Part shown: positions 1 to 64,000 of the stretch, one piece after another
How the letters are laid out: every line of letters starts with the position of its first letter
Numbering within the stretch: position 1 is the stretch's first letter
IMG/VR virus record: IMGVR_UViG_3300042455_001086
Coordinates: 193,167-257,166 of that record
Length of the DNA: 64,000 nt
Strand: one strand, 5' to 3'
Translations under genes and position numbers: made by a program
The notes under the pieces: generated by a model
What the model was told of the DNA's origin: nothing
The model's input: the letters and a program-made list of their open reading frames with translations, nothing else
Databases searched by the model: none

Positions 1-3000
1 TTAAAAATAATAATATCATTACAATATTCATAATTAGTTACTTGTCCTGTTATATTAAATATTGTTCCTTTATTAAATGTTGGCATATATAATACACCAT
101 TTATCCAATTGTTTTGGAACATATGACTAAATACACCACGACATGCGGCAAAATTTATTCTAAACCTTGCAGACCATTCTAAAAATAATTTTATGTCGTC
201 GTCAATACTAGATATATATGGTTTGTTTAATAGATAATAGCAACCACCCTTTACTTTATCATCTTTTGAACATTCTTGATTTATACCAAAATTAACACCA
301 GAACCAGTATAACATTTTAACTCAACTAACCCATTACAACTTAAAGATTCCACAATTGATGTTCCAATCGCACCAGAATAATCTAAATCTTGTGATACTC
401 CGGTTGAATCTGGACTTGTGGATGTTGTTGAAAGTGGTGCCGATAATATACCCTCATTTGGTATTTTGTATATTGCAAAACTATTATTTTGGTGTAGTGC
501 AAAACTTGTATTTGGATTACCAACAGATCCTTCACTATTCGTTGATGTTGGTAGTCTATCACTTCTCATAATAATACCTTGTGGGTTATTAAAATTAACA
601 CCTGGTAGTGTAGAATATGTGTGATAACCAGGTGAATATAACCACCAATAAACAGGACTCCGATCGTAATCACCACCAATAAATCGATCAGATCTTAATC
701 TTGGACTTATTAAAAATGAACCACCACCAACATAGTAAGATTCTAATGGAGATATTAAATCATTACCTGCTGTATTTTGTGGTCCTGTTGAATCTGTGAG
801 TTGATCATCTTGACGATTATTTGGGTTTGACAGTGAATTTCTAAAAGGTAGCATTAGGTTATATACCTTGAAGTCTCCACCAAACGAAAGGTTTTGATTA
901 AGTCTATTTGTTGTTGGTACAATAAGATTATTTAAATTTAAATTTGTTGCTAATCCTAAATCTGGTCTATAATTACCAGGTAAATTAGAATTATTCCTAT
1001 CTGTTGATAAATAATAATATGGTAATTTTGAGTTTGTATTCGTATATTGAGAGAACAACATAGTGTCTGGAGTAAAGGTAAATGATGGATAATAATTTTT
1101 TCTATCCGTTGGTGAAACACTTGGTGAATTATCATTAGTATTATGTTCAATTGGTTTTAACCCATCAGAATAACCTCTAATTGGATAATTTAATTTAAAT
1201 TTACCTGAAACTTGGACTTGGTTATGATTTGAATAACCAAATATTCGACCTAAACCATATGTTATATTTTGTTTTTCAGTGTAAGGATCCACACCTCTAA
1301 CTAATACCAAAATACTTAACTGGTCCCACTGTTGGCATTGTGTAAATAAAGAAGACCAACTTTGGGTATAATCATCGTTTCCATCAAATTGTTCATAATT
1401 ATATCTTATTCTATGTAAAAGATATTCACTTGGAAAAGAACCTCTTGTTAAGTTACTTTTATTTAAAAATTCCTGAGTTGTCATCCCAGTCACTACTTGG
1501 AAATATTCAATATCACTAACAAATTTATAATTTGTTTTTGTATTCCCTGTTTGTATGATTTGTATTGTTGTTGATAAACTATTATTAGGATTATTAGGAT
1601 TAGCATACCAAATTGTTTTTGATATTGTTGTTCCGGTTGTTGTTGTACCAGTTATAGATGAAGTTCCAAATTCATTTGTTATTGTTCCACCAGTTGAGTC
1701 TGTTAATCCTGTTAATCTTATTAAGTCTGGTGATAATGCTGGATTTTGAAATGTTAATAAATCTCCGGATTGGAATTCTGATGTCATTCCAACATCACAA
1801 AGTAAAATAACGATTTGGTCTTTAAAATTTGGTGACCCATTAACACTTGTTGTAATTTGATTAATACCACCAATACTTGATGAGGCACTATCAAAATATT
1901 TATCCCTCAAATTAAATGAATTTAATTTTTGTGGCCAAGGTTCTGTAACAGGATAACCGAATTCATCCCTACGACGATTACAATCTTCGTTTCTTGTTAT
2001 AAAAGATCTTGAACCTCTTCTCCAAGAAACTGCAGGATCGTCAACACCAGAAAAAATTTGATTATAACTATTTGTCGCTTCTAATGTTACACTAGTTGGG
2101 CACTCATCCTCATACAACTTATTTAAATATGGATTTCTATTATAATTTGCCGTATCTCTACCACATTGGTAATTTGTTGATGTACTAATATTAGCTAATT
2201 TTGAAAAATTACCTTCGCCTGTTCCAGATGCAAAACTTTCAACTTCATCAAAATCTGATCCCCTATCTTCACACGGACAAGCATCACAATCTGGATATGA
2301 AATCATAGGTAATGCAATTTTTGAGAACCCTTTTTTTGCTATAATTTTTGGTGCTATTTTTATTAAAAAAAAGGCTAATATTGCTGAATAAATCACAATA
2401 GCTAAAAGATTACCAATTAACTGACCTAGAGCAAAGGGTACGGCACCTGCAACATTACTCGCCGCTTGTATTATTAGATAAGTTAGTAATAATGGGATGA
2501 ATATTACAATAACCCATTTAAAAATTGGCCAAATTGCCGCAATAAAATGTGCTAAAGATATTAGAATTATTATTGGAAATTTTAAAATAAACAATAATAT
2601 ACTTACGACAAACTCAATAAAATCAAAATTTCTTTGTAGGTCATTTACTGGAAATTTATTATTTTCACTCTGACAAGCTCTATTTGTTATTTCTTTTATA
2701 CCCAAATGTCTTGATCTTCCTTTACCATTTTTATATCTATCAATAAACGAACTTACAGTATATACTTTATTATAATTAAATTCATAAAAAGTATCTTCAC
2801 AATCAATTGCCGATTGTTTATCCGCATAATCATCCCAATCCAAACTAAAGGCGTATGATTTTAACACTTCAAAATAATTTTGTGGTAAAAAAGTAATATT
2901 AAATGTCTGTGATTGTGTGTCATCAATTGGGTTTGAGATAAACTGAATTGTGTCGCCAGCGGTAACCGGTATTGATGTTGTATCACCAAAATATGGTTGT

Positions 3001-4343
3001 CCGTTTATTATAACTGTTAAATTTGATGAATTTATTGTATCTTCAAGTAAATAACCACCAGTCCCAACTACTGGTATTGTTGATCCTGTTACAGTTCCAG
3101 CTGGTAATGTTACTGTTACTTGAGACGCTGAATTAGGATTAAATGGGTCGTTCCCAGATGATGTCCATCCGTGTTCTTTTATATTTGGGACAAGAAAATT
3201 ACCTCTTAAAAAATCATTTTGAATTCCTTGTTCGTTTTGCCATTTGATTTTAAATCTATATTTTCCTTTAGTTGGTATTCCTTTTTTAGGGTCGTTTGAA
3301 ATGACTTGTTGTCCAAACTCATTTGTTATAACATAATTAATATTCATAGGAATATTAATCATCCATGTTCCATTCTCATCAATTAATTTTCCACCCTCTT
3401 CAAATTTAAATTCTTCCAATGCTGGATTTCCGTTGTTGTCAGTAAAAATTGTTTGCCTAATTGCCAATATTTGTCCAGGACCTGCAATTAAATCACACAT
3501 ATTACCAGTATCATTTTTTGGTTTGCAATTTCTTTTAATCGCATCTTCATTTGTTGTCGAAACAATTGAACCCATAAAAACCGCTGTTGGTTCAATTTTA
3601 ATATTTGCTTCGGCCGTTAAATCAAAATCAACTCTTGTAATACCAAATTGACAAATATCAACATCACCCCAAAATGGTGAAACTTCAACAACTCTATTTA
3701 AAGTTTTAATTTGTGGTAATTCACTTAGGTTTGAAGACGATTTAAATCTATTCCCATTTACTTGTGACGGACTAGCAACACCGGCGTCGATTAAATCTTG
3801 TGGTGATAATGAAAAACAACCAATGTCCGATAAATCAACATCCATTACCAATGTTTGAGTTCCGGTTGGAACGCCAAATATCATAAAGTCACCACTATCA
3901 TTTGTCTTTACCGAAAACTTATAATACTTATCATACACTTCAATATATGATTGATCTAGTAAAACTTCTTGTCTTGTTGGGAATGTTCCTGTTGCGGCAT
4001 GAACCGAATAAGATGGGTCTTTTGGTAATAAATTATATCTATAACCTTCTTCATTTAAGTCTGATAAATTTTTATATGGATATAACTCAGAGATTATTGG
4101 ATTTGTTTCATCCTCTTGTGTTAATGGAACGAAAACAGATACTTTAGCGTTTGGAACCCCAAAACCACCATTTACCAATACCCTACCAACAACAACACCA
4201 TAGTCAGAACAAACTCTTGTATAAATGTCAGATTCATTTATTTTTAGTGAAAGTATCTCTAACTGGTCAAAATCTTGTTCTAACTTGACATTTATGTATT
4301 TGTCTTGACCAATTTCGGTTCTTATTCTATATGATTTGGGCAT
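1..4343 (-). CDS. Large (>1447 aa, runs off window) putative virion/baseplate-associated protein with internal hydrophobic multi-helix segment
   Basis: Not in ORF track because it has no stop in the window. ATG at 4343 (MPKSYRIRTEIGQDKYINVKLEQDF...), same frame at the window edge (...INGVLYMPTFNKGTIFNITGQVTNYEYCNDIIIF). N-terminal beta-sandwich-like GRVLVNGGFGVPNAKVSVF...TNDSGDFMIFGVP. Lies directly downstream of the baseplate wedge gene. Confidence 0.75.
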   Translation of the reverse strand, partial: MPKSYRIRTEIGQDKYINVKLEQDFDQLEILSLKINESDIYTRVCSDYGVVVGRVLVNGGFGVPNAKVSVFVPLTQEDETNPIISELYPYKNLSDLNEEGYRYNLLPKDPSYSVHAATGTFPTRQEVLLDQSYIEVYDKYYKFSVKTNDSGDFMIFGVPTGTQTLVMDVDLSDIGCFSLSPQDLIDAGVASPSQVNGNRFKSSSNLSELPQIKTLNRVVEVSPFWGDVDICQFGITRVDFDLTAEANIKIEPTAVFMGSIVSTTNEDAIKRNCKPKNDTGNMCDLIAGPGQILAIRQTIFTDNNGNPALEEFKFEEGGKLIDENGTWMINIPMNINYVITNEFGQQVISNDPKKGIPTKGKYRFKIKWQNEQGIQNDFLRGNFLVPNIKEHGWTSSGNDPFNPNSASQVTVTLPAGTVTGSTIPVVGTGGYLLEDTINSSNLTVIINGQPYFGDTTSIPVTAGDTIQFISNPIDDTQSQTFNITFLPQNYFEVLKSYAFSLDWDDYADKQSAIDCEDTFYEFNYNKVYTVSSFIDRYKNGKGRSRHLGIKEITNRACQSENNKFPVNDLQRNFDFIEFVVSILLFILKFPIIILISLAHFIAAIWPIFKWVIVIFIPLLLTYLIIQAASNVAGAVPFALGQLIGNLLAIVIYSAILAFFLIKIAPKIIAKKGFSKIALPMISYPDCDACPCEDRGSDFDEVESFASGTGEGNFSKLANISTSTNYQCGRDTANYNRNPYLNKLYEDECPTSVTLEATNSYNQIFSGVDDPAVSWRRGSRSFITRNEDCNRRRDEFGYPVTEPWPQKLNSFNLRDKYFDSASSSIGGINQITTSVNGSPNFKDQIVILLCDVGMTSEFQSGDLLTFQNPALSPDLIRLTGLTDSTGGTITNEFGTSSITGTTTTGTTISKTIWYANPNNPNNSLSTTIQIIQTGNTKTNYKFVSDIEYFQVVTGMTTQEFLNKSNLTRGSFPSEYLLHRIRYNYEQFDGNDDYTQSWSSLFTQCQQWDQLSILVLVRGVDPYTEKQNITYGLGRIFGYSNHNQVQVSGKFKLNYPIRGYSDGLKPIEHNTNDNSPSVSPTDRKNYYPSFTFTPDTMLFSQYTNTNSKLPYYYLSTDRNNSNLPGNYRPDLGLATNLNLNNLIVPTTNRLNQNLSFGGDFKVYNLMLPFRNSLSNPNNRQDDQLTDSTGPQNTAGNDLISPLESYYVGGGSFLISPRLRSDRFIGGDYDRSPVYWWLYSPGYHTYSTLPGVNFNNPQGIIMRSDRLPTSTNSEGSVGNPNTSFALHQNNSFAIYKIPNEGILSAPLSTTSTSPDSTGVSQDLDYSGAIGTSIVESLSCNGLVELKCYTGSGVNFGINQECSKDDKVKGGCYYLLNKPYISSIDDDIKLFLEWSARFRINFAACRGVFSHMFQNNWINGVLYMPTFNKGTIFNITGQVTNYEYCNDIIIF

Positions 4344-4417
4344 TAAATTCTACTTTTTTGATAAATAGTTTATTTCCTATTTTAGAAAAATAAGATTAAA
4401 ACCCAATAAATAAATTA

Positions 4418-6256
4418 TTATGAAAAATTCACGGTTTTTAGATTAATTACCCTAACATTAATATCTTTGTTTGGGAATCTAATTTGATAAATCTGTGTTG
4501 GTTCGGCAAAAATTGTGTCGTTAATTAACTGAATTTGTTTTGTTGCCGCATCAGAATATCTTTGTGATGTTTGATTTGATGAATATTGACCCCCAACTTT
4601 ATTGTAGAATCTAATATCTGAAATACTAACAATACCATTTTCGTTTTGAATAATTCTTCTCAATTCTGATACATTAACATTTTGACCCAATTGTCTTGTT
4701 GTAGGGCTAAAGAATGTTGTAACCAAATTAATGAGTTTAGACACAAGCGCACCTTGGTTTTGTGTCGCATCCAAAACAACATCAACATCAATAGATAAAT
4801 CAATCGGATTTGCACTTTCAATGGAAATATAATCATTTATCATTCTATAATTTGAAAGATAATTGGCGACATTATTTTTTAATGTGTTTGATATTGTGTC
4901 AGTTAAATTACCACTAGCGTCAAATGACAACATTTTAATTTTAATCTTATTATTTTCTTCTGTGATTGATACTTTTGCTGGAGCTCCAAATTGTGATGGC
5001 ATTGTTCTAATTAATGACTCATAATCGTTAATCGTTGTTGCTCTATTTTGTGCCGCAAAGTTAAACGAAACCATTTGTCTAACATCTTCTGTTGTTGGTG
5101 CGTTTGCACCCCCAATAGCTGCCGTCACATTATTACATCTCAATGTGTTAATTACACTTCTATTTACACTTTCAGATGGACCATTAACAAAAAATGAAAC
5201 AGTACCAATTTGTGTTATAACATTTGCACCAAGATTTGATGCTTGTCCGCCACCAATTCTATATTGAATAAACAAAGTAGAGTTTGACTTTAATGCCGAA
5301 CCCAATGCTAAATTATTTGAATACTTATTCAAATCAAAAGAATTTCCGGTTCTTGCAAATTCTCTTAATTGTTCTTCAGCCGAAATGTTTCCACCACCAA
5401 ATGTCATTTTTAAATAACCTTCCGGAGTATATTCCGATATGAATTTTGTATTTGTTGTAACATATTTACCAACTTTAATTCCAGGTTGGTCTGATACTTT
5501 TGTTGGGTCTTCAATAAACACCCTATCTTCAGCGAGAGCTTTTACTTCATACCATCTATTATCAAGACCTAAAAATTCTTGTGGTTCTGGAATATTAGTA
5601 TATTGTGTTCCGTCTTTTAAAATAACACTTGTAATACCCAAAACATTTTTTTCTGGTAAAAATAATTCAAAATAAGGTTTTACATCATTTGGTGTAATTA
5701 CTCTTTTGAATACTTTGGTAATACCATTTACAACAACTTCTCTTTTTGTAATTGTATAATTTAATAACTTTCCGTTTGCATCAAAATTTGGTATTTTTAA
5801 TCTATTTGGTGATCCTTCAGCATTAATTGGTGATGCAAAGTCAATATCATATACGGTCTCAAATGGTTGTCCCGCTCCGGACGCTTGTGATCCTCTTCTT
5901 AAAACACCACAGTATCTTAAATCTTCCTTATCACCAAAAGCCGGAACTGTGATTGAAAAATCAACTAATGCAACTGATGGTCTTTGTCCTGGTATTTTTA
6001 ATCCATAAGTTCTTGCTATATTGTAAATTGATGATTTTTGTTGTGCGTATTGTAATACGGTTTCTTGAATACTCCTATCTATTTGGAAATGTAGATTGTC
6101 CGTTACTGCCGCATTTAAGTCCATAAGAACAGAAAACACCCCAGCATCATTGAAATTCTGAATAAGGTCTGGGTAATAAGTTCTTGTAAAATTAATTAAC
6201 TCAGTTCTTATAGTCTGGAAGTCTCTAGCTGTGTATGATATTTTCTTTTCCGCCAT
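4418..6256 (-). CDS. Baseplate wedge protein (T4 gp6 / baseplate J-like)
   Basis: N-terminal ISYTARDFQTIRTELINF, YRIGGG..N, GGANAPTTEDVRQ, QNRATTINDY motifs typical of gp6-like wedge proteins; adjacent to gp25-like gene. Confidence 0.85.
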   Translation of the reverse strand: MAEKKISYTARDFQTIRTELINFTRTYYPDLIQNFNDAGVFSVLMDLNAAVTDNLHFQIDRSIQETVLQYAQQKSSIYNIARTYGLKIPGQRPSVALVDFSITVPAFGDKEDLRYCGVLRRGSQASGAGQPFETVYDIDFASPINAEGSPNRLKIPNFDANGKLLNYTITKREVVVNGITKVFKRVITPNDVKPYFELFLPEKNVLGITSVILKDGTQYTNIPEPQEFLGLDNRWYEVKALAEDRVFIEDPTKVSDQPGIKVGKYVTTNTKFISEYTPEGYLKMTFGGGNISAEEQLREFARTGNSFDLNKYSNNLALGSALKSNSTLFIQYRIGGGQASNLGANVITQIGTVSFFVNGPSESVNRSVINTLRCNNVTAAIGGANAPTTEDVRQMVSFNFAAQNRATTINDYESLIRTMPSQFGAPAKVSITEENNKIKIKMLSFDASGNLTDTISNTLKNNVANYLSNYRMINDYISIESANPIDLSIDVDVVLDATQNQGALVSKLINLVTTFFSPTTRQLGQNVNVSELRRIIQNENGIVSISDIRFYNKVGGQYSSNQTSQRYSDAATKQIQLINDTIFAEPTQIYQIRFPNKDINVRVINLKTVNFS

Positions 6257-6260
6257 ACTA

Positions 6261-6719
6261 TTAAATATTGATTATAACAAAATCAGTTGACTCAAATGCT
6301 TGATTTGTTACTCTATAATTTATTTTTATTTTCGCTGTATGCTCTTTTTCTCCAATACCTTGGACTGTGTATTCTCGTTCTCCTTGTGAATTAACAAATG
6401 TTCCTTTATTTTCTTCACCATCTGAAGCATCTTTAACTTCAATACTTAAAATTTGTAATCCAGGAATATATCTTTCAACCGAATCTCTAATCTCAGCTTC
6501 AATATCTGAAAATGTTGGTCCGTCAAGTGGTTCAAAAATATATTCATATAATCTTGTTCCAAAATCTGGAAGATAATACCTAGTTCCTTTTCTTGTTAAT
6601 AACAAATGAACTAAATTGCTTCTTATTTCTTCATCACCATTATCAGATAAATCCAAGTATCTACCATTAAAAGATTCTCTAAAAGGAAAATTTATTCCGT
6701 ATGTGACTCCATTTGCCAT
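6261..6719 (-). CDS. Baseplate wedge subunit, gp25/GPW-like
   Basis: IRSNLVHLLLTRKGTRYYLPDFGTRLYEYIFEP motif; probable start MANGVTYG at 6719. Confidence 0.9.
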   Translation of the reverse strand: MANGVTYGINFPFRESFNGRYLDLSDNGDEEIRSNLVHLLLTRKGTRYYLPDFGTRLYEYIFEPLDGPTFSDIEAEIRDSVERYIPGLQILSIEVKDASDGEENKGTFVNSQGEREYTVQGIGEKEHTAKIKINYRVTNQAFESTDFVIINI

Positions 6720-6756
6720 ATCCAATAAATATAAGGGTTGGTTATTTTATATAAAC

Positions 6757-6785
6757 AAAAAAAATCACCGATTTCTCAGTGATTC
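6757..6785 (-). terminator. Rho-independent terminator closing the replication/RNR operon
   Basis: Minus strand ATCACTGA-GAAA-TCGGTGAT followed by a T run. Confidence 0.7.
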
Positions 6786-6995
6786 TTTTAAATTTGTATT
6801 ACCTTTTTGGTAAAGTGGCTCATATGGGCAGTGTCTGCAATTGGATCCACAACATTTCCCTCTCTTTATATGGAATGATTCGGTCATAACTATATTACCG
6901 TTTTCATCTTTATAAAAGTCAGGTTCAGGAGATTTTTTTGTCGTCTCCTGAACATATAACTGTTGTATCCAATCTTTTGATGCACTTACTGTCAT
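6765..6995 (-). CDS. Small Cys-rich protein (DUF5522-like)
   Basis: FYKDENGNIVMTESFHIKRGKCCGSNCRHCPY motif. Confidence 0.7.
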   Translation of the reverse strand: MTVSASKDWIQQLYVQETTKKSPEPDFYKDENGNIVMTESFHIKRGKCCGSNCRHCPYEPLYQKGNTNLKESLRNR

Positions 6996-6996
6996 T

Positions 6997-7077
6997 TTAA
7001 TTTTTTTTTCTTAAATTATAGAACGCTAGTAATACTTGATATGTTAGTGTTACATCATTTCCCCAAGTCACTTTCAT
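6997..7077 (-). CDS. Candidate 26-aa small ORF
   Basis: MKVTWGNDVTLTYQVLLAFYNLRKKN fills the gap between the nrdJ stop and the next start almost exactly. Confidence 0.35.
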   Translation of the reverse strand: MKVTWGNDVTLTYQVLLAFYNLRKKN

Positions 7078-7079
7078 AA

Positions 7080-8939
7080 TTAAACAATTTCGCAACCTGA
7101 TGCGCCACAAGCTATTTCTCCGCTTAGGTCGGTATTATCTTGCAACTCAATTACTTTTGTAAGATCAACATTTGTTAATGTTTTAATCAAACTTTCATAT
7201 TCTTCTTGTGTGCAATCTTGAAACGGAGCCTGTGTGTAAGTGCCTCCGTTGAAGGGCAGGACTGATAGGCCATTGTAATATTTTCTATTTTTCCACATCC
7301 AATCACCAACTAAATCCCACTCATCTTCTTTAATTGAAACTGTTGCCGATACATTGTGTGTATTTTGTCCTGTTCTGTGTCCAGATTTAACCCACTCTTG
7401 TGATACTTTTTTCACTCGTTCCAACATTTGGAATACTGATTCATATCTCAAAATTGACCCTTCTGGTGCTCTTTGTGGAATTGTAATTACTGCAGTGTCG
7501 TGTGGACGGAAATATTCGTCTTCAACTAATTCCGGGTGATTGATTGCAAGGTATGAATAAATTGCTTCATTTTTTCCAACTCTAATTCTTCTTAAATAGA
7601 AGTCATTATGCCAAGCGTGAATACCAGATGAAGTTCCCAATACAAGTGATGATGTTCCAGATGGTTTAACTGTTGTTGTTCTAGCAGCTTTGTTAATACC
7701 AATTAATCCGGCAACTCTTTCGTTTTCTTCTTTAACAGCTTGAGCGGCCGCTTTCATATCATAACCCAATACAACTCCAGAACCGATTCCTGTCATTCCA
7801 ACACCAATAAGTGCGTCTTTTTCAGTTGTTCTTTTCCAAACATCTCTCAAGTAATGAAAGTCTGTATATCCAGCTTGTAATGTTCCAATAAATGCAGCAC
7901 CTTTAACTCTTTTTTCAAAATCTTCTTGTGATTCAATATCTGAAGCATTCACCTCACACAAGTTACAGAATTGGTATGGACGAAGTGCGATTTCGCAACA
8001 TGGATTCGTCCCCCAGTCCTTATCATTTGATAAATAAATTCCAGGTTCTCCGGCTCCAGAAAGCTCAATTCTTTTCCACAAGTCCATAAAATACTCTTGT
8101 GTTACTTTATGTCTTAATAATACAGCTGAGTTGTTTGCTCTACCTCTTTGTGGGTTTGATTCCCACCAATTTCCTGACTTACAAGAAATCATTTCATCAT
8201 CATCAGCTGAGAATAATGAAATAAGTGCAGCTCTTCTAATACCACCAGCAAGCACGGCATCAGCAATATGGCATACGATGTCGTGAGTTTCAATTGGTGT
8301 TAATTTATCACCATCATTTTTGTTTTCCAATACTTTTGTAATATTATGAATACAATCTTTTAATGGTTGAGGTCCCGGTGCTTTTCCACCAGAAGTCACA
8401 AGTAATGCTCCTTTTTGACGAATATCTGAAAAATCAAATACCGGTGTTGATGATTTTGAACCCAAATAAGATTCCATTAATACTTTAATTGCGTCAGCCC
8501 AACCTTCAATTGAGTCTCCAATCAAATATCTTCTTGTTCTTGCTGGATTTGGTTTTTTAATTTCTGGTAGTTTATCCACATGGTGTTTTTGAACTGAAAA
8601 CCCAACTCCAGTTCCACCTAAAAGTAAGAACATTGTTTCGGAGAATGCGTCAGTGTGATCAATCGGTAGATAAGCACAGTTATAAACTCTATTTGGTGAG
8701 ATTTCAATTGGTTTTCCGCCGAATTGTAATGATCTCATAGATGGAAGAATTTTTTTATCATATACCATTTTATATACTTCTTCAATCTCATCTTTAATAT
8801 GTGGGTATTTTTTCTGGTGCATTTCTTTGTTTCTTGTCACCAGTTCTTCCCACGTCTCCCTTCTATTTAATTCAGGGACAAATTTGGCGTATTTCATATA
8901 CACCGTAATATCGCTCAATATTTTTTGTGAAATATCCAT
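7080..8939 (-). CDS. nrdJ: Class II (adenosylcobalamin-dependent) ribonucleotide reductase
   Basis: YNCAY, TNPCCEI finger loop, TTVKPSGT, C-terminal CGASGC; no beta subunit adjacent. Confidence 0.9.
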   Translation of the reverse strand: MDISQKILSDITVYMKYAKFVPELNRRETWEELVTRNKEMHQKKYPHIKDEIEEVYKMVYDKKILPSMRSLQFGGKPIEISPNRVYNCAYLPIDHTDAFSETMFLLLGGTGVGFSVQKHHVDKLPEIKKPNPARTRRYLIGDSIEGWADAIKVLMESYLGSKSSTPVFDFSDIRQKGALLVTSGGKAPGPQPLKDCIHNITKVLENKNDGDKLTPIETHDIVCHIADAVLAGGIRRAALISLFSADDDEMISCKSGNWWESNPQRGRANNSAVLLRHKVTQEYFMDLWKRIELSGAGEPGIYLSNDKDWGTNPCCEIALRPYQFCNLCEVNASDIESQEDFEKRVKGAAFIGTLQAGYTDFHYLRDVWKRTTEKDALIGVGMTGIGSGVVLGYDMKAAAQAVKEENERVAGLIGINKAARTTTVKPSGTSSLVLGTSSGIHAWHNDFYLRRIRVGKNEAIYSYLAINHPELVEDEYFRPHDTAVITIPQRAPEGSILRYESVFQMLERVKKVSQEWVKSGHRTGQNTHNVSATVSIKEDEWDLVGDWMWKNRKYYNGLSVLPFNGGTYTQAPFQDCTQEEYESLIKTLTNVDLTKVIELQDNTDLSGEIACGASGCEIV

Positions 8940-8964
8940 TTTTTACAAATTTAATTATTTTTAT

Positions 8965-10344
8965 TTAAGATTTTTGTTCTTTTTGTTGTCTTTTTTCTAA
9001 CAATTCTTTAACCCGTTGTCTTTGTCTTTCTTCTTTTTGTTCTTCAAGACCAAGGAATGTAGTTGTAGATTCAGTATCAATTTCAATCATAGCATTATCA
9101 AACTTGCAATTTTCAAACACCACACCATCATCCCCAATACGAGACTTGGTAATTGCAATTGTGGCCAATTTCATTTCTTTTTGTTGTAATGTCTTTGCTA
9201 CCGAAATAATAACATGTCCTACTTGTGCTTTCTTAATCGAACCACCCATTTGGTCTGTTGTTACAACTTCGGATGAGATTGACGATCTATTTCCTTGGGT
9301 TGCCGTCCAGCCTACAATATTTAACTCATGACACATAGCTTCGAACCCTCTCATTACTGAACCCTCACTCTTCCATTCATCACCAAGGTTTTTGTCCGGA
9401 ACAATACAATCAATGTAATCTAAAACAACCATATCTATTTTATTACCATCAGCAATCATCTTTCTGATTTCATTTTTAATTTGTAACATAGTTACTGTAT
9501 CTGATGGTAATTTTTTCAAATCCAAAGTGTTTTCCATTGTTTCCTCAATTTCTTTTGCTTTTTTCGTTACCTCATCTCTTTTTTCTGACAATTCGTCAGG
9601 GTGAATCTTGGTCCAGAGTGTAAAATGTTTTCTCTGAATCACTTTTGGGTTGTCTTCAAAAAAGATTTGTAAGACATTAAATCCTAGGTTAAATGCGTGG
9701 TTTGAAATCTTTGTAAGAATGGTTGATTTTCCCACTCCGGTAGGGGCAAGGATTACACCAATTTCACCTTTTGCTAGTCCTCCCTTTAACAATCTGTCAA
9801 TACCTGGTATTCCCATCGGAATTGGGTGTCGGTAATCATCTTCTAATACTTGGTCTATGTTTGAAAAAACACTCATTGTTGATGTATCTTTTGAACCAAC
9901 CAATAATGCTTCTCTAACCATTTCTTCAAGTGTGTCATAATTTTCAAACTCACCACCATCAATGATTTTTTGAGCTTTCTTCATTACTTTCTGTAATTCT
10001 TGTTGCTTACAGAATTTTAATGCTTTTTCTTGGACGAAATCGGCCCCATCAATAGGTGCAGACTTGATTTTCTTAATTGTGTCAAGGACAACTTTAACTG
10101 CGGTTTCTTGTTGTAGTTCGGATTTTGCGACTTGTTCTAATGTATCAAAAGAAGGTGTGTGGTCATATTTTTTATAATACTCCTTAACCATTTGAATAAT
10201 GATTTTAAAGTATTTGTTTTCAAAATAACTATTCTCAATTACATCCATAATTGAATGTGAAAAGTCTTTATCTAAAATAATTTGATTAAGTAATTGAATT
10301 TGAAAATTGTTTCCAAGATACTCAAAGTTTTTGTTCGTCGCCAT
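8965..10344 (-). CDS. Replicative DnaB-like (T4 gp41-like) helicase
   Basis: Walker A APTGVGKS, VVLDYID, TATQGNR, KSRIG; AGGAGG upstream of start. Confidence 0.9.
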   Translation of the reverse strand: MATNKNFEYLGNNFQIQLLNQIILDKDFSHSIMDVIENSYFENKYFKIIIQMVKEYYKKYDHTPSFDTLEQVAKSELQQETAVKVVLDTIKKIKSAPIDGADFVQEKALKFCKQQELQKVMKKAQKIIDGGEFENYDTLEEMVREALLVGSKDTSTMSVFSNIDQVLEDDYRHPIPMGIPGIDRLLKGGLAKGEIGVILAPTGVGKSTILTKISNHAFNLGFNVLQIFFEDNPKVIQRKHFTLWTKIHPDELSEKRDEVTKKAKEIEETMENTLDLKKLPSDTVTMLQIKNEIRKMIADGNKIDMVVLDYIDCIVPDKNLGDEWKSEGSVMRGFEAMCHELNIVGWTATQGNRSSISSEVVTTDQMGGSIKKAQVGHVIISVAKTLQQKEMKLATIAITKSRIGDDGVVFENCKFDNAMIEIDTESTTTFLGLEEQKEERQRQRVKELLEKRQQKEQKS

Positions 10345-10378
10345 AATTTTTTCCTCCTATCAGTAATGATAAATACTA

Positions 10379-10828
10379 CTAGTTTTGAATAAATTGTGGA
10401 TAAAAATAATTAAAATTTTTACCTGAAAAAATGTCAGTTAGTTCACCTAATATTGTTTTTAGCTTTGGGCGTAGGTCTACGGTGTATCTGACCTTTGGTG
10501 GGTATGGTTTTGCATCAAATATCCTATGACAAATTGTCATATTTTCTACCTTAATATAAAGGTTAAAATTTTCGTCACCCTCGGTAATTGATGTATTTAA
10601 CACATCTGGGTTTTCAAAAATTTCATACTGATTATCCAACATATAGACAATAGATCTCATCTTCAAATTATATTGAAGTTCATTACAAAACGACTTAATA
10701 TAATCATAAAACTCTTCTGATTTATGTGCGGTTTTATTAAACCCTTTCACATTAAAAAATCTTTGAACTACGATGTTTTCATTACACATTAACAAAAATT
10801 CAACTTTTGTTATATCCTGATCTCTCAT
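10379..10828 (-). CDS. Hypothetical protein in replication operon
   Basis: 149-aa ORF tightly packed between exonuclease and helicase. Confidence 0.7.
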   Translation of the reverse strand: MRDQDITKVEFLLMCNENIVVQRFFNVKGFNKTAHKSEEFYDYIKSFCNELQYNLKMRSIVYMLDNQYEIFENPDVLNTSITEGDENFNLYIKVENMTICHRIFDAKPYPPKVRYTVDLRPKLKTILGELTDIFSGKNFNYFYPQFIQN

Positions 10829-10832
10829 TTTT

Positions 10833-11849
10833 TTAATTTTTTGTTTTGTTTCTAAAATTTGTTTTTTCTTTTCTTGATAGTTTTAAAAATGGTTTTAAAA
10901 AATTTACCCAAGCGTCATCACCTTTTGGTAGAAATTTAAAGAATCCGTCGTCCATCATCATTCTAATTAAGTTTCTATGTCCTCTTCCGTCTGGATCCAA
11001 CGATTCCGAGTAATATAACCTAACCAATTCTTTTCCTTCCACTGAAATTAGTGGGTTAGCTAAATCCACTAATTTTTCGTTGATTGTGAAAAACTCTTTT
11101 CCAAATATTCCCTCTTTGGTTTTTCCACTAAGTAAATTTTGTAAAGCAACATTTCCTTTTTGTTCCGAAAGTAATGTTTTTGCCTTTGTTAAAATATCGG
11201 TATATTTTAACTCCGTATCAAGTATCTCCGGAAAAAATTTTAGGAATGTTTTTTCACCCAAATAAAATATACCATCAATATTATCCGAACTATCACCAGT
11301 TAATATTTTGTAAGTTTTAACATTATAGTGTGGTATTTCGGATTCATAAATTTTAATCCCATCACCATTCTTATAATATCTTTTTTGTTGGGGTGAATAT
11401 ATACTTACCTTATCTGAAATAAGTTGTGTTAGATCTCTATCAGATGAAAATATTGTTTTTTCTTCATCTTCAGAAATTTGACAATAATAAGCTATTAAAT
11501 CGTCGGCCTCCGATTGTTCCACTTCCAATTGTCTAACAAACATTTCTTCAAGGTATTGTTTTACTCTGTTTTTTTGAGTAGTAAAAGATTGTTCTTTATA
11601 ATCATCATCAACCTTTTGTTTTCTATTTAATTTATACTTTGGGTATATAGTTCTTCTCTGTGATGATCCGGTTTCACTATCCCAACAAACAACAATTTTA
11701 TTGTAATTGTTTTCTTCTAAAAATTTTCTTAAAGTGTTTAGAAAATGCCAAGTTCCACCAACATGTTCTCCATTGTTAAAGAAGTCTCTAACACCATGCA
11801 CGCCTATCTTTAATAGGTTGTTACCATCGACCAATAAGGTTTTAGTCAT
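10833..11849 (-). CDS. 5'-3' exonuclease / flap endonuclease (PolI N-terminal, T4 RNase H-like)
   Basis: LLVDGNN, YKLNR, EADDLIA, SSDRDLTQL, GDSSDNIDGI; probable start MTKTLLVDG at 11849. Confidence 0.9.
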   Translation of the reverse strand: MTKTLLVDGNNLLKIGVHGVRDFFNNGEHVGGTWHFLNTLRKFLEENNYNKIVVCWDSETGSSQRRTIYPKYKLNRKQKVDDDYKEQSFTTQKNRVKQYLEEMFVRQLEVEQSEADDLIAYYCQISEDEEKTIFSSDRDLTQLISDKVSIYSPQQKRYYKNGDGIKIYESEIPHYNVKTYKILTGDSSDNIDGIFYLGEKTFLKFFPEILDTELKYTDILTKAKTLLSEQKGNVALQNLLSGKTKEGIFGKEFFTINEKLVDLANPLISVEGKELVRLYYSESLDPDGRGHRNLIRMMMDDGFFKFLPKGDDAWVNFLKPFLKLSRKEKTNFRNKTKN

Positions 11850-13926
11850 TAATTTCTTCGTTAAGTGGGTTTGACAATATTGGTTCTTCTTTTGTAATAT
11901 AGTCGGATAAAAACTCTGTAAATATAGCTTCCATAACAGGGACACAAATTGAGTTTCCGGCTAGTGCGACATGTGCTGTATTAGACAATGAGGTTGTAAG
12001 TAATAAATCAATATCTTGTTCTTTAACACCCATAAATCTATACCCTTCTCTTGCTGTAATAGTTCTCACTCTACCATCTTCTGTTAGAATTTGTGGTGAT
12101 CCACTTGTTGTTAAAGTTGGGGAACACCCATCAACAGAATAAATTCTTCTTGCCTGATCGTAGCTAATGTCATCTCTTCTACCGATTAATTTACAGATTG
12201 TGTGTTTTTTTGGTTGATGTGGTGTAAATTGACAATTAACAATCAGATTTGGATTAAAGTTTTCTTCAATGAACGGTCTCATAGGAATTCGTTCTTTTTT
12301 GTGATTATCCACATTCATCATTTTTTCTTTAACCTCATCAATACTACTATTAAGAACGGATACCATAAAAACTCTTTCTCTATTTTGGGGACATCCGAAA
12401 TCAGCACCATTCAATACTCTCCAGAAAGAACTATACCCAAGTCCTCTTAAAAAATAGATATGTTTTTGAAAATTATCAATGTGATTTTTTGATATTAGGT
12501 TTTTAACATTTTCCATCAAAAGATACTTTGGTCTATTGGTACTTAATAATCTTTCAACTTCAAATAGTAATCCACTCCTTGTACCTTCTTTAATTCCTTT
12601 TTGAATTCCAGAAATTGAAATGTCCTGACAATTATGGGCGATACAACCATTTGCTGTGAATGAATGGTCTTCATCTACTTCAATATCATAAACAAATTCA
12701 GTATTATTTGTATTAATAATACCTTTAATTGGTGTCCAAATAAAACCATTATCAAAAAAAGATTTTTTATTTTTACTTTGGTTTAAATCAAAAGCAATTG
12801 TGTAACTATCTCTTTGATTAACATATCTACCATCAATAATGTATTTATCTTTATTTTTTGTTTTATAAATAGAATAAGGTACATTATAACATTTTGCAAT
12901 ACATTGTCCAATACCATAAATTAATTCACGACTTACACTTATAATTCTTTGTCTTGTTGAATTTTGATAAAAGCTTCCATCCGCGGAAAAATAACCCTGG
13001 ATAAATGATGTCAAAAGATTTCTAGGTAAATCAAAAATTGTATTAGTCAATTTCTTACCGTGAGCATACTTCCCAAATTGTTGGACAAATAAACCAATTT
13101 CTTTTTTTGGTAAATGTATCTTATATGTTGATCCATCTCTAACAACTGTCGCATTAATTTTCAATCTTTCCAATCTTTCACTAATTTCTTGTAATTCAGA
13201 ATCATTTTTATTTGTACAACAAATTATTATACCTCCTTGGTGTCTCATCCAGCCATCACCAATATATCTTCCAATTAACCACCAAAAATCATTATTATCC
13301 ATATATTTTGATAATTCATTTTTGTGTCTAGTTTTTCTACCGTCACCCCATTTAAAATCAATCCCATCCCACTTTGGTATAATACTATTTTGATTTATTG
13401 CAACACCAAAATAATCATTACTTGTCAAGTCCTTACATTCTTTCCAATAAGGCTCTGTTAAATTATTTTTATCTCCATCAATTTTACTAACAACATAAAA
13501 TCTGTGGTTTTCAGTTGTTTTTAATTCGTCAAATATTGGTGATTTAACACTCCAAATTTCTTTTTTACCTTGATCAAATTTGTTTGTAACTTTTTTATAT
13601 GTGTTAGTATGTGTCAAAACCAAATCATCAATTTCAACATCAACAATATTTTTATACCCAGTATCTGTCAATACTAATGTATCTTTTGTAAAACAAGGAA
13701 ATGAATAGGTTAATAAATCACATTGTGGTAATGTGTTTTCATTAACCATTCTTATGTCACCAAGATTACCGTGAGTTGTTGTGTGTAACGCATTATAACA
13801 CTCATTCGCTTGTTTGAAATTATCACAGTTAGCAACACTTTCATAATCCACACCAATGTATTTAAGTGCCAACTCTTGGGTTCCGTATCCGGAAAATAAC
13901 GATACTACTTTTAATTTACTATTCAT
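11842..13926 (-). CDS. DNA (cytosine-5) methyltransferase containing an intein
   Basis: Motif I SLFSGYG, motif IV FP|CQ split by intein, ENV, PQNRERVF, C-terminal AGNSI. Confidence 0.9.
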   Translation of the reverse strand: MNSKLKVVSLFSGYGTQELALKYIGVDYESVANCDNFKQANECYNALHTTTHGNLGDIRMVNENTLPQCDLLTYSFPCFTKDTLVLTDTGYKNIVDVEIDDLVLTHTNTYKKVTNKFDQGKKEIWSVKSPIFDELKTTENHRFYVVSKIDGDKNNLTEPYWKECKDLTSNDYFGVAINQNSIIPKWDGIDFKWGDGRKTRHKNELSKYMDNNDFWWLIGRYIGDGWMRHQGGIIICCTNKNDSELQEISERLERLKINATVVRDGSTYKIHLPKKEIGLFVQQFGKYAHGKKLTNTIFDLPRNLLTSFIQGYFSADGSFYQNSTRQRIISVSRELIYGIGQCIAKCYNVPYSIYKTKNKDKYIIDGRYVNQRDSYTIAFDLNQSKNKKSFFDNGFIWTPIKGIINTNNTEFVYDIEVDEDHSFTANGCIAHNCQDISISGIQKGIKEGTRSGLLFEVERLLSTNRPKYLLMENVKNLISKNHIDNFQKHIYFLRGLGYSSFWRVLNGADFGCPQNRERVFMVSVLNSSIDEVKEKMMNVDNHKKERIPMRPFIEENFNPNLIVNCQFTPHQPKKHTICKLIGRRDDISYDQARRIYSVDGCSPTLTTSGSPQILTEDGRVRTITAREGYRFMGVKEQDIDLLLTTSLSNTAHVALAGNSICVPVMEAIFTEFLSDYITKEEPILSNPLNEEIND
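12631..13695 (-). mobile_element. 355-aa intein with LAGLIDADG homing endonuclease
   Basis: Starts CFTKDTLV, block B TTENHRFY, LIGRYIGDG and FIQGYFSADG motifs, ends VYDIEVDEDHSFTANGCIAHN followed by Cys. Confidence 0.9.
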
Positions 13927-13955
13927 TTGTTTTTTTTTATAAAAATATAAATTTT

Positions 13956-14945
13956 TTACTCATCATCAAAATCGTCTGATACACTTTCAGTTAATGAAAA
14001 GTCATTACCACCCATTTTTACTGTCCAATAATCTGAAAACTCTTTTTTATATGTATCTAATGATTCTTTTGTGTCAGATATGTATCCGTTATGAACCGTA
14101 ATAATCTTACCATCTTTAAACCCAAGACCATTTATGTGATTTTTTAGTATTGATATTTTTGTTCGTATTGCAAATGATATTTTTCTACCATTTTTTGTTG
14201 CGTCAATATGACTAATTCCAGATTTTTTCTGATTACCAAAAAGGAATATTAAACTACTAGCCAACCAAATTGCTTCACCACCCTTACTTTTAATTTCAGG
14301 CTGACCGAATGGGTTGTCTGGAAGGAGAACCCAAGGTTGATTAACCACGACCAATGTGTTATAATATGGGTAATCTTCTTTTTTTGATTTTGAAATTCTT
14401 GAGTGTAGTCCCATACCGACTTTATCTGCTAATACTTTTGCTGTGTGCATTCCGCCACCCTTACCCTCGTATGTCATTTGACATGGTATGGATCCAATTG
14501 AATCGAAACAAAACACAATACTATAGGGAATGTCTCCTTTTTCTTGAGCGTCAAGAATTTCATTCATAAAATCAGTAGCTTGTTCTAAATAATCAAATGA
14601 ATCATTAAATATAAACATCCCTTCCCATTCACCATCTGCATTTTTTTCCGCCTGTAATCCTAACTCAACTGCGTGGTCCCAATTCCACTTTTTTTCCGTA
14701 ATTATAAAAACTGGTAAATGTCCTTTTCTTTGGGCGTCAGCGGCCGTCAAAATCATTGCTGTTGTTTTTCCAGCGTTACTATGACCCAAAAGCATCGAAA
14801 TCCCACCCATTACAGGTCCTGGTAACCCACACGCTTCCATAAATGCTTCACCACAATTATAAAACGCTTCTGGTTTATATTTTGTTTTACTTGAGAACTT
14901 CGCTTTGATGTCCTCAAACTTAAATTCTTTTTTTCTTATTGCCAT
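13956..14945 (-). CDS. recA: RecA/UvsX-like recombinase
   Basis: Walker A GHSNAGKTT, FDSIGS, VVVNQ, KGGEA, KNHI; probable start MAIRKK at 14945. Confidence 0.8.
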   Translation of the reverse strand: MAIRKKEFKFEDIKAKFSSKTKYKPEAFYNCGEAFMEACGLPGPVMGGISMLLGHSNAGKTTAMILTAADAQRKGHLPVFIITEKKWNWDHAVELGLQAEKNADGEWEGMFIFNDSFDYLEQATDFMNEILDAQEKGDIPYSIVFCFDSIGSIPCQMTYEGKGGGMHTAKVLADKVGMGLHSRISKSKKEDYPYYNTLVVVNQPWVLLPDNPFGQPEIKSKGGEAIWLASSLIFLFGNQKKSGISHIDATKNGRKISFAIRTKISILKNHINGLGFKDGKIITVHNGYISDTKESLDTYKKEFSDYWTVKMGGNDFSLTESVSDDFDDE

Positions 14946-14970
14946 AAAATCTTTTTTTAAAAATATAAGA

Positions 14971-15007
14971 AAATATGGGTGCATTGTATATAAACACACC
15001 CATATTT
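14971..15007. terminator. Intergenic hairpin (terminator or processing site) between SSB and recombinase genes
   Basis: AAATATGGGTG ... CACCCATATTT perfect 11-bp inverted repeat. Confidence 0.55.
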
Positions 15008-15018
15008 ATTTTTAATAT

Positions 15019-15885
15019 TTAGAATGGTAATTCCTCGTCGATGTCGTCATCAGCTTGTGGGTCAAGAACTTTAACTTCTTCTTTAGTTTTTGAACCTCCA
15101 ATAGTTACTTCACTTTCTTCGGTATTTGAGAAAATATACTTTCCTGCGTCAGAATCCCATCTTGGTGTTTCACCACGAGCAATTGCTTCAAGGTATTCTG
15201 TTGGTTTTTTAGAATAAACATCTTCCCAGGTTAGTTCATCTTCAATCCAACTTGTCATTGTTTCATCATCTTCGTGAACCGGAGATGGATCATCATACAT
15301 AACCGTTTGGATTACGGTGTAGAACGCACCTTTTGGTGTTTTTGCCTTTGTTAATTCAAGGATAAGGTCTCTTCCTTTTTCAGCGTCAGCAACATCACCT
15401 TTTGCTTTGTAAATTGGAATGATTTTATCAAAAATTCCTTCTTGCTTGTAATTGTGTTTAAATCTCCAGAATTTAGGGCCATCTTGTTCGTTGTCACGAT
15501 CAATTACTTTAACAATATAAAACTTACGAGGTTTGTATTGTTTTGCAAGTTCTTTGTCTGATTCTTTACCAGTTGACATAAGAACATCATAAACTTCACT
15601 CAATGGTGAACGCTCATTGTCATTTTTTGCTGGGTCATAAAACTTCTGCCATTTACCATCAACCAAGATTTCGTGAAACCATACTTCTTTGAATGGTGAA
15701 GATCCGTCTGGTGTAGGAAGGATTCGGATTCTTTTTTGTGCTTGCTTTTCGTTGTCTTTAAGTATCGCAGCAAAATACTTTTTCATTCTTTCTTCTTGAG
15801 ACATCTTTGCAGTGGAAGAAGAACCACTTTGTTTTGAGCTTTCATACTGAGCCAAAACCGCATCTAAAACATTGTTTGTCGCCAT
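15019..15885 (-). CDS. Single-stranded DNA-binding protein (T4 gp32-like)
   Basis: RIRILP, VWFH, GRDLIL, acidic tail DDDIDEELPF; sits next to recombinase. Confidence 0.8.
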   Translation of the reverse strand: MATNNVLDAVLAQYESSKQSGSSSTAKMSQEERMKKYFAAILKDNEKQAQKRIRILPTPDGSSPFKEVWFHEILVDGKWQKFYDPAKNDNERSPLSEVYDVLMSTGKESDKELAKQYKPRKFYIVKVIDRDNEQDGPKFWRFKHNYKQEGIFDKIIPIYKAKGDVADAEKGRDLILELTKAKTPKGAFYTVIQTVMYDDPSPVHEDDETMTSWIEDELTWEDVYSKKPTEYLEAIARGETPRWDSDAGKYIFSNTEESEVTIGGSKTKEEVKVLDPQADDDIDEELPF

Positions 15886-15957
15886 ATATATTATTTATTA
15901 AAGTTTTATAATAGAAAGTATAATTAAAATTTGTGTCGCAGTCAATAAGTTAAAATT

Positions 15958-15990
15958 AAAAAAATGAGAGGGACTTAAATGTCCCTCTCA
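15958..15990 (-). terminator. Rho-independent terminator at end of tail/baseplate operon
   Basis: TGAGAGGGAC-6nt-GTCCCTCTCA perfect 10-bp stem plus T run on minus strand. Confidence 0.8.
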
Positions 15991-15995
15991 AAATA

Positions 15996-16682
15996 TCACA
16001 TCATATCTTTTTCGTCTTGATCGTATTCTTCAAAAGAATCTTCAATCTCATTTGAAGAATATTGTTTAACATCGTCAACTGTTAATTCGTATTCTTTTCC
16101 GGTTTTTTCAAATTCTTGTTCTTTATCTGTAAAAAAATCAGACAACTTTTGATTAAATGGTCCTGAATCTAAAGTTCTCAATTCTAACTTTTCTTTATTT
16201 GTTTTAGGTCTCATTTTTTCAATTTTAGTTTCTAAACCATCAATCTTTGTGACCAATTGATCCATTTCTGATAATTTATCTTCTAATGATTTTAGTTGGC
16301 CAAATAATTGGTCAAAATATTCATCTTGTTTATCTTTAATTGAGTTCTGTGTATCAACAAGATCTGTTATTTCTAATTCTTCTTTTTCTGATTTTCCTTC
16401 ATCATCTACAACTTCAACCTCATCATCAGCTTCAACATCAACTGGAGCCGCTGGTGCTGGTGGTATCGTAGCCGCTGGGTCTGCTGGTGCTACTGCTGGA
16501 TCTACTGGAGCTGCAGTTGGGTCTGCTGGTGCTGCCATAGGATCTACTGGGGCTGCCATAGGGTCTGCTGGTGGTGCTCCCGCTGCCGCCGGATCTGCCA
16601 TAGGATCTTCTTGTTCAACAATATATTGATTGATTTTTTTAAATCTTTTAATTTCTTCTAATATTTTAGTATCAATACCCAT
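15996..16682 (-). CDS. Acidic coiled-coil protein with Pro/Ala/Asp repeats (possible head scaffold/internal protein)
   Basis: PADPMAA/PVDP repeats, acidic stretch, heptad coiled coil. Confidence 0.6.
   Translation of the reverse strand: MGIDTKILEEIKRFKKINQYIVEQEDPMADPAAAGAPPADPMAAPVDPMAAPADPTAAPVDPAVAPADPAATIPPAPAAPVDVEADDEVEVVDDEGKSEKEELEITDLVDTQNSIKDKQDEYFDQLFGQLKSLEDKLSEMDQLVTKIDGLETKIEKMRPKTNKEKLELRTLDSGPFNQKLSDFFTDKEQEFEKTGKEYELTVDDVKQYSSNEIEDSFEEYDQDEKDMM
16441..16610 (-). repeat. Degenerate 21-bp coding tandem repeat (A-A-P-[AV]-D-P-x)
   Basis: Repeated gg[ag]tct[ag]ctgg units at about 21-bp spacing. Confidence 0.75.
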
Positions 16683-16684
16683 TT

Positions 16685-16912
16685 CTATCCGTTTAATAAT
16701 GTTTTTATTCCTGTAGTTGTTTCAACTTGGATTTTTTTATTTGTTCTCATTGTATTATCAACTCTTTCAATAAGACCATCTTTTTCTTTAACGACATAAC
16801 AATCTCCAGTATCTAAATCACATACTTGTTTCATTCCGTTACCCAATTCTTTTTCTGACATTCTGGTATTTTTACCCAAATAATTGTCTAATATTAATTT
16901 AGTATTATTCAT
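16685..16912 (-). CDS. Hypothetical protein
   Basis: 75-aa ORF with TATTTAT motif upstream and tight coupling to the next gene. Confidence 0.7.
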   Translation of the reverse strand: MNNTKLILDNYLGKNTRMSEKELGNGMKQVCDLDTGDCYVVKEKDGLIERVDNTMRTNKKIQVETTTGIKTLLNG

Positions 16913-16953
16913 ATTTTTTTTATTATAAATATCTTATATTTTAAAAAAAACTA

Positions 16954-19900
16954 TTAACTATTCACTGAATTAAATAAATCATTAGCTTTTTCTAACGCAT
17001 TTTCCAATTTTTTCTTATCTTGTTCGGTTAATTTGTCATAGACATTACCATTTCTAATTACAGGCCAAGAAGAAACATAAATTTTAATTATGTTTTGTGG
17101 TGATTTATCGCTCAAAAAACTCTTTAATATAGCTGGTGATTTTGATATTACAAAATCAAGATATTTTGCCGTAGAAGTAAATTTTACCATTGGTATATCT
17201 TTAATTGTTCCTCTATTCACACAATAATAATTTTTATCAACAAATGAAATAAATTCAGGACCATAGGTTTGATCTAATGAAACTGAAGAAAAATTATTAT
17301 CATAAGCTTTAAAATTATTTCCACTACCAGAATCCATATGAATTAAAATAAATAACAATTGTCTTAAACGAACTTCTTCTTCTGATTGTGCTTTATAACC
17401 ATTAGCCCTTACTTTATCTCGCAATAAGACATTAAATTCTTTTGCTGCTATTGTTATTAAACTTGGATTTGCGACATTTGTAAATCCTTGGTAATTAGGG
17501 TTTAGTTTTGAAGAGCAATTTTGATTTGTTGTTAGTGTGTCTTTTTCAGAAACGGTGGAAATAACATTGTTTAATTGTGTAATTACATTTCCACTTGATG
17601 ATGTTTGAGCAATTTCTTTTTTCTGTAACTGATCTTTCAATTTATCAATTATTTTAAAACTTAACGCCTGAATAAAATTATCTACTTTTGGTAAATCATA
17701 GAACGGTTGTCTTGTCCCTGTGATACTTGTTTTAAAATCACCCTCACTTATACTATGTGATATTTTTGTAATCATATATGGTCCACTAAACATCGGAACA
17801 TTTCTTAAATTAAAATACATCATTGGTTGCATTAAAGCATTACCCATCATATCAAGTGTGCATTCATAACTTCTATTTTTATATATATTGTATAGTGATA
17901 CACTTTGGGAACCAGTTCCTCTATTTCTACTAGAGTTCGCCATTTGGTTTATCATTTCGAGTGATTCCGCTGTTGGTTTTCCAACACTTTGTTGTAAATT
18001 GATTTGATAAAATATCTGTTGATTTTGATTACTAAAATCAACATTGAAACCACAAACCTTATTTGATTTATCCCAATTTGTCTTATTTAATTGATTTTCA
18101 AGTAATGGATTGTCACTAGCTCTCCTTAAATCAAATGCGTCGTCTCTAAATTTATAATCCGCATTATCATTCATCGCAAGGTGATTACTTGGGACACTTT
18201 TATAATAACACAAATATTTTGGTGATGTATTTCGATAATCAACATTTAAGAATGTTCCCCACATTGAGCTTGCAAATTCTGTGGTTCCTTCTGGTTGTGG
18301 AACTGGATTTTTGACAACTTCTTGTGCATTATAAAAATTACTATAAGCGGGAAGTGGGAAGAAACCAAAATTATTATCAACTAAAATTGTTTTAATCAAA
18401 TTTTCCATTTTATTGTTTGGTAATGATGTTTCTATCAAATCTTTAATTTTAAAAATATCACAAAGAACTTTCTGTCCAACATCTCTACAAGCCCTATCAA
18501 ATAATAGAATGTCCTCAAACAATGTTTTTGTTTTAAGGTCAAGACCAGAAATCCAAGTATCATTTAATGATTTGAAAGAATCCCATAGTTCATCCCTACT
18601 TTGATCACCAACTAATGGCGCTTTTTGATCTGGATTTTGTTTTACAATTGAAACATCTGGTAATTCATTTCGTATTCCAGTCATTAAATCATTTATCACA
18701 TTTGTGAGATACAACTCACAAGTATCTATATATGTGTTCATAAGTGTAAAAAACTTTGACACATTCATTGTTGGATCTAATAATTTTTGTGTCGCATATA
18801 ATTTAATTATTGGTGCAAAATCTTTTACATTTTTTTGTGAAAACTGAACATTCATATCAACAAAGAAATCTGTTATATATGAACCATTATCACTATATTT
18901 TAATTCTGGTATTTCAGAAAAACCAACATAATACTCTAAATCTTTCCAAGTTTCTGGATATGCCGCTTTTGATTGTGCTAAAGTAACTGTTCCTCCGGAT
19001 GTTGGTAAAAACCCTGCCATACTTTGGTTATATCCTTGATATGATATTGGTTCTTCAATAAATTTTGTTGAAAATGTATAAAATAATCTTTTATCAAACA
19101 TCGTTGGGTTTCCAAATCTAAACACCGTGTCATAAGTCATTAAACTATTAAATAATGATTGAAAATTTAAATTTTGTTTTGTTATAACCTCATCAATTAA
19201 CCCTTCGGTCCCAATTGAAGTTGGTTTTTCAATCTTCATTAATAACCTCATAAAATACTGAAAGTTTTTTATTGCTATTTCAGTTTCAGTTTCTTCACCT
19301 TCTTCAGCGGCAATTACTGTTTTGTAATCATATATTGATCTACTATAATTTAAAAACTCCTCTTCAAACGCATCTAAAACTTTTGTTTCAAATGTTGTAA
19401 AAATTTCAGATATTTTAGTGTATTTTGATTTATCTCCACTTATTGAGAAATTTTCTTGTATTTTTTTATCATTAAAAATTTGTTTCAAATATGAGTCTGG
19501 GTCTGGTATTTGTAATTTACCATTATCAAAATATCCGTAATTTGGCGCACCCCAGAACATTCTAGCGGAACCATTAAATACCGCAGTGTTTCCGGTGATT
19601 TCTAGTTTTAAACTTCCATTTTTGAAACACTCATCCCCAACTTGATTTTTTACATTACCAAAAGATGGTAATACATAATATTTATCTTCGTTTGTGAATT
19701 TTGATAATACAGACCAAGGTGTTAGGTTTAAATTTCTATTTGGGTTATTTGGGTCAAAACCAGTTGTCTTTATAATTTTAGAATTTATGTTTGTTGTTAA
19801 TACCAATTTTTTATTATCAATTAAAGTTTGGACTTCAGCTTGACCATACCCAGATGTTTGTGAGTTGGTTACAAAAAAATCGGCAGGTGTTGACACAAAA

Positions 19901-22900
19901 AATGTTGCACCAGAATAATTTTGTGGTGTATCTATTGTATAAACCAAATTAGGGTTTGAGCTTCCGGTTATTTTAGAAACTATTTTAGTCCCTGGTATGA
20001 TATTAGGGCCTGCAATTGTTGCATTAACATCTAATGTTCCACCAGTTATAAAAGTAAGTTCAAGTGTTGTTCCAGATATATTACAAGTTCCGTTTATTTT
20101 ATCTAAATTTTGAGATGGTGTGATTTGATAAATCCCAGGTCCCCCGGTTGCACCACTTAATTGTGATACAATTGTTGTATCTAAATCTATACTAGGGCCA
20201 GATAGTTTATATCCGGGGGTTAATGTATTGTCATTTACCGTATATACAACCATTGTATTATTAAACACATCACAGGTTCCGTTTAATTGTGTAGATCCAC
20301 TAAACAATTTTAAACCTTGTAAAAATACATTCATATCATCAATAAGTTTTGGATAAAACCCTGTATTAACATATGTTGTGTATGCTCCAGTTCCAAAATT
20401 TTGACTTAAAACAATATTTCGTTGTGTCCCATCAATACTTAAATTGTATGTTTTTGTTGTTGCAGAATTTACCGGATCATAATTTGATAAATAATTAAAA
20501 TCTTTCCAAGAATTATCCAATATGTCTTTTCCTTCTCTATTCCAAGTTTTATATCTGTGCCAAATTGACCCATATTTTAATATCCAAACATAAGGTAATT
20601 TATGAACCCCACCAAACTTTTTAAGTGTTGATACAATATAATCCAAATCTTCGGAAGCGTCCTTTGTTTTAAATCTTTCTCTCAATGTCGCAATTGGTAA
20701 GCTATTAATAAAAAGATATGCTGCCGCCTTATATGGACTTAAATCATTTGACTTATATCTAAAGTTAAACACACCATTTTGTATTGCATTTATAAAATAT
20801 GGTGTATTCATTATTGATGTTGTTTGATTTTCACTCAAATAACCATTATATCCTGAATAATTTATATTCCCTTCGGTTATGAACTGATTTTCAAATTTTC
20901 TATTATTATAAAATTCTTTAAGGTTTGAATTTATCGTTTGATTAAAAATGTCTGGGGTATAATTAAAATTTGTAATAGGTCTTTTTGTATCTGTCGTATC
21001 ATCACTTTTAAAGTTTGTAATTGTTTTTTGTATTGTATTATAGTGTAGTATTTTATTTGTATTAAAAATCTCATTAACACCATTTATTCCATTACCATTT
21101 GCCAAATAATTTTTACACCAATCAAGATTTGTAATTGGATACATATCCGTAAAATCAAACTGATTACTATATGTTTTAACCTGAATATAGTCTTCAATTT
21201 TACTTTGTTGTGTTGCTGAAACATTTGGTTGTGATGATGGACTTAACAATATGTTTTTGTTAAATAACTGAAATGGTGTGTTTGTTTTATTTTTTATGTA
21301 TGGTGTAACAAATTCACCTCGTATAAATTTTTGCCAACTTTCTCCTTCACCTTGATTTGAAATGTGTCTTAAAAATGTCTGATAATTATTTCCATCAATT
21401 AGATATTGTTTTAATTTTTTAATTAAAAATGGATTATCGCTACCCAATGCCTTCAAAGCATTTATTTTTTCATTTTCAGATTCTACCAAATAAACGCTTG
21501 ATTGATAACCATCAACTCTACTTAATTTAGAAAAGAATGTATTAACCATAACCCTTTCATAAATTTCATAATAAAATTTTACTTCTTCTTTGTTTTGGAA
21601 AACTTCATTAGATACAGGGAAATCAATAGCATTTAAACTCAATCTCAAAGGTTGTTGTTCTGAATTATTTGAATCACCCAAATCTGGTTCTGGTGCTTCC
21701 CTTTCAATAAAACCTTTAATATATTCTTCAACAAATTCAACCTCCGGCCATAATTCCGGAATATACGCTTTTGTAATTGATGATAGTTTTGGATCACCTG
21801 GATATTTTAATGCAAACTTTTCTTGTGAATCATCACCTTGATTTTCCAAAATAATTTGTGGCCAAGGATAAATTGGTTCTGTTGCTTGTTGTGCGTTTTT
21901 AACATCAACACTTTGTGCTGTTGTTGTTCCAAATACGGAAGCTCTCCTATATGGATCATCTCTTACTTCCCATGCGGCATTATGAACATCATCCATTAAT
22001 CTTAAAAATGCTTCACCTTGAGCAAAGAAAACGGCAAGTATGTTTCTAACGGTTGGTTTAAAACCAATACCACTATCTTTTCTAGCTAATTGTTCAGCTA
22101 AATTATCTGTAATTTGTTTTTCAATTTCAGTTCTTAAAGTTGTAACTTCTTTAGCCGCTTGGTTACAAATATCGTTAAATGTTCCTTTTCCATCAAAAAC
22201 AAAATATTGACTTGTTGGTATTTCAAGTGATTTGGCAAGTGCAAATTCTTGAACTAAAGTTCCACCAGTTGTCGTTTTACCATAAGCCTCATTAAACGAT
22301 TTAGTAAAATCAACATCATTAACGGTTATTGTTTTGTAAAATTTATCTATTGTAACATTCACCGGAACCTGACTTTTTGTTTGTTTTCCCCCAACAGTAT
22401 AACTTCCGTTTTTACCAGCAACACTATTTGATTCTAGTCTTTTTGTAAAATCTTTTATTATACCATCCAATTCTGTTATTGCATCAGTTTTTTTCTGAGC
22501 TGTATCATAATCTTTTTTGAATGTGAAAACTTTTGTATTATCGGTTAATACTAATGGAAATTTGAAATCCATATATGTTCTATACCAAGAACTACCATCA
22601 AAGAATACTTTCTTTTGGAATTCTGTAAGTAATGTTTGAAAATTTTCAAGTTCGGTTAATGATCCTAGATTTTCTTTTGTAAATTTTTCTAAAATATCTT
22701 TTATAAAAGTATCTAACTTACTTTTAAGTTGAAACAAACTGTATTCTGGAAAATCATCATCAATTAAACCTTTTGATTTATATTCCGAATATAATTCTTT
22801 CATTTTTTGATACCCTCTTGATACAGCAACTGGTTTTACATTATCAGAAGCTTGTTTTGATACACCATTTGTTGGTGTTGGACTACCTTGTGATACTTGT

Positions 22901-23679
22901 CCGGTGTTTACAAATGAATTATACATATGAGGAACTGCCAACATATGTCCCCAATTTATATAGGACATTACACCATATTTATATCCATATAATTTCAAAG
23001 TTATTTTAAAATTTCCAGATGTACCGTCAAATGTTGAGTTGAATGTTTGCAACATTAAGGGCATTCTTACCGCTTTCCCATAATAACCCTTTAATGTTAA
23101 ATAAAATATTGGGTATGGTAATTGGAAAAAAGCAGCATATGGTGAATTATTACCACCCTCAAATAAACCTCTACCTTTAACATCTTCTAATTGAATTGTT
23201 ACTTGTGGATAAAAATTAGTATCAATTGCAACTTCAATACCCTTAATACCCAATAGTCCATTATCAACAGCACCAGGTGTTCCGTTTGAGTATAGTGATT
23301 GTGTTATATAATAATCATCGGATTTTTTTGGGTTTTTAACCGCATTTAGTTTAGGTTGATTTACACCCTCACCCTTAATCGCACCCTTACCTGTAATCTC
23401 ATCAGTCCAGTTATTATTTAAAAATGTTTTAAAACCCGGATTTAAAAAGTTTATTTTTCCAACAGAAATTGTTCTTACATTATCATTCAATGGAGCACCA
23501 ATAGCAAGTTTTGTTCTAGGCACAACACTACATTCAAGGTTAGCATACATAACCAAGTTTTCTTGCTTAACTAACCTATCTCTTACTTTACCATCTTGAT
23601 CTATTACTTTATTTGGGTCTATAAGGGATATGTTGTCGTAATCAAATTCTACTAAAATATTTTCTCCATTATCTACCAT
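16954..23679 (-). CDS. Very large baseplate hub-like protein (gp27/gpD-type C-terminal fold)
   Basis: 2241 aa; YECTLDMMGNALMQPMMYFNL..FSGPYMITKISHSIS..FKTSITGTR resembles hub C-terminus; follows gp53-like gene. Confidence 0.65.
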   Translation of the reverse strand: MVDNGENILVEFDYDNISLIDPNKVIDQDGKVRDRLVKQENLVMYANLECSVVPRTKLAIGAPLNDNVRTISVGKINFLNPGFKTFLNNNWTDEITGKGAIKGEGVNQPKLNAVKNPKKSDDYYITQSLYSNGTPGAVDNGLLGIKGIEVAIDTNFYPQVTIQLEDVKGRGLFEGGNNSPYAAFFQLPYPIFYLTLKGYYGKAVRMPLMLQTFNSTFDGTSGNFKITLKLYGYKYGVMSYINWGHMLAVPHMYNSFVNTGQVSQGSPTPTNGVSKQASDNVKPVAVSRGYQKMKELYSEYKSKGLIDDDFPEYSLFQLKSKLDTFIKDILEKFTKENLGSLTELENFQTLLTEFQKKVFFDGSSWYRTYMDFKFPLVLTDNTKVFTFKKDYDTAQKKTDAITELDGIIKDFTKRLESNSVAGKNGSYTVGGKQTKSQVPVNVTIDKFYKTITVNDVDFTKSFNEAYGKTTTGGTLVQEFALAKSLEIPTSQYFVFDGKGTFNDICNQAAKEVTTLRTEIEKQITDNLAEQLARKDSGIGFKPTVRNILAVFFAQGEAFLRLMDDVHNAAWEVRDDPYRRASVFGTTTAQSVDVKNAQQATEPIYPWPQIILENQGDDSQEKFALKYPGDPKLSSITKAYIPELWPEVEFVEEYIKGFIEREAPEPDLGDSNNSEQQPLRLSLNAIDFPVSNEVFQNKEEVKFYYEIYERVMVNTFFSKLSRVDGYQSSVYLVESENEKINALKALGSDNPFLIKKLKQYLIDGNNYQTFLRHISNQGEGESWQKFIRGEFVTPYIKNKTNTPFQLFNKNILLSPSSQPNVSATQQSKIEDYIQVKTYSNQFDFTDMYPITNLDWCKNYLANGNGINGVNEIFNTNKILHYNTIQKTITNFKSDDTTDTKRPITNFNYTPDIFNQTINSNLKEFYNNRKFENQFITEGNINYSGYNGYLSENQTTSIMNTPYFINAIQNGVFNFRYKSNDLSPYKAAAYLFINSLPIATLRERFKTKDASEDLDYIVSTLKKFGGVHKLPYVWILKYGSIWHRYKTWNREGKDILDNSWKDFNYLSNYDPVNSATTKTYNLSIDGTQRNIVLSQNFGTGAYTTYVNTGFYPKLIDDMNVFLQGLKLFSGSTQLNGTCDVFNNTMVVYTVNDNTLTPGYKLSGPSIDLDTTIVSQLSGATGGPGIYQITPSQNLDKINGTCNISGTTLELTFITGGTLDVNATIAGPNIIPGTKIVSKITGSSNPNLVYTIDTPQNYSGATFFVSTPADFFVTNSQTSGYGQAEVQTLIDNKKLVLTTNINSKIIKTTGFDPNNPNRNLNLTPWSVLSKFTNEDKYYVLPSFGNVKNQVGDECFKNGSLKLEITGNTAVFNGSARMFWGAPNYGYFDNGKLQIPDPDSYLKQIFNDKKIQENFSISGDKSKYTKISEIFTTFETKVLDAFEEEFLNYSRSIYDYKTVIAAEEGEETETEIAIKNFQYFMRLLMKIEKPTSIGTEGLIDEVITKQNLNFQSLFNSLMTYDTVFRFGNPTMFDKRLFYTFSTKFIEEPISYQGYNQSMAGFLPTSGGTVTLAQSKAAYPETWKDLEYYVGFSEIPELKYSDNGSYITDFFVDMNVQFSQKNVKDFAPIIKLYATQKLLDPTMNVSKFFTLMNTYIDTCELYLTNVINDLMTGIRNELPDVSIVKQNPDQKAPLVGDQSRDELWDSFKSLNDTWISGLDLKTKTLFEDILLFDRACRDVGQKVLCDIFKIKDLIETSLPNNKMENLIKTILVDNNFGFFPLPAYSNFYNAQEVVKNPVPQPEGTTEFASSMWGTFLNVDYRNTSPKYLCYYKSVPSNHLAMNDNADYKFRDDAFDLRRASDNPLLENQLNKTNWDKSNKVCGFNVDFSNQNQQIFYQINLQQSVGKPTAESLEMINQMANSSRNRGTGSQSVSLYNIYKNRSYECTLDMMGNALMQPMMYFNLRNVPMFSGPYMITKISHSISEGDFKTSITGTRQPFYDLPKVDNFIQALSFKIIDKLKDQLQKKEIAQTSSSGNVITQLNNVISTVSEKDTLTTNQNCSSKLNPNYQGFTNVANPSLITIAAKEFNVLLRDKVRANGYKAQSEEEVRLRQLLFILIHMDSGSGNNFKAYDNNFSSVSLDQTYGPEFISFVDKNYYCVNRGTIKDIPMVKFTSTAKYLDFVISKSPAILKSFLSDKSPQNIIKIYVSSWPVIRNGNVYDKLTEQDKKKLENALEKANDLFNSVNS

Positions 23680-23992
23680 AATAAAAGAAATGGTTGTTTA
23701 ATTCGTTATTATAATCTTGTAATGATGTTAGTAAAGGAAATGGAATTGTCAATATTGCACCATCTGGGATACTCCACTCGGATCCTGAATATTGGGGGTT
23801 TGCTTGTTGTATTAACCAACCAAAAAAAGGTGTTCCATAAAATTGGAAAGATATTTTATCAAGTCTTGATTGCCCAACAATATAAATGTAATTTTTATCT
23901 GTTGCTTTTGTTGGTAGGCTAATATATGGGACAACTTGTTGTTCTCCATTTACCAAAAATTGACTATATCTGTTGTAATATTGTAGATTCAT
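23669..23992 (-). CDS. LysM-like baseplate wedge protein (gp53/tail X-like)
   Basis: RLDKISFQFYGTPFFGWLIQQANP...IPDGAILTIP. Confidence 0.75.
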   Translation of the reverse strand: MNLQYYNRYSQFLVNGEQQVVPYISLPTKATDKNYIYIVGQSRLDKISFQFYGTPFFGWLIQQANPQYSGSEWSIPDGAILTIPFPLLTSLQDYNNELNNHFFYYGR

Positions 23993-23993
23993 C

Positions 23994-26900
23994 TTAATTA
24001 AATTTTACTTTTCCATCAAATGTTTTAAAATCATTATTTAGATTTTGTGTCGAATATAAATCGACAATTCTATTATTTTGTTGGCTTGAACCACTTGTCG
24101 TTGAGGTATAGTTAAAAATATATTTGTCGGTTTCGTTTAATGGTGATTCTATTAATGATTTATATTTTTCATCGTCTTTTATTTTAGTATAGGAATCAAT
24201 AATTTTTTGTGTATAACCATTAAATAATGTAACACAAATAGTTATTGCTTTATCTAATTCTTTACTAATTATATCTTTATTTGTGAAAACCTGACTATTC
24301 AAAATAAATTCTTTAAGTGAATTTCTTTTAGATTCACTAAAGAAGGTTTGTGCCATAATCTGATAAAATCTATTTGTTGCATAGTCTTCATCTGTTGTTC
24401 CAACACCATTTGTCCAAGTAGCACCAGGAGTCCTAAAGGTATTATCTCTAAATAGAGCGTCAGATGGATTATAATGATCTTTAGCTAAAAATAAAAATTT
24501 ATCTTGTTGTATAATATTTGTTGGTTCTTCAAAAAATGTTTTGTGTTTATCTTCAATTTTTTTATAGTTGTTTTTCAACAATGTAAATATATCAATTGGT
24601 GTTGTTTCGGCGGATAAATTATACGCAACCGGTTTATTTTCCGAATTTAATGAACCATCGGTTTTTGTTAAAATTAGGTTAAGTTTTCTAATATTCTGAA
24701 TATAGTCTTGCTGGACATTTATAAGATTTGAAATATCGTTATTAAGATTTATTGAAAAATCTGACTGCATTGCTTCAATACTTTGAATTAGTCTTCTTTC
24801 AATTTCCTTTTTTTCTGAGTTTTTCAAATTAATACTTTTGTCAATCTCTTCCATAAATGGATCTCTTCTTTTTTTAACATCTGAAATTGTTTCACTAAAT
24901 AATTTATCAACCTTATTTTCTATTTTACTTGGTTTTCCATATATAGGTAAAGTTGATGAGGTTCCATATTCATCAAATTTACCTTCACTAAAATTTCTTT
25001 CATAGAATAATAAATAAACAATCCCAACATTAAAATTTTTAGATAGGGTTATATGAGTATCAATTACAGTATCAAAATATTCTTTTGTTTTATTCCAAGT
25101 TTCATTTAATTGTTTTGTATAATCAATTTGTGTTTCGGATAAAATTGTTCCAATTGTATTTCCACCTTTTTTCGGTTGTATGTTTTCAACCTCGGCTGTT
25201 GTCACCGGTGGTTGTTGTGATAATATTTTCTCAACAACATATTTGTCTCTAGCACTAACATCTTCAGTTGCTGTTGCTCTTTCATCATAAATTTCAGTAT
25301 TTGCATAAAAATTAAATGAAAGTGCATTTTGTAATTCCTCAACAGGTTGTTTTAATCCGTGACCACCAATAAAGTCAAAACCTAATGTAACTTTAACTAT
25401 CATAGGTTGAACACCAATTCCTTCTGGATTTAAATCATATTTAGCTTCTTCATATGCAAATGATAAGTTGCTAGGAACTATTTTACTATGGTAAAAATCC
25501 CCAACTCTTAATACTAAAATTGGTGGAGCACCAAATGCTGTATTTAAAGCATCATTATATTTTGGTCTTCCATCGGCACCAATAATTGGTATTGTTTGTC
25601 CAGGTCTAACACATTGATTTAAAAATGTTAATCTACCATTTAAACCTTCAGGTGTCATTGAATGGAAGGCCGGATTAAAATATTTAATCTTGTCTTTTAA
25701 TGATTGAAAAATCATTGGGTCGGATTGTTTTAACACCTCAAAATAATCACATTCTGAAAATAAAGTTCTTAAAACTTTTTTAGATATACCATCTTTTATT
25801 TTTTGTTCTACCGTTATGTTTGGTGATGGTTTGACTGTTTGTGCCGGATTAGTTTGAACATTTTCAACAACTTTCTTTTTTTCATCATTTTGTGGATCTG
25901 GCTCTTTATTTCCACCACCACCTTCTTTTTTTACAGGTTCTTTTGCTTTAATGTTTTTAATCGTAACTCTTCTACAAGCCATAGCGGGTATTGAATATAT
26001 CTCAGCAGCAGATGTAGTCTTATATGTGTTTCCAACTTTTATATTCAAATTTGCATTACAATTTACACTATCTGATAATACACCTTGTTCACCAGACCCA
26101 ACAACTGTAGGTCCACTTACCGCTTCGGCACTTGATTTTGGTATCACAATTTCCTCACCTCTTGGATCTCCCTTTATAATAAGTTTTTTATTTGTGACAT
26201 AGTCTTCAAAAGACTTACCATTTTTATCTTGTTGTTTTTTAAACCATTGAATTACTGAATCAATTCTTCTTTCTGATAATGTTTTATTATATGCTGGTGT
26301 TTGTACGGCTGATGCTGAACCAACCAAATCTATTGATACTTCACCACCATTTAATAAAATTTCACCAATTTTAGTTAAAAGATCACCTTTAATTTTATTG
26401 AAATTACCTTCAACAACTTGTGTAAAAAAGTTTGGAATACCAGCTTTACTCCATTCTTTATATGTTGTCCCTTCTTTGGTGTATGTAATTGCTGGTGCCG
26501 ATGTATCATATTTACCTTTATTTCCGATATACCCATCATACCAACTATCATATGGTTGGCTGGCGGTTTTACTCCAACTACCTTTACATTCAGGACAATC
26601 ATTATCAAAATAAAATCCGTAGTTAATAAATTCATCTAATGGAATATCTTTTATTGTGTCTGTTGTATTTTCTTTAGTTTTTGAACCACCACCGGTAGTA
26701 GCATTATCAGCACCAGTTGCATTGTTTTTTGCTTTATCTTCTTCTTCTGGTTTTTTTGGGATTTCAAAAGCAACTTGTCCTAATTCTTCTGATGTTAATC
26801 TTGGATTATTTAGGATTTGTTGATAGGTAAATAAATCTCTTGTTGGAATTGTATTAAATTTAATACCTAATTCGTATAAATCATATTTTACACATCCAGC

Positions 26901-29045
26901 AAAAAAAGAATTAAGTATTGAGTCGACCAATTCTGGGTCAGCCTTTTTTAATTGTTTTTGGACAATTGTATTCATTACGGCTGGGTGATCCACAATTATT
27001 TTCCAGCTTAAACTTCCTTTTCTTGTTGTGTTTTTATATGTGTATATTGGTTCTGGTCTCCCTAAAAAAGATGTCTTATTAAATTCTGGCGAACTATCAT
27101 CAGAAAATGTTAAATCGTAAGGTGGGAACCACATAATTCTACCACCATTCGGTCCTCTTTCACAAACTGGTAAATCATCATATGTGAATCCAGGTCTATC
27201 TGATGTTCTCCAAGCAAGATTCTCAATTGAGAACATATATTTTTTTACTTTATTATCAACAATATTCGTTGATCCAGGATTTTTAAGTGGTGCAATATTC
27301 AAGTTGTATGTATTATCAAATATTGAATAAGAAAACCCTCTACCTGTTTTTGTTATACCATCTGATTTTTGTAAATCGGCATAAGTGTAATATGGCGTAT
27401 CTTTTGTAAAAACTCTACAATATTCAATCCCAACTGAAGTATTGTCAGCATTGTCTTTGTAGGATAATACTTGTGAGCCTTTTGTTAGTTCTTTGTATCC
27501 ATCATTAAATACTTTTGATACTTGGTTGATTGCGTTTCCAACATGTTTTAGTCTTGATAAACCGGTAACTTTGTCGGCAGATTCAACTAGTCTTTGTGTG
27601 TCGTCCAATATTGATCCTTCTTTGAAGGGAATCGTTGTTGATTGGTAACCTTGGTAATCTGCTCGTATTGTCTCAAATTGTTGATCTAAAGATGTTACTT
27701 TACCATTACGACCTTGTTTAAAACCTGCGTTGTCTTTATATTTCGGTGATGTCCAAACAAATTGTCCGGATATACCACCCCCATCACTAAGTGATTTACC
27801 CTTTAAACCATTTAATAATTTACTTTCATTTCCTTCATATAAAATACCCAATTCTTGTGGTCCATAAACAATTGTGTTAATTTGTTTTCCACCTGGTCCT
27901 ACTGGTATTTGATTTGCTGGTGAGTCAATCTGTGATGGTTCGGCTTCAGGGCTTCCAACATAATAACCACCAGTATTTGGTTTGTTTGGGTCTAAAATTC
28001 TATCAAGACCAGTTGTAATACTTTGTAATGGTCCTCTTACATATTTTGGTCTATATTTATTATAATCAAGAGATGAAAATAAAATTGATCTTTGTCCATT
28101 TCCGGTATTGGCAACAAATGTTTCTGAAGGATTTCTAAAAACATCAAGTATTGGTCCTAATAAACCACCAGTAACACCATTTACAACATTTAATGCTTTT
28201 TCAAGTTTTGGTGCTTGGAAATTAATGTCGTTAAAATAATCACCTGGGATTGTTGATGTTGGAAAATAAGTTCCTGATAATCTTAAACCAAATTCAACGG
28301 CAGCTTCAACTGGACTTTCAGATTGTGTTATTGTCCAGTTTTTATCAATAAAGGGTTCTTTACCTGCAGCAACCAAACTAGCACTAAAAGGATCTTCTAA
28401 AGAATCTAAATTTAATCTACCAATTGTTTTCTTTTTAAGTTGATCGGCAATTCTCTCCTCAAACGCACTCTTTAATTGTTGTGCTCCCAATCTAGCAAGG
28501 TATGTATCTTGAGATAATGAACCATTAGATCCAGATGGATTTTGATTAAAAATTAAATCATATGTCTTATAAGTTGAAGCAACAAAGGATGATGGATCCC
28601 AATATGGTTGATAAAGTTTTGGATTTCCAACAACATCAGTAATTACCACTAAATCGGAATAACCACCTTGAGGTCCATAAATATTTTGAACATATGCCGC
28701 ATCAATAAAAAATTCATTAATTAAGTCAAGAGTGGTGTCGTTTGGATCATAAGGTCCCGAATTTGAATCAACAGGATATGGTGACCCTGGTATTGAGTAT
28801 TTTCCATTAAAACCACCTTCTGGTCCATATTCGTTTAATGGATATAATGTATTTGCAAATTGATTTGTGGATATTAAAGTATCTGATGAATCAATTACAC
28901 TTGTTACTGTTAAATTTGTTTCATAATTTACATTAGTTGATGGGCTTGAGAATACACCTGGAACCGTATATGGTTTTAAGTTTCTAGCAATCAATTGATT
29001 TCTAAAACTTGATGAATTTGCAAACGACAATAAACTTTCAGCCAT
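23994..29045 (-). CDS. Large baseplate/tube-initiator-like protein with inserted OmpA-like domain
   Basis: FLGRPEPIYTYKNTTRKGSLSW and APPILVLRVGDFY..PMIVKVTLGFDFIG halves flanking GSASA..YNKTLSERR..CRRV; between tape measure and LysM gene. Confidence 0.65.
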   Translation of the reverse strand: MAESLLSFANSSSFRNQLIARNLKPYTVPGVFSSPSTNVNYETNLTVTSVIDSSDTLISTNQFANTLYPLNEYGPEGGFNGKYSIPGSPYPVDSNSGPYDPNDTTLDLINEFFIDAAYVQNIYGPQGGYSDLVVITDVVGNPKLYQPYWDPSSFVASTYKTYDLIFNQNPSGSNGSLSQDTYLARLGAQQLKSAFEERIADQLKKKTIGRLNLDSLEDPFSASLVAAGKEPFIDKNWTITQSESPVEAAVEFGLRLSGTYFPTSTIPGDYFNDINFQAPKLEKALNVVNGVTGGLLGPILDVFRNPSETFVANTGNGQRSILFSSLDYNKYRPKYVRGPLQSITTGLDRILDPNKPNTGGYYVGSPEAEPSQIDSPANQIPVGPGGKQINTIVYGPQELGILYEGNESKLLNGLKGKSLSDGGGISGQFVWTSPKYKDNAGFKQGRNGKVTSLDQQFETIRADYQGYQSTTIPFKEGSILDDTQRLVESADKVTGLSRLKHVGNAINQVSKVFNDGYKELTKGSQVLSYKDNADNTSVGIEYCRVFTKDTPYYTYADLQKSDGITKTGRGFSYSIFDNTYNLNIAPLKNPGSTNIVDNKVKKYMFSIENLAWRTSDRPGFTYDDLPVCERGPNGGRIMWFPPYDLTFSDDSSPEFNKTSFLGRPEPIYTYKNTTRKGSLSWKIIVDHPAVMNTIVQKQLKKADPELVDSILNSFFAGCVKYDLYELGIKFNTIPTRDLFTYQQILNNPRLTSEELGQVAFEIPKKPEEEDKAKNNATGADNATTGGGSKTKENTTDTIKDIPLDEFINYGFYFDNDCPECKGSWSKTASQPYDSWYDGYIGNKGKYDTSAPAITYTKEGTTYKEWSKAGIPNFFTQVVEGNFNKIKGDLLTKIGEILLNGGEVSIDLVGSASAVQTPAYNKTLSERRIDSVIQWFKKQQDKNGKSFEDYVTNKKLIIKGDPRGEEIVIPKSSAEAVSGPTVVGSGEQGVLSDSVNCNANLNIKVGNTYKTTSAAEIYSIPAMACRRVTIKNIKAKEPVKKEGGGGNKEPDPQNDEKKKVVENVQTNPAQTVKPSPNITVEQKIKDGISKKVLRTLFSECDYFEVLKQSDPMIFQSLKDKIKYFNPAFHSMTPEGLNGRLTFLNQCVRPGQTIPIIGADGRPKYNDALNTAFGAPPILVLRVGDFYHSKIVPSNLSFAYEEAKYDLNPEGIGVQPMIVKVTLGFDFIGGHGLKQPVEELQNALSFNFYANTEIYDERATATEDVSARDKYVVEKILSQQPPVTTAEVENIQPKKGGNTIGTILSETQIDYTKQLNETWNKTKEYFDTVIDTHITLSKNFNVGIVYLLFYERNFSEGKFDEYGTSSTLPIYGKPSKIENKVDKLFSETISDVKKRRDPFMEEIDKSINLKNSEKKEIERRLIQSIEAMQSDFSINLNNDISNLINVQQDYIQNIRKLNLILTKTDGSLNSENKPVAYNLSAETTPIDIFTLLKNNYKKIEDKHKTFFEEPTNIIQQDKFLFLAKDHYNPSDALFRDNTFRTPGATWTNGVGTTDEDYATNRFYQIMAQTFFSESKRNSLKEFILNSQVFTNKDIISKELDKAITICVTLFNGYTQKIIDSYTKIKDDEKYKSLIESPLNETDKYIFNYTSTTSGSSQQNNRIVDLYSTQNLNNDFKTFDGKVKFN

Positions 29046-29095
29046 ATCCTATTTTAAAATAAATACAAAAAAAATTGATTTTATAACTCAAAATA

Positions 29096-31090
29096 TTAAA
29101 TACCGCTAGTTACTTTTTTAATACCTGCATCAAGTTCTAATAAATTTTTTGGGTCGTTTTTTAATTTATCTATTATCACATTATATAATTCTGGTGGAGC
29201 ATTTTTTAAAGAACCATCTGAATTTGTAATATCAATTTTTTGTTGAACATTAAAATTTTGATCTGTTTTGGTTTCCAGAAGTGTTGTAGCTTTACTGACA
29301 AATTCTTTAATTTGTGTTATATAACTTGTGCTAACTTCAGACTCGGTAATTGGTTGAAGTCCACCAATACCACCATATATTCCAGATACTCTTGCAGCAC
29401 CTTGTTTAATACCACTTTCAGCTCCTTCTAATGCACCCATAGTCAAACCAAAAACTCTACTCATTAAATTTTTTGGTATATCATTTAGTGTGTCCGATAT
29501 TCTTGTAATATTTTCAGAAGAAAGACCACCTTCTGTGAATAAAGAAACTATAGAACTTTCAACTGGTGATGTAATATCAGTGACAGCACCTCTCACATCT
29601 TTAGTTTTTACTTTACCATATAGGTTTTCCATTGCAGATTCTCTAATAGCCAAGTTAGCTTCAGCTGCTCTTTGTAATGTTCCAGAACTTGCAACACCCA
29701 TTCTTGCGGATAATTCAGTACCTTTCAAAATACCTTCAATTCTTTCTTGGACGGAAAGCTGATCTCTTGCAATTTCTTCAGCTGATTTATTTTGATTCGC
29801 TTGTTCTTTTTTTAGTTCTTCTAACTGATTAGCCGTTAAATCCTCAACCGCAACTTCTTTTTTCTCACCTGTCTCATCTGTAATCTGAACAACAGCTCTA
29901 CCGTCTTTCATTTGAGACATATTAGCAATTAACATTCTATCTTCTTCACTAGCCGCAAAACTTGGAAATCTAATTTGTTTTAATTTCATATCCAAATCAG
30001 AACTTTTGATTGCCATACCTGCCAACTCGTCGGCACTCATACCAAGTTCTTTTGCAACTTCTCTTAATTGTAATTTAGCACCTGGTAAAATTTCAAATCC
30101 GGTTCCATCCGCTTTCAACCTTGTAAATTGTTGTGCAACCTTGGTCATTTCATCTTGGAGTTTTGCTGGGTCGTTAAGAGCCATATCCATAGCTGATAGT
30201 GGATCTAATAATTCTGTTGATGTTACACCTAATCTTTGTAATGCTGAAGTAAATTCAATTGCTGATTCTGGATTTAATAATGAATCCGCTTTTGCGAAAA
30301 CTTTTTCCATATTAACACCAAGCATTGCTGATTGTGCTTGCATTTTTGCCAACCCTTGGACTCCGTTTTCAAAATTAAACAAATTAAGTTGTTTTAAATT
30401 TCCAACAACTCCGGCTGTAACTTCTTTAACATTAACACCAACACTTTTAGCATAATTTGCAACATCGGCCATTTCATCACCAACACTTGATAGTTGTGTT
30501 CCTACACTTGAAAACTCTTTGACTAAACTTCCAACATCAACACCGGCAAATTTGGATGTCGCGGCCAATTCTACTATGGTTTCATTAGCGATTGATGCGT
30601 TTGTTTTAAGTGCGTTTGGAATTTGTATTAATTTGTCTATTCCCTCACTTGTTGTAAAACCTAATTTTACCATTTCTGGTAAAGTATCGGCTATTGTGGA
30701 TTTCAACTCACCGGCTCTTGCTCGACCAAGACCCATTGTGTTGGCAAGTTTTTGTGACTCAATAATTAACGCATTAACATCATTTTTTACTGTTTCTAAA
30801 CTAGTAAATGGTGCTGTCGCTCTACCAAGACCTTCACCTAAATCACTAACAATCCCTGAAAAATCTAAAGCACCTGCCGCTTTATCTGATGGCGTATCAC
30901 TAACGGTAATTGTTGATGGAGAACTTTTTAATTCTGTTTTTTCTTTCTTGTTTTCAGCATCCGCCATACCTTGTTTATATGCGGCCTCAACGGCTTTTTT
31001 CTGGTCGGAAGATAAATCATTAACAGATTTAATTGTTGATCCAAAAATACCTTGTGCAAGTTTTAATAATAAACTATCAGTAAGACCCAT
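29096..31090 (-). CDS. Tape measure protein (putative)
   Basis: Ala/Leu/Gly-rich helical 664 aa; position downstream of tube and chaperone genes. Confidence 0.65.
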   Translation of the reverse strand: MGLTDSLLLKLAQGIFGSTIKSVNDLSSDQKKAVEAAYKQGMADAENKKEKTELKSSPSTITVSDTPSDKAAGALDFSGIVSDLGEGLGRATAPFTSLETVKNDVNALIIESQKLANTMGLGRARAGELKSTIADTLPEMVKLGFTTSEGIDKLIQIPNALKTNASIANETIVELAATSKFAGVDVGSLVKEFSSVGTQLSSVGDEMADVANYAKSVGVNVKEVTAGVVGNLKQLNLFNFENGVQGLAKMQAQSAMLGVNMEKVFAKADSLLNPESAIEFTSALQRLGVTSTELLDPLSAMDMALNDPAKLQDEMTKVAQQFTRLKADGTGFEILPGAKLQLREVAKELGMSADELAGMAIKSSDLDMKLKQIRFPSFAASEEDRMLIANMSQMKDGRAVVQITDETGEKKEVAVEDLTANQLEELKKEQANQNKSAEEIARDQLSVQERIEGILKGTELSARMGVASSGTLQRAAEANLAIRESAMENLYGKVKTKDVRGAVTDITSPVESSIVSLFTEGGLSSENITRISDTLNDIPKNLMSRVFGLTMGALEGAESGIKQGAARVSGIYGGIGGLQPITESEVSTSYITQIKEFVSKATTLLETKTDQNFNVQQKIDITNSDGSLKNAPPELYNVIIDKLKNDPKNLLELDAGIKKVTSGI

Positions 31091-31116
31091 ATTAACTTTT
31101 TACAATAAATACTTTT

Positions 31117-31278
31117 TTATTGATTTTTTGGTGGTTGCAAATCTTCCAACAGCTTTTCTACAAGATATTTTCTAACATATGTTGGGATTGACAAAAATTC
31201 ATTATATTGCATATGTATGTATTTTGCAAGATAAAAATATTCGTCCAATAAGAATTTTGAGTATTTAGAAGAAAGGCC
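31117..31278 (-). CDS. +1-frame extension of tail chaperone (gpGT / gp51-like)
   Basis: 53-codon open frame GLSSKYSKFLLDEYFYLAKY...PPKNQ overlapping the end of the upstream gene, entered at TTT TTT CGG. Confidence 0.6.
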   Translation of the reverse strand, partial: GLSSKYSKFLLDEYFYLAKYIHMQYNEFLSIPTYVRKYLVEKLLEDLQPPKNQ

Positions 31279-32029
31279 GAAAAAATTCCACCCCAAAGGC
31301 GATATTTACATCTACCTTTTCTCCTGACGGGGCTATAACAGTTCTTTTAAGATCCAATCTTGGTTCATTTTCTTTCATAAAGGATCTAATAAATTTAGAA
31401 TCTCTAATCGGCATATTTTGGATGAAGGTAGAAATCTTATTTTGGTCTTTATCCCCATTTAATTCAACAATCATTTTTGACAACCTTGTGGTGACAATTG
31501 GTGCATTATATCCAACTGGATATAGATCAACAATTTTATCAATTTCCATTGTGTCAATTAAACTTAGTAATTTTAATTTGACATGAGCACCAGAAGTTGG
31601 TAATACAACTTCAAATAAACCTTCGCTATTTGGTTGAACTTTTGGTTGAATGATGTTCAACTCATCAAGCATAATTGAGGCTTCAAACGATTTTCCTGTT
31701 TTTGGGTCATTTACAACAATGTTATATTCCGGACCAAATGATGTGTTTCTCAAAAATAAAAGAACGGCCTCAACATCACCCTCTAATAATTCTTCTGGTC
31801 TTATATCTCTTTCGTATAATTTATTTCTTAACAAAGGAATAATAATTGTTTCCTTTATTGTTTTTGTTCCGTCAATATTTACCAAGATATTTTCATCACT
31901 AGCAGTTAAATAACCAACTTTAACTGATTTCTTTTTTGATGTATAGAAAATACCATTTGATGGTAGTTGGACAATATCGTGTGGTAAATTAAAATCCATT
32001 TGTCCGTATGTTACTAAATCTTGATCCAT
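31265..32029 (-). CDS. Tail/baseplate assembly chaperone (T4 gp26-like)
   Basis: VQLPSNGIFY, LTASDENIL, LLFLRNTSFGPEY, C-terminal FGVEFFRPFF; upstream of tape measure. Confidence 0.7.
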   Translation of the reverse strand: MDQDLVTYGQMDFNLPHDIVQLPSNGIFYTSKKKSVKVGYLTASDENILVNIDGTKTIKETIIIPLLRNKLYERDIRPEELLEGDVEAVLLFLRNTSFGPEYNIVVNDPKTGKSFEASIMLDELNIIQPKVQPNSEGLFEVVLPTSGAHVKLKLLSLIDTMEIDKIVDLYPVGYNAPIVTTRLSKMIVELNGDKDQNKISTFIQNMPIRDSKFIRSFMKENEPRLDLKRTVIAPSGEKVDVNIAFGVEFFRPFF

Positions 32030-32064
32030 AGTTTTTTTTATTAAAAAATAAACGAATACTTGAT

Positions 32065-33648
32065 TTAATCAATAGTTAATTCCCAACGAATATTTCCACA
32101 ATCATATATCCTATAAATTTTTCTATCAAACATAATTTGTTTTTCTGTTTTATCTTTATCATAACCCTCTTTCACCAGATTTGATTTATTAAAATTAAAT
32201 CTATAATGTCTTTTATCACCAATTACATACCAATAATTTGGTTTTGATTGTGAAATCATTTTAAAATTTAATTTCTCATACATTTTACCGTCAAAAATTC
32301 TAACATCAGAATATGATATTAACTTTTCTGGTTTATATGTTGAAACAAAAGACTTTAATAATTTCGATGCCGATCCAATAACATTTGTGTTTATCTTATT
32401 ACAAAATCTATTTAATTCCCATTCATCTTTTTTTCCTCCCATAATAATTCTACCTCTTGAAAATGTCATAAGTGATATTAATTCATCATTATGATATAGT
32501 CCTAGTTTTACACTTGAATTAACATTTCCCTGGATGTGGTTTTCATCTAAAAACTTTTTAGATTCTGGTGTTGATACTTCTTTTATAATACACTTTCTAG
32601 CATATATCTTATTTTCACTAATGTTAAGTTTATTTTTTATAATTGATTTTACAATCTCTTTTTTATATATCCATTCGTCTTCAAAAATATGAACTAAACC
32701 AATTCCAAGATTATTACATTTAATCGTCTTTTCCAAATGATAATTTGGTGATTTAAATAATTCATTATGCCAATATAGACCATTGAACTCAAACCCCATT
32801 TTATACTCCGGAATAAATAAATCGACTTCAGCTTTTGAATTAGGTAATTTATAATTTGTTATGTGTGTGATATTAATCTCGGTTAAAAACTTGGAAATTT
32901 CTTCTTCATAACCACTCCTCTGACTAAAACCAAGCGGGTTACAATTTAAACAACATTCATAATTTCTTTTATGTCGTTCATACAGTAATTGTTTGGGAAG
33001 TTCGGATTCATTTTTACAAGTCGGACAAAAAATAATAACCGAACCTTTTTTAACTTCCTTAAAACTAATATCTGGATATAAATTTTTAAAATCATTAATT
33101 AGTTTGTTTTTGTAATTATTTGATTTTGCATAATTATCAACCCCATATTTTAACTCACAAGTTCTTTTTTGTTTATCAACATTATTGTAACTACTATTAC
33201 CATAATTTATTTCTTTGGTTTTTTTACCCTTTTCAATATTATTGTAATTTTCATTACCGTATTTTTTTAATTTGGTTTCTTTTTGTTTTTTTATGAAATC
33301 ATTATGTTGAGTGTAGAAATCAACACCATACTTTTTATTGAAAGTTTTCTTTTGTCTATTAATTAATTCGTCCTTTGAATTATTTGCACAAGTTAAGGAA
33401 CAGAAATCACCGTATGGTTTATCAAATCTATTTCTAAATTTTATTTCATTGCCGCAAGATACGCATTTTGGTCTTTGTGTTAAATTATGAAAATAAAAAT
33501 ATATTTTTTCTTTAAAGGTTATATTGTCTTGGATATTTTTTGAATATTCAACTATTTTTGAATATAATTCTGGTTCATTATTATTTAACCATTTTTCATT
33601 GGTTTTATAACCAGATTTATTATTAGTTGTAAAAAAAGAAAAATCCAT
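32065..33648 (-). CDS. Hef-like putative homing endonuclease (Zn ribbon, KYG repeats, Vsr-like nuclease, GNAT/Mom-like C-terminus), copy 1
   Basis: CVSC..FCSLTC, KKYGV repeats, VDLFIPEYKMGFEFNGLYWH, IFEDEW, ENHIQG, ELNRFC, SYSD, YDCG. Confidence 0.75.
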   Translation of the reverse strand: MDFSFFTTNNKSGYKTNEKWLNNNEPELYSKIVEYSKNIQDNITFKEKIYFYFHNLTQRPKCVSCGNEIKFRNRFDKPYGDFCSLTCANNSKDELINRQKKTFNKKYGVDFYTQHNDFIKKQKETKLKKYGNENYNNIEKGKKTKEINYGNSSYNNVDKQKRTCELKYGVDNYAKSNNYKNKLINDFKNLYPDISFKEVKKGSVIIFCPTCKNESELPKQLLYERHKRNYECCLNCNPLGFSQRSGYEEEISKFLTEINITHITNYKLPNSKAEVDLFIPEYKMGFEFNGLYWHNELFKSPNYHLEKTIKCNNLGIGLVHIFEDEWIYKKEIVKSIIKNKLNISENKIYARKCIIKEVSTPESKKFLDENHIQGNVNSSVKLGLYHNDELISLMTFSRGRIIMGGKKDEWELNRFCNKINTNVIGSASKLLKSFVSTYKPEKLISYSDVRIFDGKMYEKLNFKMISQSKPNYWYVIGDKRHYRFNFNKSNLVKEGYDKDKTEKQIMFDRKIYRIYDCGNIRWELTID

Positions 33649-33710
33649 ACATTTACTATTTCTAATAAATATATGGATTTATATTTTGGTTGTAAAGGGT
33701 GTGTAAAAAA

Positions 33711-34199
33711 CTAATAAACTAAGATACAACGATCCATAACAATCGTGGAAGATATTGTTGAAACCTCATCTCCACCATATTTTAAAGATCCCCCATCGTA
33801 TCCGGTAAGCCAAGCACCTTCAAGAATCCATTTTTCAACAACAACTCCTGTTGGATCTAACATTTCAAGATCAACATTTTTCTTATATCCAGCGGCATAA
33901 CCCATACGACCAGTTACAGATTCAGCACAAGTTCTAATCCATTCCATAATAGCTTGTGTTGCAGACGGTCCGATTGGATCTCTAAATACAACAGGAAGTG
34001 ATTCCCAATTAAATTTACCAGCAACATAAACCTCAGTATTTAAGAATGGGATTGGAACTGAATTTATTTTTAATTTTGGTCGTGATGTGCTTTCAACATA
34101 CCATTCATTTATCCCCAAAGAAGAAGGGAATCTCAAGATCCACCTATTATTACGTTTAGGTTCGTAAGGGATAGGCATTTTCATTAATAAATCAGCCAT
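33711..34199 (-). CDS. Tail tube protein (gp19-like)
   Basis: YEPKRNNRWIL, YVAGKFNW, GYKKNVDLEMLDPTGVVVEKWILEGAW; downstream of sheath. Confidence 0.85.
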   Translation of the reverse strand: MADLLMKMPIPYEPKRNNRWILRFPSSLGINEWYVESTSRPKLKINSVPIPFLNTEVYVAGKFNWESLPVVFRDPIGPSATQAIMEWIRTCAESVTGRMGYAAGYKKNVDLEMLDPTGVVVEKWILEGAWLTGYDGGSLKYGGDEVSTISSTIVMDRCILVY

Positions 34200-34283
34200 T
34201 TTTTTGTTTTTTTTAATATTTATGTTTATATTTGTAAATTATATTATTTACATTACTCATAAATATCTTATAAAGTAAAAAAA

Positions 34284-35900
34284 ATGGATTTACTTAAATT
34301 TTTTATAGAAAATAATAATAGTGGTGCAAAAACTAAAGAATCTTTTTTAAAAAAAAATTATCCAGAGTTATATTTTGAAATAATTAACTACAATAACAAC
34401 GATTTAATTGATTTACCCTTTAAACAAAAAATATGGCACTACATCAATAAAATCCAAAATATACCAAAATGTCAGAATTGTGGTAATAATTTGAAATTTA
34501 AAAAATCATTAACTGAAGGTTATGGTTTATATTGTTCCGTTTTATGTGCCAACAAATGTGGAATAAGAAAAACAAAAATCAAAGAAACAAATATTGTTAA
34601 ATACGGTGGAAACGCACCAATTTGTTCTGATGATGTTAAAAATAAAATAAAAGAAAGTTTTATTAGATCATTTGGTGTTGATAATGTTTTTAAAGATAAA
34701 GAATATATAAAATCAAAAACAATAGAAAAACACAATGTTGATCATATATCAAAACTTGATTCAACCAAAGAAAAAATAAAAAACACAAACCAAACTAAAT
34801 ACGGTGTTTCAACTCCTTTAGTTTTACCAGAAATTAGACAAGTTGGGTTTGATAAAAAAACTGAATGGTTTTATTCTAAATATGAAAATTTAAATGTTAT
34901 TGGTTATACCGGAAAAACAATTGAAATAAAATGTGATAAATGTAATCAACCTTATTTAATTGAGAGGTCTTTGCTGTCTTATAGATTTGAAAATGACATA
35001 AACCCTTGTATTTTGTGTAATCCAATAAATGATTTAAAATCATTTAAAGAAAAACAAATCTGTGAATTTTTAGATGAACATAATATTAAATATGTTGAAA
35101 ATGACCGCAATATTCTTAAAGGTCAAGAATTAGATATTTTTATACCAGAACATAATATTGCCATTGAATTTGACGGTTTGTTTTGGCATTCAGATAAATT
35201 TAAAGACAAACAATATCATAGTTTAAAAACAAATGAATGTAAAAAACTAGGTATTAGAGTGGTTCATATTTTTGAAGATGAATGGGATAATAAAAAAGAA
35301 ATTGTAAAAAGTAGAATTAAAACATTATTAGGTCTTACTAGTGTTCGTGTTTTTGCTAGAAATTGTGAAGTAAAATATGTCGACACACAAACAAAAACAA
35401 AATTCTTGGAAGAAAACCATATCCAGGGCTCAGTTGGTAGTAAATTTAATTTAGGTTTATATTACAATTCAAATTTAATATCTATAATGACATTTGGTAA
35501 AAAAAGATTAAATCTTGGATATAAAAAAACAGAAAACAATGAATATGAATTACTTCGTTTTTGTAATAAACTAAACCACATTGTTGTTGGGGGTGCGTCT
35601 AAGCTACTTAAAAGGTTTATCGTTGATCAATCACCAAAAGAAATTATAAGTTATGCTGATAAGAGGTGGAGTAATGGTAATTTATATGAGAAGTTGAACT
35701 TTTCTTTTGTAAAAGAAACAACACCGAATTATTACTATGTCGTTAATAAAAAAAGAGAATCAAGATTCAAATACAGAAAAGATGTTTTGGTTGATTTGGG
35801 ATATGATTCAAATAAAAGTGAATTTGAGATAATGGAAGAAAGAGGTATTCCAAAAATTTATGATTGTGGAAATCTATTATACAAAAAATCCCTAAAGTAA
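34284..35900 (+). CDS. Hef-like putative homing endonuclease, copy 2
   Basis: Same architecture: ELDIFIPEHNIAIEFDGLFWH, IFEDEW, ENHIQG, ELLRFC, SYAD, YDCG. Confidence 0.75.
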   Translation: MDLLKFFIENNNSGAKTKESFLKKNYPELYFEIINYNNNDLIDLPFKQKIWHYINKIQNIPKCQNCGNNLKFKKSLTEGYGLYCSVLCANKCGIRKTKIKETNIVKYGGNAPICSDDVKNKIKESFIRSFGVDNVFKDKEYIKSKTIEKHNVDHISKLDSTKEKIKNTNQTKYGVSTPLVLPEIRQVGFDKKTEWFYSKYENLNVIGYTGKTIEIKCDKCNQPYLIERSLLSYRFENDINPCILCNPINDLKSFKEKQICEFLDEHNIKYVENDRNILKGQELDIFIPEHNIAIEFDGLFWHSDKFKDKQYHSLKTNECKKLGIRVVHIFEDEWDNKKEIVKSRIKTLLGLTSVRVFARNCEVKYVDTQTKTKFLEENHIQGSVGSKFNLGLYYNSNLISIMTFGKKRLNLGYKKTENNEYELLRFCNKLNHIVVGGASKLLKRFIVDQSPKEIISYADKRWSNGNLYEKLNFSFVKETTPNYYYVVNKKRESRFKYRKDVLVDLGYDSNKSEFEIMEERGIPKIYDCGNLLYKKSLK

Positions 35901-35914
35901 AATTTAGGGATTTT
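35883..35914. terminator. Bidirectional terminator between convergent genes
   Basis: AAAATCCCTAAA ... TTTAGGGATTTT inverted repeat with A/T runs. Confidence 0.65.
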
Positions 35915-35980
35915 AAAAATTTTTCTATTTACTTTGGATTATTTTTGAGTATTCATATATTATATATAACTTAATATATT

Positions 35981-36814
35981 TTAATATTTAGTTTTCTTTC
36001 CTCCTGCTGTTAAATAAGTTTGTAATATATTATCTTTCTTTTTATCAAAATGACTTTTCATCTTTTCTACATTTCTTACATCATCATCTGAAAAACCAAT
36101 AAATGGTGTAAAATAATTTGAAATTTTATTTTTCATAAATGCTTTTTTCTGTAATCTATGTGATAATAGTTTTACATATCTAACGAACTCTTCCATAGCA
36201 TCAATTTTTCCTTGCTCCGGATTCGTTGCCGAACCTTCACCAAATGATACCGGGTGGAATCTACACATATCTAAATATATATCTACAAGTTCATCATCCG
36301 TTAAATCTTCTTCATCTGCAAGGTCTCTATATTTTTTAAGATTTTTAACTAATTCAGATTTACTTAAACCGTGTTTATTTGAATTAATTAATCTATGAAC
36401 CGCTTCCTTTAAAATTGAAGGTGTATGCCCTCTAGCTGTGACGATTGCAAAGATTGAACCATTATTTATTGCTTCCACAAAATCAGACCACGCTGGTCCT
36501 GTTGGAGCTTTCATTGCATCAGTTAAGAACTTATTATCTCCAGTCACTCTAAAGTCTCTAAATGGATCTTCATCAAAACCAACAATTGTATTTCCTTTAT
36601 AGTTAAAGGGTTCTTTTCCGATTTCAGTTCTATACTCAGCAAAATCTTCTGTCGACATACCAACTGGTTTTCCATTATCATCCTTCAGATAAATTTTTGT
36701 CGGCATAAACATCAAATTATCATCCCAATCAAAAGCATAATATTTCATTGTTGGTGATGAGGTTTCATCAATTATTTCATTGATTAATTTTTTTATGTAT
36801 TTTTTCTGATTCAT
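35981..36814 (-). CDS. HAD-superfamily hydrolase-like protein
   Basis: Motif I FDWDDNL, motif II IVTARG, motif IV FSDDD. Confidence 0.65.
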   Translation of the reverse strand: MNQKKYIKKLINEIIDETSSPTMKYYAFDWDDNLMFMPTKIYLKDDNGKPVGMSTEDFAEYRTEIGKEPFNYKGNTIVGFDEDPFRDFRVTGDNKFLTDAMKAPTGPAWSDFVEAINNGSIFAIVTARGHTPSILKEAVHRLINSNKHGLSKSELVKNLKKYRDLADEEDLTDDELVDIYLDMCRFHPVSFGEGSATNPEQGKIDAMEEFVRYVKLLSHRLQKKAFMKNKISNYFTPFIGFSDDDVRNVEKMKSHFDKKKDNILQTYLTAGGKKTKY

Positions 36815-36836
36815 AACAATAAATATTGATTATAAT

Positions 36837-36864
36837 AAAAAAAGGGAGAACTTGTCTCCCTTTT
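36837..36864 (-). terminator. Rho-independent terminator
   Basis: AAAGGGAGA-5nt-TCTCCCTTT with A/T runs. Confidence 0.7.
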
Positions 36865-36867
36865 CCT

Positions 36868-38391
36868 TTAATTTATTTTCAATTCAAATTTTAACGAACC
36901 ACAATCCCATATCCTATCATATTTTTTTAATTTCATAATTTCCCATTCTGTTAATTCTTTATTGTAACCTTCTTTGACTAAAACATCTTTCCTAAACGAA
37001 AATCTATGTGATCTATTTAAATATCTTTCTGTGTTTATATACCAATAATTTGGTGGTGTTTGTTTTACGAAATTAAAACCATTTTTAAAATACACAGTTT
37101 TTGTTTGATCTAAACCAGACCATCGAATATCAGCAAATGTTTCTATTTTAGATGGATTATATTTTTTAATGAAGTTCTTTAATAGTTTAGAAAATCCACC
37201 AATAATTGTTAAATTAATTTTATTACAAAATCTAACTAACTCATATTCTGAATTATCCCTATTATCATTACCTAATGATTTTCTTTTTTTTCCAAATGTC
37301 ATAACAGAAACTAATTCATCATTATAAAATAGACCAAATCTAACCTTATCTATCGAATTTCCTTGTAAATGGTTATTTGTTAAAAACAATGAGGATTCTT
37401 TTTTTGGAATTTCTTTTATTTCACATTTTCTGGCGAAAATTTTATTACTCAATTCTAATTTATTTTTTAATTTTGACAACACAATATCTTTCTTTAATAA
37501 GATTTCATCTTCATAAAATTGAATGAGGGTGATTCCTTTATCATAACAAAGTTTTGTTTTATCAATATGATAATTTTTTGTTTTTTCACCACTTATTTCA
37601 GAATGGTAATAATTACCATTAACCTCAATTCCAATATTATAATCCGGTAAATAAATATCTATTTCTCTACCATTTAGTATTTTTCTATCACCATCAATAT
37701 GTTTAACACCTATACTATTTAGATAATCTTTAATTATTTGTTCCAGTTTTGAATTTTTAATAATTGGGTAACACTTACGACATATCGGAATTTTACCAGA
37801 ACCTAAAATTGTGCTACTAAAGATATTGTCACATTTACAACATTTAAACATATAAGGTTGTGATGTTTTACCACTTTTATTAGCCACATATGTATCTAAT
37901 ATCTCAAGATTATTTTCATTTAATTTTGGTAGTAAATTTAATAAATGTTTATCTCTCAATGTTGATTTTAATTTGTCGACAAATTCCGGAACTAACATTG
38001 GGGATTTAACTCCGTATTTTTTCATAAAAATACTCTCATACGACTCTTTGAATTCTTTTGTTTTAAACAAACTATCAACCCCATATTTTTGACGGAGTGT
38101 GTTCTTCGATTTGCCTAACCGATATTCAATATGTTTAGGATTTGAGTTCCATAATATTCTACATTCTTCCGAACATATTTTTTTCTGATGTTTCTTCCTT
38201 TCTTCAAATTCTTTACCACATTGAACGCAAGTTCTTATTTCTCTAACATTAGAGTCTTTCGTCTTACCAAGTAATTTATTCTTTCTAGCGTAGTTAAAAT
38301 AACAACTTCTATCACAAAATTTCTTATCTCTGTGTTTAAAATCAGTAATAAATGATTTATTACAAGATAAACATTCTAATTCAACTTTCAT
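36868..38391 (-). CDS. Hef-like putative homing endonuclease, copy 3
   Basis: Probable start MKVELECLSC (38391); two Cys4 motifs, KYGV repeats, EIDIYLPDYNIGIEVNGNYYH, NNHLQG, ELVRFC, WDCG. Confidence 0.75.
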   Translation of the reverse strand: MKVELECLSCNKSFITDFKHRDKKFCDRSCYFNYARKNKLLGKTKDSNVREIRTCVQCGKEFEERKKHQKKICSEECRILWNSNPKHIEYRLGKSKNTLRQKYGVDSLFKTKEFKESYESIFMKKYGVKSPMLVPEFVDKLKSTLRDKHLLNLLPKLNENNLEILDTYVANKSGKTSQPYMFKCCKCDNIFSSTILGSGKIPICRKCYPIIKNSKLEQIIKDYLNSIGVKHIDGDRKILNGREIDIYLPDYNIGIEVNGNYYHSEISGEKTKNYHIDKTKLCYDKGITLIQFYEDEILLKKDIVLSKLKNKLELSNKIFARKCEIKEIPKKESSLFLTNNHLQGNSIDKVRFGLFYNDELVSVMTFGKKRKSLGNDNRDNSEYELVRFCNKINLTIIGGFSKLLKNFIKKYNPSKIETFADIRWSGLDQTKTVYFKNGFNFVKQTPPNYWYINTERYLNRSHRFSFRKDVLVKEGYNKELTEWEIMKLKKYDRIWDCGSLKFELKIN

Positions 38392-38460
38392 CGGTAAAAT
38401 ATATTTAATAGTTATGAGTATGTCTCTACAAATAAATATACGAAGATAATATAAAAAAAC

Positions 38461-38491
38461 AAAATCCCCCAAAAAAAATTTGAGGGATTTT
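38461..38491 (-). terminator. Terminator-like hairpin after sheath gene
   Basis: AAAATCCC.CAAA ... TTTG.GGGATTTT. Confidence 0.55.
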
Positions 38492-38514
38492 ACTTTTAAT
38501 CTATTTTGTTTTCA

Positions 38515-41500
38515 CTAAATATTATCAAAAGATGCACCAGTTGGTGTAATATAGAAGGTAATATCTATAAATTCTAACGAACGAGTTGGTTTAATATAGA
38601 TTTTACCAGTCAATTGATTTCTATCTAAATCAGCAGTATCACTTGACACCTCAACTCGGAAATCATATAGACCTCTATCTCTTCTAATAGCATCCAAGAT
38701 TGGATTAACCGCATTCAAGAAATCTTGTCTTACTTGTTCATCATTTTGGTCAAACAACAATCTTACAGAAACCGCTGAAATTAACTTACGAGCTTGTAAT
38801 AACAATCTTCTCACATTAATTCTATCAAGTGCGGATTCTCTAACTTGAAGGGTTTTGTTACCCCAGATTACAGTTCCAACATCAGCAAATGTTGCAATTG
38901 GGTTGATTCTACCAACATAAAGAACATCTCTATCTTCTTGAGTTAATTTCTTACGAGCTTTAACCGCATTTACAATACCACGAGTATAACCAGCTGCCGC
39001 AAACCAAGGGAATGCAATATTATCTGTAAGTGCCAAGTTTCTTGTAACCTCAGCCGTTGCTGGGATGTAAATTTGTGTATTATTTACAGTATCTCTTGTT
39101 AATACCCAAGGATAATATGTTGCAGTATAGTTAGAATCAATTCCAGTTTCTTCCAAATTATCAACAGCTTCTTGTGGATAAATTAAATTATCACCTTCAG
39201 TTGTTGATGCTACAAACATATTATAGTCTGGTGTTGTTGTAATGTATAATGAATCCGCTCTATCATTCTCAATCATATCAATAGTAGCTTCAACTAAATC
39301 ACTATTATTTACATAATCAATCCCTGGTGATACAAATACATTAATATTAACAGCTTCAGGATTAGCAAATGTTCTAATACCAAGTAAATACGCGTAGTAA
39401 TCGGTGTTTGCATAATCCATAGTCTGGTCACCAACGGCAATTTGTTTAAATGCACCCCATCCTTTAGCAGTTGGGTATCTGTCTGACACACAAGCACCAT
39501 TTAAGAATCCTTGACGACCTAATACAAATCTATCACCATTTGTTCTATATTCTCTATAAATATCCCAACCATCAAATCCACCATTAACAAATAAAGTGAA
39601 TTTTCTTGAGAATAATCTGTAATATGGACTATCTGGACTTGTAGGTTCAGAAGAGAATGCGGCCGCACCTACATAATATTTAGGAGTTCCACTTGTTGCA
39701 AATGCACTTGAAATTGTAATTCCACTTGCAAATTGATCCATATGGAAACCTTTCGTTTTGTATGACCATTCACCACCTTCCAAATCACAAGTTGAGATAG
39801 GTGCTCTTTTTCCTTTATATTCAAAGAAACTTGTGTCAAAACCAATATTACTTGACATACCAAGGTAAGTTTTTCTAATATTGTCACCAGAAGTTCTAAT
39901 TGCATCATCAGCACCTGAAGCCAAACCAAATGGTGGGTTATATATTACTTCACCTGGGAAATCATATTTGGTCTTATAAACTGGGAATGGAGATTTAACA
40001 CCAACATATTCTCTAAATACATAACCGTCAAATCCACAAGGAAGTGCATCAACTGGCGCATCTTCGTTCATTTCAACCATAATGTATTTAGAATTCATTT
40101 CAAATTCACCGTCTAATGTTCCGATTTTTTTAGCAATAAAGTTATTTTGTGATGGATCCATAGAACAGTTTGTAAATTTCTCAATAACAACCGGATTTGA
40201 ATCAACATCAAAATAATCCCTAACTAATACATCAAATGTTCTATTAGCAAATGAGATATTGATAATTGAGATTTTAACCTCACTATTTGCGGAATTACCA
40301 TCAGAAATAGTGTAGAACTTGAATAAGTTAAATGTTTTCGTACCTCTCAATTCTGATACAACCCAAGGAGATGATGGCGATTGGAATTTTTCTAAATACC
40401 AACCGATTGTATTTGGATCTTCACTTTGAGCCGAATCAAGGGCTGTAAGTTCAGCACTTAAACCTCTGATATAACCTTTTCTCCAACCATAATTTAATAA
40501 CGCTTGGAATCTTTCTTCCAAGAATAATGGAGTTGATGTTCTTGGTTTCCCAAAGTTAGTTCCACCAAATACTTTTGCGATATATTGTGAATCTGATTGA
40601 CTAAACGATGTTTCAAAAATAAAGTTAGTTCCAGAATCGTTTGTTACATTTACAGCAAATGGTAAATATGGGTTTTTAAGAACTCCAGAATATTGACCTG
40701 ACATATTAAGAGTAACATTTGAAATATCAGAAACTTCAAATACTGGATTATTTTCATCTGAATATGTTGCAATACCTCTTGATCTTAATGTTGCAACAAC
40801 CAAATCGTCATAATCTGTATATGTCACACCAGAATAATAATATAGTGTTCCTACTAACATACCTTCAAAACATCTAACATTTACTGGTATTGGAGTTGGT
40901 GCCGGTGTAGTAGTTGGAGTTGGTGTAATACAAGGATTTGTAGGTGTTGGTGTAGGTGTTGCACTCGGAGTAGGTGTAGGTGTCGGTACAATTGGGAAAA
41001 CTTCAGTTAAACCAGACACAAATGTGTAGAATGAAAACCCTGAATATAATCCATTATTTGTATTATTAAATAAAGCATAATACCAAGCATCATTAAATGG
41101 TGATGTATAATCCGTTAAATCACTTGATGGTGATGGAACATTAAATACATTTGTTTCAGCTGAATAACCAAGACTAACTAAACTATCATAGTCATCACCC
41201 CAAATTGAACCATAGTAGTTAATATTTCTAGTTTGAGCTGTAAGTGGATCTCCATTATCTGTAATAATATTAAAGATTTGATCTCTAATGTTAGTATCAA
41301 GTGTTGAAATTGAACCATCAAAGTTTTCGTATTGTTGTAATAAGAATTCATTGGTTAATGGACTAGGTAATGAGTCATATATGATACTATCTTCAGAATT
41401 AGTGCAAGCTGTAAATGGAACCATAAATGTAATTGCACTTGGTATAACACAAATAGTATCACACACATTATTCGGATCTGTTATTGCACTAAGACATAAG

Positions 41501-41868
41501 AAATCAACTGTTTTAGGATCAACATTTGCTTTGGTTACGATAGACCAAGATGGACCAGCGTCATAACCGGATAAACCCAATATTCTTGTAACAAATAATT
41601 GGTTTGATTGTTGTAAATATGCTTTTGCGATATAAGACGCTTCATATTTAGGAATTTGTGTATTCACAAATTTTTCTGGTGAAGTTCCACCAAAGTAGGT
41701 TTGGAATTCATCATAGTTTCTAATAAAAATTGGTTCAAAAGCAGGACCCTTTAAAGTCTCTCCTGCAATACCCAAAGTTGTAACACCAACACTTTGTGCA
41801 ACAAAGCTTAGATCAACTTCTGAAGTATAAACCCCTGGTGAAACAAATATTTTACTGTTAGTTGCCAT
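38515..41868 (-). CDS. Contractile tail sheath protein (gp18-like) with large insertion including a Pro/Thr tract
   Basis: FVSPGVYTSEVD, TYYPWV, PWFAAAGYTRG, INPIATF..VIWGNKTL..LDRINVRRL, IKPTRSLEFIDITF. Confidence 0.92.
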   Translation of the reverse strand: MATNSKIFVSPGVYTSEVDLSFVAQSVGVTTLGIAGETLKGPAFEPIFIRNYDEFQTYFGGTSPEKFVNTQIPKYEASYIAKAYLQQSNQLFVTRILGLSGYDAGPSWSIVTKANVDPKTVDFLCLSAITDPNNVCDTICVIPSAITFMVPFTACTNSEDSIIYDSLPSPLTNEFLLQQYENFDGSISTLDTNIRDQIFNIITDNGDPLTAQTRNINYYGSIWGDDYDSLVSLGYSAETNVFNVPSPSSDLTDYTSPFNDAWYYALFNNTNNGLYSGFSFYTFVSGLTEVFPIVPTPTPTPSATPTPTPTNPCITPTPTTTPAPTPIPVNVRCFEGMLVGTLYYYSGVTYTDYDDLVVATLRSRGIATYSDENNPVFEVSDISNVTLNMSGQYSGVLKNPYLPFAVNVTNDSGTNFIFETSFSQSDSQYIAKVFGGTNFGKPRTSTPLFLEERFQALLNYGWRKGYIRGLSAELTALDSAQSEDPNTIGWYLEKFQSPSSPWVVSELRGTKTFNLFKFYTISDGNSANSEVKISIINISFANRTFDVLVRDYFDVDSNPVVIEKFTNCSMDPSQNNFIAKKIGTLDGEFEMNSKYIMVEMNEDAPVDALPCGFDGYVFREYVGVKSPFPVYKTKYDFPGEVIYNPPFGLASGADDAIRTSGDNIRKTYLGMSSNIGFDTSFFEYKGKRAPISTCDLEGGEWSYKTKGFHMDQFASGITISSAFATSGTPKYYVGAAAFSSEPTSPDSPYYRLFSRKFTLFVNGGFDGWDIYREYRTNGDRFVLGRQGFLNGACVSDRYPTAKGWGAFKQIAVGDQTMDYANTDYYAYLLGIRTFANPEAVNINVFVSPGIDYVNNSDLVEATIDMIENDRADSLYITTTPDYNMFVASTTEGDNLIYPQEAVDNLEETGIDSNYTATYYPWVLTRDTVNNTQIYIPATAEVTRNLALTDNIAFPWFAAAGYTRGIVNAVKARKKLTQEDRDVLYVGRINPIATFADVGTVIWGNKTLQVRESALDRINVRRLLLQARKLISAVSVRLLFDQNDEQVRQDFLNAVNPILDAIRRDRGLYDFRVEVSSDTADLDRNQLTGKIYIKPTRSLEFIDITFYITPTGASFDNI
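40885..40996 (-). repeat. Mucin-like (PT)n tract in tail sheath
   Basis: PIVPTPTPTPSATPTPTPTNPCITPTPTTTPAPTPIP. Confidence 0.85.
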
Positions 41869-41902
41869 AGATTTTAAATTTTATGTTTTAATTTATTTTA
41901 CT

Positions 41903-41952
41903 ATAAATATTGTGTTTTTTAGCAAAAACTTTACTTACATAAAACTATTTAT
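41903..41952. promoter_or_regulatory. Back-to-back TATTTAT motifs for sheath (minus) and RHH gene (plus); representative of a window-wide motif
   Basis: ATAAATA at 41903-41909 and TATTTAT at 41946-41952; same motif precedes about 20 genes. Confidence 0.6.
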
Positions 41953-41988
41953 ATTTTGGTGAGAATTTTTTCTACCTTTTTTCTACCT

Positions 41989-42153
41989 ATGGAACAAAAC
42001 AATAAAAAAATTAAAAATTTAAAGATTGATAAGGATGTTCATAACATCTTAAAAAAGTATTGTGATAAAAGAGGTTTAAAAATGTATAAATTTCTTGAGG
42101 GACTCATCATTGAAAAGTGTAAAGAAAAAAGAGATATATATGGTGAAGATTAA
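41989..42153 (+). CDS. Small ribbon-helix-helix-like DNA-binding protein
   Basis: KNLKIDKDVHNILKKYCDKRGLKMYKFLEGLI pattern; ATG at 41989 with TATTTAT upstream. Confidence 0.55.
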   Translation: MEQNNKKIKNLKIDKDVHNILKKYCDKRGLKMYKFLEGLIIEKCKEKRDIYGED

Positions 42154-43190
42154 ATTAATTCTTGTGTAAAAACAATTTCAGCATCTTTTGAGTTGTCATA
42201 CTTTGTTATAACAATTCTTAATGTATCTCCGGTGTTAATTTGTATTTCACTCAGGCTATTACCATAATAATCATCATTTATAAAAGCTTGATATTCATCA
42301 ACATTATTGTTTGCTGATAATTTAAGATTTACGGTATATTCAAAGGTATTAACTGACACCAAATTTCCTATTTTATATTTTGGATTATAGGTTGAAACAA
42401 TTTGAGGTTGTTCTTTTTTTTGTTTTTTTCTTTTTACTCCGGTTTCAGTCTCATACATTTGAAAAGTTCTTGTAATTGCCGGTCTAATTTCAAATTCATC
42501 TTCATCCATTAAAAATCCTTGTAATGTGAATTCATATTTTTGAAGATACACTTTTCTTTTTTCCAAATCCATAACCGATTCATCTTGGATATTACCCATA
42601 ATAATTGGAATATAATGCCCTTTGATTACCTGGTATGCTTGTTTTGAGGCAAACTTTGTAAGAACAATTTGGTTAAATTTATTTAACTCTCTCATTCTAT
42701 TACACACAATAATTACAGTATATTTAATATCAACTGGTATTGGTTGTGGTATTTTATAAATGTCAAAACCATTTCTTTGTCCATCCCAGGTTGGAACCTT
42801 GGCATAATAATATTGTCTTCTTTCCGGAATATTGAGTGTCATTAAAGAGGGGTTGTTTCCGTATGTTACTTCTGGCGACCTAACAACGGCAATAAATGGG
42901 GGTTCAACATTTTTATCAATGTTTTGGAAGTCCCAAGTTTCAGTAAATTGAGCCCAGTTTTGTGTTGTAATTAAAATATCAATCATAGGAACGGTATTAC
43001 CCTCGACAACACATTTCAGTTCATCACGAACAAAATCCAAAAACCCTCTATCCAAATCTGGATGTAATAACGATTTTGGTAGATATGTCCCATCTTGAGA
43101 AATCATATCAGCAATCTCGTGTCTTCTTGGGAGAAGAGTTTTCTTATCTATAAGGTCAATATTTTTTTTAATTTTTTTTGGTAGTCCCAT
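42150..43190 (-). CDS. Tail completion/terminator protein (gp15-like, putative)
   Basis: IPQPIPVDIKYTVIIVCNRMRELN; located between neck gene and sheath; probable start MGLPKK at 43190. Confidence 0.55.
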   Translation of the reverse strand: MGLPKKIKKNIDLIDKKTLLPRRHEIADMISQDGTYLPKSLLHPDLDRGFLDFVRDELKCVVEGNTVPMIDILITTQNWAQFTETWDFQNIDKNVEPPFIAVVRSPEVTYGNNPSLMTLNIPERRQYYYAKVPTWDGQRNGFDIYKIPQPIPVDIKYTVIIVCNRMRELNKFNQIVLTKFASKQAYQVIKGHYIPIIMGNIQDESVMDLEKRKVYLQKYEFTLQGFLMDEDEFEIRPAITRTFQMYETETGVKRKKQKKEQPQIVSTYNPKYKIGNLVSVNTFEYTVNLKLSANNNVDEYQAFINDDYYGNSLSEIQINTGDTLRIVITKYDNSKDAEIVFTQELI

Positions 43191-43191
43191 A

Positions 43192-43709
43192 TTATAATCC
43201 TCTAAATTCGTTAGGTCCAACTGGTGCGGCAATAATAGTTCTATAAAATGGACGGTAACCTTTATATGTGTGTTTTATATCAGATGTAACACGACCATCA
43301 TTCACAACCGTGTAGTATCGAACAAAACTTTCTGTATCATAATACCCAATATAATCTCCAAAATCGATATCAACATCTAAATCTTCGAGAGTTTTTAAAT
43401 AAACAGACATTGTAATATTTCCAGGTTCAAGTTGGTCCATTTTGGTTGATCCCATAAATTTATTTTCAGGTGTCGCAATTCCAACATAAGCGTTAAATTC
43501 AACTGGAGGTAAAAATTTAATACCATCTGAAACTGTTTCACCATAAACATCATCGGTTTTGGTTTTGTTTTTATCGACACGATATAAAACACAGGTATAG
43601 TTCATATCACCGATTAACCATTCCATCCCAAGGCCCACCTCTAAAAAAAAAAATCTTCTTCTCCGAAGAACTTACCAAGCCTTGTTATGGGCACTCTATT
43701 ATTTGACAT
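43192..43709 (-). CDS. Neck/head-closure protein (gp14-like, putative), reading frame broken by a T11 run
   Basis: ATG 43709 MSNNRVPITRLGKFFGEEDF joins LEVGLGMEWLIGDMNYTCVLYRVD only after a +1/-2 nt change in the T run at 43643-43653. Confidence 0.55.
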
Positions 43710-44398
43710 ATAAGTTATGTTTTTTTACAAATTTAAATATAATTTTATTACTACATCCATAAATATTACCTATCTGAACATAGTTTAGTCCATTTATTAA
43801 ATGGTTTTTTATTTCATCAACCACTAAATTATAAATATTAGATTTTGGTTTATATATTTCATATTGTCTTAAATTTTTATTAATTGTGTTTATAGCACAA
43901 TTAAATAAATTACTAATTTCTTTTATAGTTTTATTTTTTATAATATGTGAACTACCCAACCACTAAAGATGGTTGGGCTTCAGGACTCGTAGACTCACCT
44001 AATGGTAACGCCTCCTCCTGTTTTTGTTTAATGTCCGATTCTATTCTATAACCAGACAATATGTTTATTCCTTGTTTCAGGATGTTTTTACCTAATATTG
44101 GATTTATATTACCACCATCAGCAAGGTTAAATAAATCAAAATTTAATTGTCTATATTTTGAAATTTCGTCTATTTCAGCTTGTAATAAATCATCATATGA
44201 TTTACATTCTTTTATTTGTCTAATTATTGGTCTTTTATTTTCATTTTTTAAATCATTAAACCAAGATGCGATAAATTGATTTGTTGGTGATTTTAAATGA
44301 CCGTTTAATCTTCTTTGTAGTCCATTTTTTGTTATACCAATATACTTTAATTCGTTAGTGTCTGGACAAAATAAACCATATAATTCAAACCTATTCAT
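43699..44398 (-). pseudogene. GIY-YIG homing endonuclease gene interrupted by an IS200/IS605 end fragment
   Basis: N-part LYGL..KYIGIT..RRLNGH..E..FNLADGG (44398-44090); C-part with two HTH-like repeats (43699-43946). Confidence 0.7.
43947..44090 (-). mobile_element. IS200/IS605-family right end with tnpB 3' tail (omegaRNA region) remnant
   Basis: Translates KNILKQGINILSG...KQK.EEA...PEAQPSLVVG (TnpB C-terminal tail type); hairpin CCCAACCA-TCTTTAG-TGGTTGGG then TAGTTCAC end; GC-richer than flanks. Confidence 0.7.
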
Positions 44399-44446
44399 TA
44401 TTGATAAATATCATTTTATGATTATTTTTATTTATATCTTGGAATT

Positions 44447-46207
44447 TTGGAAATACAAAAAAAACTGATAGAACATAAAGCCCTTGATTTATTGGACTCA
44501 TATAGTGGGGCCAATAACCATATTCTATATATGAAGACCAAAAAAGAAACTAATAAAAAGTTTTATCCAACAAGAACTCAAGCCGAATATGTTGTAACTT
44601 ATTTTGATACAAAACCAAAGGTTGCAAGAAAGTGGGTTGAACTGGATCCATACTTTGCAAAGAAGTTTGCACAAGAAAGATATTTGTTTGAAACGCCAGA
44701 AAAAGTCTATATTGAAAAGCTACTTGTTGAAAAAGATAAATCATATCATATCTGGGGTAAATTTTTTGAAAAAGACAGTTTGTCCGAATTTTGGGTGCCC
44801 AAGTCGTCCCTTATTAAATCACAAACGGTAGATGATATTGTTATTGATTATTCTAAATACGAACATAGACCTCCACTATCACACCAGAAAGAAGCAATAG
44901 AAAAACTTACAAAATCTAGAAGATTTATTTTAGCTGATGACATGGGCGTCGGAAAGACATGTTCCACAATTATCGCAGCACTTGAGACCAACACAAAAAA
45001 AATTTTGGTAGTTTGTCCTGCGTCACTTAAAATAAATTGGCAACGAGAATTTAACATATATACCAATCGTAGTATTTTTATTGCTGAAGGAAAAAAATTC
45101 TCAACGGAACACGATATTGTAATTGTTAATTATGATATTTTAAAGAACTTTTATGATATTAAAAACCCAAGTGATTCGCCAATTGGTCAAACTAACTTTG
45201 ATTTAATCATATTGGATGAAGCTCATATGGTAAGTAATAGTCAAGCTGCTAGAACAAAAATAATTAATAGTTTTACAAAAAAAGCCAAATATTTGTGGTT
45301 ATTAACGGGAACACCAATGACAAACAGACCAATCAACTATTATAATTTATTAAATTTGATTGAAAGTCCGGTTGCACAAAACTGGATGGCGTATGCTATT
45401 CGTTATTGTCAAGGATTTCAGTTTAGAGCTGGCAATCGAAAAATATGGAATGTAACCGGAGCATCAAATCTGGAAGAATTAAGAGAAAGAACATCAAAAC
45501 AAATTTTAAGAAGATTAAAAGAAGATGTTTTGGATTTACCGGATAAGATTATTACACCCGTATATTTAAGAACATCATCAAAAGAATATAAAGATTTAAT
45601 GGGTGAATATTATGAATGGTTAGAAAATAAAAAAGAAGAATCCTCTTCTCTTACCGTTCAGTTCTCAAAACTTATGAAAGTAAGAAAAGTAATTGCAAAT
45701 GAAAAAGTAAAAGAAACAATTGAATTTGCTCAAAATATTATAGACCAAGGAAAAAAAGTAATAATATTTACAAACTTCACAGATACACTTCAACTTATCC
45801 ATAATCATTTTGGTAAAGAATCGGTATATCTTGATGGTAGTTGTAATAAAGTCCAAAGACAATACGCTGTAGATCAATTCCAAGAAAATGAAAAAATTAA
45901 AGTGTTTGTTGGAAACTTAAAAGCCGCCGGTGTTGGACTTACATTAACTTCAGCCGAAGTTGTAATAATGAACGATTTATCATTTGTTCCCGCAGAACAC
46001 GCACAAGCTGAAGATAGGGCATATCGTTACGGTCAAAAAAATAATGTATTAGTTTATTACCCAGTGTTTATTAATACAATTGAAGGTACGATATATGATA
46101 TTCTAAATAAAAAGAAAAAAATTATCGGAACCGTAATGGGTGATGAGGTCCAAGATACTGGTGATGTTGTGGAAGAAATTTTGAATCTTATAAATAAAAG
46201 ACCTTAA
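44447..46207 (+). CDS. SNF2-family (HARP/SMARCAL1-like) helicase
   Basis: ILADDMGVGKT, DEAH, LTGTP, AAGVGLTL, QAEDRAYRYGQ. Confidence 0.9.
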   Translation: MEIQKKLIEHKALDLLDSYSGANNHILYMKTKKETNKKFYPTRTQAEYVVTYFDTKPKVARKWVELDPYFAKKFAQERYLFETPEKVYIEKLLVEKDKSYHIWGKFFEKDSLSEFWVPKSSLIKSQTVDDIVIDYSKYEHRPPLSHQKEAIEKLTKSRRFILADDMGVGKTCSTIIAALETNTKKILVVCPASLKINWQREFNIYTNRSIFIAEGKKFSTEHDIVIVNYDILKNFYDIKNPSDSPIGQTNFDLIILDEAHMVSNSQAARTKIINSFTKKAKYLWLLTGTPMTNRPINYYNLLNLIESPVAQNWMAYAIRYCQGFQFRAGNRKIWNVTGASNLEELRERTSKQILRRLKEDVLDLPDKIITPVYLRTSSKEYKDLMGEYYEWLENKKEESSSLTVQFSKLMKVRKVIANEKVKETIEFAQNIIDQGKKVIIFTNFTDTLQLIHNHFGKESVYLDGSCNKVQRQYAVDQFQENEKIKVFVGNLKAAGVGLTLTSAEVVIMNDLSFVPAEHAQAEDRAYRYGQKNNVLVYYPVFINTIEGTIYDILNKKKKIIGTVMGDEVQDTGDVVEEILNLINKRP

Positions 46208-46238
46208 TTTCTTTTAAACTTATTGGTATTTATAAATA

Positions 46239-48338
46239 ATGAAACTTACTGTAAAACATATTGATTCTGGTCTTGACCCACAAGACAAGAAAATGTATAA
46301 CGATTTTATTAAATTTATAAATTCAAAATATCCAGTCAATAAAGAACTCGAAATTTTATTTCTTGGTGAGAAAAATGGACATATGTCCACTGGGTCTCAA
46401 AATATGAACGGAGTTATTAAAGTCTTATCCAAAAATAGATTGAACCGTGATATAATGAGAACTCTAGCACACGAATGGGTTCATGCGCATCAAAGATTTG
46501 TTTTAGGTAGAGAAAGAGGTCCGGACATTGGTGGTCAAAATGAAGATGAAGCAAATGCTTTCGCTGGACAATTAATTAAAATGTTTGAAAAAGAATATCC
46601 AGACTATAATGAACTTGTTTTTGAACATTCAAAACCATTAATAAAAAAACTTGATCTTTTAAAAGAAGAAATTCTTAAAACAGAAAAACAAAATTTACAT
46701 AAAGAATTTATTACTGAAATGAAAAAAATTGGTATTGAAAAATTACCATATTCATATTCGGCTATGAAACAATTTGTTGATCCTAAAACAATGGACATTC
46801 ATTACAACAAACATTATAAAGGTTATGTTAAAAAATTAAACGCCGCATTATCAAACAAAAAAGGTGAAATGGAACTTGAGGATATTGTTAAGTCCATATC
46901 AAAATTTGACACAAAAGTAAGAAACAATGCTGGTGGGGCTTTTAACCATGCTTTATTTTGGAAAATGTTGTCACCAAAAAAACAAAAACCAAGCAAATCA
47001 ATTTTAGAAAAAATTAAAAAAGATTTTGGAAATTTAAAAAAATTAAAAGATGAATTTAATTTAATTGCCAAAGATGGTTTTGGTTCTGGTTGGGCTTGGT
47101 TAATTCTTACAAAAAATAATAAATTAAAAATAACTTTTACACCAAACCAAGATAATCCATTGATGGATGTTGTCAAAGGTGGTGGTTTTCCGTTACTAGG
47201 ACTTGATCTTTGGGAACATGCTTATTATTTAAAATATCAAAACAAAAGAGACGAATATATAAATAATTTTTGGAACTATATAAATTGGGATTTTGTTAAT
47301 GATTTATATGAAACGAAATCAAAAAAGAAATTAAACGAATCATTAAGAAAAATTATTGTTGAAAATGATACTATGGATTATGATTTAAAAAAGGCAATGA
47401 GTCGTGAATTACAAAAAATCAGACTTATACCCTTGGATGCCGAATCCGCATCAGAAGCAATTAAAAACATCATAACTGCCGAAACTTCAAGAGGTAATAT
47501 TGATTTTAATAGAACACTTGAAGGTCTTATGTCGCTTAATTTGAGTAATGTATCAGAAAGATCAAAATATAGATTTAATAATTATTTTCAAAGATTTGTA
47601 AAAAGTAAGTCAAGAGGTCTTGATTTTGAAGGTATGGTGGCCGGATTTTTAAATGGTGATCTAGCAACAAGTAATGTTTCACCATTCGATGTCTCAACAC
47701 CAGCTGGTGATAAAATTTCTTGTAAAATCGTTAGAAGTCAAAAAGAACGAATAACACTTAAAAGTATTAAAGAAACATTGGGTCAATATTTAGCCAACTA
47801 TTCTGGTTCTGAAGAAAACAAACAAGAATTGTTAAAGATGAGCCAACAACCAAATTTTCTTAGATTATTGGTAAATCACGAAAATCAAGATTTGAAAAAT
47901 CAAGCCGAAGATATATTGGAATTTTTACTTACAGACATCACCGGGTTGTTGGTTGGTATCCCAAATGAAACAAAAGTTGGAATTGATTTATATTATTATG
48001 ATAAAAATAAAATTATTGATCTTGTTAAAACACCTGGGTTATTAAATGCCGGAAGATCACCAGAAGCACAAACAATATCATTATCAACAAAAATACTTAG
48101 TGGTGATAAAACTATGTCTGGATTTATTCAGTTTCCAGTTTTAACAATGGATGATTATCAATCTTTTTTAATTGGTGATGAAAAAACAAAAGAAGTTTTA
48201 AATTTATTTAATCAACTTGGAAACAAATACGGTGTTCCAAGACTTGGAGACAATTTACCACAAGACATTATTATAGGTTTATCTAAAAATGAAAGATTCA
48301 AGTTAGATCTTAAAAAATTGGTAAATCCAATAAGGTAA
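46239..48338 (+). CDS. Three-domain fusion: zincin-like (HExxH) + Fe/Mn superoxide dismutase + putative PD-(D/E)xK-like domain
   Basis: AHEWVH..EDEANAFAG; KLPYSY, HYNKH, NHALFW, FGSGWAWL, NQDNP, DLWEHAYY; RGLDFEG..PFDV..KISCK. Confidence 0.8.
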   Translation: MKLTVKHIDSGLDPQDKKMYNDFIKFINSKYPVNKELEILFLGEKNGHMSTGSQNMNGVIKVLSKNRLNRDIMRTLAHEWVHAHQRFVLGRERGPDIGGQNEDEANAFAGQLIKMFEKEYPDYNELVFEHSKPLIKKLDLLKEEILKTEKQNLHKEFITEMKKIGIEKLPYSYSAMKQFVDPKTMDIHYNKHYKGYVKKLNAALSNKKGEMELEDIVKSISKFDTKVRNNAGGAFNHALFWKMLSPKKQKPSKSILEKIKKDFGNLKKLKDEFNLIAKDGFGSGWAWLILTKNNKLKITFTPNQDNPLMDVVKGGGFPLLGLDLWEHAYYLKYQNKRDEYINNFWNYINWDFVNDLYETKSKKKLNESLRKIIVENDTMDYDLKKAMSRELQKIRLIPLDAESASEAIKNIITAETSRGNIDFNRTLEGLMSLNLSNVSERSKYRFNNYFQRFVKSKSRGLDFEGMVAGFLNGDLATSNVSPFDVSTPAGDKISCKIVRSQKERITLKSIKETLGQYLANYSGSEENKQELLKMSQQPNFLRLLVNHENQDLKNQAEDILEFLLTDITGLLVGIPNETKVGIDLYYYDKNKIIDLVKTPGLLNAGRSPEAQTISLSTKILSGDKTMSGFIQFPVLTMDDYQSFLIGDEKTKEVLNLFNQLGNKYGVPRLGDNLPQDIIIGLSKNERFKLDLKKLVNPIR

Positions 48339-48358
48339 TATTTATATAAAAAAGAACT

Positions 48359-49483
48359 ATGGCAATTATATCTGAACCAGGAAGGAGCGACCTTTATAAA
48401 AAAGTAAGACATTTACTTGGTGCCCCTTTAAGAAGTGTTGAATTGGAAGACGAACAAATGGATACTCTTCTTGAATTTTCAATTGACGAATATTCACAAT
48501 ATGTTCAAGATTGGTTAATTGAATCTCAATGGTCAGCATTAAATAATTTAAACCTTGATACACAATCTTTATCCAGAGCTTTCACAACAAGAAGTTTGGA
48601 TTATGAAACAAGATATACTTACGCATACTCAAAAATTGTTGGTCTTCAAGCCGGCGGTGATTGGGTATTGAAAAAAGATTATATTCAGTTGGTTAAAGGA
48701 CAACAAATTTATGAAATTCCGGCAAATAGAGAATTAAATGAGATGTTGTGGTTCACGCCACCAGAAATGAATAACTTACTTTTTGATCCTTGGGCATTTG
48801 GTGGTATTGCTGGTGGTGGTATTTCAGGACCAGCAGGTTATGCTCAAGTTGGTAATTTATCTGGTAGTTACTTTTTAATGCCAGCATTTGATATGTTATT
48901 GAGAATGCAAGAAATAAATATTCAAAAAAGAATTATCGCTGGTGAATTAACATATAGAGTAACAGCATTACCAGATGGTAAGAAAGCGGTTCATTTGATG
49001 AACACACCAGGTGGTAAATTTGACTTCGGTAATTCAACATTAATGAAAGGAAAAGTTTGGTATTGGTATTATGATGTTGGTCCGGAAGATAGAGATAAAT
49101 GTTTAAAGGATAATCCAGATATTATCAAATTACCATCTGATGTTCCATTTGACAAAATGAGTTGGCACGACTTAAACAATCCGGCACAAATCTGGGTTAG
49201 AAGGTGGTTTATAGCATATTGCAAAGAAACACTTTCAAAGGTTCGTGGTAAATTTAGTGGTAATTTAAAAACACCAGATGGTGATTTACAACTGGAATGG
49301 CAAACACTAGCGACAGAAGCTAAAGATGAAAAGACAAAATTGATAGATGAATTAATTGGTGCTGAAGGTCGATTAACTAGGTTAAAACCAGAAAAAGTAA
49401 TAGAAAGAGACGCATTAATTGCCGAAAACTTAAATAAATCCCTAAAATTTAGGGCGATGCCAAGACAAATATATGTGATATGA
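48359..49483 (+). CDS. Neck/head completion protein (gp13-like)
   Basis: LGAPLRSVELEDEQMD, WVRRWFIAYCKETLSKVRGKFSG..PDGDLQL. Confidence 0.75.
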   Translation: MAIISEPGRSDLYKKVRHLLGAPLRSVELEDEQMDTLLEFSIDEYSQYVQDWLIESQWSALNNLNLDTQSLSRAFTTRSLDYETRYTYAYSKIVGLQAGGDWVLKKDYIQLVKGQQIYEIPANRELNEMLWFTPPEMNNLLFDPWAFGGIAGGGISGPAGYAQVGNLSGSYFLMPAFDMLLRMQEINIQKRIIAGELTYRVTALPDGKKAVHLMNTPGGKFDFGNSTLMKGKVWYWYYDVGPEDRDKCLKDNPDIIKLPSDVPFDKMSWHDLNNPAQIWVRRWFIAYCKETLSKVRGKFSGNLKTPDGDLQLEWQTLATEAKDEKTKLIDELIGAEGRLTRLKPEKVIERDALIAENLNKSLKFRAMPRQIYVI

Positions 49484-49851
49484 TAAAGGTTGAAAATTTA
49501 ACACCCAGAAAAAATGTTGTTAGATACCAAACACAAACAGTTGTTGAACCGAAAGTGGTCATTGAAACCCCAAAGGAGGTTTGTAAAGTAATTTCTGAAA
49601 CACAATATGTAACAAATGATGAAACTTTTTTAATTGTAAAAGAAGTTGATTATTCTGAAGTTACTTTAAATTCTAATATATCTACAAAAATTACAATAAA
49701 ATCATTAACAAGTGTTTTAGTTAAATCAGATGTTGGTTCTATTGACGAAGAATGGGATGAACTCCTTTTAGAAAAAGGAGCTTGTGTTCAATTCCAATTT
49801 GTTGAGGGTAACTGGTATGTTAAAGCAAGTGATGGTCTAAAGATGGGTTAG
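49480..49851 (+). CDS. Hypothetical protein
   Basis: 123-aa ORF overlapping the neck gene stop (ATGA). Confidence 0.65.
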
Positions 49852-50009
49852 ATTATCTTTGATCCTTTACTCAAATTTTCTTTAGCCCATAGTGGTTGTA
49901 GATTTGTGTAATGACAAAGCTTGTAAATTTCTTCTTCGTTTTTTGCCGATGATAGTGGTATTATGTGGTCAATATGCCAACCATAAAATCCATAATTATC
50001 CCAAAACAT
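49848..50009 (-). pseudogene. C-terminal remnant of HNH homing endonuclease
   Basis: [47 protein letters not shown]. Confidence 0.7.
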
Positions 50010-50142
50010 ACTCTCTAACTAATCTTTCAATTAATGTTGAGACCTTGTGACCGTCATCTTTTATTTTTTGATAAAGTTTAGGATCTAAACTTATACCAAA
50101 TTTTATTTTTTTATCTTCTTGGTTAATTTTTGGTCTCCCCAT
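49996..50142 (-). CDS. 48-aa putative RHH-type DNA-binding protein
   Basis: [45 protein letters not shown]; TATTTAT immediately upstream. Confidence 0.5.
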
Positions 50143-50189
50143 AATATAAATATCTGTCAGTTTATTAAAGTTTCACTTTTATTAAAAAA

Positions 50190-52982
50190 TTATGAAATAA
50201 ATTTTTGCATATATGGATCAACATTATCATACATATGATATGGTGAAATGCCAACTTTTTCCCAGAATACAACCTCATCATCCGACATTTCCATAACATC
50301 CTCTAATTTATCCTGATCTTTTTCATCAAAAGGAACACCATTTATTAACTCACATTGGTCTTTAGTAAAAAATGGTCTATCTTCCGGATTTTTAACCAAT
50401 AAACCATTTCTAACTTCCTCTTTAAAACAAACAAGTAATGGTTCCACTCTTTTATTAAATGTCGCAATTGCTCTTTGGATATTATAATCACCAGTAAGTC
50501 CTGGGTTACTTTCTAATTCTTTGGGGTCAATTCTATAACAATTAAGTTGTATAACTGATCCCACTATATCTGGATTAACTTTTGAATTTGAGAAAAAAGT
50601 TTTTAGTTGTTCTTCATTCCACCCTTTCTTTGGTTGATTTACTTTCTGAACATCTCCGTGTGATGCTTTTGTTCCGTTATTCACATAATAAATTACATCA
50701 CCAAGACTAACATTAAGGCCTTCTTTAATTACAAGTTCCATATGTGCTTGTCTTGACATTTCAGCCCCAGCTTTTGTTTTGGTTTTACTTCTTTTGATGT
50801 AATCATCAATGGTTTGTTTAATCTTTGCCTTGTTTGCAATATCCATCAAAGGAATCTTTTGGTCAAATATTTTTTGTAGATATTCGTAATACCATTCAAC
50901 AAACCCTTGTCCATCACCATTAAGTAAAAGTTTAATTCCTTTGTCCAAAAACAATTCAATATATTTTGGCATCTTTTTAGATTTAATCGAATTTCCCGTA
51001 AGTTTAACCTTACCTTTATCCGTTAATAAAGCATAGTTCTTACGAGCAAGGTTTATACACGCTGGCCAACAGCCGTCTATATCTAAGCCCATCTTTCCAC
51101 GCATACACATATCATTAAATTCCGCAACATCAGCGTCAGCACCAAGATATTCTTTACCTTCCTTTACCAACCAGTTAAGACCTTTACCAATATATTTTTT
51201 GTTTTCCATTCCTTCTGGTGTTATAAAATTAATACCATCAGTATCTAAAATTGTTATTTGATACCCCCTTTCAGTAAAAAAATGAATCATCATTCTTAAA
51301 TATTGTCTTCCAGTGGTAGTAATCATTTCACCCTTGTCCATATCACCCCAAGGAAATACTTGTGGTGCTGACAAAGCACCAAAAAGTGAATTGATAAATA
51401 TTTTTACGGGTAATTGGAAATTATCATATTTTTGTGAAATTTTCTTATCTTTTGTTTTCCACTCGGCGGATAGATTCTTATACATAATACGAGTATCCCT
51501 AAAATAAGATAATAAACCTTTCATTACACCAGTTATATCCGATTCTGGGAATACATCGTGTGTTAATTGTATTGATGGATATAGTGATGAGTAGTCAAGT
51601 TTTAATACATCCTTTGAGTATCCAGTTTTAAGTAATCTTGACAATCCACCAACAAAGTTTCTTTTTTCTTTTTTTGCTGGAATTGCAAGACCATTCTTAT
51701 ACGACCAGGCAAGCATTACAAGTTTCCAGATTGTGGCGGTTCCCATCGTTGAAACCCTCTCATATGTTGTTGGAAGAAGTGATGCAAGAAGAAAAGATCC
51801 TTGGTTGAACTCTTCATCAACAAGTAAAGTTTCTTCCAAGTCATCGTCCAAGTAACGCTCCACAATATCATCACCGGTTGTTTGAATATAAATGTCAGTT
51901 CTTCTTGAACATACCTCATCTATTTTTTCATCAATACCAACTTTCTTATATTTTCCGTTTTCAATGTTTAACCAGTATAGGTTTTTTTCCTTGTATAAAG
52001 AACCAATCTTGTCGTGGTCAATATACACACGATCACTAGCTTCAGCATCAATAAATTTTGTGATGTATTTAAGTCCGGCTTCTTTGATTGAGGAATTAAT
52101 TGCTTGAGCTCTACGAACTGAATGTATGATGTCAATAATGTTATAACCCCACATTTGAGTTTGGGTAAAACTCTCAACTTCGTTTCCTAATTTTAATATT
52201 GATTCTTTTTGTGTGATTGATCTTTCACCGTGAAGTGACTTTGCAACTTTCTTTATATCAAGATTTAAAATCTTACATCTTTCATAAATCCAGTACCAGT
52301 CAAAGTTTGCTGAGTTATACCCAGAAATAATTGATGGTTTTATTTCATCTATAATTTTAAAGAACTCAACAATACCTTTTCTTTCTTCGTCATCAGTTGA
52401 ACACTCAATTACTTTACTATAACCCTTATTTGTTTTAATCCCAATCATAAAGATTCTCCCATCTCTAGGTTCTAGAGATGTGGTCTCAAGGTCAAATACA
52501 AGTCGCGTGATGTCGTTGTAGTCTTCAAATCCTTTGAATAATCTCTTTTCTTTTGAGACTAAGAATTGTTCTGTTGGTGTAAGCATTAAGAATTTATCTC
52601 TTACCTTTTCACCCCATGGATCAATTCCACCATCTCTAAAAAATTGTGTAAGTGCTCTATATCCTTTTAAAGATTTAACAAGGAATGTTAAACCGTTTTC
52701 TAATTGTTCATTTCCGTCTGTTCTTAATTTTTCTATAATAATACCATACTTGGTCATCGCTTCTTTTTGTAAAGCCTTTGATCCTTGGTAAAAGTTTAAC
52801 CCTCTTAAATCACCAACCCAAGCAAATGCAATTAAGCTATCTCTTACAATTGATTTTCCTTTTCCCGGTATTTCTTTGATTTTATAAATGTGGTCTTTTT
52901 GATAATCAAACTCTATTGCCACAATGTGTTCTTCTGGGTCGTTTCCTTCTAGAAACGATTTAATTTCTTCTGCTGTAATCAT
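50190..52982 (-). CDS. Family B DNA polymerase
   Basis: Exo FDLETT, GYNSANFD; pol LDYSSLYPS, KIFINSLFG, DTDG, KNYA. Confidence 0.93.
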   Translation of the reverse strand: MITAEEIKSFLEGNDPEEHIVAIEFDYQKDHIYKIKEIPGKGKSIVRDSLIAFAWVGDLRGLNFYQGSKALQKEAMTKYGIIIEKLRTDGNEQLENGLTFLVKSLKGYRALTQFFRDGGIDPWGEKVRDKFLMLTPTEQFLVSKEKRLFKGFEDYNDITRLVFDLETTSLEPRDGRIFMIGIKTNKGYSKVIECSTDDEERKGIVEFFKIIDEIKPSIISGYNSANFDWYWIYERCKILNLDIKKVAKSLHGERSITQKESILKLGNEVESFTQTQMWGYNIIDIIHSVRRAQAINSSIKEAGLKYITKFIDAEASDRVYIDHDKIGSLYKEKNLYWLNIENGKYKKVGIDEKIDEVCSRRTDIYIQTTGDDIVERYLDDDLEETLLVDEEFNQGSFLLASLLPTTYERVSTMGTATIWKLVMLAWSYKNGLAIPAKKEKRNFVGGLSRLLKTGYSKDVLKLDYSSLYPSIQLTHDVFPESDITGVMKGLLSYFRDTRIMYKNLSAEWKTKDKKISQKYDNFQLPVKIFINSLFGALSAPQVFPWGDMDKGEMITTTGRQYLRMMIHFFTERGYQITILDTDGINFITPEGMENKKYIGKGLNWLVKEGKEYLGADADVAEFNDMCMRGKMGLDIDGCWPACINLARKNYALLTDKGKVKLTGNSIKSKKMPKYIELFLDKGIKLLLNGDGQGFVEWYYEYLQKIFDQKIPLMDIANKAKIKQTIDDYIKRSKTKTKAGAEMSRQAHMELVIKEGLNVSLGDVIYYVNNGTKASHGDVQKVNQPKKGWNEEQLKTFFSNSKVNPDIVGSVIQLNCYRIDPKELESNPGLTGDYNIQRAIATFNKRVEPLLVCFKEEVRNGLLVKNPEDRPFFTKDQCELINGVPFDEKDQDKLEDVMEMSDDEVVFWEKVGISPYHMYDNVDPYMQKFIS

Positions 52983-52991
52983 AATATATTT

Positions 52992-53040
52992 TTGAGTGGT
53001 TCATTTGCTGTCGTGTCAAACGACATTTACCTTACCCCAA
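52992..53040 (-). promoter_or_regulatory. Structured 5' leader of DNA polymerase gene
   Basis: TGTCGT-TTGAC-ACGACA hairpin between TATTTAT motif and ATG. Confidence 0.4.
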
Positions 53041-53091
53041 TAAATATATTGGATTGGTTGTGTATTGTCAAATAAAAAATTTAATATATAT

Positions 53092-54672
53092 TTATGAATG
53101 TGTTATAATCCAGTTATATGGGGATCCGGTTAAAAAATTTCTTGCGGCAATTCCATCGTAACCACCTGAACTAGCATCTGGTGCGCCGTTTGTTCCCCCT
53201 ATTTTTAAATTAATATTTGACCATCCGGTCGGATTGTAAGTAGCGTTTCCACTAAAATCGACCAAAATGTGGTTTACATCAGAAGATGACATATTATTAT
53301 CATATAATCCAATAATAGGTCTCCCTTGTGTTGCCCCTGATATTAATGTGGCTCCTGATAATGGTTTAAAATCAACATAATCTAAATTACAGTCAAACAT
53401 TCTAAAAGCCGAGAACGAATCGTTATTACTAGTATTTCTAAAAAAAGTATTGACGTTAGGAAAAATAACATTAGTTAAATTATCATTACCGCTAACTTGG
53501 ATATACCCTGTCGAAGCGGAGCTTGACCCACCTAATTTTGTTAAATTTGTTAAATTCAAATTTCCGGTTAGGTTACAATTATTAGCCAAATAAGACGTAA
53601 AATTTTGTGATGATTGTGTATGCGTTATATTTGTTAAACCGGTATTATTATATATCGAAAAATTACCACCCAAACCTGATAATGGTGTTAAATCTAAATT
53701 TCCTGTTAAATTACAAGAATGCACAGAATAATTACTAAAATTTTGTGATGATTGTGTATGTGTAATACCAGTTAAATTGGAATTAGAATGAGCTTGAAAA
53801 TTACCACCCAATCCTGATAATGGTGTTAAATCTAAATTTCCTGTTAAATTACAAGAATACACAGAATAAGACGTAAAATTTCGTGATGATTGTGTATGTG
53901 TAATACCAGTTAAATTGGGATTACTATAAGATCTAAAATCACCACCCAAACCTGATAATGGCGTTAAATCTAAATTTCCTGTTAGGTTACAATTATTAGC
54001 CCAATATCTTGTAAAATTTTGTGATGATGGTGAATGTGTAATACCAGTTAAGTTTAAGTTATTATTAACATAAAATTCACCTCCCAAACCAGATAATGGT
54101 GTTAAATCTAAATTTCCTGTTAAATTACAAGAATACACAGAATAAGACGTAAAATTTCGTGATGATTGTGTATGTGTAATACCAGTTAAATTGGAATTAT
54201 TCTGAGTTTGAAAATCGCCACCCAAACCTGATAATGGTGTTAAATCTAAATTTCCTGTTAAATTACAAGAATACACAGAATAAGTACTAAAATTTTGTGA
54301 TGATGATGAATGTGTTATTCCTGTCAATCTTGGGTTATTTGAAACAATAAAAACCCCACCCAAACCTAATAATGGTGTTAAATCTAATTTACCATATATG
54401 TTATCATTAAATAAATTAAATCCATTAATGTTACTAAAACTATTACCTCTCATTTGAATGGTTCTAATTTCTGTGTCAGCAGAAAACCCACTATATGTGA
54501 TTGAATTTCCGGCTGTTTGTGTAATATTTGTCCCATTATTAAGTTTCCAAGAAACCCTTCTTGAACCACTACTAAATGTAACATCCGGATCAAATGATGT
54601 TGTTGACCCACTTTTTTGAAATGTCAGTACTTGACCTATATTATTTCTTGATGTAAATTGTTGCCTACTCAT
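53092..54672 (-). CDS. LRR-like solenoid protein (putative adhesin/receptor-binding)
   Basis: Six 46-aa tandem units GNLDLTPLSGLGGxFxxxxNxNLTGITHxxSSxNFxxYxxxxCNLT. Confidence 0.75.
   Translation of the reverse strand: MSRQQFTSRNNIGQVLTFQKSGSTTSFDPDVTFSSGSRRVSWKLNNGTNITQTAGNSITYSGFSADTEIRTIQMRGNSFSNINGFNLFNDNIYGKLDLTPLLGLGGVFIVSNNPRLTGITHSSSSQNFSTYSVYSCNLTGNLDLTPLSGLGGDFQTQNNSNLTGITHTQSSRNFTSYSVYSCNLTGNLDLTPLSGLGGEFYVNNNLNLTGITHSPSSQNFTRYWANNCNLTGNLDLTPLSGLGGDFRSYSNPNLTGITHTQSSRNFTSYSVYSCNLTGNLDLTPLSGLGGNFQAHSNSNLTGITHTQSSQNFSNYSVHSCNLTGNLDLTPLSGLGGNFSIYNNTGLTNITHTQSSQNFTSYLANNCNLTGNLNLTNLTKLGGSSSASTGYIQVSGNDNLTNVIFPNVNTFFRNTSNNDSFSAFRMFDCNLDYVDFKPLSGATLISGATQGRPIIGLYDNNMSSSDVNHILVDFSGNATYNPTGWSNINLKIGGTNGAPDASSGGYDGIAARNFLTGSPYNWIITHS
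53560..54395 (-). repeat. 138-bp tandem coding repeat, about 6 copies
   Basis: aatctaaatttcctgtta recurs at 53691, 53829, 53967, 54105, 54243. Confidence 0.9.
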
Positions 54673-54681
54673 AATTAAATT

Positions 54682-55581
54682 TTAGGCATAGTCATTACCA
54701 ACTGTCCAATACATTGTTGTTCCGTTGTATGTAAATGTTATTATATCGGTAGCATTTGCATTTGATGTCAATATTATACCACCACCTCCGTTTGCAACAC
54801 TATGTGTTACCACACCACCATTAACATTACCTAAACTTAATGTTCTTCCACCAACAGCGTCTTGTGTGACAATTAAAGTCCCGTATTCGCCATTTCTTAC
54901 ATTTGTTAATGTTAATGTTGTGTTTGCTGTCAATGTTACTTGATAATTTGTGCTAACACCAGAAACATTCCAGTTGAATGAAGTTCCGGTTGAACCGATG
55001 TTGGTATATGAACTAATTGGTGTCCCAGTAACCGATATTGTGAAGTTTCCATTAGTTCCACTTATTGCAATATTATTACCAGGAGTTAAACCACTAATTG
55101 GTAAATTTTGATATGTTGTAGCACTTATTGTTGTAGCTGTTAAACCTTGTAAAGAAGTATTACCAGTTACAGTTAAGTTTCCATTAACATTTAATGTATT
55201 TGCACTTAGTCCACCAGTAAAATTCGTTTCACCACTTACAGTTCCACCAGTAAATGATGTTCCGGTTGATCCTGTGAAATTAACACCAAAGTTAGGATAT
55301 GTTCCAGTAATACTTAAATTGGTTCCTCCACTAATACTTACAACCTGATCTGGACTTGTATTTGTTATTGTAAAGTTAGGATATGTTCCTCCAGTTAATA
55401 TTCCAGTTCCTCCAGATATTGATACTGTATTTCCGGAATTTATATATGTTTTTAAGTTTGTAATTGTTGTTTGACTTGTTGTTCCACTCAAAACCGTGTA
55501 ATTTACAATTGGTAATATATCTGTTGGTGTATATTGTACACTACTAACAGAAGGTAATTGTGATATTTTTTTATTTGCCAT
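54682..55581 (-). CDS. Gly/Thr-rich fibre-like virion protein
   Basis: MANKKISQLP start, ISGGT..GTYPNF repeats, TATTISATTYQNLP module. Confidence 0.6.
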   Translation of the reverse strand: MANKKISQLPSVSSVQYTPTDILPIVNYTVLSGTTSQTTITNLKTYINSGNTVSISGGTGILTGGTYPNFTITNTSPDQVVSISGGTNLSITGTYPNFGVNFTGSTGTSFTGGTVSGETNFTGGLSANTLNVNGNLTVTGNTSLQGLTATTISATTYQNLPISGLTPGNNIAISGTNGNFTISVTGTPISSYTNIGSTGTSFNWNVSGVSTNYQVTLTANTTLTLTNVRNGEYGTLIVTQDAVGGRTLSLGNVNGGVVTHSVANGGGGIILTSNANATDIITFTYNGTTMYWTVGNDYA

Positions 55582-55606
55582 AATTTTTTTTTATAAATAC
55601 TTGTTT

Positions 55607-56734
55607 TTATGAAGATATTTCTGTCGCAAAGCAAATTTCTCCTTTTTCTCTAATTAATCTTTCCATATCATTGAAGGAAATATAAGCTGTGCCATTTATA
55701 CCCCAACTTCTACCCCAACTATTTTTCATTCTAAATATTCTTTTTCTTGTGTCAACACCATTTATCACATAGGCATGACCTCCAAGTAAAGGACCACCAA
55801 TTCTTATATTTCCATTTCTATCTGGAAAGAACATATTTCTATACCAATTTGTCCCAACCACTACCGGTCCAATATTTAAAACAGAATCAATTAATGTTTG
55901 AAGTGTATAACCCCAATAATAATTTCTTACCTTACCTACTTGTTGTAGATATTTTACACCACCCCTTACCGAAGTTCCATTATAGTTTTCACCTGGCCAT
56001 TCATCAAGTTTTTGAGCGTTTTCATAAATTATTTTAGGTTGAATGATTGGCGCAACACCTGGTTGTCCAATTGGACCGTCTTCCAACCAATGAGCCCAAG
56101 AAAAACCAACACAATGCGGTGTATTTCCTTGATTTCCCCACCATCCATTATCATCCCAATATCTTGATGTTATTGTCACCCTTGATCTTGATGAGGTTAA
56201 AAGGTGGTTTTCAATTAAATAATTATTATCCCGTTCATCTGGCTTATGTGTTCTACCAAGTGGAAATTCTGTTTCGACAACTGTTGTTGTTGCTGTTACT
56301 GGAATAACTGGTGTTGAAACACAACAAGGAAATTCTGAAACATAACAACTTTCATATGGTAAATCATCACCTATAAAACTTTCTTGGATATTAATATATA
56401 ATTTTTCTCTTATCGGTAAAATTAAAACACCCTCGTTCTCGGTTCTAAATAAAAACTGACCTTCAAATCTCCCAACCTTATTTGTGTCTTTTGACTGGAA
56501 TTGGTAATAAACATAATACTCAACCGGAGCATTTGGATCCGTAAATTCTTTTTTTGTGAAACCAGCCGGCCTTGTCACTATTTTTGGAATTCCGGTTTCA
56601 ACATCTGACATTGAAAAGAATATTGCTGATTCCTCAATGAAATTCATAAAACTATTGTAGTCACTTCTACCGTCTTTTACCACTTGAATTTTTAACAATG
56701 GTAATGTTGCGTTCTTTTTAATATAAAATTCCAT
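55607..56734 (-). CDS. BppU-like N-terminal domain fused to papain-family (C1A) cysteine peptidase
   Basis: NQGNTPHCVGFS (Gln, Cys), GGHAYVI (His), KNSWG..WG (Asn); N-term FYIKKNATLP..YQFQSKDT..GRFEGQF. Confidence 0.75.
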   Translation of the reverse strand: MEFYIKKNATLPLLKIQVVKDGRSDYNSFMNFIEESAIFFSMSDVETGIPKIVTRPAGFTKKEFTDPNAPVEYYVYYQFQSKDTNKVGRFEGQFLFRTENEGVLILPIREKLYINIQESFIGDDLPYESCYVSEFPCCVSTPVIPVTATTTVVETEFPLGRTHKPDERDNNYLIENHLLTSSRSRVTITSRYWDDNGWWGNQGNTPHCVGFSWAHWLEDGPIGQPGVAPIIQPKIIYENAQKLDEWPGENYNGTSVRGGVKYLQQVGKVRNYYWGYTLQTLIDSVLNIGPVVVGTNWYRNMFFPDRNGNIRIGGPLLGGHAYVINGVDTRKRIFRMKNSWGRSWGINGTAYISFNDMERLIREKGEICFATEISS

Positions 56735-56764
56735 TTATTGTTTTTACAATAAATATTAGTTTTC

Positions 56765-57862
56765 CTATAATATAATTTCTTCTTTACATTTTTTTAATGC
56801 ACATTCTATTACTTGGTGCATATCATAGTATTTATATTCCGCCAATCTACCACCAAAAATTATATTTTCTTCTTTGTCGGCTAATGTTTTATACTGACTA
56901 TATTTGAAATTGTTTTCTTGATCATTGACAGGATAATAAGGTTCTGTTTTTTTTGCTGAATAGTCTGTTGGATATTCCCAACTAACCCAACTCACATTTG
57001 ATTCGGTTTTTTCAAAATGTTTATGTTCTATAATTCTCGTAAATGAAACTTCGGAATCCGTGAAGTTCATCATAGCACACCCTTGATAATTCTCAGTTTC
57101 AAATTTCTTGTGATTAAATTCTGTTGTTTTATATTCCAATTCTCCAAATTTATAGTTATAGAAAGCATCTATTGGACCTGTGTATATTATTTTTTTTGTA
57201 ACTGAATTCCAATATTCTTTATCCGATAAGTAATCCACATTTAATTTTACCTCAATTCCATCTAATAATTTTTCAAATATTTGGGTATAACCACCTATTG
57301 GTATTCCTTGATACTTGTCATTAAAATAATTATTATCGTATGTAAATCTAACTGGTAGTCTTTTTATTATTTCTTTTGGTAATAATCTAGGATCTTTTTT
57401 CCATTGTTTAGTTGTATAACCTTTTATTAGTTTTTCATAAACATCTCTACCAACCAACTTTATGGCTTGTTCTTCCAAGTTTTTTGGTTCTATAATTTCA
57501 CTACCTTGTTCTTCTATTATTTTTTTTGCTTCACTTGGTTGTGTAATATTCCATAATTTTGAGAATGTCCACATATTAAAAGGTAATGAGTAAATTTCAT
57601 TTTTATAATTTGCAACAGCTCTTAGTGTGAAATCATTGAAGGAAACGAATTGATTTATCCATTCCCAAACTTCATCATTAGAGGTGTGAAAAATGTGGGG
57701 ACCATAATCGTGAACATTAATACCATCTCTGTTAGATGTATAGCAATTTCCACCAATGTGGTTGCGTTTTTCTAATACTAAACAATTATATCCTTTTTTT
57801 GTAAGTTCGTGAGCACAAATAGAACCGAAAAATCCAGAACCAACAATTATATAATCATACAT
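56765..57862 (-). CDS. glf: UDP-galactopyranose mutase
   Basis: GSGFFG, HIGGNC, HDYGPHIFHT, YQGIP, EPYYP, GRLAEYKYYDMHQVI. Confidence 0.95.
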   Translation of the reverse strand: MYDYIIVGSGFFGSICAHELTKKGYNCLVLEKRNHIGGNCYTSNRDGINVHDYGPHIFHTSNDEVWEWINQFVSFNDFTLRAVANYKNEIYSLPFNMWTFSKLWNITQPSEAKKIIEEQGSEIIEPKNLEEQAIKLVGRDVYEKLIKGYTTKQWKKDPRLLPKEIIKRLPVRFTYDNNYFNDKYQGIPIGGYTQIFEKLLDGIEVKLNVDYLSDKEYWNSVTKKIIYTGPIDAFYNYKFGELEYKTTEFNHKKFETENYQGCAMMNFTDSEVSFTRIIEHKHFEKTESNVSWVSWEYPTDYSAKKTEPYYPVNDQENNFKYSQYKTLADKEENIIFGGRLAEYKYYDMHQVIECALKKCKEEIIL

Positions 57863-57865
57863 AAA

Positions 57866-58555
57866 TTATTTTCTTATAAAGTGATAATCAGCATCAGGAC
57901 CATTACCACAAAAATATTTATTATTACTTTTATTTGAAACAAGCTCGAAACCTAAAGATTCTATAAAGGGAATTGATTCATCTATTTTTTTAGCACCTAA
58001 ATTATATTCAACATGTTGTAATTCCACAATCATATGTTTAACATTTTTGAGTGTTTCTTTCATTCCTTTTAAAATATCAATTTCGGCACCTTGAACATCA
58101 ATTTTCACAAAGTCAGGTAATCTGAATTTTTGATTAAATACAATAGTGTCTATTTTTTTTGTCAGTCTTATTTCATAAGATTTTTCATCATATATGTTTT
58201 TAGCCGCGGGAGAAAAAATTTCATTTTCTTTATAATAAGAATTACCACCCAAATAAAGTGGGTGATTATAAAATATTAATTCTTTATCGTCCATATCACT
58301 AAAAACATTCAAAGAAAATGTAGAACCATATTCCAAATAAAATTCTTCAACTTGTAAAACTGCTTCAAAATTATAATATATTGAATTAGACCATATTTTT
58401 TTAGCCTCTTTAGTCCAATGAAGAACCGCAGAACCTATGTCATAAATAACTTTAGGATAGTAATCAATTGATTTCAGGTACTCAATATGTTGAATTGGGA
58501 TACTAGAATCATTATGTAATCTCCAATAGTAATCTGTGTAATCTCTATTACCCAT
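57866..58555 (-). CDS. FkbM-family SAM-dependent methyltransferase
   Basis: IYDIGS, FEA, DFVKIDVQGAEIDILKG, IVEL. Confidence 0.85.
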   Translation of the reverse strand: MGNRDYTDYYWRLHNDSSIPIQHIEYLKSIDYYPKVIYDIGSAVLHWTKEAKKIWSNSIYYNFEAVLQVEEFYLEYGSTFSLNVFSDMDDKELIFYNHPLYLGGNSYYKENEIFSPAAKNIYDEKSYEIRLTKKIDTIVFNQKFRLPDFVKIDVQGAEIDILKGMKETLKNVKHMIVELQHVEYNLGAKKIDESIPFIESLGFELVSNKSNNKYFCGNGPDADYHFIRK

Positions 58556-59729
58556 TCAATAAACTATTAATAAAATTTGTCCACATATCTCCTACTTTAT
58601 TTTTGTTGAATTTTTCTAAAATATAATCTTTTCCATTTTCTATTATTTTATTTTTAAATTCTGGATTTTCTTCTAAAAAATTTACTTTGGATACGATATT
58701 ATCAGAATATTTAAAAATACCATCAATGTCTTTTGATAAAGGTTCGTTTTGCATCTTATTTGGGTCTGAACCCGGAGGAAAATTCAACCAAGCGCAATAC
58801 CCATCAAAATTTTCAGGTAAAGCACCTAATGGATATGTCACCGGAATACAACCTAACGCAATAGCTTCTGCAACAACACAAGAAAAAGTGTCTTTATGAA
58901 CATCTTGATATGGTGTATATAGAGGATAAATAAAATATTCACTTTCGGCCAAATGTGTAAATAATGTTTTTTTATCCACACTATTATGTAGTTTAAAAAA
59001 AGAATCTGAATGTGCGTGTGTTGCCAATAAATAATCAAAGGCGTGGAATTCACAATCCTTGAAATTTAATTTTCTAACCGCTTCCACCGCAACATCACCA
59101 CCTCTTGCCCATGCTGCATGAAAAATAAATTTATGTTTTTTCTTTTTTGGGTTATTTAATAATACTTCATTTATTACATCATCCATTATTGGGTTTGGTA
59201 TTATTGTTGAAATTGTATCTTTACAATTATTTAATAAACTATTAACCACATTTTGGTTCATTTTTTTCTCCCATTCAGATATATTCACAATGCCTAATTT
59301 TAAATTATTGGTATTTACAAAATCAATGATTTCACCCACCCCATATATCCATTGCATATGAGACCAATAAATTAAACCTTTTGAAATTTTGATTGGGATA
59401 TTTTTATAATCAACAAACCATAAACTACTTACTAATATGTCAAATTCTTTGTTTGGTACATTAGTGAAATGTATATCAGTATAACACACGCCTCTTACAT
59501 TCTTTCCAGGTTCAAAACCCAACCCTAATGATTCTAATTTTTTATCTAAATGAGGTTCTAATCTTTCTGATGCAAACACAACTTCATGTCCTTGACTTGC
59601 AAGATATTCGGCAATTAAAATAGAACTTGTATCAGTTCCAGATCCTCCACCACCACCATATCTTAATGTTTCACCATTCAAGTAATTACTTCTTCTACTA
59701 TTTCCTATGACTATAAATGCTATTCTCAT
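58548..59729 (-). CDS. GT-B glycosyltransferase (GT4-like)
   Basis: GGGSGTD..LASQGHEV, DTFSCVVAEAIALGCIPVTYPLGALPE. Confidence 0.8.
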   Translation of the reverse strand: MRIAFIVIGNSRRSNYLNGETLRYGGGGGSGTDTSSILIAEYLASQGHEVVFASERLEPHLDKKLESLGLGFEPGKNVRGVCYTDIHFTNVPNKEFDILVSSLWFVDYKNIPIKISKGLIYWSHMQWIYGVGEIIDFVNTNNLKLGIVNISEWEKKMNQNVVNSLLNNCKDTISTIIPNPIMDDVINEVLLNNPKKKKHKFIFHAAWARGGDVAVEAVRKLNFKDCEFHAFDYLLATHAHSDSFFKLHNSVDKKTLFTHLAESEYFIYPLYTPYQDVHKDTFSCVVAEAIALGCIPVTYPLGALPENFDGYCAWLNFPPGSDPNKMQNEPLSKDIDGIFKYSDNIVSKVNFLEENPEFKNKIIENGKDYILEKFNKNKVGDMWTNFINSLLNG

Positions 59730-60976
59730 ACTATTATTTTTTCATATCTATCACTCCATTGTTTTTCTTCATCGAAGAGATACATAATTATTTTATTTGG
59801 TCTATCCGCTGATTCAAAAAAAGCTCTAAATTTGTTTATTTCTAGATTAACATATTGAGGGTCGTTTTCTAATGTAAAATCTCTTCTATATAGTTCAGCA
59901 CCACTACTATTTGCAACCGCAAAAGTTAAAAACCTTTTATTTATAAAATTATACTTTTTGAAAAAATTTAAATCCCAATCTACCTCAAAATTATACACAT
60001 TTTTGATAAATTGGTTTTCCCAATCAATAGGATTTGGTGGTTCTTTAACTTTTAGAGTATAGTCTTGGATTATACATTTTTTAAAATCAAATCCTCCATA
60101 AACTTCATAATCGTGTAAAGTTCTTTTATTACCCAAACAATAAATACCCATATCAATATCACCCTCATCAGTTCCAAAAAGTTGTCTTGTCTTTTCTCTA
60201 GCAAAAACATCTCTTTGTCCACTGGTTTTTTGTGTTTTACTTTCCTTACCGTGATCTTCCCAATGCTTCGGTCTGTAATTTCTTGTATATTCATGCCACA
60301 TAACCATTCTATATGGACTAAAAAAGTCATAACCATTTGTATATGCTCTAGCACTTAGTGTTGTTTCCTCAACATAACCACCAAAATAAATATCAGGATC
60401 ATATGGTACTTCTTCGATAAATTTTCCATATGTAAAATAAAAATGTCCACTTATTGTTCTTGCTCTAATTATTTTGTCTCTTTCTTTATAATCTTGAATA
60501 TACCAAGGCATTGACATTAAAAGTTTGTCAGAACTAAACTCATATTGAGACATTAATGTTGGTGTTTTATTCCACTTATCTTTATCTTCATTCGGATCAA
60601 ATGGTGTGCAATATGTTGTAATAATAGGTTTTTCGGACACTTCTAATGCTTGATTAAAATCCTCCAAGACAATTTCATCCCAATTTTCAACAAACCTATG
60701 ATGTGAGTCGATTTGTAATGTATATTTTTCTCCACCATATAGTAAATTTGTCACATTTCTAGCCCAACCTAAACCTTGACTTTCTGAATAGTGATATTTT
60801 TTAATCCTAAAATTTGGATTACTATCATATTTAGTAATATCTTCGGTTTCATCGTATTGCCAACAAATCCCAAAAATTAAATTTTCTGGGTGTTTAGCTT
60901 TTTTTAACATATCCTCAATTGTTGGTATAAGCTGGGGATCTCTATAACTTGCGATTTGAACGAAAATTTTATCCAT
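59726..60976 (-). CDS. GT60-like polypeptide/hydroxyproline GlcNAc transferase (GlcNAc, Skp1 Gnt1 type)
   Basis: IFVQIASYRDP, GLGWAR, EKYTLQIDSHHRF..NWD, EVPYDP..FGG..EE..RAYTNGYD..P..WHEY. Confidence 0.8.
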   Translation of the reverse strand: MDKIFVQIASYRDPQLIPTIEDMLKKAKHPENLIFGICWQYDETEDITKYDSNPNFRIKKYHYSESQGLGWARNVTNLLYGGEKYTLQIDSHHRFVENWDEIVLEDFNQALEVSEKPIITTYCTPFDPNEDKDKWNKTPTLMSQYEFSSDKLLMSMPWYIQDYKERDKIIRARTISGHFYFTYGKFIEEVPYDPDIYFGGYVEETTLSARAYTNGYDFFSPYRMVMWHEYTRNYRPKHWEDHGKESKTQKTSGQRDVFAREKTRQLFGTDEGDIDMGIYCLGNKRTLHDYEVYGGFDFKKCIIQDYTLKVKEPPNPIDWENQFIKNVYNFEVDWDLNFFKKYNFINKRFLTFAVANSSGAELYRRDFTLENDPQYVNLEINKFRAFFESADRPNKIIMYLFDEEKQWSDRYEKIIV

Positions 60977-61061
60977 ATATAATTTTTTAATAAAAAAATA
61001 TGGAATAAAATAAAAAGTTGAATGGTTAAATAATTATTATTTTATATAACACCCACCGAAA

Positions 61062-61095
61062 AAACCCACAAATCTTTAGTTCGTGAGTGGTTCAA
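61062..61095 (+). mobile_element. Degenerate solo IS200/IS605-type right end
   Basis: AAACCCACAAA-TCTTTAG-TTCGTGAGTGGTTCAA has the same loop and GTTCA end as the element at 43947-43980. Confidence 0.45.
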
Positions 61096-61110
61096 TAAGT
61101 TGATTTTGAT

Positions 61111-62142
61111 TTAACAACCATCTGTCCTTATTATACATCCGGTTGAAATATTATAAGTAAAGGTTCCTAAACATTGTGGTGTTCGTGGTATTGCACATTG
61201 TTGGACTACTAATAATGGTGGTAATGGGAATGTGTATGTGGCGACTAAAGAACCGCCGACATTTGTAAATCCATAATTACCATCGGAAACCATTGTTCCG
61301 CCGGAATAAACATACATAGCAAGATTAATAACACCAGTTCCTAAGCTTGTATACCAATGGGCTTTTGCTGTAAATTGAATTGTTGGTGCTGAAGGAAATG
61401 CCGTTTTAATATCATTTACTTTAAAATACACCGATTCACTTCCACCTGAGCTTGTATTATCGCCACCCCAATACATATAAGGACCACTAGGAGTAGAACT
61501 ATAGCAAAAACCTAAAGGCCCATTTATTGTTGGTTGTGTTAAAGTTGTTACAGTATCTAAGTCCACCCCCGAACCAGATGGAAATTCATAAACAAAGACT
61601 AAATAATCACCAAGAGCACAAATAGGTGCTACTGGTGTTGGTGTTGGTGTTGGAGGACAAGTTGGTGTTGGACAAAATTGGTTTGAACTACAAGGATCGC
61701 CAATTGTTATTGTAAGATTTGTTTCATTTGTTGGGTTTGAACCACAAGTATAATATGTTATACCACTTTGAATTATAACATCCAAAACATTATTACCATT
61801 ACAATCAGTATAATCAAATGAACCATTGTTTGTTGATGTGTTATCAGCTGTAATACACCTACATAGACTTGTTGGAGTTGGTGTAGGTGTTGCGGTTGGT
61901 GTTGGAGTAGGTGTAGGTGTTGTTGGACAAGAATAATGTTGGAAAGTTTCACAACCATCGTCATCACTTACAATAACAATAACTGAATTTGCAACATCTA
62001 AAGGGGCTGGAACATTAAAAGTGTATGGGACTGAACTAAATGTTCCTGGAACATTAAAACAATTTGTTATTGATATATTACAAACTTGAGCCTGATATGG
62101 CGCATTACCCGTTACTCCTGTTATTGTTATTTGGTGTGGCAT
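61111..62142 (-). CDS. Cys-rich multidomain protein with mucin-like (PT)n linkers
   Basis: CPTTPTPTPTPTATPTPTPTS and CPTPTCPPTPTPTP separating three Cys-containing beta domains. Confidence 0.7.
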   Translation of the reverse strand: MPHQITITGVTGNAPYQAQVCNISITNCFNVPGTFSSVPYTFNVPAPLDVANSVIVIVSDDDGCETFQHYSCPTTPTPTPTPTATPTPTPTSLCRCITADNTSTNNGSFDYTDCNGNNVLDVIIQSGITYYTCGSNPTNETNLTITIGDPCSSNQFCPTPTCPPTPTPTPVAPICALGDYLVFVYEFPSGSGVDLDTVTTLTQPTINGPLGFCYSSTPSGPYMYWGGDNTSSGGSESVYFKVNDIKTAFPSAPTIQFTAKAHWYTSLGTGVINLAMYVYSGGTMVSDGNYGFTNVGGSLVATYTFPLPPLLVVQQCAIPRTPQCLGTFTYNISTGCIIRTDGC

Positions 62143-62243
62143 TTATATATTTTTTCTAATTCACAACGATATAAACTATTATTTTTATTTTAAATAATGA
62201 TGTTAATCACAACAATTAATATATTACTTAAATTCATTTTTAA

Positions 62244-62567
62244 TTAGTTTGTAAATGTGTTATAAAAATTATCAAATATTAATTTTTCTGAATCAGATAA
62301 ATTATCATAAAGTGTTTCTTGTGTATTTTCTAACTTTGTAATATGTACTTTCATCGTTACAAACCTAATCACAGGGTTTTTAGCAACATAAATTTGGTTG
62401 AAATCTTCATTAGTTTTTTGATTAATCAATTGATTAAAATTATTATACGATGTTAATAAATCACCAGATAAGTCAGATATGGTAAAATATTTTTGTTCTT
62501 GTGTGTTTAAATTCTGAATAACAAGAAAATTTAGTTCTAAAAAAATATCTATTTTATAATTTTCCAT
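62244..62567 (-). CDS. Hypothetical protein (possible fibre chaperone)
   Basis: 107-aa ORF immediately after the beta-helix fibre gene. Confidence 0.55.
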   Translation of the reverse strand: MENYKIDIFLELNFLVIQNLNTQEQKYFTISDLSGDLLTSYNNFNQLINQKTNEDFNQIYVAKNPVIRFVTMKVHITKLENTQETLYDNLSDSEKLIFDNFYNTFTN

Positions 62568-64000
62568 TTATATTAATATATTACCTTGATTATCGTGTGT
62601 ATTAGTAATTCCTTGTGTAACATTAATGTTAATTGGTGTCGTTGCACCTCGGAATGAATTATTTGCATATTTAACAGTAATCGATCCGGCACCTACTATA
62701 CAATTTGCGGACGCGTTAGTTACTGAGATGGAACAATTTGTAACCTCAACTCCAGCACCATTTAGTAAAATACCATGTCCTGACGCATTATTCCAAGCGT
62801 TTTCTATTGAACAATTATAAAACCTAGCGGGATAAGTAGTATCTGAAATTGTCGCATTTCCAGCACTTCTAAAAGTACAATCGTAGAATGAAGAAATTGT
62901 AAAAAATGGTCTAACTGCAACACCAGTACTTGAAGATGTTCCAATTGAATTCCAAGCATTGCTTTGGTAATATGCAATTCCTGTAACCGTTGATGCAACA
63001 CAATTAAAGGCACTAGATGTGATAGCTCTTCCTGAATTTGAAAAAGAATAACAATTTATTGCTGTTCCACCAACAATACCATTTGAAGATGTTGTTATAA
63101 CAGTACAATCTCTAGCAGTATCACCTTGATTACTATAATTTAATGATATTGCAACACCCGACACTGTTTTTACATATGTATTTTCAATCACACTACCACC
63201 AGTTATATTTGCGGTTGAGTATCCACCTCCTGTTCCAGTATTTTCTATTCTACTATTTCTTATATTATTAACCGAAAATACATCAGGAAATAAAAATCCA
63301 GAACTATTTCCTATAACTTCTATTCCATCAAATACCCAACCGTATATACCAAAACCAGTTGTTGTAACTATTGGTGCAGTACCTGTTGTTGTTGTGTAAG
63401 TTACGGTTAGATTATAACATTTAAAAGTTAATGTAGTCGCAAAAACTGTTCCATCGGCCGAAAATATCACACCAGTTGATGTTGCAGTATTTGAGCGTCT
63501 TATGTTCATATTATAGAAAAAATAAGTACCACTACCAGGACTTGTTGAAAATACATTACCTGTATTTCCCGAATATGTATATGTGTGACCATTACCATAT
63601 AAAATGACATTTGGTTTTAAGGTTACTGTTGTTGTTGCAGTAACATCTGCAAACATTTCAATAGTTTGTCCAGTAGTTGCTGCTGACATAGCCGCAGATA
63701 ATGTTGAGTAGTAAGTATAAACTCCTAATGTATTAGATACACCAAAAGGTCCTGTTGAAATTGATGCTGATATTGTAAAGTTTGAATTACTTCCAGTGAT
63801 AGTAATATTTGATCCAGGGGTTAATCCACTTATAGGTAAATTTTGATATGTCGTTGCCGATATTGTAGTTGCTGTTAAACCTTGTAATGATGTATTACCA
63901 CTAACAGTTAAATTTCCACCAATACTTGTATCACCAGTAATAGTATATGATCCTGGTAATGTTTTACTATTAACCCATAAATTATCACCAGAGTTTGCAC
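62568..64000 (-). CDS. Tailspike/fibre-like protein with right-handed beta-helix head (5' end outside window)
   Basis: Frame stays open upstream of 63689 to the edge (..GNTSLQGLTATTISATTYQNLP..YYSTLSAAMSAATTGQTI); GI/NC-rich beta-helix repeats. Confidence 0.65.
   Translation of the reverse strand, partial: ANSGDNLWVNSKTLPGSYTITGDTSIGGNLTVSGNTSLQGLTATTISATTYQNLPISGLTPGSNITITGSNSNFTISASISTGPFGVSNTLGVYTYYSTLSAAMSAATTGQTIEMFADVTATTTVTLKPNVILYGNGHTYTYSGNTGNVFSTSPGSGTYFFYNMNIRRSNTATSTGVIFSADGTVFATTLTFKCYNLTVTYTTTTGTAPIVTTTGFGIYGWVFDGIEVIGNSSGFLFPDVFSVNNIRNSRIENTGTGGGYSTANITGGSVIENTYVKTVSGVAISLNYSNQGDTARDCTVITTSSNGIVGGTAINCYSFSNSGRAITSSAFNCVASTVTGIAYYQSNAWNSIGTSSSTGVAVRPFFTISSFYDCTFRSAGNATISDTTYPARFYNCSIENAWNNASGHGILLNGAGVEVTNCSISVTNASANCIVGAGSITVKYANNSFRGATTPININVTQGITNTHDNQGNILI

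What the first reader, a model, noticed from the sequence alone, without database searches (positions are those of the whole stretch)
40885..40996. Mucin-like Pro/Thr tract grafted into the contractile tail sheath
Seen: a ~37-aa PT-rich tract with nearby Cys lies inside a large N-terminal insertion of an 1117-aa sheath (T4 gp18 is about 660 aa). Inference: it sits in an outward-facing domain and is displayed on every sheath subunit, making it an obvious acceptor for the glycosylation cassette and a potential glycan brush along the tail.
Basis: partly seen in the sequence, partly recalled or inferred. Interest (0 to 1): 0.65.

Follow-up and report, generated by a model that had tools for sequence, protein, structure and literature searches.

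The report
Thr/Pro-rich surface tract on phage sheath
A jumbo phage that probably infects Bacteroidota has a short, disordered threonine/proline-rich stretch in the outer part of every tail-sheath subunit. The same genome encodes an enzyme of the family that starts mucin-type sugar coats in protists, so a sugar-coated tail is plausible but unproven.

Summary
The window lies in a complete 257-kb jumbo-phage record. ORF 38515-41868 (-) is an 1117-aa tail sheath, and residues 292-333 (window 40870-40995) contain 15 Pro and 13 Thr out of 42, with Cys313 and Cys333 invariant.

The tract sits between a clade-specific accessory domain (about 110-291) and the conserved sheath body (334-1117). A confident AlphaFold model (pLDDT 86.8) leaves it disordered between two long strands.

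In 184 distinct relatives the tract is kept at 36-43 aa. Its sequence drifts freely between PTPTPT and TTTTTTTT, and Thr and Pro content trade off (r = -0.88).

The "glycosylation cassette" also exists. It holds a cytoplasmic GT60-type (PF11397) polypeptide GlcNAc-transferase homologue with the DxH motif, UDP-galactopyranose mutase, an FkbM methyltransferase and a second glycosyltransferase.

GT60 genes in viral contigs usually sit next to genes with long PT tracts. All 13 GT60-positive phage genomes tested carry (TP)3 tracts and all 6 GT60-negative ones carry none. Phage XacN1, which has a homologue, has stain-positive virion glycoproteins.

Sheath glycosylation itself is untested. The tightly fixed tract length fits a plain linker equally well. 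Verdict: real feature; interpretation plausible and partly supported.

The parts
38515..41868 (-). Tail sheath gene, 1117 aa (P0001)
   Evidence: Pfam PF17482 and PF04984; phrog_23 E 6e-56; T4 gp18 E 2e-32; fold Z about 36 to solved sheaths; AF2 model pLDDT 86.8
41542..41868 (-). N-terminal part of the conserved sheath core (residues 1-109)
   Evidence: Nearly invariant in 47 relatives; aligns to gp18 4-84; first homology block in the 50%-identity representatives
40996..41541 (-). Clade-specific accessory domain 'X' (residues about 110-291), function unknown
   Evidence: Folded at pLDDT about 70-94. Found only in relatives at 62% identity or more; other sheaths carry 0-900 aa of unrelated sequence here. 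No Pfam or Atlas family
40870..40995 (-). Thr/Pro-rich tract, residues 292-333: two halves separated by an invariant [N/D]PC and closed by invariant Cys333
   Evidence: Composition and shuffle test; pLDDT below 50 at 299-310 and 314-324; conserved in place and composition in 184 distinct relatives, length 36-43 aa
38518..40869 (-). Conserved sheath body (residues 334-1117): middle domains plus the C-terminal core
   Evidence: Second homology block starts at 334-357 in many 50%-identity representatives; residues 833-1116 align to gp18 361-653
59726..60976 (-). GT60-type (PF11397) glycosyltransferase, 416 aa, DxH motif at D90-S-H92, no N-terminal signal or membrane segment seen on reading the sequence (no predictor run)
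   Evidence: PF11397 E 2e-61, 208.6 bits against a cut-off of 21; phrog_24687 E 4e-91; DSH and WH invariant in an alignment that includes XacN1 ORF334
61111..62142 (-). 343-aa protein with a Cys-flanked PT tract, directly upstream of the GT60 gene
   Evidence: Tract SCPTTPTPTPTPTATPTPTPTSLCRC; phrog_24956, function unknown; the same position holds PT-tract proteins in many related loci
58548..59729 (-). Second glycosyltransferase, probably GT-B type, 393 aa
   Evidence: phrog_2170 'glycosyltransferase' E 2e-7; weak Glycos_transf_1 hit, E 1e-3, below the cut-off
57866..58555 (-). FkbM-family methyltransferase
   Evidence: PF05050 E 2e-12; TIGR01444 43.9 bits against a cut-off of 37.7
56765..57862 (-). 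UDP-galactopyranose mutase (Glf), the supplier of UDP-galactofuranose
   Evidence: PF03275 E 3e-75 and NAD_binding_8 E 6e-24
33711..34199 (-). Tail tube protein
   Evidence: phrog_4542 'tail tube protein' E 2e-23

Best explanation
The tract is a disordered, surface-exposed Thr/Pro-rich segment of about 40 residues. It joins a lineage-specific outer domain (residues 110-291) to the conserved sheath body, so every sheath subunit carries one copy on the outside of the tail. The most likely mechanism is this. After translation in the host cytoplasm, the phage's own soluble GT60-family transferase adds GlcNAc to the Thr (or Ser) residues of this tract and of the other PT tracts in virion proteins. 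The sugar may then be extended with galactofuranose made by the phage Glf, through the second transferase, and methylated by the FkbM enzyme. The result would be a mucin-like glycan layer on the tail. Shown: the tract, its position, its disorder, its conservation in composition, the enzymes' family membership, and the genomic association of GT60 genes with PT tracts. Inferred: that the sheath tract is a substrate, the identity of the sugars, and any shielding or adhesion role.
For: (1) Position: the core is 1-109 plus about 800-1117, and the tract lies in the inserted part. Added sheath domains lie away from the tube (PMC9230969).
(2) Disorder: pLDDT is below 50 in a model with a mean of 86.8.
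(3) Selection acts on composition rather than sequence. In 184 distinct relatives T+S+P is always at least 60%, Thr 20-61% and Pro 8-41%, with Thr and Pro anticorrelated at r = -0.88. Many relatives are almost pure poly-Thr. The tract is 45% GC in a 30% GC genome.
(4) Enzyme: PF11397 at 208 bits with an invariant DxH motif. That motif replaces DxD in GT27 and GT60 (PMC7185993).
(5) GT60 enzymes start mucin-type O-glycosylation on Thr-rich domains. The T. cruzi assay acceptor is KPPTTTTTTTTKPP, and its glycans carry galactofuranose (PMC3769586, PMC8724618, PMC6939170). The cassette holds Glf.
(6) Association: in about 25 of 50 and in 55 of 80 viral loci, PT-tract ORFs lie within 10 kb of the GT60 gene, very often directly upstream.
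(7) (TP)3 DNA tracts: 13 of 13 GT60-positive genomes have 4-34 hits and 6 of 6 GT60-negative phages have none.
(8) Clade records of 100 kb or more with the tract-bearing sheath all carry the gene.
(9) XacN1 encodes a 35%-identical homologue (ORF334) and has at least two periodic acid-Schiff-positive virion proteins (PMC5852040).
(10) No prolyl-hydroxylase-type oxygenase was found, which favours Thr/Ser over hydroxyproline as the acceptor.
Against: There is no direct evidence that the sheath is modified. The tract length is held at 36-43 aa, whereas PT tracts next to GT60 genes vary from about 20 to over 500 aa. That looks like a linker of fixed span. The sheath gene lies about 19 kb from the cassette. 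The genomes compared are not phylogenetically independent, and the negative set is small and made up mostly of T4-like phages of other hosts. Xanthomonas and Stenotrophomonas phages with the GT have no tract in their sheaths, so the enzyme clearly has other substrates. The glycosylated bands of XacN1 were not identified. Exposure in the assembled sheath could not be measured because no coordinates were available.
Confidence: 0.5

Rival explanations
1. Plain structural linker. The tract is an unmodified, extended, protease-resistant Pro/Thr spacer of fixed length that tethers accessory domain X to the sheath body. The GT60 pathway serves other proteins, such as the PT-rich neighbour gene and the fibre-like proteins.
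For: Length is constrained to 36-43 aa in 184 relatives. The tract lies exactly at a domain boundary where homology blocks break. It is flanked by confident strands. PT linkers are common between modules, and other PT tracts in this genome also join Cys-containing modules. GT60-positive Xanthomonas phages have tract-free sheaths.
Against: Many relatives replace Pro almost wholly by Thr (as few as 3 Pro against 27-28 Thr), which is not what a stiff Pro spacer needs. A cytoplasmic enzyme whose family acts on exactly such sequences is encoded in every sufficiently complete clade genome. In known systems PT linkers are themselves often O-glycosylated (my own knowledge of cellulase linkers), so this rival and the best explanation are not exclusive.
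Confidence: 0.35
2. Disulfide-stapled display or cross-linking loop. Cys313 and Cys333, or Cys of neighbouring subunits, close the second half of the tract into a loop. The loop would stabilise the extended sheath or act as an adhesin toward host or environmental polysaccharide, with or without sugars.
For: Both Cys are invariant, as is the [N/D]PC motif. Cys on both sides within 6 residues occurs at 7.4% of 823 tracts against 1.7% expected. Similar motifs recur, for example NPCITPTPTPTPTNPC in L185.
Against: No coordinates were available to test the Cys-Cys distance. The first half of the tract has no upstream Cys. Cys enrichment is also expected if PT linkers simply join disulfide-rich modules. 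Nothing points to a binding function.
Confidence: 0.1
3. The cassette has nothing to do with virion proteins. It would glycosylate phage DNA or remodel host envelope glycans, and the PT tracts are coincidental.
For: The cassette lies next to the DNA polymerase gene here and in XacN1. Phage glycosyltransferases often modify DNA or host antigens (PMC12619734 discussion).
Against: GT60 is a polypeptide-transferase family (PMC8724618). The only ThyA-family gene scores as an ordinary thymidylate synthase (323.6 bits against a 327 cut-off), not a hydroxymethylase. The recurring adjacency of the GT60 gene to PT-tract genes across divergent loci and the 13/13 versus 0/6 tract pattern are hard to explain otherwise.
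Confidence: 0.05

Closest known systems
GT60 polypeptide alpha-GlcNAc-transferases with mucin-like acceptors in protists (T. cruzi TcOGNT-2 with Tc-mucins; Dictyostelium Gnt2)
   Same: Same enzyme family by PF11397 with the DxH motif. The acceptors are Thr-rich runs flanked by Pro (KPPTTTTTTTTKPP), and the T. cruzi glycans carry galactofuranose (PMC3769586). The phage cassette has Glf.
   Different: The protist enzymes are Golgi membrane proteins acting on secreted mucins. The phage protein has no membrane segment and would act in the bacterial cytoplasm on virion proteins, more like the soluble Skp1 enzyme Gnt1 (PMC6939170). Activity and sugar identity are untested here.
Mycobacteriophage virion O-glycosylation (Freeman et al. 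2023, as cited in PMC12619734; details from my own knowledge)
   Same: Phage-encoded glycosyltransferases decorate repeated structural subunits of the virion, giving a glycan coat.
   Different: There the acceptors are C-terminal extensions of the capsid and tail-tube subunits in siphoviruses of Actinobacteria. Whether those glycosyltransferases are related to GT60 was not checked: the paper is not held and no mycobacteriophage record matched the window's enzyme. Here the candidate acceptor is an internal tract of the contractile sheath in a jumbo myovirus that probably infects Bacteroidota.
Xanthomonas jumbo phage XacN1 (ORF334 glycosyltransferase, virion glycoproteins)
   Same: It encodes a 35%-identical GT60-type gene, many PT/T-rich proteins and at least 2 stain-positive virion proteins (PMC5852040).
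   Different: Its 714-aa sheath (PMC5852040 supplement) has no tract. The glycoproteins were not identified. Its cassette has a carbamoyl transferase and a GT9 gene; no Glf is annotated in the 25-kb stretch read, and this was not searched for.
Multi-domain sheaths of T4 (gp18) and jumbo phages
   Same: A conserved N-terminal plus C-terminal core, with extra domains inserted after about residue 100 and pointing outward (PMC9230969).
   Different: At 1117 aa it is far larger than gp18 (659 aa). A survey of 112 contractile sheath proteins mentions no low-complexity Thr/Pro tract or glycosylation (PMC9230969; 'glycos' occurs 0 times).
Pro/Thr linkers of cellulases and other modular extracellular enzymes
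   Same: Disordered PT-rich segment between folded modules, and in those systems often O-glycosylated (my own knowledge). A weak low-complexity hit to the glycoside hydrolase chain 8zvk_A fits this.
   Different: Those are secreted enzymes glycosylated by host export-coupled systems, not subunits of a virus machine made in the cytoplasm.

Membership tests
Contractile tail sheath (gp18-like; PF04984/PF17482) | C-terminal sheath domain | tested here: met
   PF17482 36.7 bits against a cut-off of 26.9; residues 833-1116 align to T4 gp18 361-653, E 2e-32
Contractile tail sheath (gp18-like; PF04984/PF17482) | Subtilisin-like sheath domain PF04984 | tested here: inconclusive
   27.7 bits, below the 31.4 cut-off. 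However, phrog_23 has E 6e-56 and precomputed PF04984 is listed for most relatives
Contractile tail sheath (gp18-like; PF04984/PF17482) | Two-part core fold made of the N- and C-terminal segments | tested here: met
   VIA-align Z 33-36 to pyocin R2, KP1 and CIS sheaths, spanning model residues 24-1117 with 324-453 aligned
Contractile tail sheath (gp18-like; PF04984/PF17482) | Gene lies near the tail tube gene | tested here: met
   The tube gene is at 33711-34199 (-), 4.3 kb downstream, separated by a homing endonuclease gene and other ORFs
CAZy GT60 / Pfam PF11397 (window 59726-60976) | Profile match over the whole catalytic domain | tested here: met
   208.6 bits against a cut-off of 21, profile positions 98-351 plus an N-terminal stretch (same pattern). 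That PF11397 corresponds to GT60 is from my own knowledge
CAZy GT60 / Pfam PF11397 (window 59726-60976) | DxH metal-binding motif in place of DxD | tested here: met
   D90-S-H92, invariant in the alignment with XacN1 ORF334 and four viral homologues; motif described in PMC7185993
CAZy GT60 / Pfam PF11397 (window 59726-60976) | Transfers alpha-GlcNAc from UDP-GlcNAc to Thr/Ser (or Hyp) of a polypeptide | not testable with these tools
   Needs an enzyme assay. The complex prediction gave no verdict
Mucin-like O-glycosylation domain (the tract) | Dense Ser/Thr/Pro, disordered, low sequence but high compositional conservation | tested here: met
   T+S+P is 60% or more in all 182 normal-length relatives, with 9-27 Thr+Ser per tract; pLDDT below 50
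Mucin-like O-glycosylation domain (the tract) | Carries O-glycans | not testable with these tools
   Needs mass spectrometry or glycan staining of virions
Mucin-like O-glycosylation domain (the tract) | Tandem-repeat, length-variable architecture | tested here: not met
   Only a weak 6/12-bp periodicity (TRF score 42-49). Length is fixed at 36-43 aa, unlike the neighbouring PT proteins
Mycobacteriophage-type virion glycosylation | Acceptor is a C-terminal extension of the capsid or tail-tube subunit | tested here: not met
   Here the tract is internal (292-333 of 1117) and lies in the sheath
Skp1-type hydroxyproline glycosylation (the Gnt1 route) | A prolyl 4-hydroxylase partner | tested here: not met
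   No PF13640 or PF03171 match in the complete 257-kb genome. A host enzyme is not excluded

The most novel reading that the evidence does not exclude
An abundant clade of aquatic jumbo phages, and separately the XacN1-like phages, run a cytoplasmic mucin-type O-glycosylation pathway. A GT60 enzyme starts it, and Galf and methyl groups may follow. The pathway would target PT/poly-Thr tracts scattered over virion proteins, including one tract on every sheath subunit, so the whole contractile tail would carry a glycan brush. This would be the first mucin-type system assigned to a bacterial virus and the first glycosylated contractile sheath.
Probability: 0.4. Interest if true: 0.8.

Novelty: new variant of a known kind. 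Interest (0 to 1): 0.6.

Why it matters
Virion glycosylation by phage-encoded enzymes has so far been shown for capsid and tail-tube subunits of mycobacteriophages (cited in PMC12619734), and at least two unidentified glycoprotein bands were reported in XacN1 virions (PMC5852040).

Here a protist-type "mucin initiator" enzyme family occurs in at least 563 viral contig stretches. It sits physically next to mucin-like PT genes. In one very abundant clade (thousands of sheath relatives) a matching acceptor-like tract sits on the sheath.

If confirmed, this would give a sequence rule (PT/poly-Thr tract plus GT60 gene) for predicting glycosylated phage particles from metagenomes. It would also raise testable questions about what the coat does for a contractile machine, such as shielding, adhesion or protease resistance.

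Tried and rejected
- The first AlphaFold run, with 47 close relatives, gave pLDDT 39.5. It was replaced by a deeper alignment built from the representative search.
- A 138-sequence alignment was too large to send.
- Model coordinates are not exposed to scripts, so solvent exposure and the Cys313-Cys333 distance could not be measured.
- Complex prediction of the GT60 protein with sheath residues 270-350 returned no verdict, score 0.00. This is not evidence either way.
- The GT60 protein has no sequence relative among solved structures.
- The Atlas search of domain X gave only unnamed viral clusters.
- I looked for tract-less sheath lineages in IMG/VR, using P0129, to build a contrast set. Only the window's own clade and short contigs came back.
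- A poly-Thr DNA pattern (6 x ACN) found nothing in four genomes. The window's own tract has no run of six Thr.
- Hydroxyproline route: no 2OG oxygenase was found.
- DNA-glycosylation route: the ThyA homologue is an ordinary thymidylate synthase.
- One mistyped family scan was wasted.
- Freeman et al. 2023 and Pyle et al. 2024 are not held in the library.
Full report
**Where the window lies.** The 64-kb window is bases 193167-257166 of a 257,166-bp viral record. The record has inverted terminal repeats and is rated 100% complete. Its GC content is 30%. Its proteins include SprB repeats and a type IX secretion C-terminal sorting domain inside a virion structural protein, which points to a host in the Bacteroidota. 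A recently described lineage of aquatic jumbo phages with predicted Flavobacteriia hosts and several core glycosyltransferases (PMC12619734) may be the same group. I did not test that.

**The observation.** ORF 38515-41868 on the minus strand encodes 1117 aa.
- It is a tail sheath by Pfam PF17482 above its cut-off, by phrog_23 at E 6e-56 and by similarity to T4 gp18 at E 2e-32.
- Structurally it matches solved sheaths at Z 33-36.
- Residues 292-333 read PIVPTPTPTPSATPTPTPTNPCITPTPTTTPAPTPIPVNVRC, with 15 Pro and 13 Thr in 42 residues.
- The tract maps to window 40870-40995.
- The enrichment is far beyond chance: the corrected binomial tail is about 6e-11, and the best window has 29 P/T against at most 19 in 2000 shuffles.
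- The tract is 45% GC in a 30% GC genome.

**Anatomy of the sheath.** Only residues 9-97 and 833-1116 align to gp18. Only 324-453 residues superpose on solved sheaths, including the minimal pyocin sheath. The remaining 650-780 residues are therefore additions.

A search of 1.8 billion cluster representatives found 7057 relatives. Their homology to the query breaks into an N-terminal block (1 to about 115) and a second block that very often starts at residue 334-357. Between these blocks, other lineages carry 0-900 aa of unrelated sequence and almost never a Thr/Pro tract. Residues 110-333 are thus a clade-specific module: a folded domain X followed by the tract.

A second AlphaFold run on an 83-sequence alignment gave mean pLDDT 86.8 and pTM 0.80. 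The tract is the only internal low-confidence stretch: pLDDT is below 50 at 299-310 and 314-324. It lies between two confident 17-residue strands, 274-290 and 333-349.

A survey of sheath proteins concludes that added domains lie away from the tube-contacting core (PMC9230969). On that topology the tract faces outward.

**Conservation.** The word search returned more than 4300 relatives. The best 120 (72-96% identity) all carry a tract at the same site, as do 80 IMG/VR sheaths and a 62%-identical one. Across 184 distinct sequences:
- Length is 36-43 aa, median 39.
- Thr is 20-61% and Pro 8-41%, strongly anticorrelated (r = -0.88).
- T+S+P is never below 60%.
- Many relatives are nearly pure poly-Thr, for example TTTTTSTSTTTTTTNPCNPTTTTTTSTTTVKPVKC.
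- The central [N/D]PC motif and the closing Cys are invariant, like all ten Cys of the protein.
- Two relatives have a roughly 75-aa domain in place of the first half of the tract, so the site tolerates insertions.

**The cassette.** Downstream of the DNA polymerase gene, the window encodes four relevant enzymes:
- UDP-galactopyranose mutase (E 3e-75).
- An FkbM methyltransferase.
- A probable GT-B glycosyltransferase.
- A 416-aa PF11397 protein (208.6 bits; phrog_24687 E 4e-91).

PF11397 corresponds to CAZy GT60 (my own knowledge). GT60 enzymes are polypeptide alpha-GlcNAc-transferases. They start mucin-type O-glycosylation in protists and, in a soluble form, modify hydroxyproline of Skp1 (PMC8724618, PMC6939170). 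GT60 is sister to the animal mucin-initiating GT27 family and shares its DxH motif (PMC7185993).

The phage protein has D90-S-H92, invariant across homologues down to about 35% identity. It starts directly with the first strand of the fold, so I take it to be cytoplasmic. The T. cruzi enzyme is assayed on KPPTTTTTTTTKPP, and its products are extended with galactofuranose (PMC3769586). The parallel with a poly-Thr/Pro tract plus a Glf gene is close. No prolyl-hydroxylase-type oxygenase was found, which favours Thr/Ser as the acceptor.

**Genomic association.**
- The genome has at least seven ORFs with PT tracts. One of them, a 343-aa protein, lies directly upstream of the GT60 gene.
- In about 25 of 50 related viral loci, the gene directly upstream of the GT60 gene carries a PT tract. 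Some of these tracts reach 428-517 aa.
- With a more distant query (XacN1 ORF334 first), 55 of 80 further loci have PT/T-rich ORFs within 10 kb, again very often directly upstream.
- Only 4 of 50,697 isolated phage records have the gene: XacN1, Xoo-sp13, CM1 and RAS14.
- A (TP)3 DNA pattern gives 4-34 hits in each of 13 GT60-positive genomes. It gives none in six GT60-negative phages totalling about 1.35 Mb. Reversed-pattern controls gave 0-1 hits.
- Clade records of 100 kb or more with the tract-bearing sheath all hold the gene.
- XacN1 virions contain at least two periodic acid-Schiff-positive proteins, which its authors attributed to ORF328 and ORF334 (PMC5852040).

These comparisons are not phylogenetically independent and the negative set is small. 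They show consistency, not proof.

**What argues the other way.**
- Nothing shows that the sheath itself is modified.
- Its tract is held at a fixed length, unlike the highly length-variable tracts next to GT60 genes. It also sits exactly at a domain boundary. Both are features of a structural linker.
- The XacN1-type sheaths have no tract, so the enzyme certainly has other substrates.
- Cys residues flank PT tracts more often than expected (7.4% against 1.7% for both sides). That may only mean that the tracts join disulfide-rich modules.

**Rivals set aside.** DNA glycosylation is unlikely: the only ThyA-family gene is an ordinary thymidylate synthase, and GT60 is a polypeptide-transferase family. 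The complex prediction gave no verdict.

**Verdict.** The feature is real and conserved, and it lies in the outer, inserted part of the sheath. An unmodified fixed-length linker is the main rival and is not exclusive with it. No paper in the held library describes a glycosylated tail sheath. I rate this a new variant of a known kind, namely phage-encoded virion glycosylation.

Noticed in passing
window 59726-62142 (-); loci L003-L052 and L137-L216: The GT60-type gene and a PT-tract protein gene form a recurrent co-directional pair. The tract-bearing ORF usually ends 60-100 nt before the GT start. Its tract ranges from about 20 to over 500 aa and differs in length even between near-identical proteins (L025-L028).
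   Followed up: partly
window 40870-40935 (-); G000 18.8-19.3 kb and 172.5-184.5 kb; L185 7633-8328: PT tracts are often flanked by Cys, and an [N/D]PC motif recurs at tract ends (for example NPCITPTPTPTPTNPC). Cys lies on both sides within 6 residues at 7.4% of 823 tracts against 1.7% expected. These may be disulfide-closed loops or simply the edges of Cys-rich modules.
   Followed up: partly
window 36868-38472 (-) and 32065-33648 (-): Two large paralogous HNH homing endonuclease genes (534 and 527 aa, both phrog_3339 with E below 1e-110) sit in the tail module, one directly downstream of the sheath gene and one downstream of the tube gene. A smaller homing-endonuclease-like ORF lies at 43952-44398.
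   Followed up: no
proteins P0116 and P0118 (sheath relatives, 1186-1189 aa): A roughly 75-aa Cys-containing extra domain replaces the first half of the tract, showing that this site accepts whole-domain insertions.
   Followed up: no
L002 11466-14507 (-) = G000 181466-184507: A 1013-aa virion structural protein combines SprB repeats, a type IX secretion C-terminal sorting domain-like module and a 24-aa PT tract. The borrowed Bacteroidota surface-protein modules suggest the host phylum.
   Followed up: partly
L051 2255-4081: In one distant viral contig the GT60-like domain (33% identity) lies inside a 1519-aa ORF, so the catalytic domain appears fused to a much larger protein.
   Followed up: no
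window 55607-56734 (-): A papain-like peptidase (phrog_16701 E 3e-57; weak Peptidase_C1 hit) lies inside the glycosylation cassette, between unknown ORFs and the Glf gene.
   Followed up: no
L133 22192-25362 and AP018399.1 212688-212839: In XacN1, a 3313-aa protein (ORF325) next to the baseplate wedge gene and about 9 kb from the GT60-type gene carries PT tracts. A run of paralogous genes (ORF232-236) each holds a long T/P/S/V-rich tract.
   Followed up: partly
window 38515-41868 (-): All ten cysteines of the sheath (125, 136, 140, 155, 313, 333, 568, 611, 694, 793) are invariant in 47 relatives at 72-96% identity. Four of them cluster in domain X.
   Followed up: no

What the first reader, a model, noticed from the sequence alone, without database searches (positions are those of the whole stretch)
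43927..44090. Orphan TnpB omegaRNA-like cassette inside a dead GIY-YIG gene
Seen: ~145 bp encoding a TnpB-type C-terminal tail plus a perfect 8-bp subterminal hairpin and a GTTCAC end replace the middle of a GIY-YIG gene; no tnpA/tnpB body remains. Established: the TnpB guide RNA scaffold comes from this 3' tail/right-end region and the guide is the flanking DNA. The retained piece is about scaffold-sized, and it lies on a transcript predicted to run from the TATTTAT motif at 44404 into the neck genes. The guide would be ATATTATAAAAAATAAAACT, matching the uninterrupted endonuclease allele. Inference: it could arm a TnpB supplied in trans against related phages, or it is simply a deletion scar.
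Basis: partly seen in the sequence, partly recalled or inferred. Interest (0 to 1): 0.6.

Follow-up and report, generated by a model that had tools for sequence, protein, structure and literature searches.

The report
Leftover transposon end in dead endonuclease gene
A 146-base leftover of the right end of an IS605-type transposon, the part that normally makes the guide RNA for the TnpB nuclease, replaces the middle of a homing-endonuclease gene in a 257-kb lake phage that has no TnpB of its own; it is most likely a decay product, not a working device.

Summary
Window 43947-44092 (minus strand) is 96.6% identical to the last 146 bp of an IS605-family tnpA/tnpB element found in related lake-phage contigs. 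It ends exactly at the element's right end (...hairpin-TAGTTCAC). It replaces 403 bp of a GIY-YIG homing-endonuclease gene that is intact (324 aa) in a close relative (L044).

The piece holds three stem-loops that show covariation across copies, and all are intact here. That fits the usual guide-RNA (omegaRNA) scaffold of TnpB.

The flank that would serve as guide matches the intact allele with one mismatch. In that allele it lies directly 3' of TTTAT, the insertion motif I infer for this element group.

The complete phage genome has no tnpB, no tnpA and no left end. It does hold a second 50-bp remnant of the same element group.

The left junction lies in a 17-nt imperfect microhomology, as expected for a deletion or an incomplete repair copy. 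Full copies, left-end-less copies, protein-less mini-elements and solo ends of this element all occur in related phages, so decay is common.

Verdict: a degenerate solo right end of a known kind of element. Use in trans by a co-infecting phage's TnpB is possible but untested; no RNA data exist.

The parts
44093..44398 (-). N-terminal fragment of a GIY-YIG homing-endonuclease gene (catalytic domain, about 102 codons), still open and fused in frame to the transposon tail
   Evidence: Pfam GIY-YIG E 1.4e-5 and PHROG 314 'homing endonuclease'. 98% aa identity to the intact 324-aa allele in L044.
44076..44092 (-). Left junction: a 17-nt imperfect microhomology zone in which the GIY-YIG sequence switches to tnpB sequence
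   Evidence: Window GGTAAAAACATCCTGAA, L044 GGTAAAACACATACTGAA, tnpB (L025) AGTAAAAACATCCTGAA.
43947..44092 (-). Solo right-end remnant of an IS605-family element: the last 45 codons of tnpB plus stop, the subterminal hairpin and the terminal TAGTTCAC. This is the region that gives the omegaRNA scaffold in TnpB elements.
   Evidence: 96.6% identity over 146 bp to the end of the full tnpA/tnpB element in L025, and 94-96% to L007 and L037. Covariance model R1 scores 181.6 bits, E 1.7e-36.
44032..44058 (-). Stem-loop 1 of the conserved structure (9 pairs)
   Evidence: RNAalifold consensus and pair counts; 2 pairs show changes on both sides.
43981..44020 (-). Stem-loop 2 (outer 5-pair helix plus inner 10-pair helix)
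   Evidence: 6 pairs with compensatory changes in L013 and L011. The window's own substitutions fall in loops or turn G-U into G-C.
43954..43978 (-). Stem-loop 3: the subterminal right-end hairpin (core 23-mer at 43955-43977). It overlaps the tnpB stop codon TAG at 43952-43954.
   Evidence: Exact 23-mer in 37 viral-contig stretches and in 5 bacterial or MAG contigs. 10 pairs.
43927..43946 (-). Flank directly 3' of the right end. It would be the guide if the tail is transcribed and bound by a TnpB.
   Evidence: Matches L044 with 1 mismatch, next to TTTAT. L046 has 3 mismatches; more distant alleles have 4-5.
43699..43946 (-). C-terminal fragment of the GIY-YIG endonuclease gene (two helix-turn-helix DNA-binding units). 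It is cut off from the catalytic domain by the tnpB stop codon.
   Evidence: Aligns at 94.5% DNA identity to the 3' part of the L044 gene. Weak HTH hits in Pfam and PHROG 8446.
44404..44412 (-). GATATTTAT gene-start motif, 5 nt upstream of the GIY-YIG ATG
   Evidence: 7 copies in the window, all on the minus strand (2.6 expected). 32 in the genome, 24 of them followed by an ORF.

Best explanation
The piece is a degenerate solo right end of an IS605-family (tnpA/tnpB) insertion sequence that circulates among related freshwater jumbo phages.

An element of this family inserted into the GIY-YIG homing-endonuclease gene directly 3' of the motif TTTAT (codons D-L-Y). This step is inferred.

Later, one event removed the left end, tnpA (if present), codons 1-352 of tnpB and 403 bp of the endonuclease gene. 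That event was either a deletion between short similar sequences or an incomplete copy made during break repair. It left only the last 146 bp, joined through a 17-nt imperfect microhomology.

What remains is the part that in intact copies encodes the TnpB C-terminal tail, the structured omegaRNA scaffold and the hairpin bound by the transposase. With no left end, no transposase and no TnpB in this genome, it can neither move nor cut. It is carried along passively inside the transcript of the broken endonuclease gene.

The allele also lacks the TTTAT next to the target, so it would not itself be cut by a TnpB guided to this site.
For: Shown:
- 146 bp at 96.6% identity to the end of full elements, ending exactly at the shared terminus.
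- Full elements encode TnpB and a Y1 TnpA.
- The intact allele L044 shows what was lost: 403 bp encoding NUMOD3 motifs and a zinc finger.
- In L044 the right-flank sequence is preceded by TTTAT.
- TTTAT also precedes the insertion point at a second uninterrupted site (L071) and at five left-end junctions: L005, L021, L011, L036 and the window's second remnant.
- There is microhomology at the left junction. An 8-nt microhomology lies at the internal deletion of the L020/L023 mini-element.
- The complete genome has no tnpB, tnpA, left end or other copy of the tail.
- The same genome holds a second 50-bp remnant.
- Decay products of the same element are frequent in related phages: a solo left end (L064/66/70), a solo tail (L028), mini-elements (L020/23, L022) and left-end-less tnpB copies (L007, L037).
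- Both junctions are present without differences in contigs of an independent lake sample (X4).
Against: - No copy of the full element at this exact site was found, so the original insertion is inferred.
- All three stem-loops are intact. The window's four internal substitutions fall in loops or turn a G-U pair into G-C. That is what selection on the RNA would give, although these changes may predate the truncation.
- Four independent short derivatives keep at least the last 120 bp with all three stems. This could reflect selection for the guide-RNA module.
- Related phages in the same lakes carry intact TnpB with near-identical scaffolds, so trans use cannot be excluded.
Confidence: 0.75

Rival explanations
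1. Working orphan guide-RNA module. The tail is transcribed with the broken endonuclease gene. It is bound and trimmed by a TnpB supplied by a co-infecting related phage (or the host). It then directs cutting of phages that carry the intact endonuclease allele (TTTAT + target). The result is exclusion of those phages, or conversion of them to the tail-bearing allele by recombination.
For: - The scaffold is intact, with covariation-supported stems.
- The RNA folds far better on the tnpB sense strand than on the other (z -5.5 against -0.8).
- The target is present with the TTTAT motif and one mismatch in the closest intact allele.
- Intact TnpB genes with 94-98% identical tails occur in contigs whose other genes resemble this phage's, such as L007.
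- A mini-element of the same family co-occurs in the same lake sample.
- The literature states that protein-less derivatives often encode omegaRNAs that must be used in trans (PMC10055086).
- A gene-start motif lies upstream.
Against: - No TnpB in the complete phage genome.
- No RNA data.
- The mismatch at guide position 6 lies in the part next to the motif, where TnpB is least tolerant (established knowledge of TnpB, not tested here).
- More distant alleles have 3-5 mismatches.
- Only one lineage carries this allele: the window and L010/L043.
- The structure may simply have been inherited recently from an active copy.
Confidence: 0.12
2. Abortive homing product. A TnpB-bearing phage with the element at this site cut the empty allele of this phage's ancestor. 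Repair copied from the donor's right flank leftwards into the element but stopped after about 146 nt. The new strand then annealed through microhomology to the resected left side 403 bp away. This gives the same sequence as a later deletion, but in one step and without this lineage ever holding a full copy.
For: - The right junction is exact while the left side is rearranged. The same pattern is seen at the L020/L023 site when compared with L071.
- Microhomology lies at the left junction.
- TnpB-driven homing by break repair is established (PMC10055086, PMC10690162). Homing between co-infecting phages is discussed in PMC13565253.
Against: The end product cannot be told apart from that of a simple deletion. 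No donor with a full copy at this site was found.
Confidence: 0.1
3. Chance capture. The tail was picked up by illegitimate recombination from another phage's element, without any true insertion at this site.
For: Recombination between short shared motifs is seen elsewhere. The left junction of L007 lies in the GATATTTAT motif shared by phage and element.
Against: The piece ends at the exact canonical terminus. In the intact allele the flank is preceded by TTTAT, the motif seen at the other insertion sites. Both together are unlikely by chance.
Confidence: 0.03

Closest known systems
IS200/IS605-family insertion sequences of the IS605/IS606 type (divergent tnpA and tnpB, as in Helicobacter pylori)
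   Same: - Full relatives have a Y1 transposase and a TnpB in divergent orientation.
- They carry a subterminal hairpin at the right end and insert 3' of a short A/T motif (TTTAT) with no sign of a target duplication.
- The identical 23-nt hairpin occurs in Helicobacter contigs.
   Different: - The window holds only the last 146 bp: no left end, no transposase, no TnpB.
- The carriers are lake phages of about 30% G+C, not bacterial chromosomes.
TnpB omegaRNA (right-end RNA) of IS200/IS605 elements
   Same: It comes from the 3' end of tnpB plus the right end and is about 120-150 nt long. It has conserved stems with covariation on the sense strand. The adjacent flank is in the position of a guide.
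   Different: No TnpB partner in the genome, no RNA evidence, and no match to any Rfam family. Binding and processing were not tested.
PATE-like protein-less derivatives of IS200/IS605 (Meers et al., PMC10055086)
   Same: It is a short non-coding derivative that keeps the guide-RNA region and depends on proteins made elsewhere. True examples of this element family exist in related phages: L020/L023 and L022, with left end plus right end.
   Different: The window's piece has no left end, so the transposase cannot mobilise it. It is a solo end, not a mini-element.
Free-standing GIY-YIG homing endonucleases of phages (Seg-like, I-TevI-like)
   Same: The interrupted gene has the GIY-YIG domain. 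In its intact form it also has NUMOD3 motifs, an I-TevI-type zinc finger and a helix-turn-helix tail.
   Different: Here the linker and zinc-finger part is missing, and a stop codon separates the catalytic and DNA-binding parts. The gene is very likely dead.

Membership tests
IS200/IS605 family element | Y1 (HUH) transposase TnpA | tested here: not met
   Absent from the window and from the whole 257-kb genome. Present in full relatives L018, L025, L031 and L067 (Y1_Tnp E 2e-33).
IS200/IS605 family element | Subterminal hairpins at both the left and the right end | tested here: not met
   The right-end hairpin is present and exact. No left-end sequence lies within 3 kb or anywhere else next to it. 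So the piece is a fragment of a member, not an element.
IS200/IS605 family element | Insertion 3' of a specific short motif, without target duplication | tested here: met
   TTTAT directly precedes the right-flank sequence in the uninterrupted alleles L044 and L071. It also precedes five left ends.
TnpB omegaRNA | Derived from the 3' end of tnpB and the right end of the element | tested here: met
   146 bp at 96.6% identity to the end of intact tnpB genes, up to the terminus.
TnpB omegaRNA | Conserved secondary structure | tested here: met
   34 pairs, 98.9% of cells paired against at most 46.5% when partners are slid. 9 pairs have changes on both sides against 1.7 in shuffles (0 of 500). All pairs are kept in the window.
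TnpB omegaRNA | A cognate TnpB to bind it | tested here: not met
   Only residues 353-398 of TnpB are encoded in the complete genome. The host is unknown and was not searched.
TnpB omegaRNA | Expressed and processed as a discrete RNA carrying a 16-20-nt guide | not testable with these tools
   All 20 runs that hold the region are DNA metagenomes.
TnpB omegaRNA | The guide matches a target next to the element's motif in the empty site | tested here: met
   L044 has TTTAT + ATATTTTAAAAAATAAAACT, one mismatch to the flank.
GIY-YIG homing endonuclease | GIY-YIG catalytic domain joined to a DNA-binding region in one protein | tested here: not met
   The catalytic domain is present. The NUMOD3 and zinc-finger region is deleted, and the helix-turn-helix part lies behind a stop codon.
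IStron (IS605 element fused to a group I intron) | Group I intron core that splices the element out of the host gene | tested here: not met
   No intron family, or any other Rfam family, matches 43400-44700 at E up to 10 apart from three chance snoRNA hits.

The most novel reading that the evidence does not exclude
The solo right end is a 'guide-only hitchhiker'. It has lost every protein gene and its left end but still produces a functional omegaRNA. When a relative that carries the cognate TnpB co-infects the same cell, that nuclease is steered to the intact endonuclease allele. Break repair then copies the tail-bearing deletion allele into the rival genome. If so, a piece of non-coding DNA would spread by homing with a borrowed nuclease, at the cost of a protein-based homing endonuclease.
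Probability: 0.1. Interest if true: 0.65.

Novelty: new member of a known kind. Interest (0 to 1): 0.3.

Why it matters
As it stands, this is a clean example of two selfish elements in decay: a transposon landed in a homing-endonuclease gene and both then broke down. That is the expected late stage of the invasion-fixation-degeneration cycle of such elements.

Its wider value lies in what the search turned up. An IS605-type TnpB family with a TTTAT motif is spread through a group of freshwater jumbo phages. It occurs as full elements, as tnpB genes without a left end or transposase that sit like free-standing phage genes, as protein-less mini-elements, and as solo ends.

This material could be used to test whether TnpB acts as an RNA-guided homing endonuclease between co-infecting phages, and whether guide-RNA modules survive without their nuclease.

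Tried and rejected
- Rfam scan of 43400-44700 at E up to 10: only three chance snoRNA hits, no omegaRNA, intron or other family.
- blastn of 43600-44450 against deposited phage genomes: no match.
- Terminator reading of the hairpin: rejected. No T-run on either strand, and the terminator scan found none in 43100-44600.
- Sigma-70 promoter scan: fewer sites than in shuffles. One weak site inside the tail (44067-44038) was not pursued.
- IStron / group I intron: rejected.
- Endonuclease gene invading a tnpB gene, the reverse order of events: rejected. The intact allele L044 shows the endonuclease gene is the interrupted one, and no tnpB 5' part lies upstream.
- Motif from the left ends of tnpA-bearing copies: ambiguous. 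Four contexts end in WWAT before AAATATCC, and that sequence overlaps the phage gene-start motif.
- The L007 left junction was first taken as a TTTAT site, then dropped, because it lies inside the GATATTTAT motif shared by phage and element.
- Expression: no RNA run holds the region. Laying four DNA runs gave only fragmented contigs. They confirm both junctions in X4 but neither show nor exclude the intact allele in the same samples.
- A second pattern scan for more family-A tails found no new copies.
It gave Helicobacter, a Saccharibacteria MAG and a Bacteroidetes MAG, but no clear host for this phage.
- The large protein searches, structure prediction and complex prediction were not used, because family scans settled the proteins.

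Full report
WHAT IS THERE

The window is the last 64 kb of a 257,166-bp virus record with inverted terminal repeats, rated 100% complete. It has 30% G+C. It is found in lake-water and freshwater metagenomes from 16 studies, 2020-2025.

On the minus strand, a 148-aa ORF (43952-44398) starts with a GIY-YIG catalytic domain. It ends in 45 residues that do not belong to that family. An 86-aa ORF with helix-turn-helix motifs follows (43699-43959). Between them G+C rises from about 15-25% to 52%.

IDENTITY OF THE INSERT

The 23-nt hairpin core (43955-43977) occurs exactly in 37 stretches of viral contigs. In nearly all of them it is followed by TAGTTCA(C/A), and then the sequences diverge. This marks the end of a mobile element.

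In L007, L018, L025, L031 and L037 the hairpin closes a 398-aa ORF that ends in the same tail. That protein has the OrfB_IS605, Cas12f1-like TNB and HTH_OrfB_IS605 domains, so it is a TnpB. In L018, L025 and L031 a divergent 149-aa Y1 transposase lies upstream. The element is therefore an IS605-type member of the IS200/IS605 family.

More distant TnpB genes (44-55% identity) share the same hairpin and terminus. They occur in L005, L011, L021, L027 and in a Saccharibacteria MAG contig (L058). The 23-mer also occurs in Helicobacter contigs and a Bacteroidetes MAG contig.

The window matches only the last 146 bp of the element (43947-44092, 96.6% identity to L025).

WHAT WAS LOST

L044, from another sample, has the same endonuclease gene intact: 324 aa, 98% identical in the N-terminal part, with flanks 95% identical in DNA. 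Its middle carries NUMOD3 motifs and an I-TevI-type zinc finger. The window lacks 403 bp of it and has the 146-bp tail instead. 'Replaces the middle' is therefore correct.

The two junctions:
- At the right junction the element ends at TAGTTCAC and the endonuclease sequence resumes exactly. In L044 the resumed sequence is preceded by ...GATTTAT.
- At the left junction the endonuclease and tnpB sequences share an imperfect 17-nt stretch, GTAAAA(C)ACAT(A/C)CTGAA.

THE INSERTION MOTIF

TTTAT directly precedes the insertion point at two uninterrupted sites, L044 and L071. L071 is the counterpart of the L020/L023 site.

TTTAT also lies 5-7 nt before the conserved CCACCG of the left end in L005, L021, L011, L036 and in a second remnant in this window.

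I take TTTAT as the transposon-adjacent motif of this element group. Left ends of the tnpA-bearing copies were ambiguous, and the L007 junction was dropped as evidence.

STRUCTURE

The minus-strand RNA of 43900-44090 folds with z = -5.5, the plus strand with z = -0.8.

Eleven tails were aligned. Three stem-loops emerge, with 34 pairs:
- 98.9% of cells are paired, against at most 46.5% when the partners are slid.
- 9 pairs have changes on both sides, against 1.7 in shuffles (0 of 500 shuffles reach this).
- Several invariant G-U pairs exist only on the tnpB sense strand.

This is what is expected of the omegaRNA scaffold, whose origin from this part of the element is established knowledge. The window keeps every pair. 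Its own substitutions fall in loops or convert a G-U pair to G-C. No Rfam family matches.

IS THERE A NUCLEASE?

No. The evidence:
- Pfam-profile searches of the whole genome for the two TnpB domains found nothing above cut-off.
- A protein search with the L025 TnpB found only residues 353-398.
- blastn with 16 element variants found only the 146-bp tail.
- The covariance model found only the tail plus one weak hit.

The weak hit is a second dead remnant at 61046-61095. It is a left-end-type sequence with a degenerate hairpin and a GGTTCAA end, preceded by TTTAT.

CONTEXT IN RELATED PHAGES

Many contigs that carry this element family are relatives of this phage: 60-80% of the locus is covered by tblastx hits at about 50% identity.

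The close ('family A') copies are:
- three elements with tnpA;
- two intact tnpB + right end without left end or tnpA (L007, L037);
- two protein-less mini-elements with left and right ends (L020/L023, L022);
- two solo tails (this one with L010, and L028);
- two copies cut by contig ends.

A solo left end also exists (L064/66/70).

The four independent short derivatives keep 146, 142, about 123 and about 120 bp of the right end, always with all three stems. The two longer ones share an A-rich microhomology site.

In lake sample X4, contigs carry both junctions of the window's allele without a difference. The L020-type mini-element is present in the same sample.

HOW IT MOST LIKELY CAME ABOUT AND WHAT IT DOES

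Shown: the identity of the piece, its exact terminus, the lost 403 bp, the microhomology, and the absence of the proteins.

Inferred: an element inserted 3' of TTTAT in the endonuclease gene. One event then removed everything left of the last 146 bp together with 403 bp of the gene. That event was either a deletion or an incomplete repair copy during homing.

The remnant cannot transpose because it has no left end. It cannot cut because there is no TnpB. The fused ORF has no DNA-binding part, so the endonuclease is very likely dead. The allele also lacks TTTAT next to the target and would escape a TnpB guided to this site.

The would-be guide matches L044 with one mismatch, at position 6, next to TTTAT. 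More distant alleles have 3-5 mismatches. A recurrent gene-start motif lies upstream of the gene. Cognate TnpB genes exist in related phages.

So use in trans is possible. Protein-less derivatives that depend on TnpB in trans are already described (PMC10055086), and homing between co-infecting phages is discussed in a 2026 review (PMC13565253). Nothing here shows that it happens, and no RNA data exist. I give it about 0.1.

VERDICT

It is a decayed member of a known kind of element. Interest is modest for the finding itself. It is higher for the phage-borne TnpB family around it.

Noticed in passing
window 61046-61095 (+) (G000 254212-254261): A second 50-bp remnant of the same element group. 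It has a left-end-type sequence ATAACACCCACCGAAAAAACCC..., a degenerate hairpin and a GGTTCAA end, and is preceded by TTTAT. It resembles the left ends of L005 and L021. Model R1 scores it weakly (23 bits, E 0.036).
   Followed up: partly
window 44404-44412 (-) and six other minus-strand sites (16925, 34259, 37651, 39556, 50146, 60386); 32 sites in the whole genome: The motif GATATTTAT is enriched and strand-biased: 7 in the window against 2.6 expected, all on the minus strand. In the genome 24 of 32 sites are followed by an ATG-ORF of at least 40 aa within 70 nt, often only 3-19 nt away. It may be a promoter or a start signal of this phage group. The same motif lies 6 nt upstream of the tnpB ATG in L025, L018, L031 and L037, so the element's tnpB carries a phage-type start signal.
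   Followed up: partly
L007:9261-10462 (-) and L037:6294-7495 (+): Intact 398-aa tnpB genes with a right end but no left end and no tnpA. They sit between phage genes like free-standing homing-endonuclease genes. The left junction of L007 lies in the GATATTTAT motif shared with the phage backbone.
   Followed up: partly
L028:2572-2717 (-) and L028:4882-6614: Another solo family-A tail of about 123 bp without a left end. It lies about 2.2 kb from a complete tnpA/tnpB element of a different subfamily (TnpB 53% identical) on the same contig. Here an orphan tail and a distant nuclease sit in one genome.
   Followed up: no
L064, L066, L070 (about 90 bp around the match to AACCTTGATTTAAAATATATT): A solo left-end remnant of the tnpA-bearing element: the left end plus about 30 nt of the tnpA 3' end, in an intergenic region.
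   Followed up: no
L008, L009, L015, L016, L017, L019, L026, L035 (about 100 bp ending at the hairpin): A mini-element of about 100 bp (left-end hairpin variant plus a short stem plus the right-end hairpin). It is inserted at the 3' end of a 166-aa ORF and is identical in eight contigs.
   Followed up: no
L058-L062 (bacterial and MAG contigs): The 23-nt right-end hairpin is identical in contigs labelled Helicobacter sp., a Saccharibacteria MAG and a Bacteroidetes MAG. In L058 it closes a TnpB 44% identical to the phage one. The hairpin, which also encodes ...QPSLVVG*, is far more conserved than the proteins.
   Followed up: partly
L023 (reverse strand 2797-4575) compared with L071:10659-10774: At the L020/L023 mini-element site, 116 bp of L071 are replaced by 1,779 bp that hold an extra gene plus the mini-element. 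The right junction is exact while the left side is rearranged, the same asymmetry as in the window.
   Followed up: partly

What the first reader, a model, noticed from the sequence alone, without database searches (positions are those of the whole stretch)
56765..62142. Candidate phage-encoded mucin-type O-glycosylation system for the virion
Seen: four tightly coupled genes (GT60-like GlcNAc transferase with DSH motif, GT4, FkbM methyltransferase, UDP-Galp mutase) sit among fibre/adhesin genes, directly downstream of a Cys-rich protein with (PT)n linkers; the tail sheath carries a similar (PT)n insert. Established: GT60 enzymes are relatives of GT27 polypeptide GalNAc transferases and put alpha-GlcNAc on hydroxyproline (Dictyostelium Skp1) or on Thr of Thr/Pro-rich mucins (Trypanosoma cruzi, whose mucin glycans can carry Galf). 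Glf makes UDP-Galf. Inference: the phage initiates GlcNAc-O-Thr glycans on its own PT tracts, extends and O-methylates them, and so builds a eukaryote-like mucin coat (protease/grazer shielding, adhesion or stiffened linkers).
Basis: partly seen in the sequence, partly recalled or inferred. Interest (0 to 1): 0.88.

Follow-up and report, generated by a model that had tools for sequence, protein, structure and literature searches.

The report
Phage mucin-type O-glycosylation gene cassette
A freshwater jumbo phage carries a four-gene sugar-adding cassette whose lead enzyme resembles the enzymes that start mucin glycosylation in eukaryotes, and in phages and bacteria this enzyme's gene sits next to genes for proteins with threonine/proline-rich tracts, so the phage probably sugar-coats its own tail proteins, though no experiment shows this yet.

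Summary
Four translationally coupled minus-strand genes (GT60-like PF11397 with an invariant D90-S-H92, a GT4-like GT-B enzyme, an FkbM methyltransferase, UDP-galactopyranose mutase) lie just downstream of a Cys-rich PT-tract protein, and the tail sheath has a PT insert. "Fibre/adhesin" for the flanking genes could not be verified.

- The GT60-like model's 40 best PDB fold matches are all polypeptide GalNAc-transferases.
- In 114 phage loci, Thr/Ser/Pro-tract proteins of unrelated families lie immediately beside the GT60-like gene about 2.6 times more often than within-locus chance (p≤0.0002). 40 are upstream against 2 downstream, and 41 of 42 are on the same strand.
- In bacterial chromosomes the same enrichment holds (17/267 within two genes, 1/616 beyond).
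- The sheath insert is conserved in all 80 relatives examined. It is always Thr-rich, and some variants are poly-Thr like the T. cruzi GT60 acceptor peptide.
- XacN1, a cultured phage with a homolog, has reported virion glycoproteins.

Main rivals: DNA glycosylation (a C5-methylase is present, but no TET or hydroxymethylase was found), host-glycan modification, and hydroxyproline as the acceptor. The donor sugar, the enzyme that uses UDP-Galf and the acceptor proteins are untested.

Verdict: a new variant of virus-encoded virion glycosylation.

The parts
59726..60976 (-). GT60-like (PF11397) retaining GT-A glycosyltransferase, predicted to initiate polypeptide O-glycosylation. GT-A domain at aa 1 to about 300, plus a C-terminal beta-sandwich at about aa 320-416.
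   Evidence: Pfam E 2.4e-61. Invariant D90, H92 and H228. Model pLDDT 93.8. The 40 best PDB fold matches are all GT27 ppGalNAc-Ts. No hydrophobic segment.
58548..59729 (-). GT4-like GT-B glycosyltransferase, the near-invariant partner directly downstream of the GT60-like gene. Predicted to add the second sugar.
   Evidence: Adjacent to the GT60-like gene in 47 of 50 close loci. GT-B model with best matches MshA, BshA, PimA and PglA. Pfam hits are sub-threshold.
57866..58555 (-). FkbM-family SAM methyltransferase, predicted to O-methylate a sugar.
   Evidence: PF05050 E 2e-12 and TIGR01444. Present in 12 of 50 close loci. Other methyltransferases take its place in other loci.
56765..57862 (-). 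UDP-galactopyranose mutase (Glf), which makes UDP-Galf.
   Evidence: TIGR00031 equivalog at 415.6 bits, above the cut-off. Present in 36 of 50 close loci, downstream of the GT pair.
61111..62142 (-). 343-aa Cys-rich protein with two PT tracts (aa 72-92 and 160-180), the candidate acceptor protein encoded directly upstream of the cassette.
   Evidence: The C-terminal domain matches phrog_24956, of unknown function. Conserved only in near-identical contigs.
61064..61088 (-). Terminator-like hairpin followed by a T-run, between the PT/Cys gene and the GT60-like gene.
   Evidence: This is a consensus match only.
38515..41868 (-). Tail sheath (1117 aa) with a hypervariable Thr/Pro-rich insert at aa about 291-331 (window about 40876-40998) bracketed by conserved Cys residues. 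Candidate acceptor on the virion surface.
   Evidence: phrog_23 E 6e-56. The insert is present in all 80 relatives examined, with mean 38% Thr and 26% Pro against 8% and 4.6% in the rest of the protein. Some variants are poly-Thr.

Best explanation
The four genes form a cytoplasmic glycan-building cassette that O-glycosylates threonine-rich (PT-repeat or poly-Thr) tracts of the phage's own proteins. The likely targets include the surface-exposed insert of the tail sheath and the PT/Cys protein encoded just upstream.

Proposed order of events:
1. The soluble, Mn2+-dependent, retaining GT60-like enzyme transfers the first sugar from a UDP-sugar to Thr hydroxyls in the tracts. By family analogy the sugar is alpha-GlcNAc.
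2. The GT4-like enzyme adds a second sugar.
3. Glf supplies UDP-Galf for a galactofuranose residue. The transferase that uses it is not identified.
4. FkbM O-methylates a sugar.

Relatives swap in extra GT25, GT11, DUF3431 and methyltransferase genes, so the glycan differs between phage lineages.

Shown here: the family and fold assignments, the operon structure, the genomic association with tract proteins, and the conservation of the Thr-rich sheath insert.

Inferred: the acceptor, the donor sugars, the order of steps and the biological benefit.
For: 1. Family. PF11397 at E 2.4e-61. DxH replaces DxD, as is specific to GT27 and GT60 (PMC7185993), and here D90-S-H92 is invariant together with H228 as a candidate C-His.

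2. Fold. The 40 best PDB matches are all polypeptide GalNAc-transferases.

3. Characterised GT60 enzymes are polypeptide O-GlcNAc transferases (PMC8724618). The T. cruzi enzyme needs Mn2+ and uses KPPTTTTTTTTKPP as acceptor, and its glycans carry beta-Galf on the GlcNAc (PMC3769586).

4. Association in close phage relatives. PT-tract proteins occupy position -1 in 13 of 35 contexts, against 4 of 281 at four or more genes away.

5. Association over 114 phage loci. A cluster-weighted permutation gives 6.9 observed against 2.7 expected, p<=0.0002. 40 tract genes are upstream and 2 downstream, and 41 of 42 are on the same strand. On the 112-row GT60 tree the label needs at least 10 changes.

6. 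With the tracts masked, the tract proteins fall into at least 9 unrelated families.

7. Association in bacterial chromosomes of several phyla: 17 of 267 within two genes, against 1 of 616 beyond, p=1.3e-8.

8. Sheath insert. It is present in 80 of 80 relatives, always Thr-rich while Pro varies from 13% to 42%, and some variants are poly-Thr.

9. All four enzymes lack hydrophobic segments, and no flippase, polymerase or priming transferase is present.

10. XacN1 encodes a 35%-identical homolog, and at least two virion glycoproteins were reported for it (PMC5852040). Its giant baseplate-adjacent protein carries PT tracts.
Against: - There is no direct evidence that any protein is glycosylated.
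- About half of the phage loci show no tract protein within 10 kb, for example the L006/L007 clade.
- After strict dereplication of the distant set alone the signal is weak (4 of 25, p=0.04).
- The PT/Cys gene is separated from the cassette by a terminator-like hairpin and is not conserved in relatives.
- Neither GT60 nor GT4 is a family known to me (from general knowledge) to transfer Galf, so the link between Glf and these two GTs is unexplained.
- Prokaryotic GT60-like enzymes have never been characterised.
- Neither the single sequence nor the family profile gave a significant sequence match to any solved structure, so the relation to structurally characterised enzymes rests on the Pfam model and the predicted fold.
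- Phage-encoded UGM has been proposed to serve DNA hypermodification elsewhere (PMC13326640).
Confidence: 0.6

Rival explanations
1. The cassette glycosylates phage DNA. A reactive base such as 5hmC or 5-hydroxycytosine is decorated by the two GTs with a glycan containing Galf and a methylated sugar, which protects the genome from host nucleases.
For: Phage GT clusters that put mono- to trisaccharides on 5hmC are known, and they include GT-B enzymes resembling MshA and BshA, the same best matches as the GT4-like protein here. A phage-encoded UGM has been proposed to supply UDP-Galf for DNA hypermodification in the Pootjesviridae (PMC13326640). The window encodes a C5 cytosine DNA methylase at 11842-13926. 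The cassette lies 3.8 kb from the DNA polymerase gene. In XacN1 the homolog lies near polymerase and RNaseH genes.
Against: Pfam found no TET/JBP/5mYOX or ThyS-like hydroxymethylase in the window ORFs or in the conserved neighbours of the tract-free clade, whereas such pathways are usually compact. Known DNA-modifying GT-A enzymes resemble JGT and TarP and have an R...DDD...EDY/F motif. This enzyme has DxH...H and matches ppGalNAc-Ts first. This rival does not explain the same-strand, upstream position of tract proteins in phages or the same association in bacterial chromosomes. The other 193 kb of the genome were not examined.
Confidence: 0.1
2. The cassette remodels a host cell-envelope glycan (LPS/LOS core, capsule, or a host glycoprotein or S-layer) during infection, for example to block superinfection or prevent progeny from being trapped. 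The PT-tract neighbours would then be only linker-rich fibre proteins that share a variable genome region with it.
For: GT25, GT11, GT4, Glf and FkbM are typical of LPS/LOS and O-antigen loci. The island's content varies as surface-glycan loci do. Half of the loci have no tract protein nearby. Peripheral LOS glycosyltransferases need no transmembrane segment (general knowledge).
Against: No priming phosphoglycosyl transferase, flippase, polymerase or ABC exporter is present in any island examined. All enzymes are predicted soluble. The lead enzyme's family and fold point to polypeptide acceptors. The tract-protein adjacency is directional (40 upstream, 2 downstream; 41 of 42 same strand), involves unrelated protein families, and recurs in bacterial chromosomes where there is no tail-fibre module.
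Confidence: 0.13
3. The acceptor residue is hydroxyproline rather than threonine. A prolyl 4-hydroxylase, from the host or encoded elsewhere in the phage, hydroxylates Pro in the PT tracts, and the GT60-like enzyme adds GlcNAc to Hyp as in the Skp1 (PhyA-Gnt1) pathway.
For: The founding GT60 enzyme, Gnt1, modifies Hyp (papers and the Pfam family description). A bacterial giant homolog, P0121, fuses four GT60-like domains with 2OG-Fe(II) oxygenase domains. Most tracts are rich in Pro.
Against: Pfam found no 2OG-Fe(II) oxygenase in the window ORFs, and the recurrent island genes scanned, including c11 and c48, gave no such hit. Sheath-insert variants are poly-Thr with as little as 13% Pro, while Thr stays at 24% or more. 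The T. cruzi GT60 enzyme uses Thr.
Confidence: 0.08
4. The tracts are unmodified flexible or stiff linkers, and their co-location with the glycosyltransferases is a by-product of shared ancestry of a few syntenic blocks.
For: PT linkers are common spacers between domains. Much of the phage signal comes from a few clades.
Against: The label needs at least 10 changes on the GT60 tree. The cluster-weighted permutation gives p<=0.0002. The tract proteins are non-homologous outside their tracts. An independent bacterial data set shows the same pattern. Poly-Thr is not a typical linker composition (general knowledge).
Confidence: 0.07

Closest known systems
GT60 polypeptide alpha-GlcNAc transferases of protists (T. 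cruzi pp-alpha-GlcNAcT, Dictyostelium mucin-type enzymes, and Gnt1 of the Skp1 pathway)
   Same: Same Pfam family (PF11397). DxH motif plus a candidate C-terminal His. Predicted GT-A fold closest to GT27. Thr-rich/Pro-flanked candidate acceptors like the T. cruzi peptide KPPTTTTTTTTKPP. A UDP-Galf source encoded alongside, which parallels beta-Galf on GlcNAc in T. cruzi core-2 glycans.
   Different: Encoded by a bacteriophage and predicted cytoplasmic, whereas the T. cruzi enzyme is in the Golgi. It has an extra C-terminal beta-sandwich domain. Sequence searches of solved structures gave no significant match, so no structurally characterised relative is detectable by sequence. Activity, donor and acceptor are untested.
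Mycobacteriophage virion glycosylation (Freeman et al. 2023, as cited in PMC12619734)
   Same: Phage-encoded glycosyltransferases are proposed to decorate the phage's own structural proteins with O-linked glycans.
   Different: There the glycans sit at the C-termini of capsid and tail-tube subunits. Here the candidate sites are internal mucin-like PT or poly-Thr tracts in the tail sheath and in modular proteins, the lead enzyme is GT60-like, and the hosts are probably Gram-negative freshwater bacteria. The original paper was not held in the library, so enzyme families could not be compared.
Chlorovirus PBCV-1 and giant-virus capsid or fibril glycosylation
   Same: Virus-encoded, cytoplasmic, ER/Golgi-independent glycosylation of virion proteins using soluble GTs and methyltransferases. 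PF11397-like folds also occur in Megaviridae and Pandoravirus.
   Different: Those are eukaryotic viruses. From general knowledge, PBCV-1 glycans are N-linked to the capsid protein at atypical sites rather than O-linked to Thr tracts.
Phage DNA glycan hypermodification clusters (Pyle et al. 2024; glycosylated 5-hydroxycytosine, NAR 2026)
   Same: Multi-GT phage cassettes. Their GT-B members resemble MshA and BshA. A UGM is proposed as UDP-Galf supplier in the Pootjesviridae.
   Different: Those clusters sit beside a 5mYOX/TET or ThyS-like enzyme, and their GT-A members resemble JGT and TarP with a DDD motif. Neither holds here.
Serine-rich-repeat glycoprotein (SRRP) glycosylation in streptococci (GtfA/B, Gtf3, GtfC)
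   Same: Cytoplasmic, sequential O-glycosylation of long Ser/Thr-rich repeats by soluble GTs encoded next to the substrate gene. Gtf3 and GtfC appear among the fold matches of the GT4-like protein (ranks 46-48).
   Different: From general knowledge, the SRRP initiating enzyme is a GT-B (GT4) O-GlcNAc transferase rather than a GT-A GT60 enzyme, and the substrates are bacterial adhesins exported by an accessory Sec system.

Membership tests
GT60 / Pfam PF11397 (polypeptide alpha-GlcNAc transferases) | Significant match to the family profile above the curated threshold | tested here: met
   208.6 bits against a cut-off of 21, E 2.4e-61.
GT60 / Pfam PF11397 (polypeptide alpha-GlcNAc transferases) | DxH in place of the DxD metal-binding motif (shared only with GT27), plus a C-terminal His ligand | tested here: met
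   D90-S91-H92, with D90 and H92 invariant in 40 sequences. H228 is invariant. Motif definition from PMC7185993. The three-dimensional clustering of the three residues could not be measured because no coordinates were available.
GT60 / Pfam PF11397 (polypeptide alpha-GlcNAc transferases) | GT-A fold closest to the GT27 ppGalNAc-T catalytic domain | tested here: met
   Model pLDDT 93.8. PDB fold matches ranked 1-40 are all GT27 enzymes, E down to 6e-11, TM about 0.45-0.5 over the catalytic domain.
GT60 / Pfam PF11397 (polypeptide alpha-GlcNAc transferases) | Transfers alpha-GlcNAc from UDP-GlcNAc to Thr/Ser or Hyp of a polypeptide | not testable with these tools
   Only indirect support: genomic adjacency to Thr/Pro-tract proteins.
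GT4 (retaining GT-B glycosyltransferases) | Profile match above threshold | tested here: not met
   PF13692 at 19.5 bits and PF00534 at 18.4 bits, both below cut-offs of about 27. No NCBIfam hit.
GT4 (retaining GT-B glycosyltransferases) | GT-B two-Rossmann fold closest to GT4 structures | tested here: met
   pLDDT 89.9, pTM 0.91. Best matches are MshA, BA1558, BshA, PimA and PglA, E about 1e-10. It is therefore called 'GT4-like'.
UDP-galactopyranose mutase (Glf) | Equivalog-level profile match with an FAD-binding N-terminus | tested here: met
   TIGR00031 at 415.6 bits against a cut-off of 303.75. PF03275 and NAD_binding_8 also match.
FkbM methyltransferase family | Profile match above threshold | tested here: met
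   PF05050 at 47.8 bits against 22.7. TIGR01444 at 43.9 bits against 37.7.
Phage DNA sugar-hypermodification cluster | The GT is clustered with an enzyme that makes the reactive base (5mYOX/TET, or a ThyS-like hydroxymethylase or hydroxylase) | tested here: not met
   Pfam found none in the window ORFs or among the conserved neighbours of the L006 clade. A C5-methylase lies 45 kb away. The remaining 193 kb of the genome were not searched.
Und-P-dependent surface polysaccharide locus | Priming phosphoglycosyl transferase plus a flippase/polymerase or ABC exporter, with membrane-associated enzymes | tested here: not met
   No such families in the window cassette or the annotated island clusters. 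No hydrophobic segments in the four enzymes.

The most novel reading that the evidence does not exclude
Prokaryotic and phage GT60-like enzymes form a widespread, so far unrecognised cytoplasmic mucin-type O-glycosylation system. It targets PT and poly-Thr tracts encoded next to the enzyme gene. Freshwater jumbo phages would use it to coat the tail sheath and fibre-like proteins with lineage-specific, Galf-containing, methylated glycans. Many bacteria (Acidobacteriota, Verrucomicrobiota and others) would use it on Tat- or lipoprotein-type exported proteins. This would place the origin of the GT27/GT60 mucin-initiating machinery of eukaryotes in prokaryotes and their viruses.
Probability: 0.4. 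Interest if true: 0.85.

Novelty: new variant of a known kind. Interest (0 to 1): 0.72.

Why it matters
Glycosylation of phage virions by the phage's own enzymes has been demonstrated only in mycobacteriophages, to my knowledge, where it affects immune recognition. If this cassette works as proposed:

- An abundant group of freshwater jumbo phages decorates a contractile tail with mucin-like glycans. The GT60-like protein has thousands of homologs, the sheath has 483 relatives in IMG/VR, and the window DNA occurs in at least 20 lake or pond metagenomes.
- The glycan would affect virion stability, adsorption, resistance to proteases and particle stickiness in the water column.
- The enzyme family that starts mucin-type glycosylation in protists would gain a function in prokaryotes.
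- There would be a simple genomic rule (a GT60-like gene beside a PT or poly-Thr tract gene) for finding substrates in phages and bacteria.
- XacN1 would be a ready experimental system, because it is cultured, encodes a homolog and has reported virion glycoproteins.

Tried and rejected
- Megablast of the region against cultured phages found nothing.
- Sequence and profile searches of the GT60-like and GT4-like proteins against PDB gave no significant match. Only fold search worked.
- The T4 late-promoter octamer TATAAATA, tried as an expression-timing test, is not enriched (17 found, 14.6 expected). The motif that is present, RTATTTAT, precedes genes of all classes, so it cannot separate early from late genes.
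- No RNA sequencing run was listed for the locus.
- Pfam and Atlas searches of the PT-tract proteins gave nothing.
- Island genes c11 and c48 could not be identified by Pfam or by a PDB profile search. The only clue is an invariant DxD-like motif in each.
- Genome-wide co-occurrence of the sheath insert and the GT pair could not be tested. Only 10-kb flanks can be fetched, and the two result lists share just three contigs.
- Whether the phage is a 'moraphage' (PMC12619734) could not be settled.
- Freeman et al. 2023 is not held in the library.
- Model coordinates are not exposed, so the metal-site geometry was not measured.
- The Pfam BAAT hit of the 526-aa repeat protein was rejected as spurious, because no stretch passes the threshold.

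Full report
**What is there**

The window is the last 64 kb of a 257-kb IMG/VR contig. The contig belongs to a T4-like jumbo myovirus with about 30% GC. Its genes include a gp18-like sheath, gp19-like tube, gp25, gp32, baseplate wedge proteins, a B-family polymerase, a DnaB-like helicase and a ribonucleotide reductase. No cultured phage is close. The same DNA is present in at least 20 lake, pond and freshwater metagenomes.

At 56765-60976 on the minus strand lie four genes:
- a PF11397 'GlcNAc' (GT60) glycosyltransferase, E 2.4e-61;
- a 393-aa protein with only sub-threshold GT1/GT4 hits;
- an FkbM methyltransferase;
- an equivalog-level UDP-galactopyranose mutase.

The four are tightly coupled, with a 4-nt overlap, an 8-nt overlap and a 3-nt gap. 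The next gene downstream has its own promoter-like motif.

Directly upstream, after a terminator-like hairpin, is a 343-aa protein with 5% Cys and two PT tracts. The 1117-aa tail sheath, 19 kb away, has a PT-rich insert. These are the only two proteins in the window with strict (PT)3+ tracts. The exception is the 'fibre/adhesin' label for the flanking ORFs, which have no detectable homologs.

**The enzymes**

A 40-sequence alignment of the GT60-like protein has invariant D90, H92 and H228. DxH in place of DxD, together with a C-terminal His, is the signature shared by GT27 and GT60 (PMC7185993).

The AlphaFold model is confident (pLDDT 93.8, pTM 0.82). It shows a GT-A domain followed by a beta-sandwich at about aa 320-416. 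Its 40 best Foldseek matches in the PDB are all polypeptide GalNAc-transferases, and TarS appears only at rank 41. In the viral structure library the nearest matches are auto-annotated 'Glycosyltransferase, GlcNAc' proteins of uncultured Caudovirales, Megaviridae and Pandoravirus.

The partner protein models as a GT-B fold closest to the retaining GT4 enzymes MshA, BshA, PimA and PglA. Gtf3 and GtfC of the streptococcal serine-rich-repeat pathway appear lower in the list. Because its Pfam scores are below threshold, I call it GT4-like.

None of the four enzymes has a hydrophobic segment.

**Relatives**

The GT60-like protein has 3886 homologs in the clustered database. The best 120 are all more than 70% identical, on contigs of up to 293 kb. 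At 50% clustering there are 4305 representatives.

In 50 IMG/VR loci from close relatives:
- the GT60-like and GT4-like genes are adjacent in 47;
- Glf follows in 36;
- FkbM follows in 12;
- the space between is filled variably with GT25, GT11, further FkbM or SAM methyltransferases, DUF3431 and two unannotated genes with DxD-like motifs.

So the cassette is an expandable glycan-synthesis island built around a constant pair. No flippase, polymerase or priming transferase was seen.

In the close set, PT-tract proteins occupy position -1 in 13 of 35 dereplicated contexts, against 4 of 281 at four or more genes away. They are strongly mucin-like, for example a 978-aa protein with 19 PT blocks. 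With the tracts masked they fall into at least nine unrelated families.

A second scan with the family profile added 68 loci, 59 of them at 47% identity or less. Strict dereplication of those 59 alone gives a weak result (4 of 25, p=0.04), so the signal is concentrated in certain clades.

Over all phage loci the picture is clearer:
- On the 112-row GT60 tree the adjacency label needs at least 10 changes.
- A cluster-weighted within-locus permutation over 114 loci gives 6.9 observed against 2.7 expected at 70% clustering, with p<=0.0002 at all three thresholds tried.
- 40 tract genes are upstream and 2 downstream, and 41 of 42 are on the same strand as the GT gene.

A third, independent data set comes from 78 bacterial chromosomal loci in Acidobacteriota, Verrucomicrobiota, Actinomycetota, Bacteroidota and Proteobacteria. 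There, T/S/P-tract ORFs make up 17 of 267 genes within two positions of the GT60-like gene, and 1 of 616 further away (p=1.3e-8). Many have Tat- or lipoprotein-like N-termini followed by a PT linker.

About half of the phage loci have no tract protein within 10 kb. The particular PT/Cys gene of this window is conserved only in near-identical contigs.

**The sheath**

The sheath has 483 relatives in IMG/VR. All 80 fetched (72-100% identity) have a 36-42-aa hypervariable segment at the same position, bracketed by two conserved Cys residues.
- Thr averages 38% (range 24-58%) and Pro 26% (13-42%), against 8% and 4.6% in the rest of the protein.
- Some lineages replace the PT repeats with runs of seven to nine Thr.
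- Residue conservation is lower inside the segment than outside (0.65 against 0.84).

What is conserved is threonine-richness, not proline or any particular sequence. That fits an O-glycan acceptor better than a spacer. The T. cruzi GT60 enzyme is assayed on KPPTTTTTTTTKPP, needs Mn2+, and its product GlcNAc-alpha-Thr is extended with beta-Galf in 'core 2' glycans (PMC3769586). That matches the combination of a GT60-like enzyme and Glf here. That the insert is surface-exposed is my inference, drawn from its position in the non-conserved middle of a gp18-like sheath.

**Cultured phages**

Only four cultured phages encode a homolog, at about 34-35% identity: Xanthomonas phages XacN1 and Xoo-sp13, and Stenotrophomonas phages CM1 and RAS14.

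The authors of XacN1 detected at least two virion glycoproteins and suggested that the phage's own GTs make them (PMC5852040). In XacN1 and Xoo-sp13 the gene lies next to a carbamoyltransferase. About 9 kb away, a roughly 3,300-aa protein beside the baseplate wedge gene carries PT tracts.

**Rivals**

DNA glycosylation is the most serious rival.
- For it: multi-GT phage clusters that glycosylate 5hmC exist, their GT-B members also resemble MshA and BshA, and a phage UGM has been proposed to feed Galf into DNA modification. The window also has an intein-split C5 methylase.
- Against it: those pathways are usually compact and sit beside a TET/5mYOX or ThyS-like enzyme. None was found in the window or in the conserved neighbours of the tract-free clade. 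The known DNA-modifying GT-A enzymes have a different motif and different nearest structures. This rival does not explain the directional tract-protein association or its recurrence in bacteria.

Host-envelope remodelling fits the GT25, GT11 and Glf content, but the cassette has no export or priming genes and no membrane enzymes.

Hydroxyproline as the acceptor is suggested by a bacterial giant protein that fuses four GT60-like domains to 2OG-Fe(II) oxygenase domains. No such oxygenase was found here, and the poly-Thr sheath variants argue for Thr.

**Unexplained**

Which enzyme uses UDP-Galf is not known. To my knowledge neither GT60 nor GT4 is a family with characterised Galf-transferases. 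The role of the GT60-like protein's C-terminal beta-sandwich is also unknown.

**Verdict**

The anatomy is confirmed. The interpretation that the phage O-glycosylates its own Thr/Pro-rich tracts is the best-supported reading, at about 0.6. It rests on family, fold and three comparative data sets, plus one published hint from XacN1. The specific chemistry is inferred by analogy only. I found no paper that links GT60-like enzymes of phages or bacteria to PT tracts. I rate it a new variant of a known kind, namely virus-encoded virion glycosylation.

Noticed in passing
window 11842-13926 (-): A C-5 cytosine DNA methylase interrupted by an intein with a LAGLIDADG homing-endonuclease domain. It matters for the DNA-modification rival, but no TET or hydroxymethylase partner was found.
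   Followed up: partly
window 32065-33648 (-), 34284-35900 (+), 36868-38472 (-): Three paralogous 527-538-aa proteins with DUF7487 plus a Mom-like domain, which PHROGs call HNH/homing endonucleases. They are interleaved with the tail tube and sheath genes, and one is on the opposite strand in a low-GC stretch.
   Followed up: no
window 46239-48338 (+): A 699-aa protein with a complete Fe/Mn superoxide dismutase (both domains, aa 166-355) embedded in a larger protein of unknown function.
   Followed up: no
window, many intergenic regions (e.g. 41903-41910, 55593-55600, 56749-56756, all minus strand): The motif RTATTTAT lies 10-45 nt upstream of the start codons of structural and replication genes alike. 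There are 36 matches against 26 expected, and about 16 are intergenic and correctly oriented. It is a candidate general phage promoter element, and none lies directly upstream of the GT60-like gene.
   Followed up: partly
window 55607-56734 (-): The gene directly downstream of Glf encodes a 375-aa protein with a C-terminal papain-like (C1) peptidase domain (phrog_16701, E 3e-57) after a Thr/Val-rich linker.
   Followed up: no
window 53092-54672 (-): A 526-aa protein made of about eight tandem repeats of roughly 45 aa (…NLTGNLDLTPLSGLGG…), LRR-like and 11% Thr. Its Pfam BAAT hit is spurious.
   Followed up: no
L204:10001-17386 (bacterial contig, protein P0121): A 2461-aa bacterial protein with four tandem GT60-like domains fused to 2OG-Fe(II) oxygenase (prolyl-hydroxylase-like) and AhpC-TSA domains, in a housekeeping chromosomal context. 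It may be a single-polypeptide version of a hydroxylation-plus-glycosylation pathway.
   Followed up: partly
L237, L254, L257, L266, L268, L269, L283, L285 (Acidobacteriaceae chromosomes), 1-2 genes from the GT60-like gene: A conserved family of proteins of about 320-355 aa, with a Tat-like RRSF motif, a lipobox-like Cys and then a PT or poly-Thr-Pro linker, encoded beside bacterial GT60-like genes.
   Followed up: partly
L202:371-10312 (XacN1 ORF325) and L203:373-10110 (Xoo-sp13_296): Giant 3,313-aa and 3,245-aa proteins next to the baseplate wedge gene carry PT/ST tracts near aa 3060-3160, about 9 kb from the GT60-like gene, which is itself flanked by a carbamoyltransferase.
   Followed up: partly
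window 16954-23679 (-) and 23994-29045 (-): Two very large ORFs (2241 and 1683 aa). The 1683-aa one has no Pfam match. The 2241-aa one was not scanned. They may be giant structural proteins.
   Followed up: no
L206 and L207 (genome contigs): The two closest 'bacterial' matches (69% and 53% identity) are short contigs binned into a Planctomycetota MAG and a pond Cryomorphaceae (Flavobacteriales) MAG. They are probably phage contigs, so they give at best a weak hint about the host.
   Followed up: no
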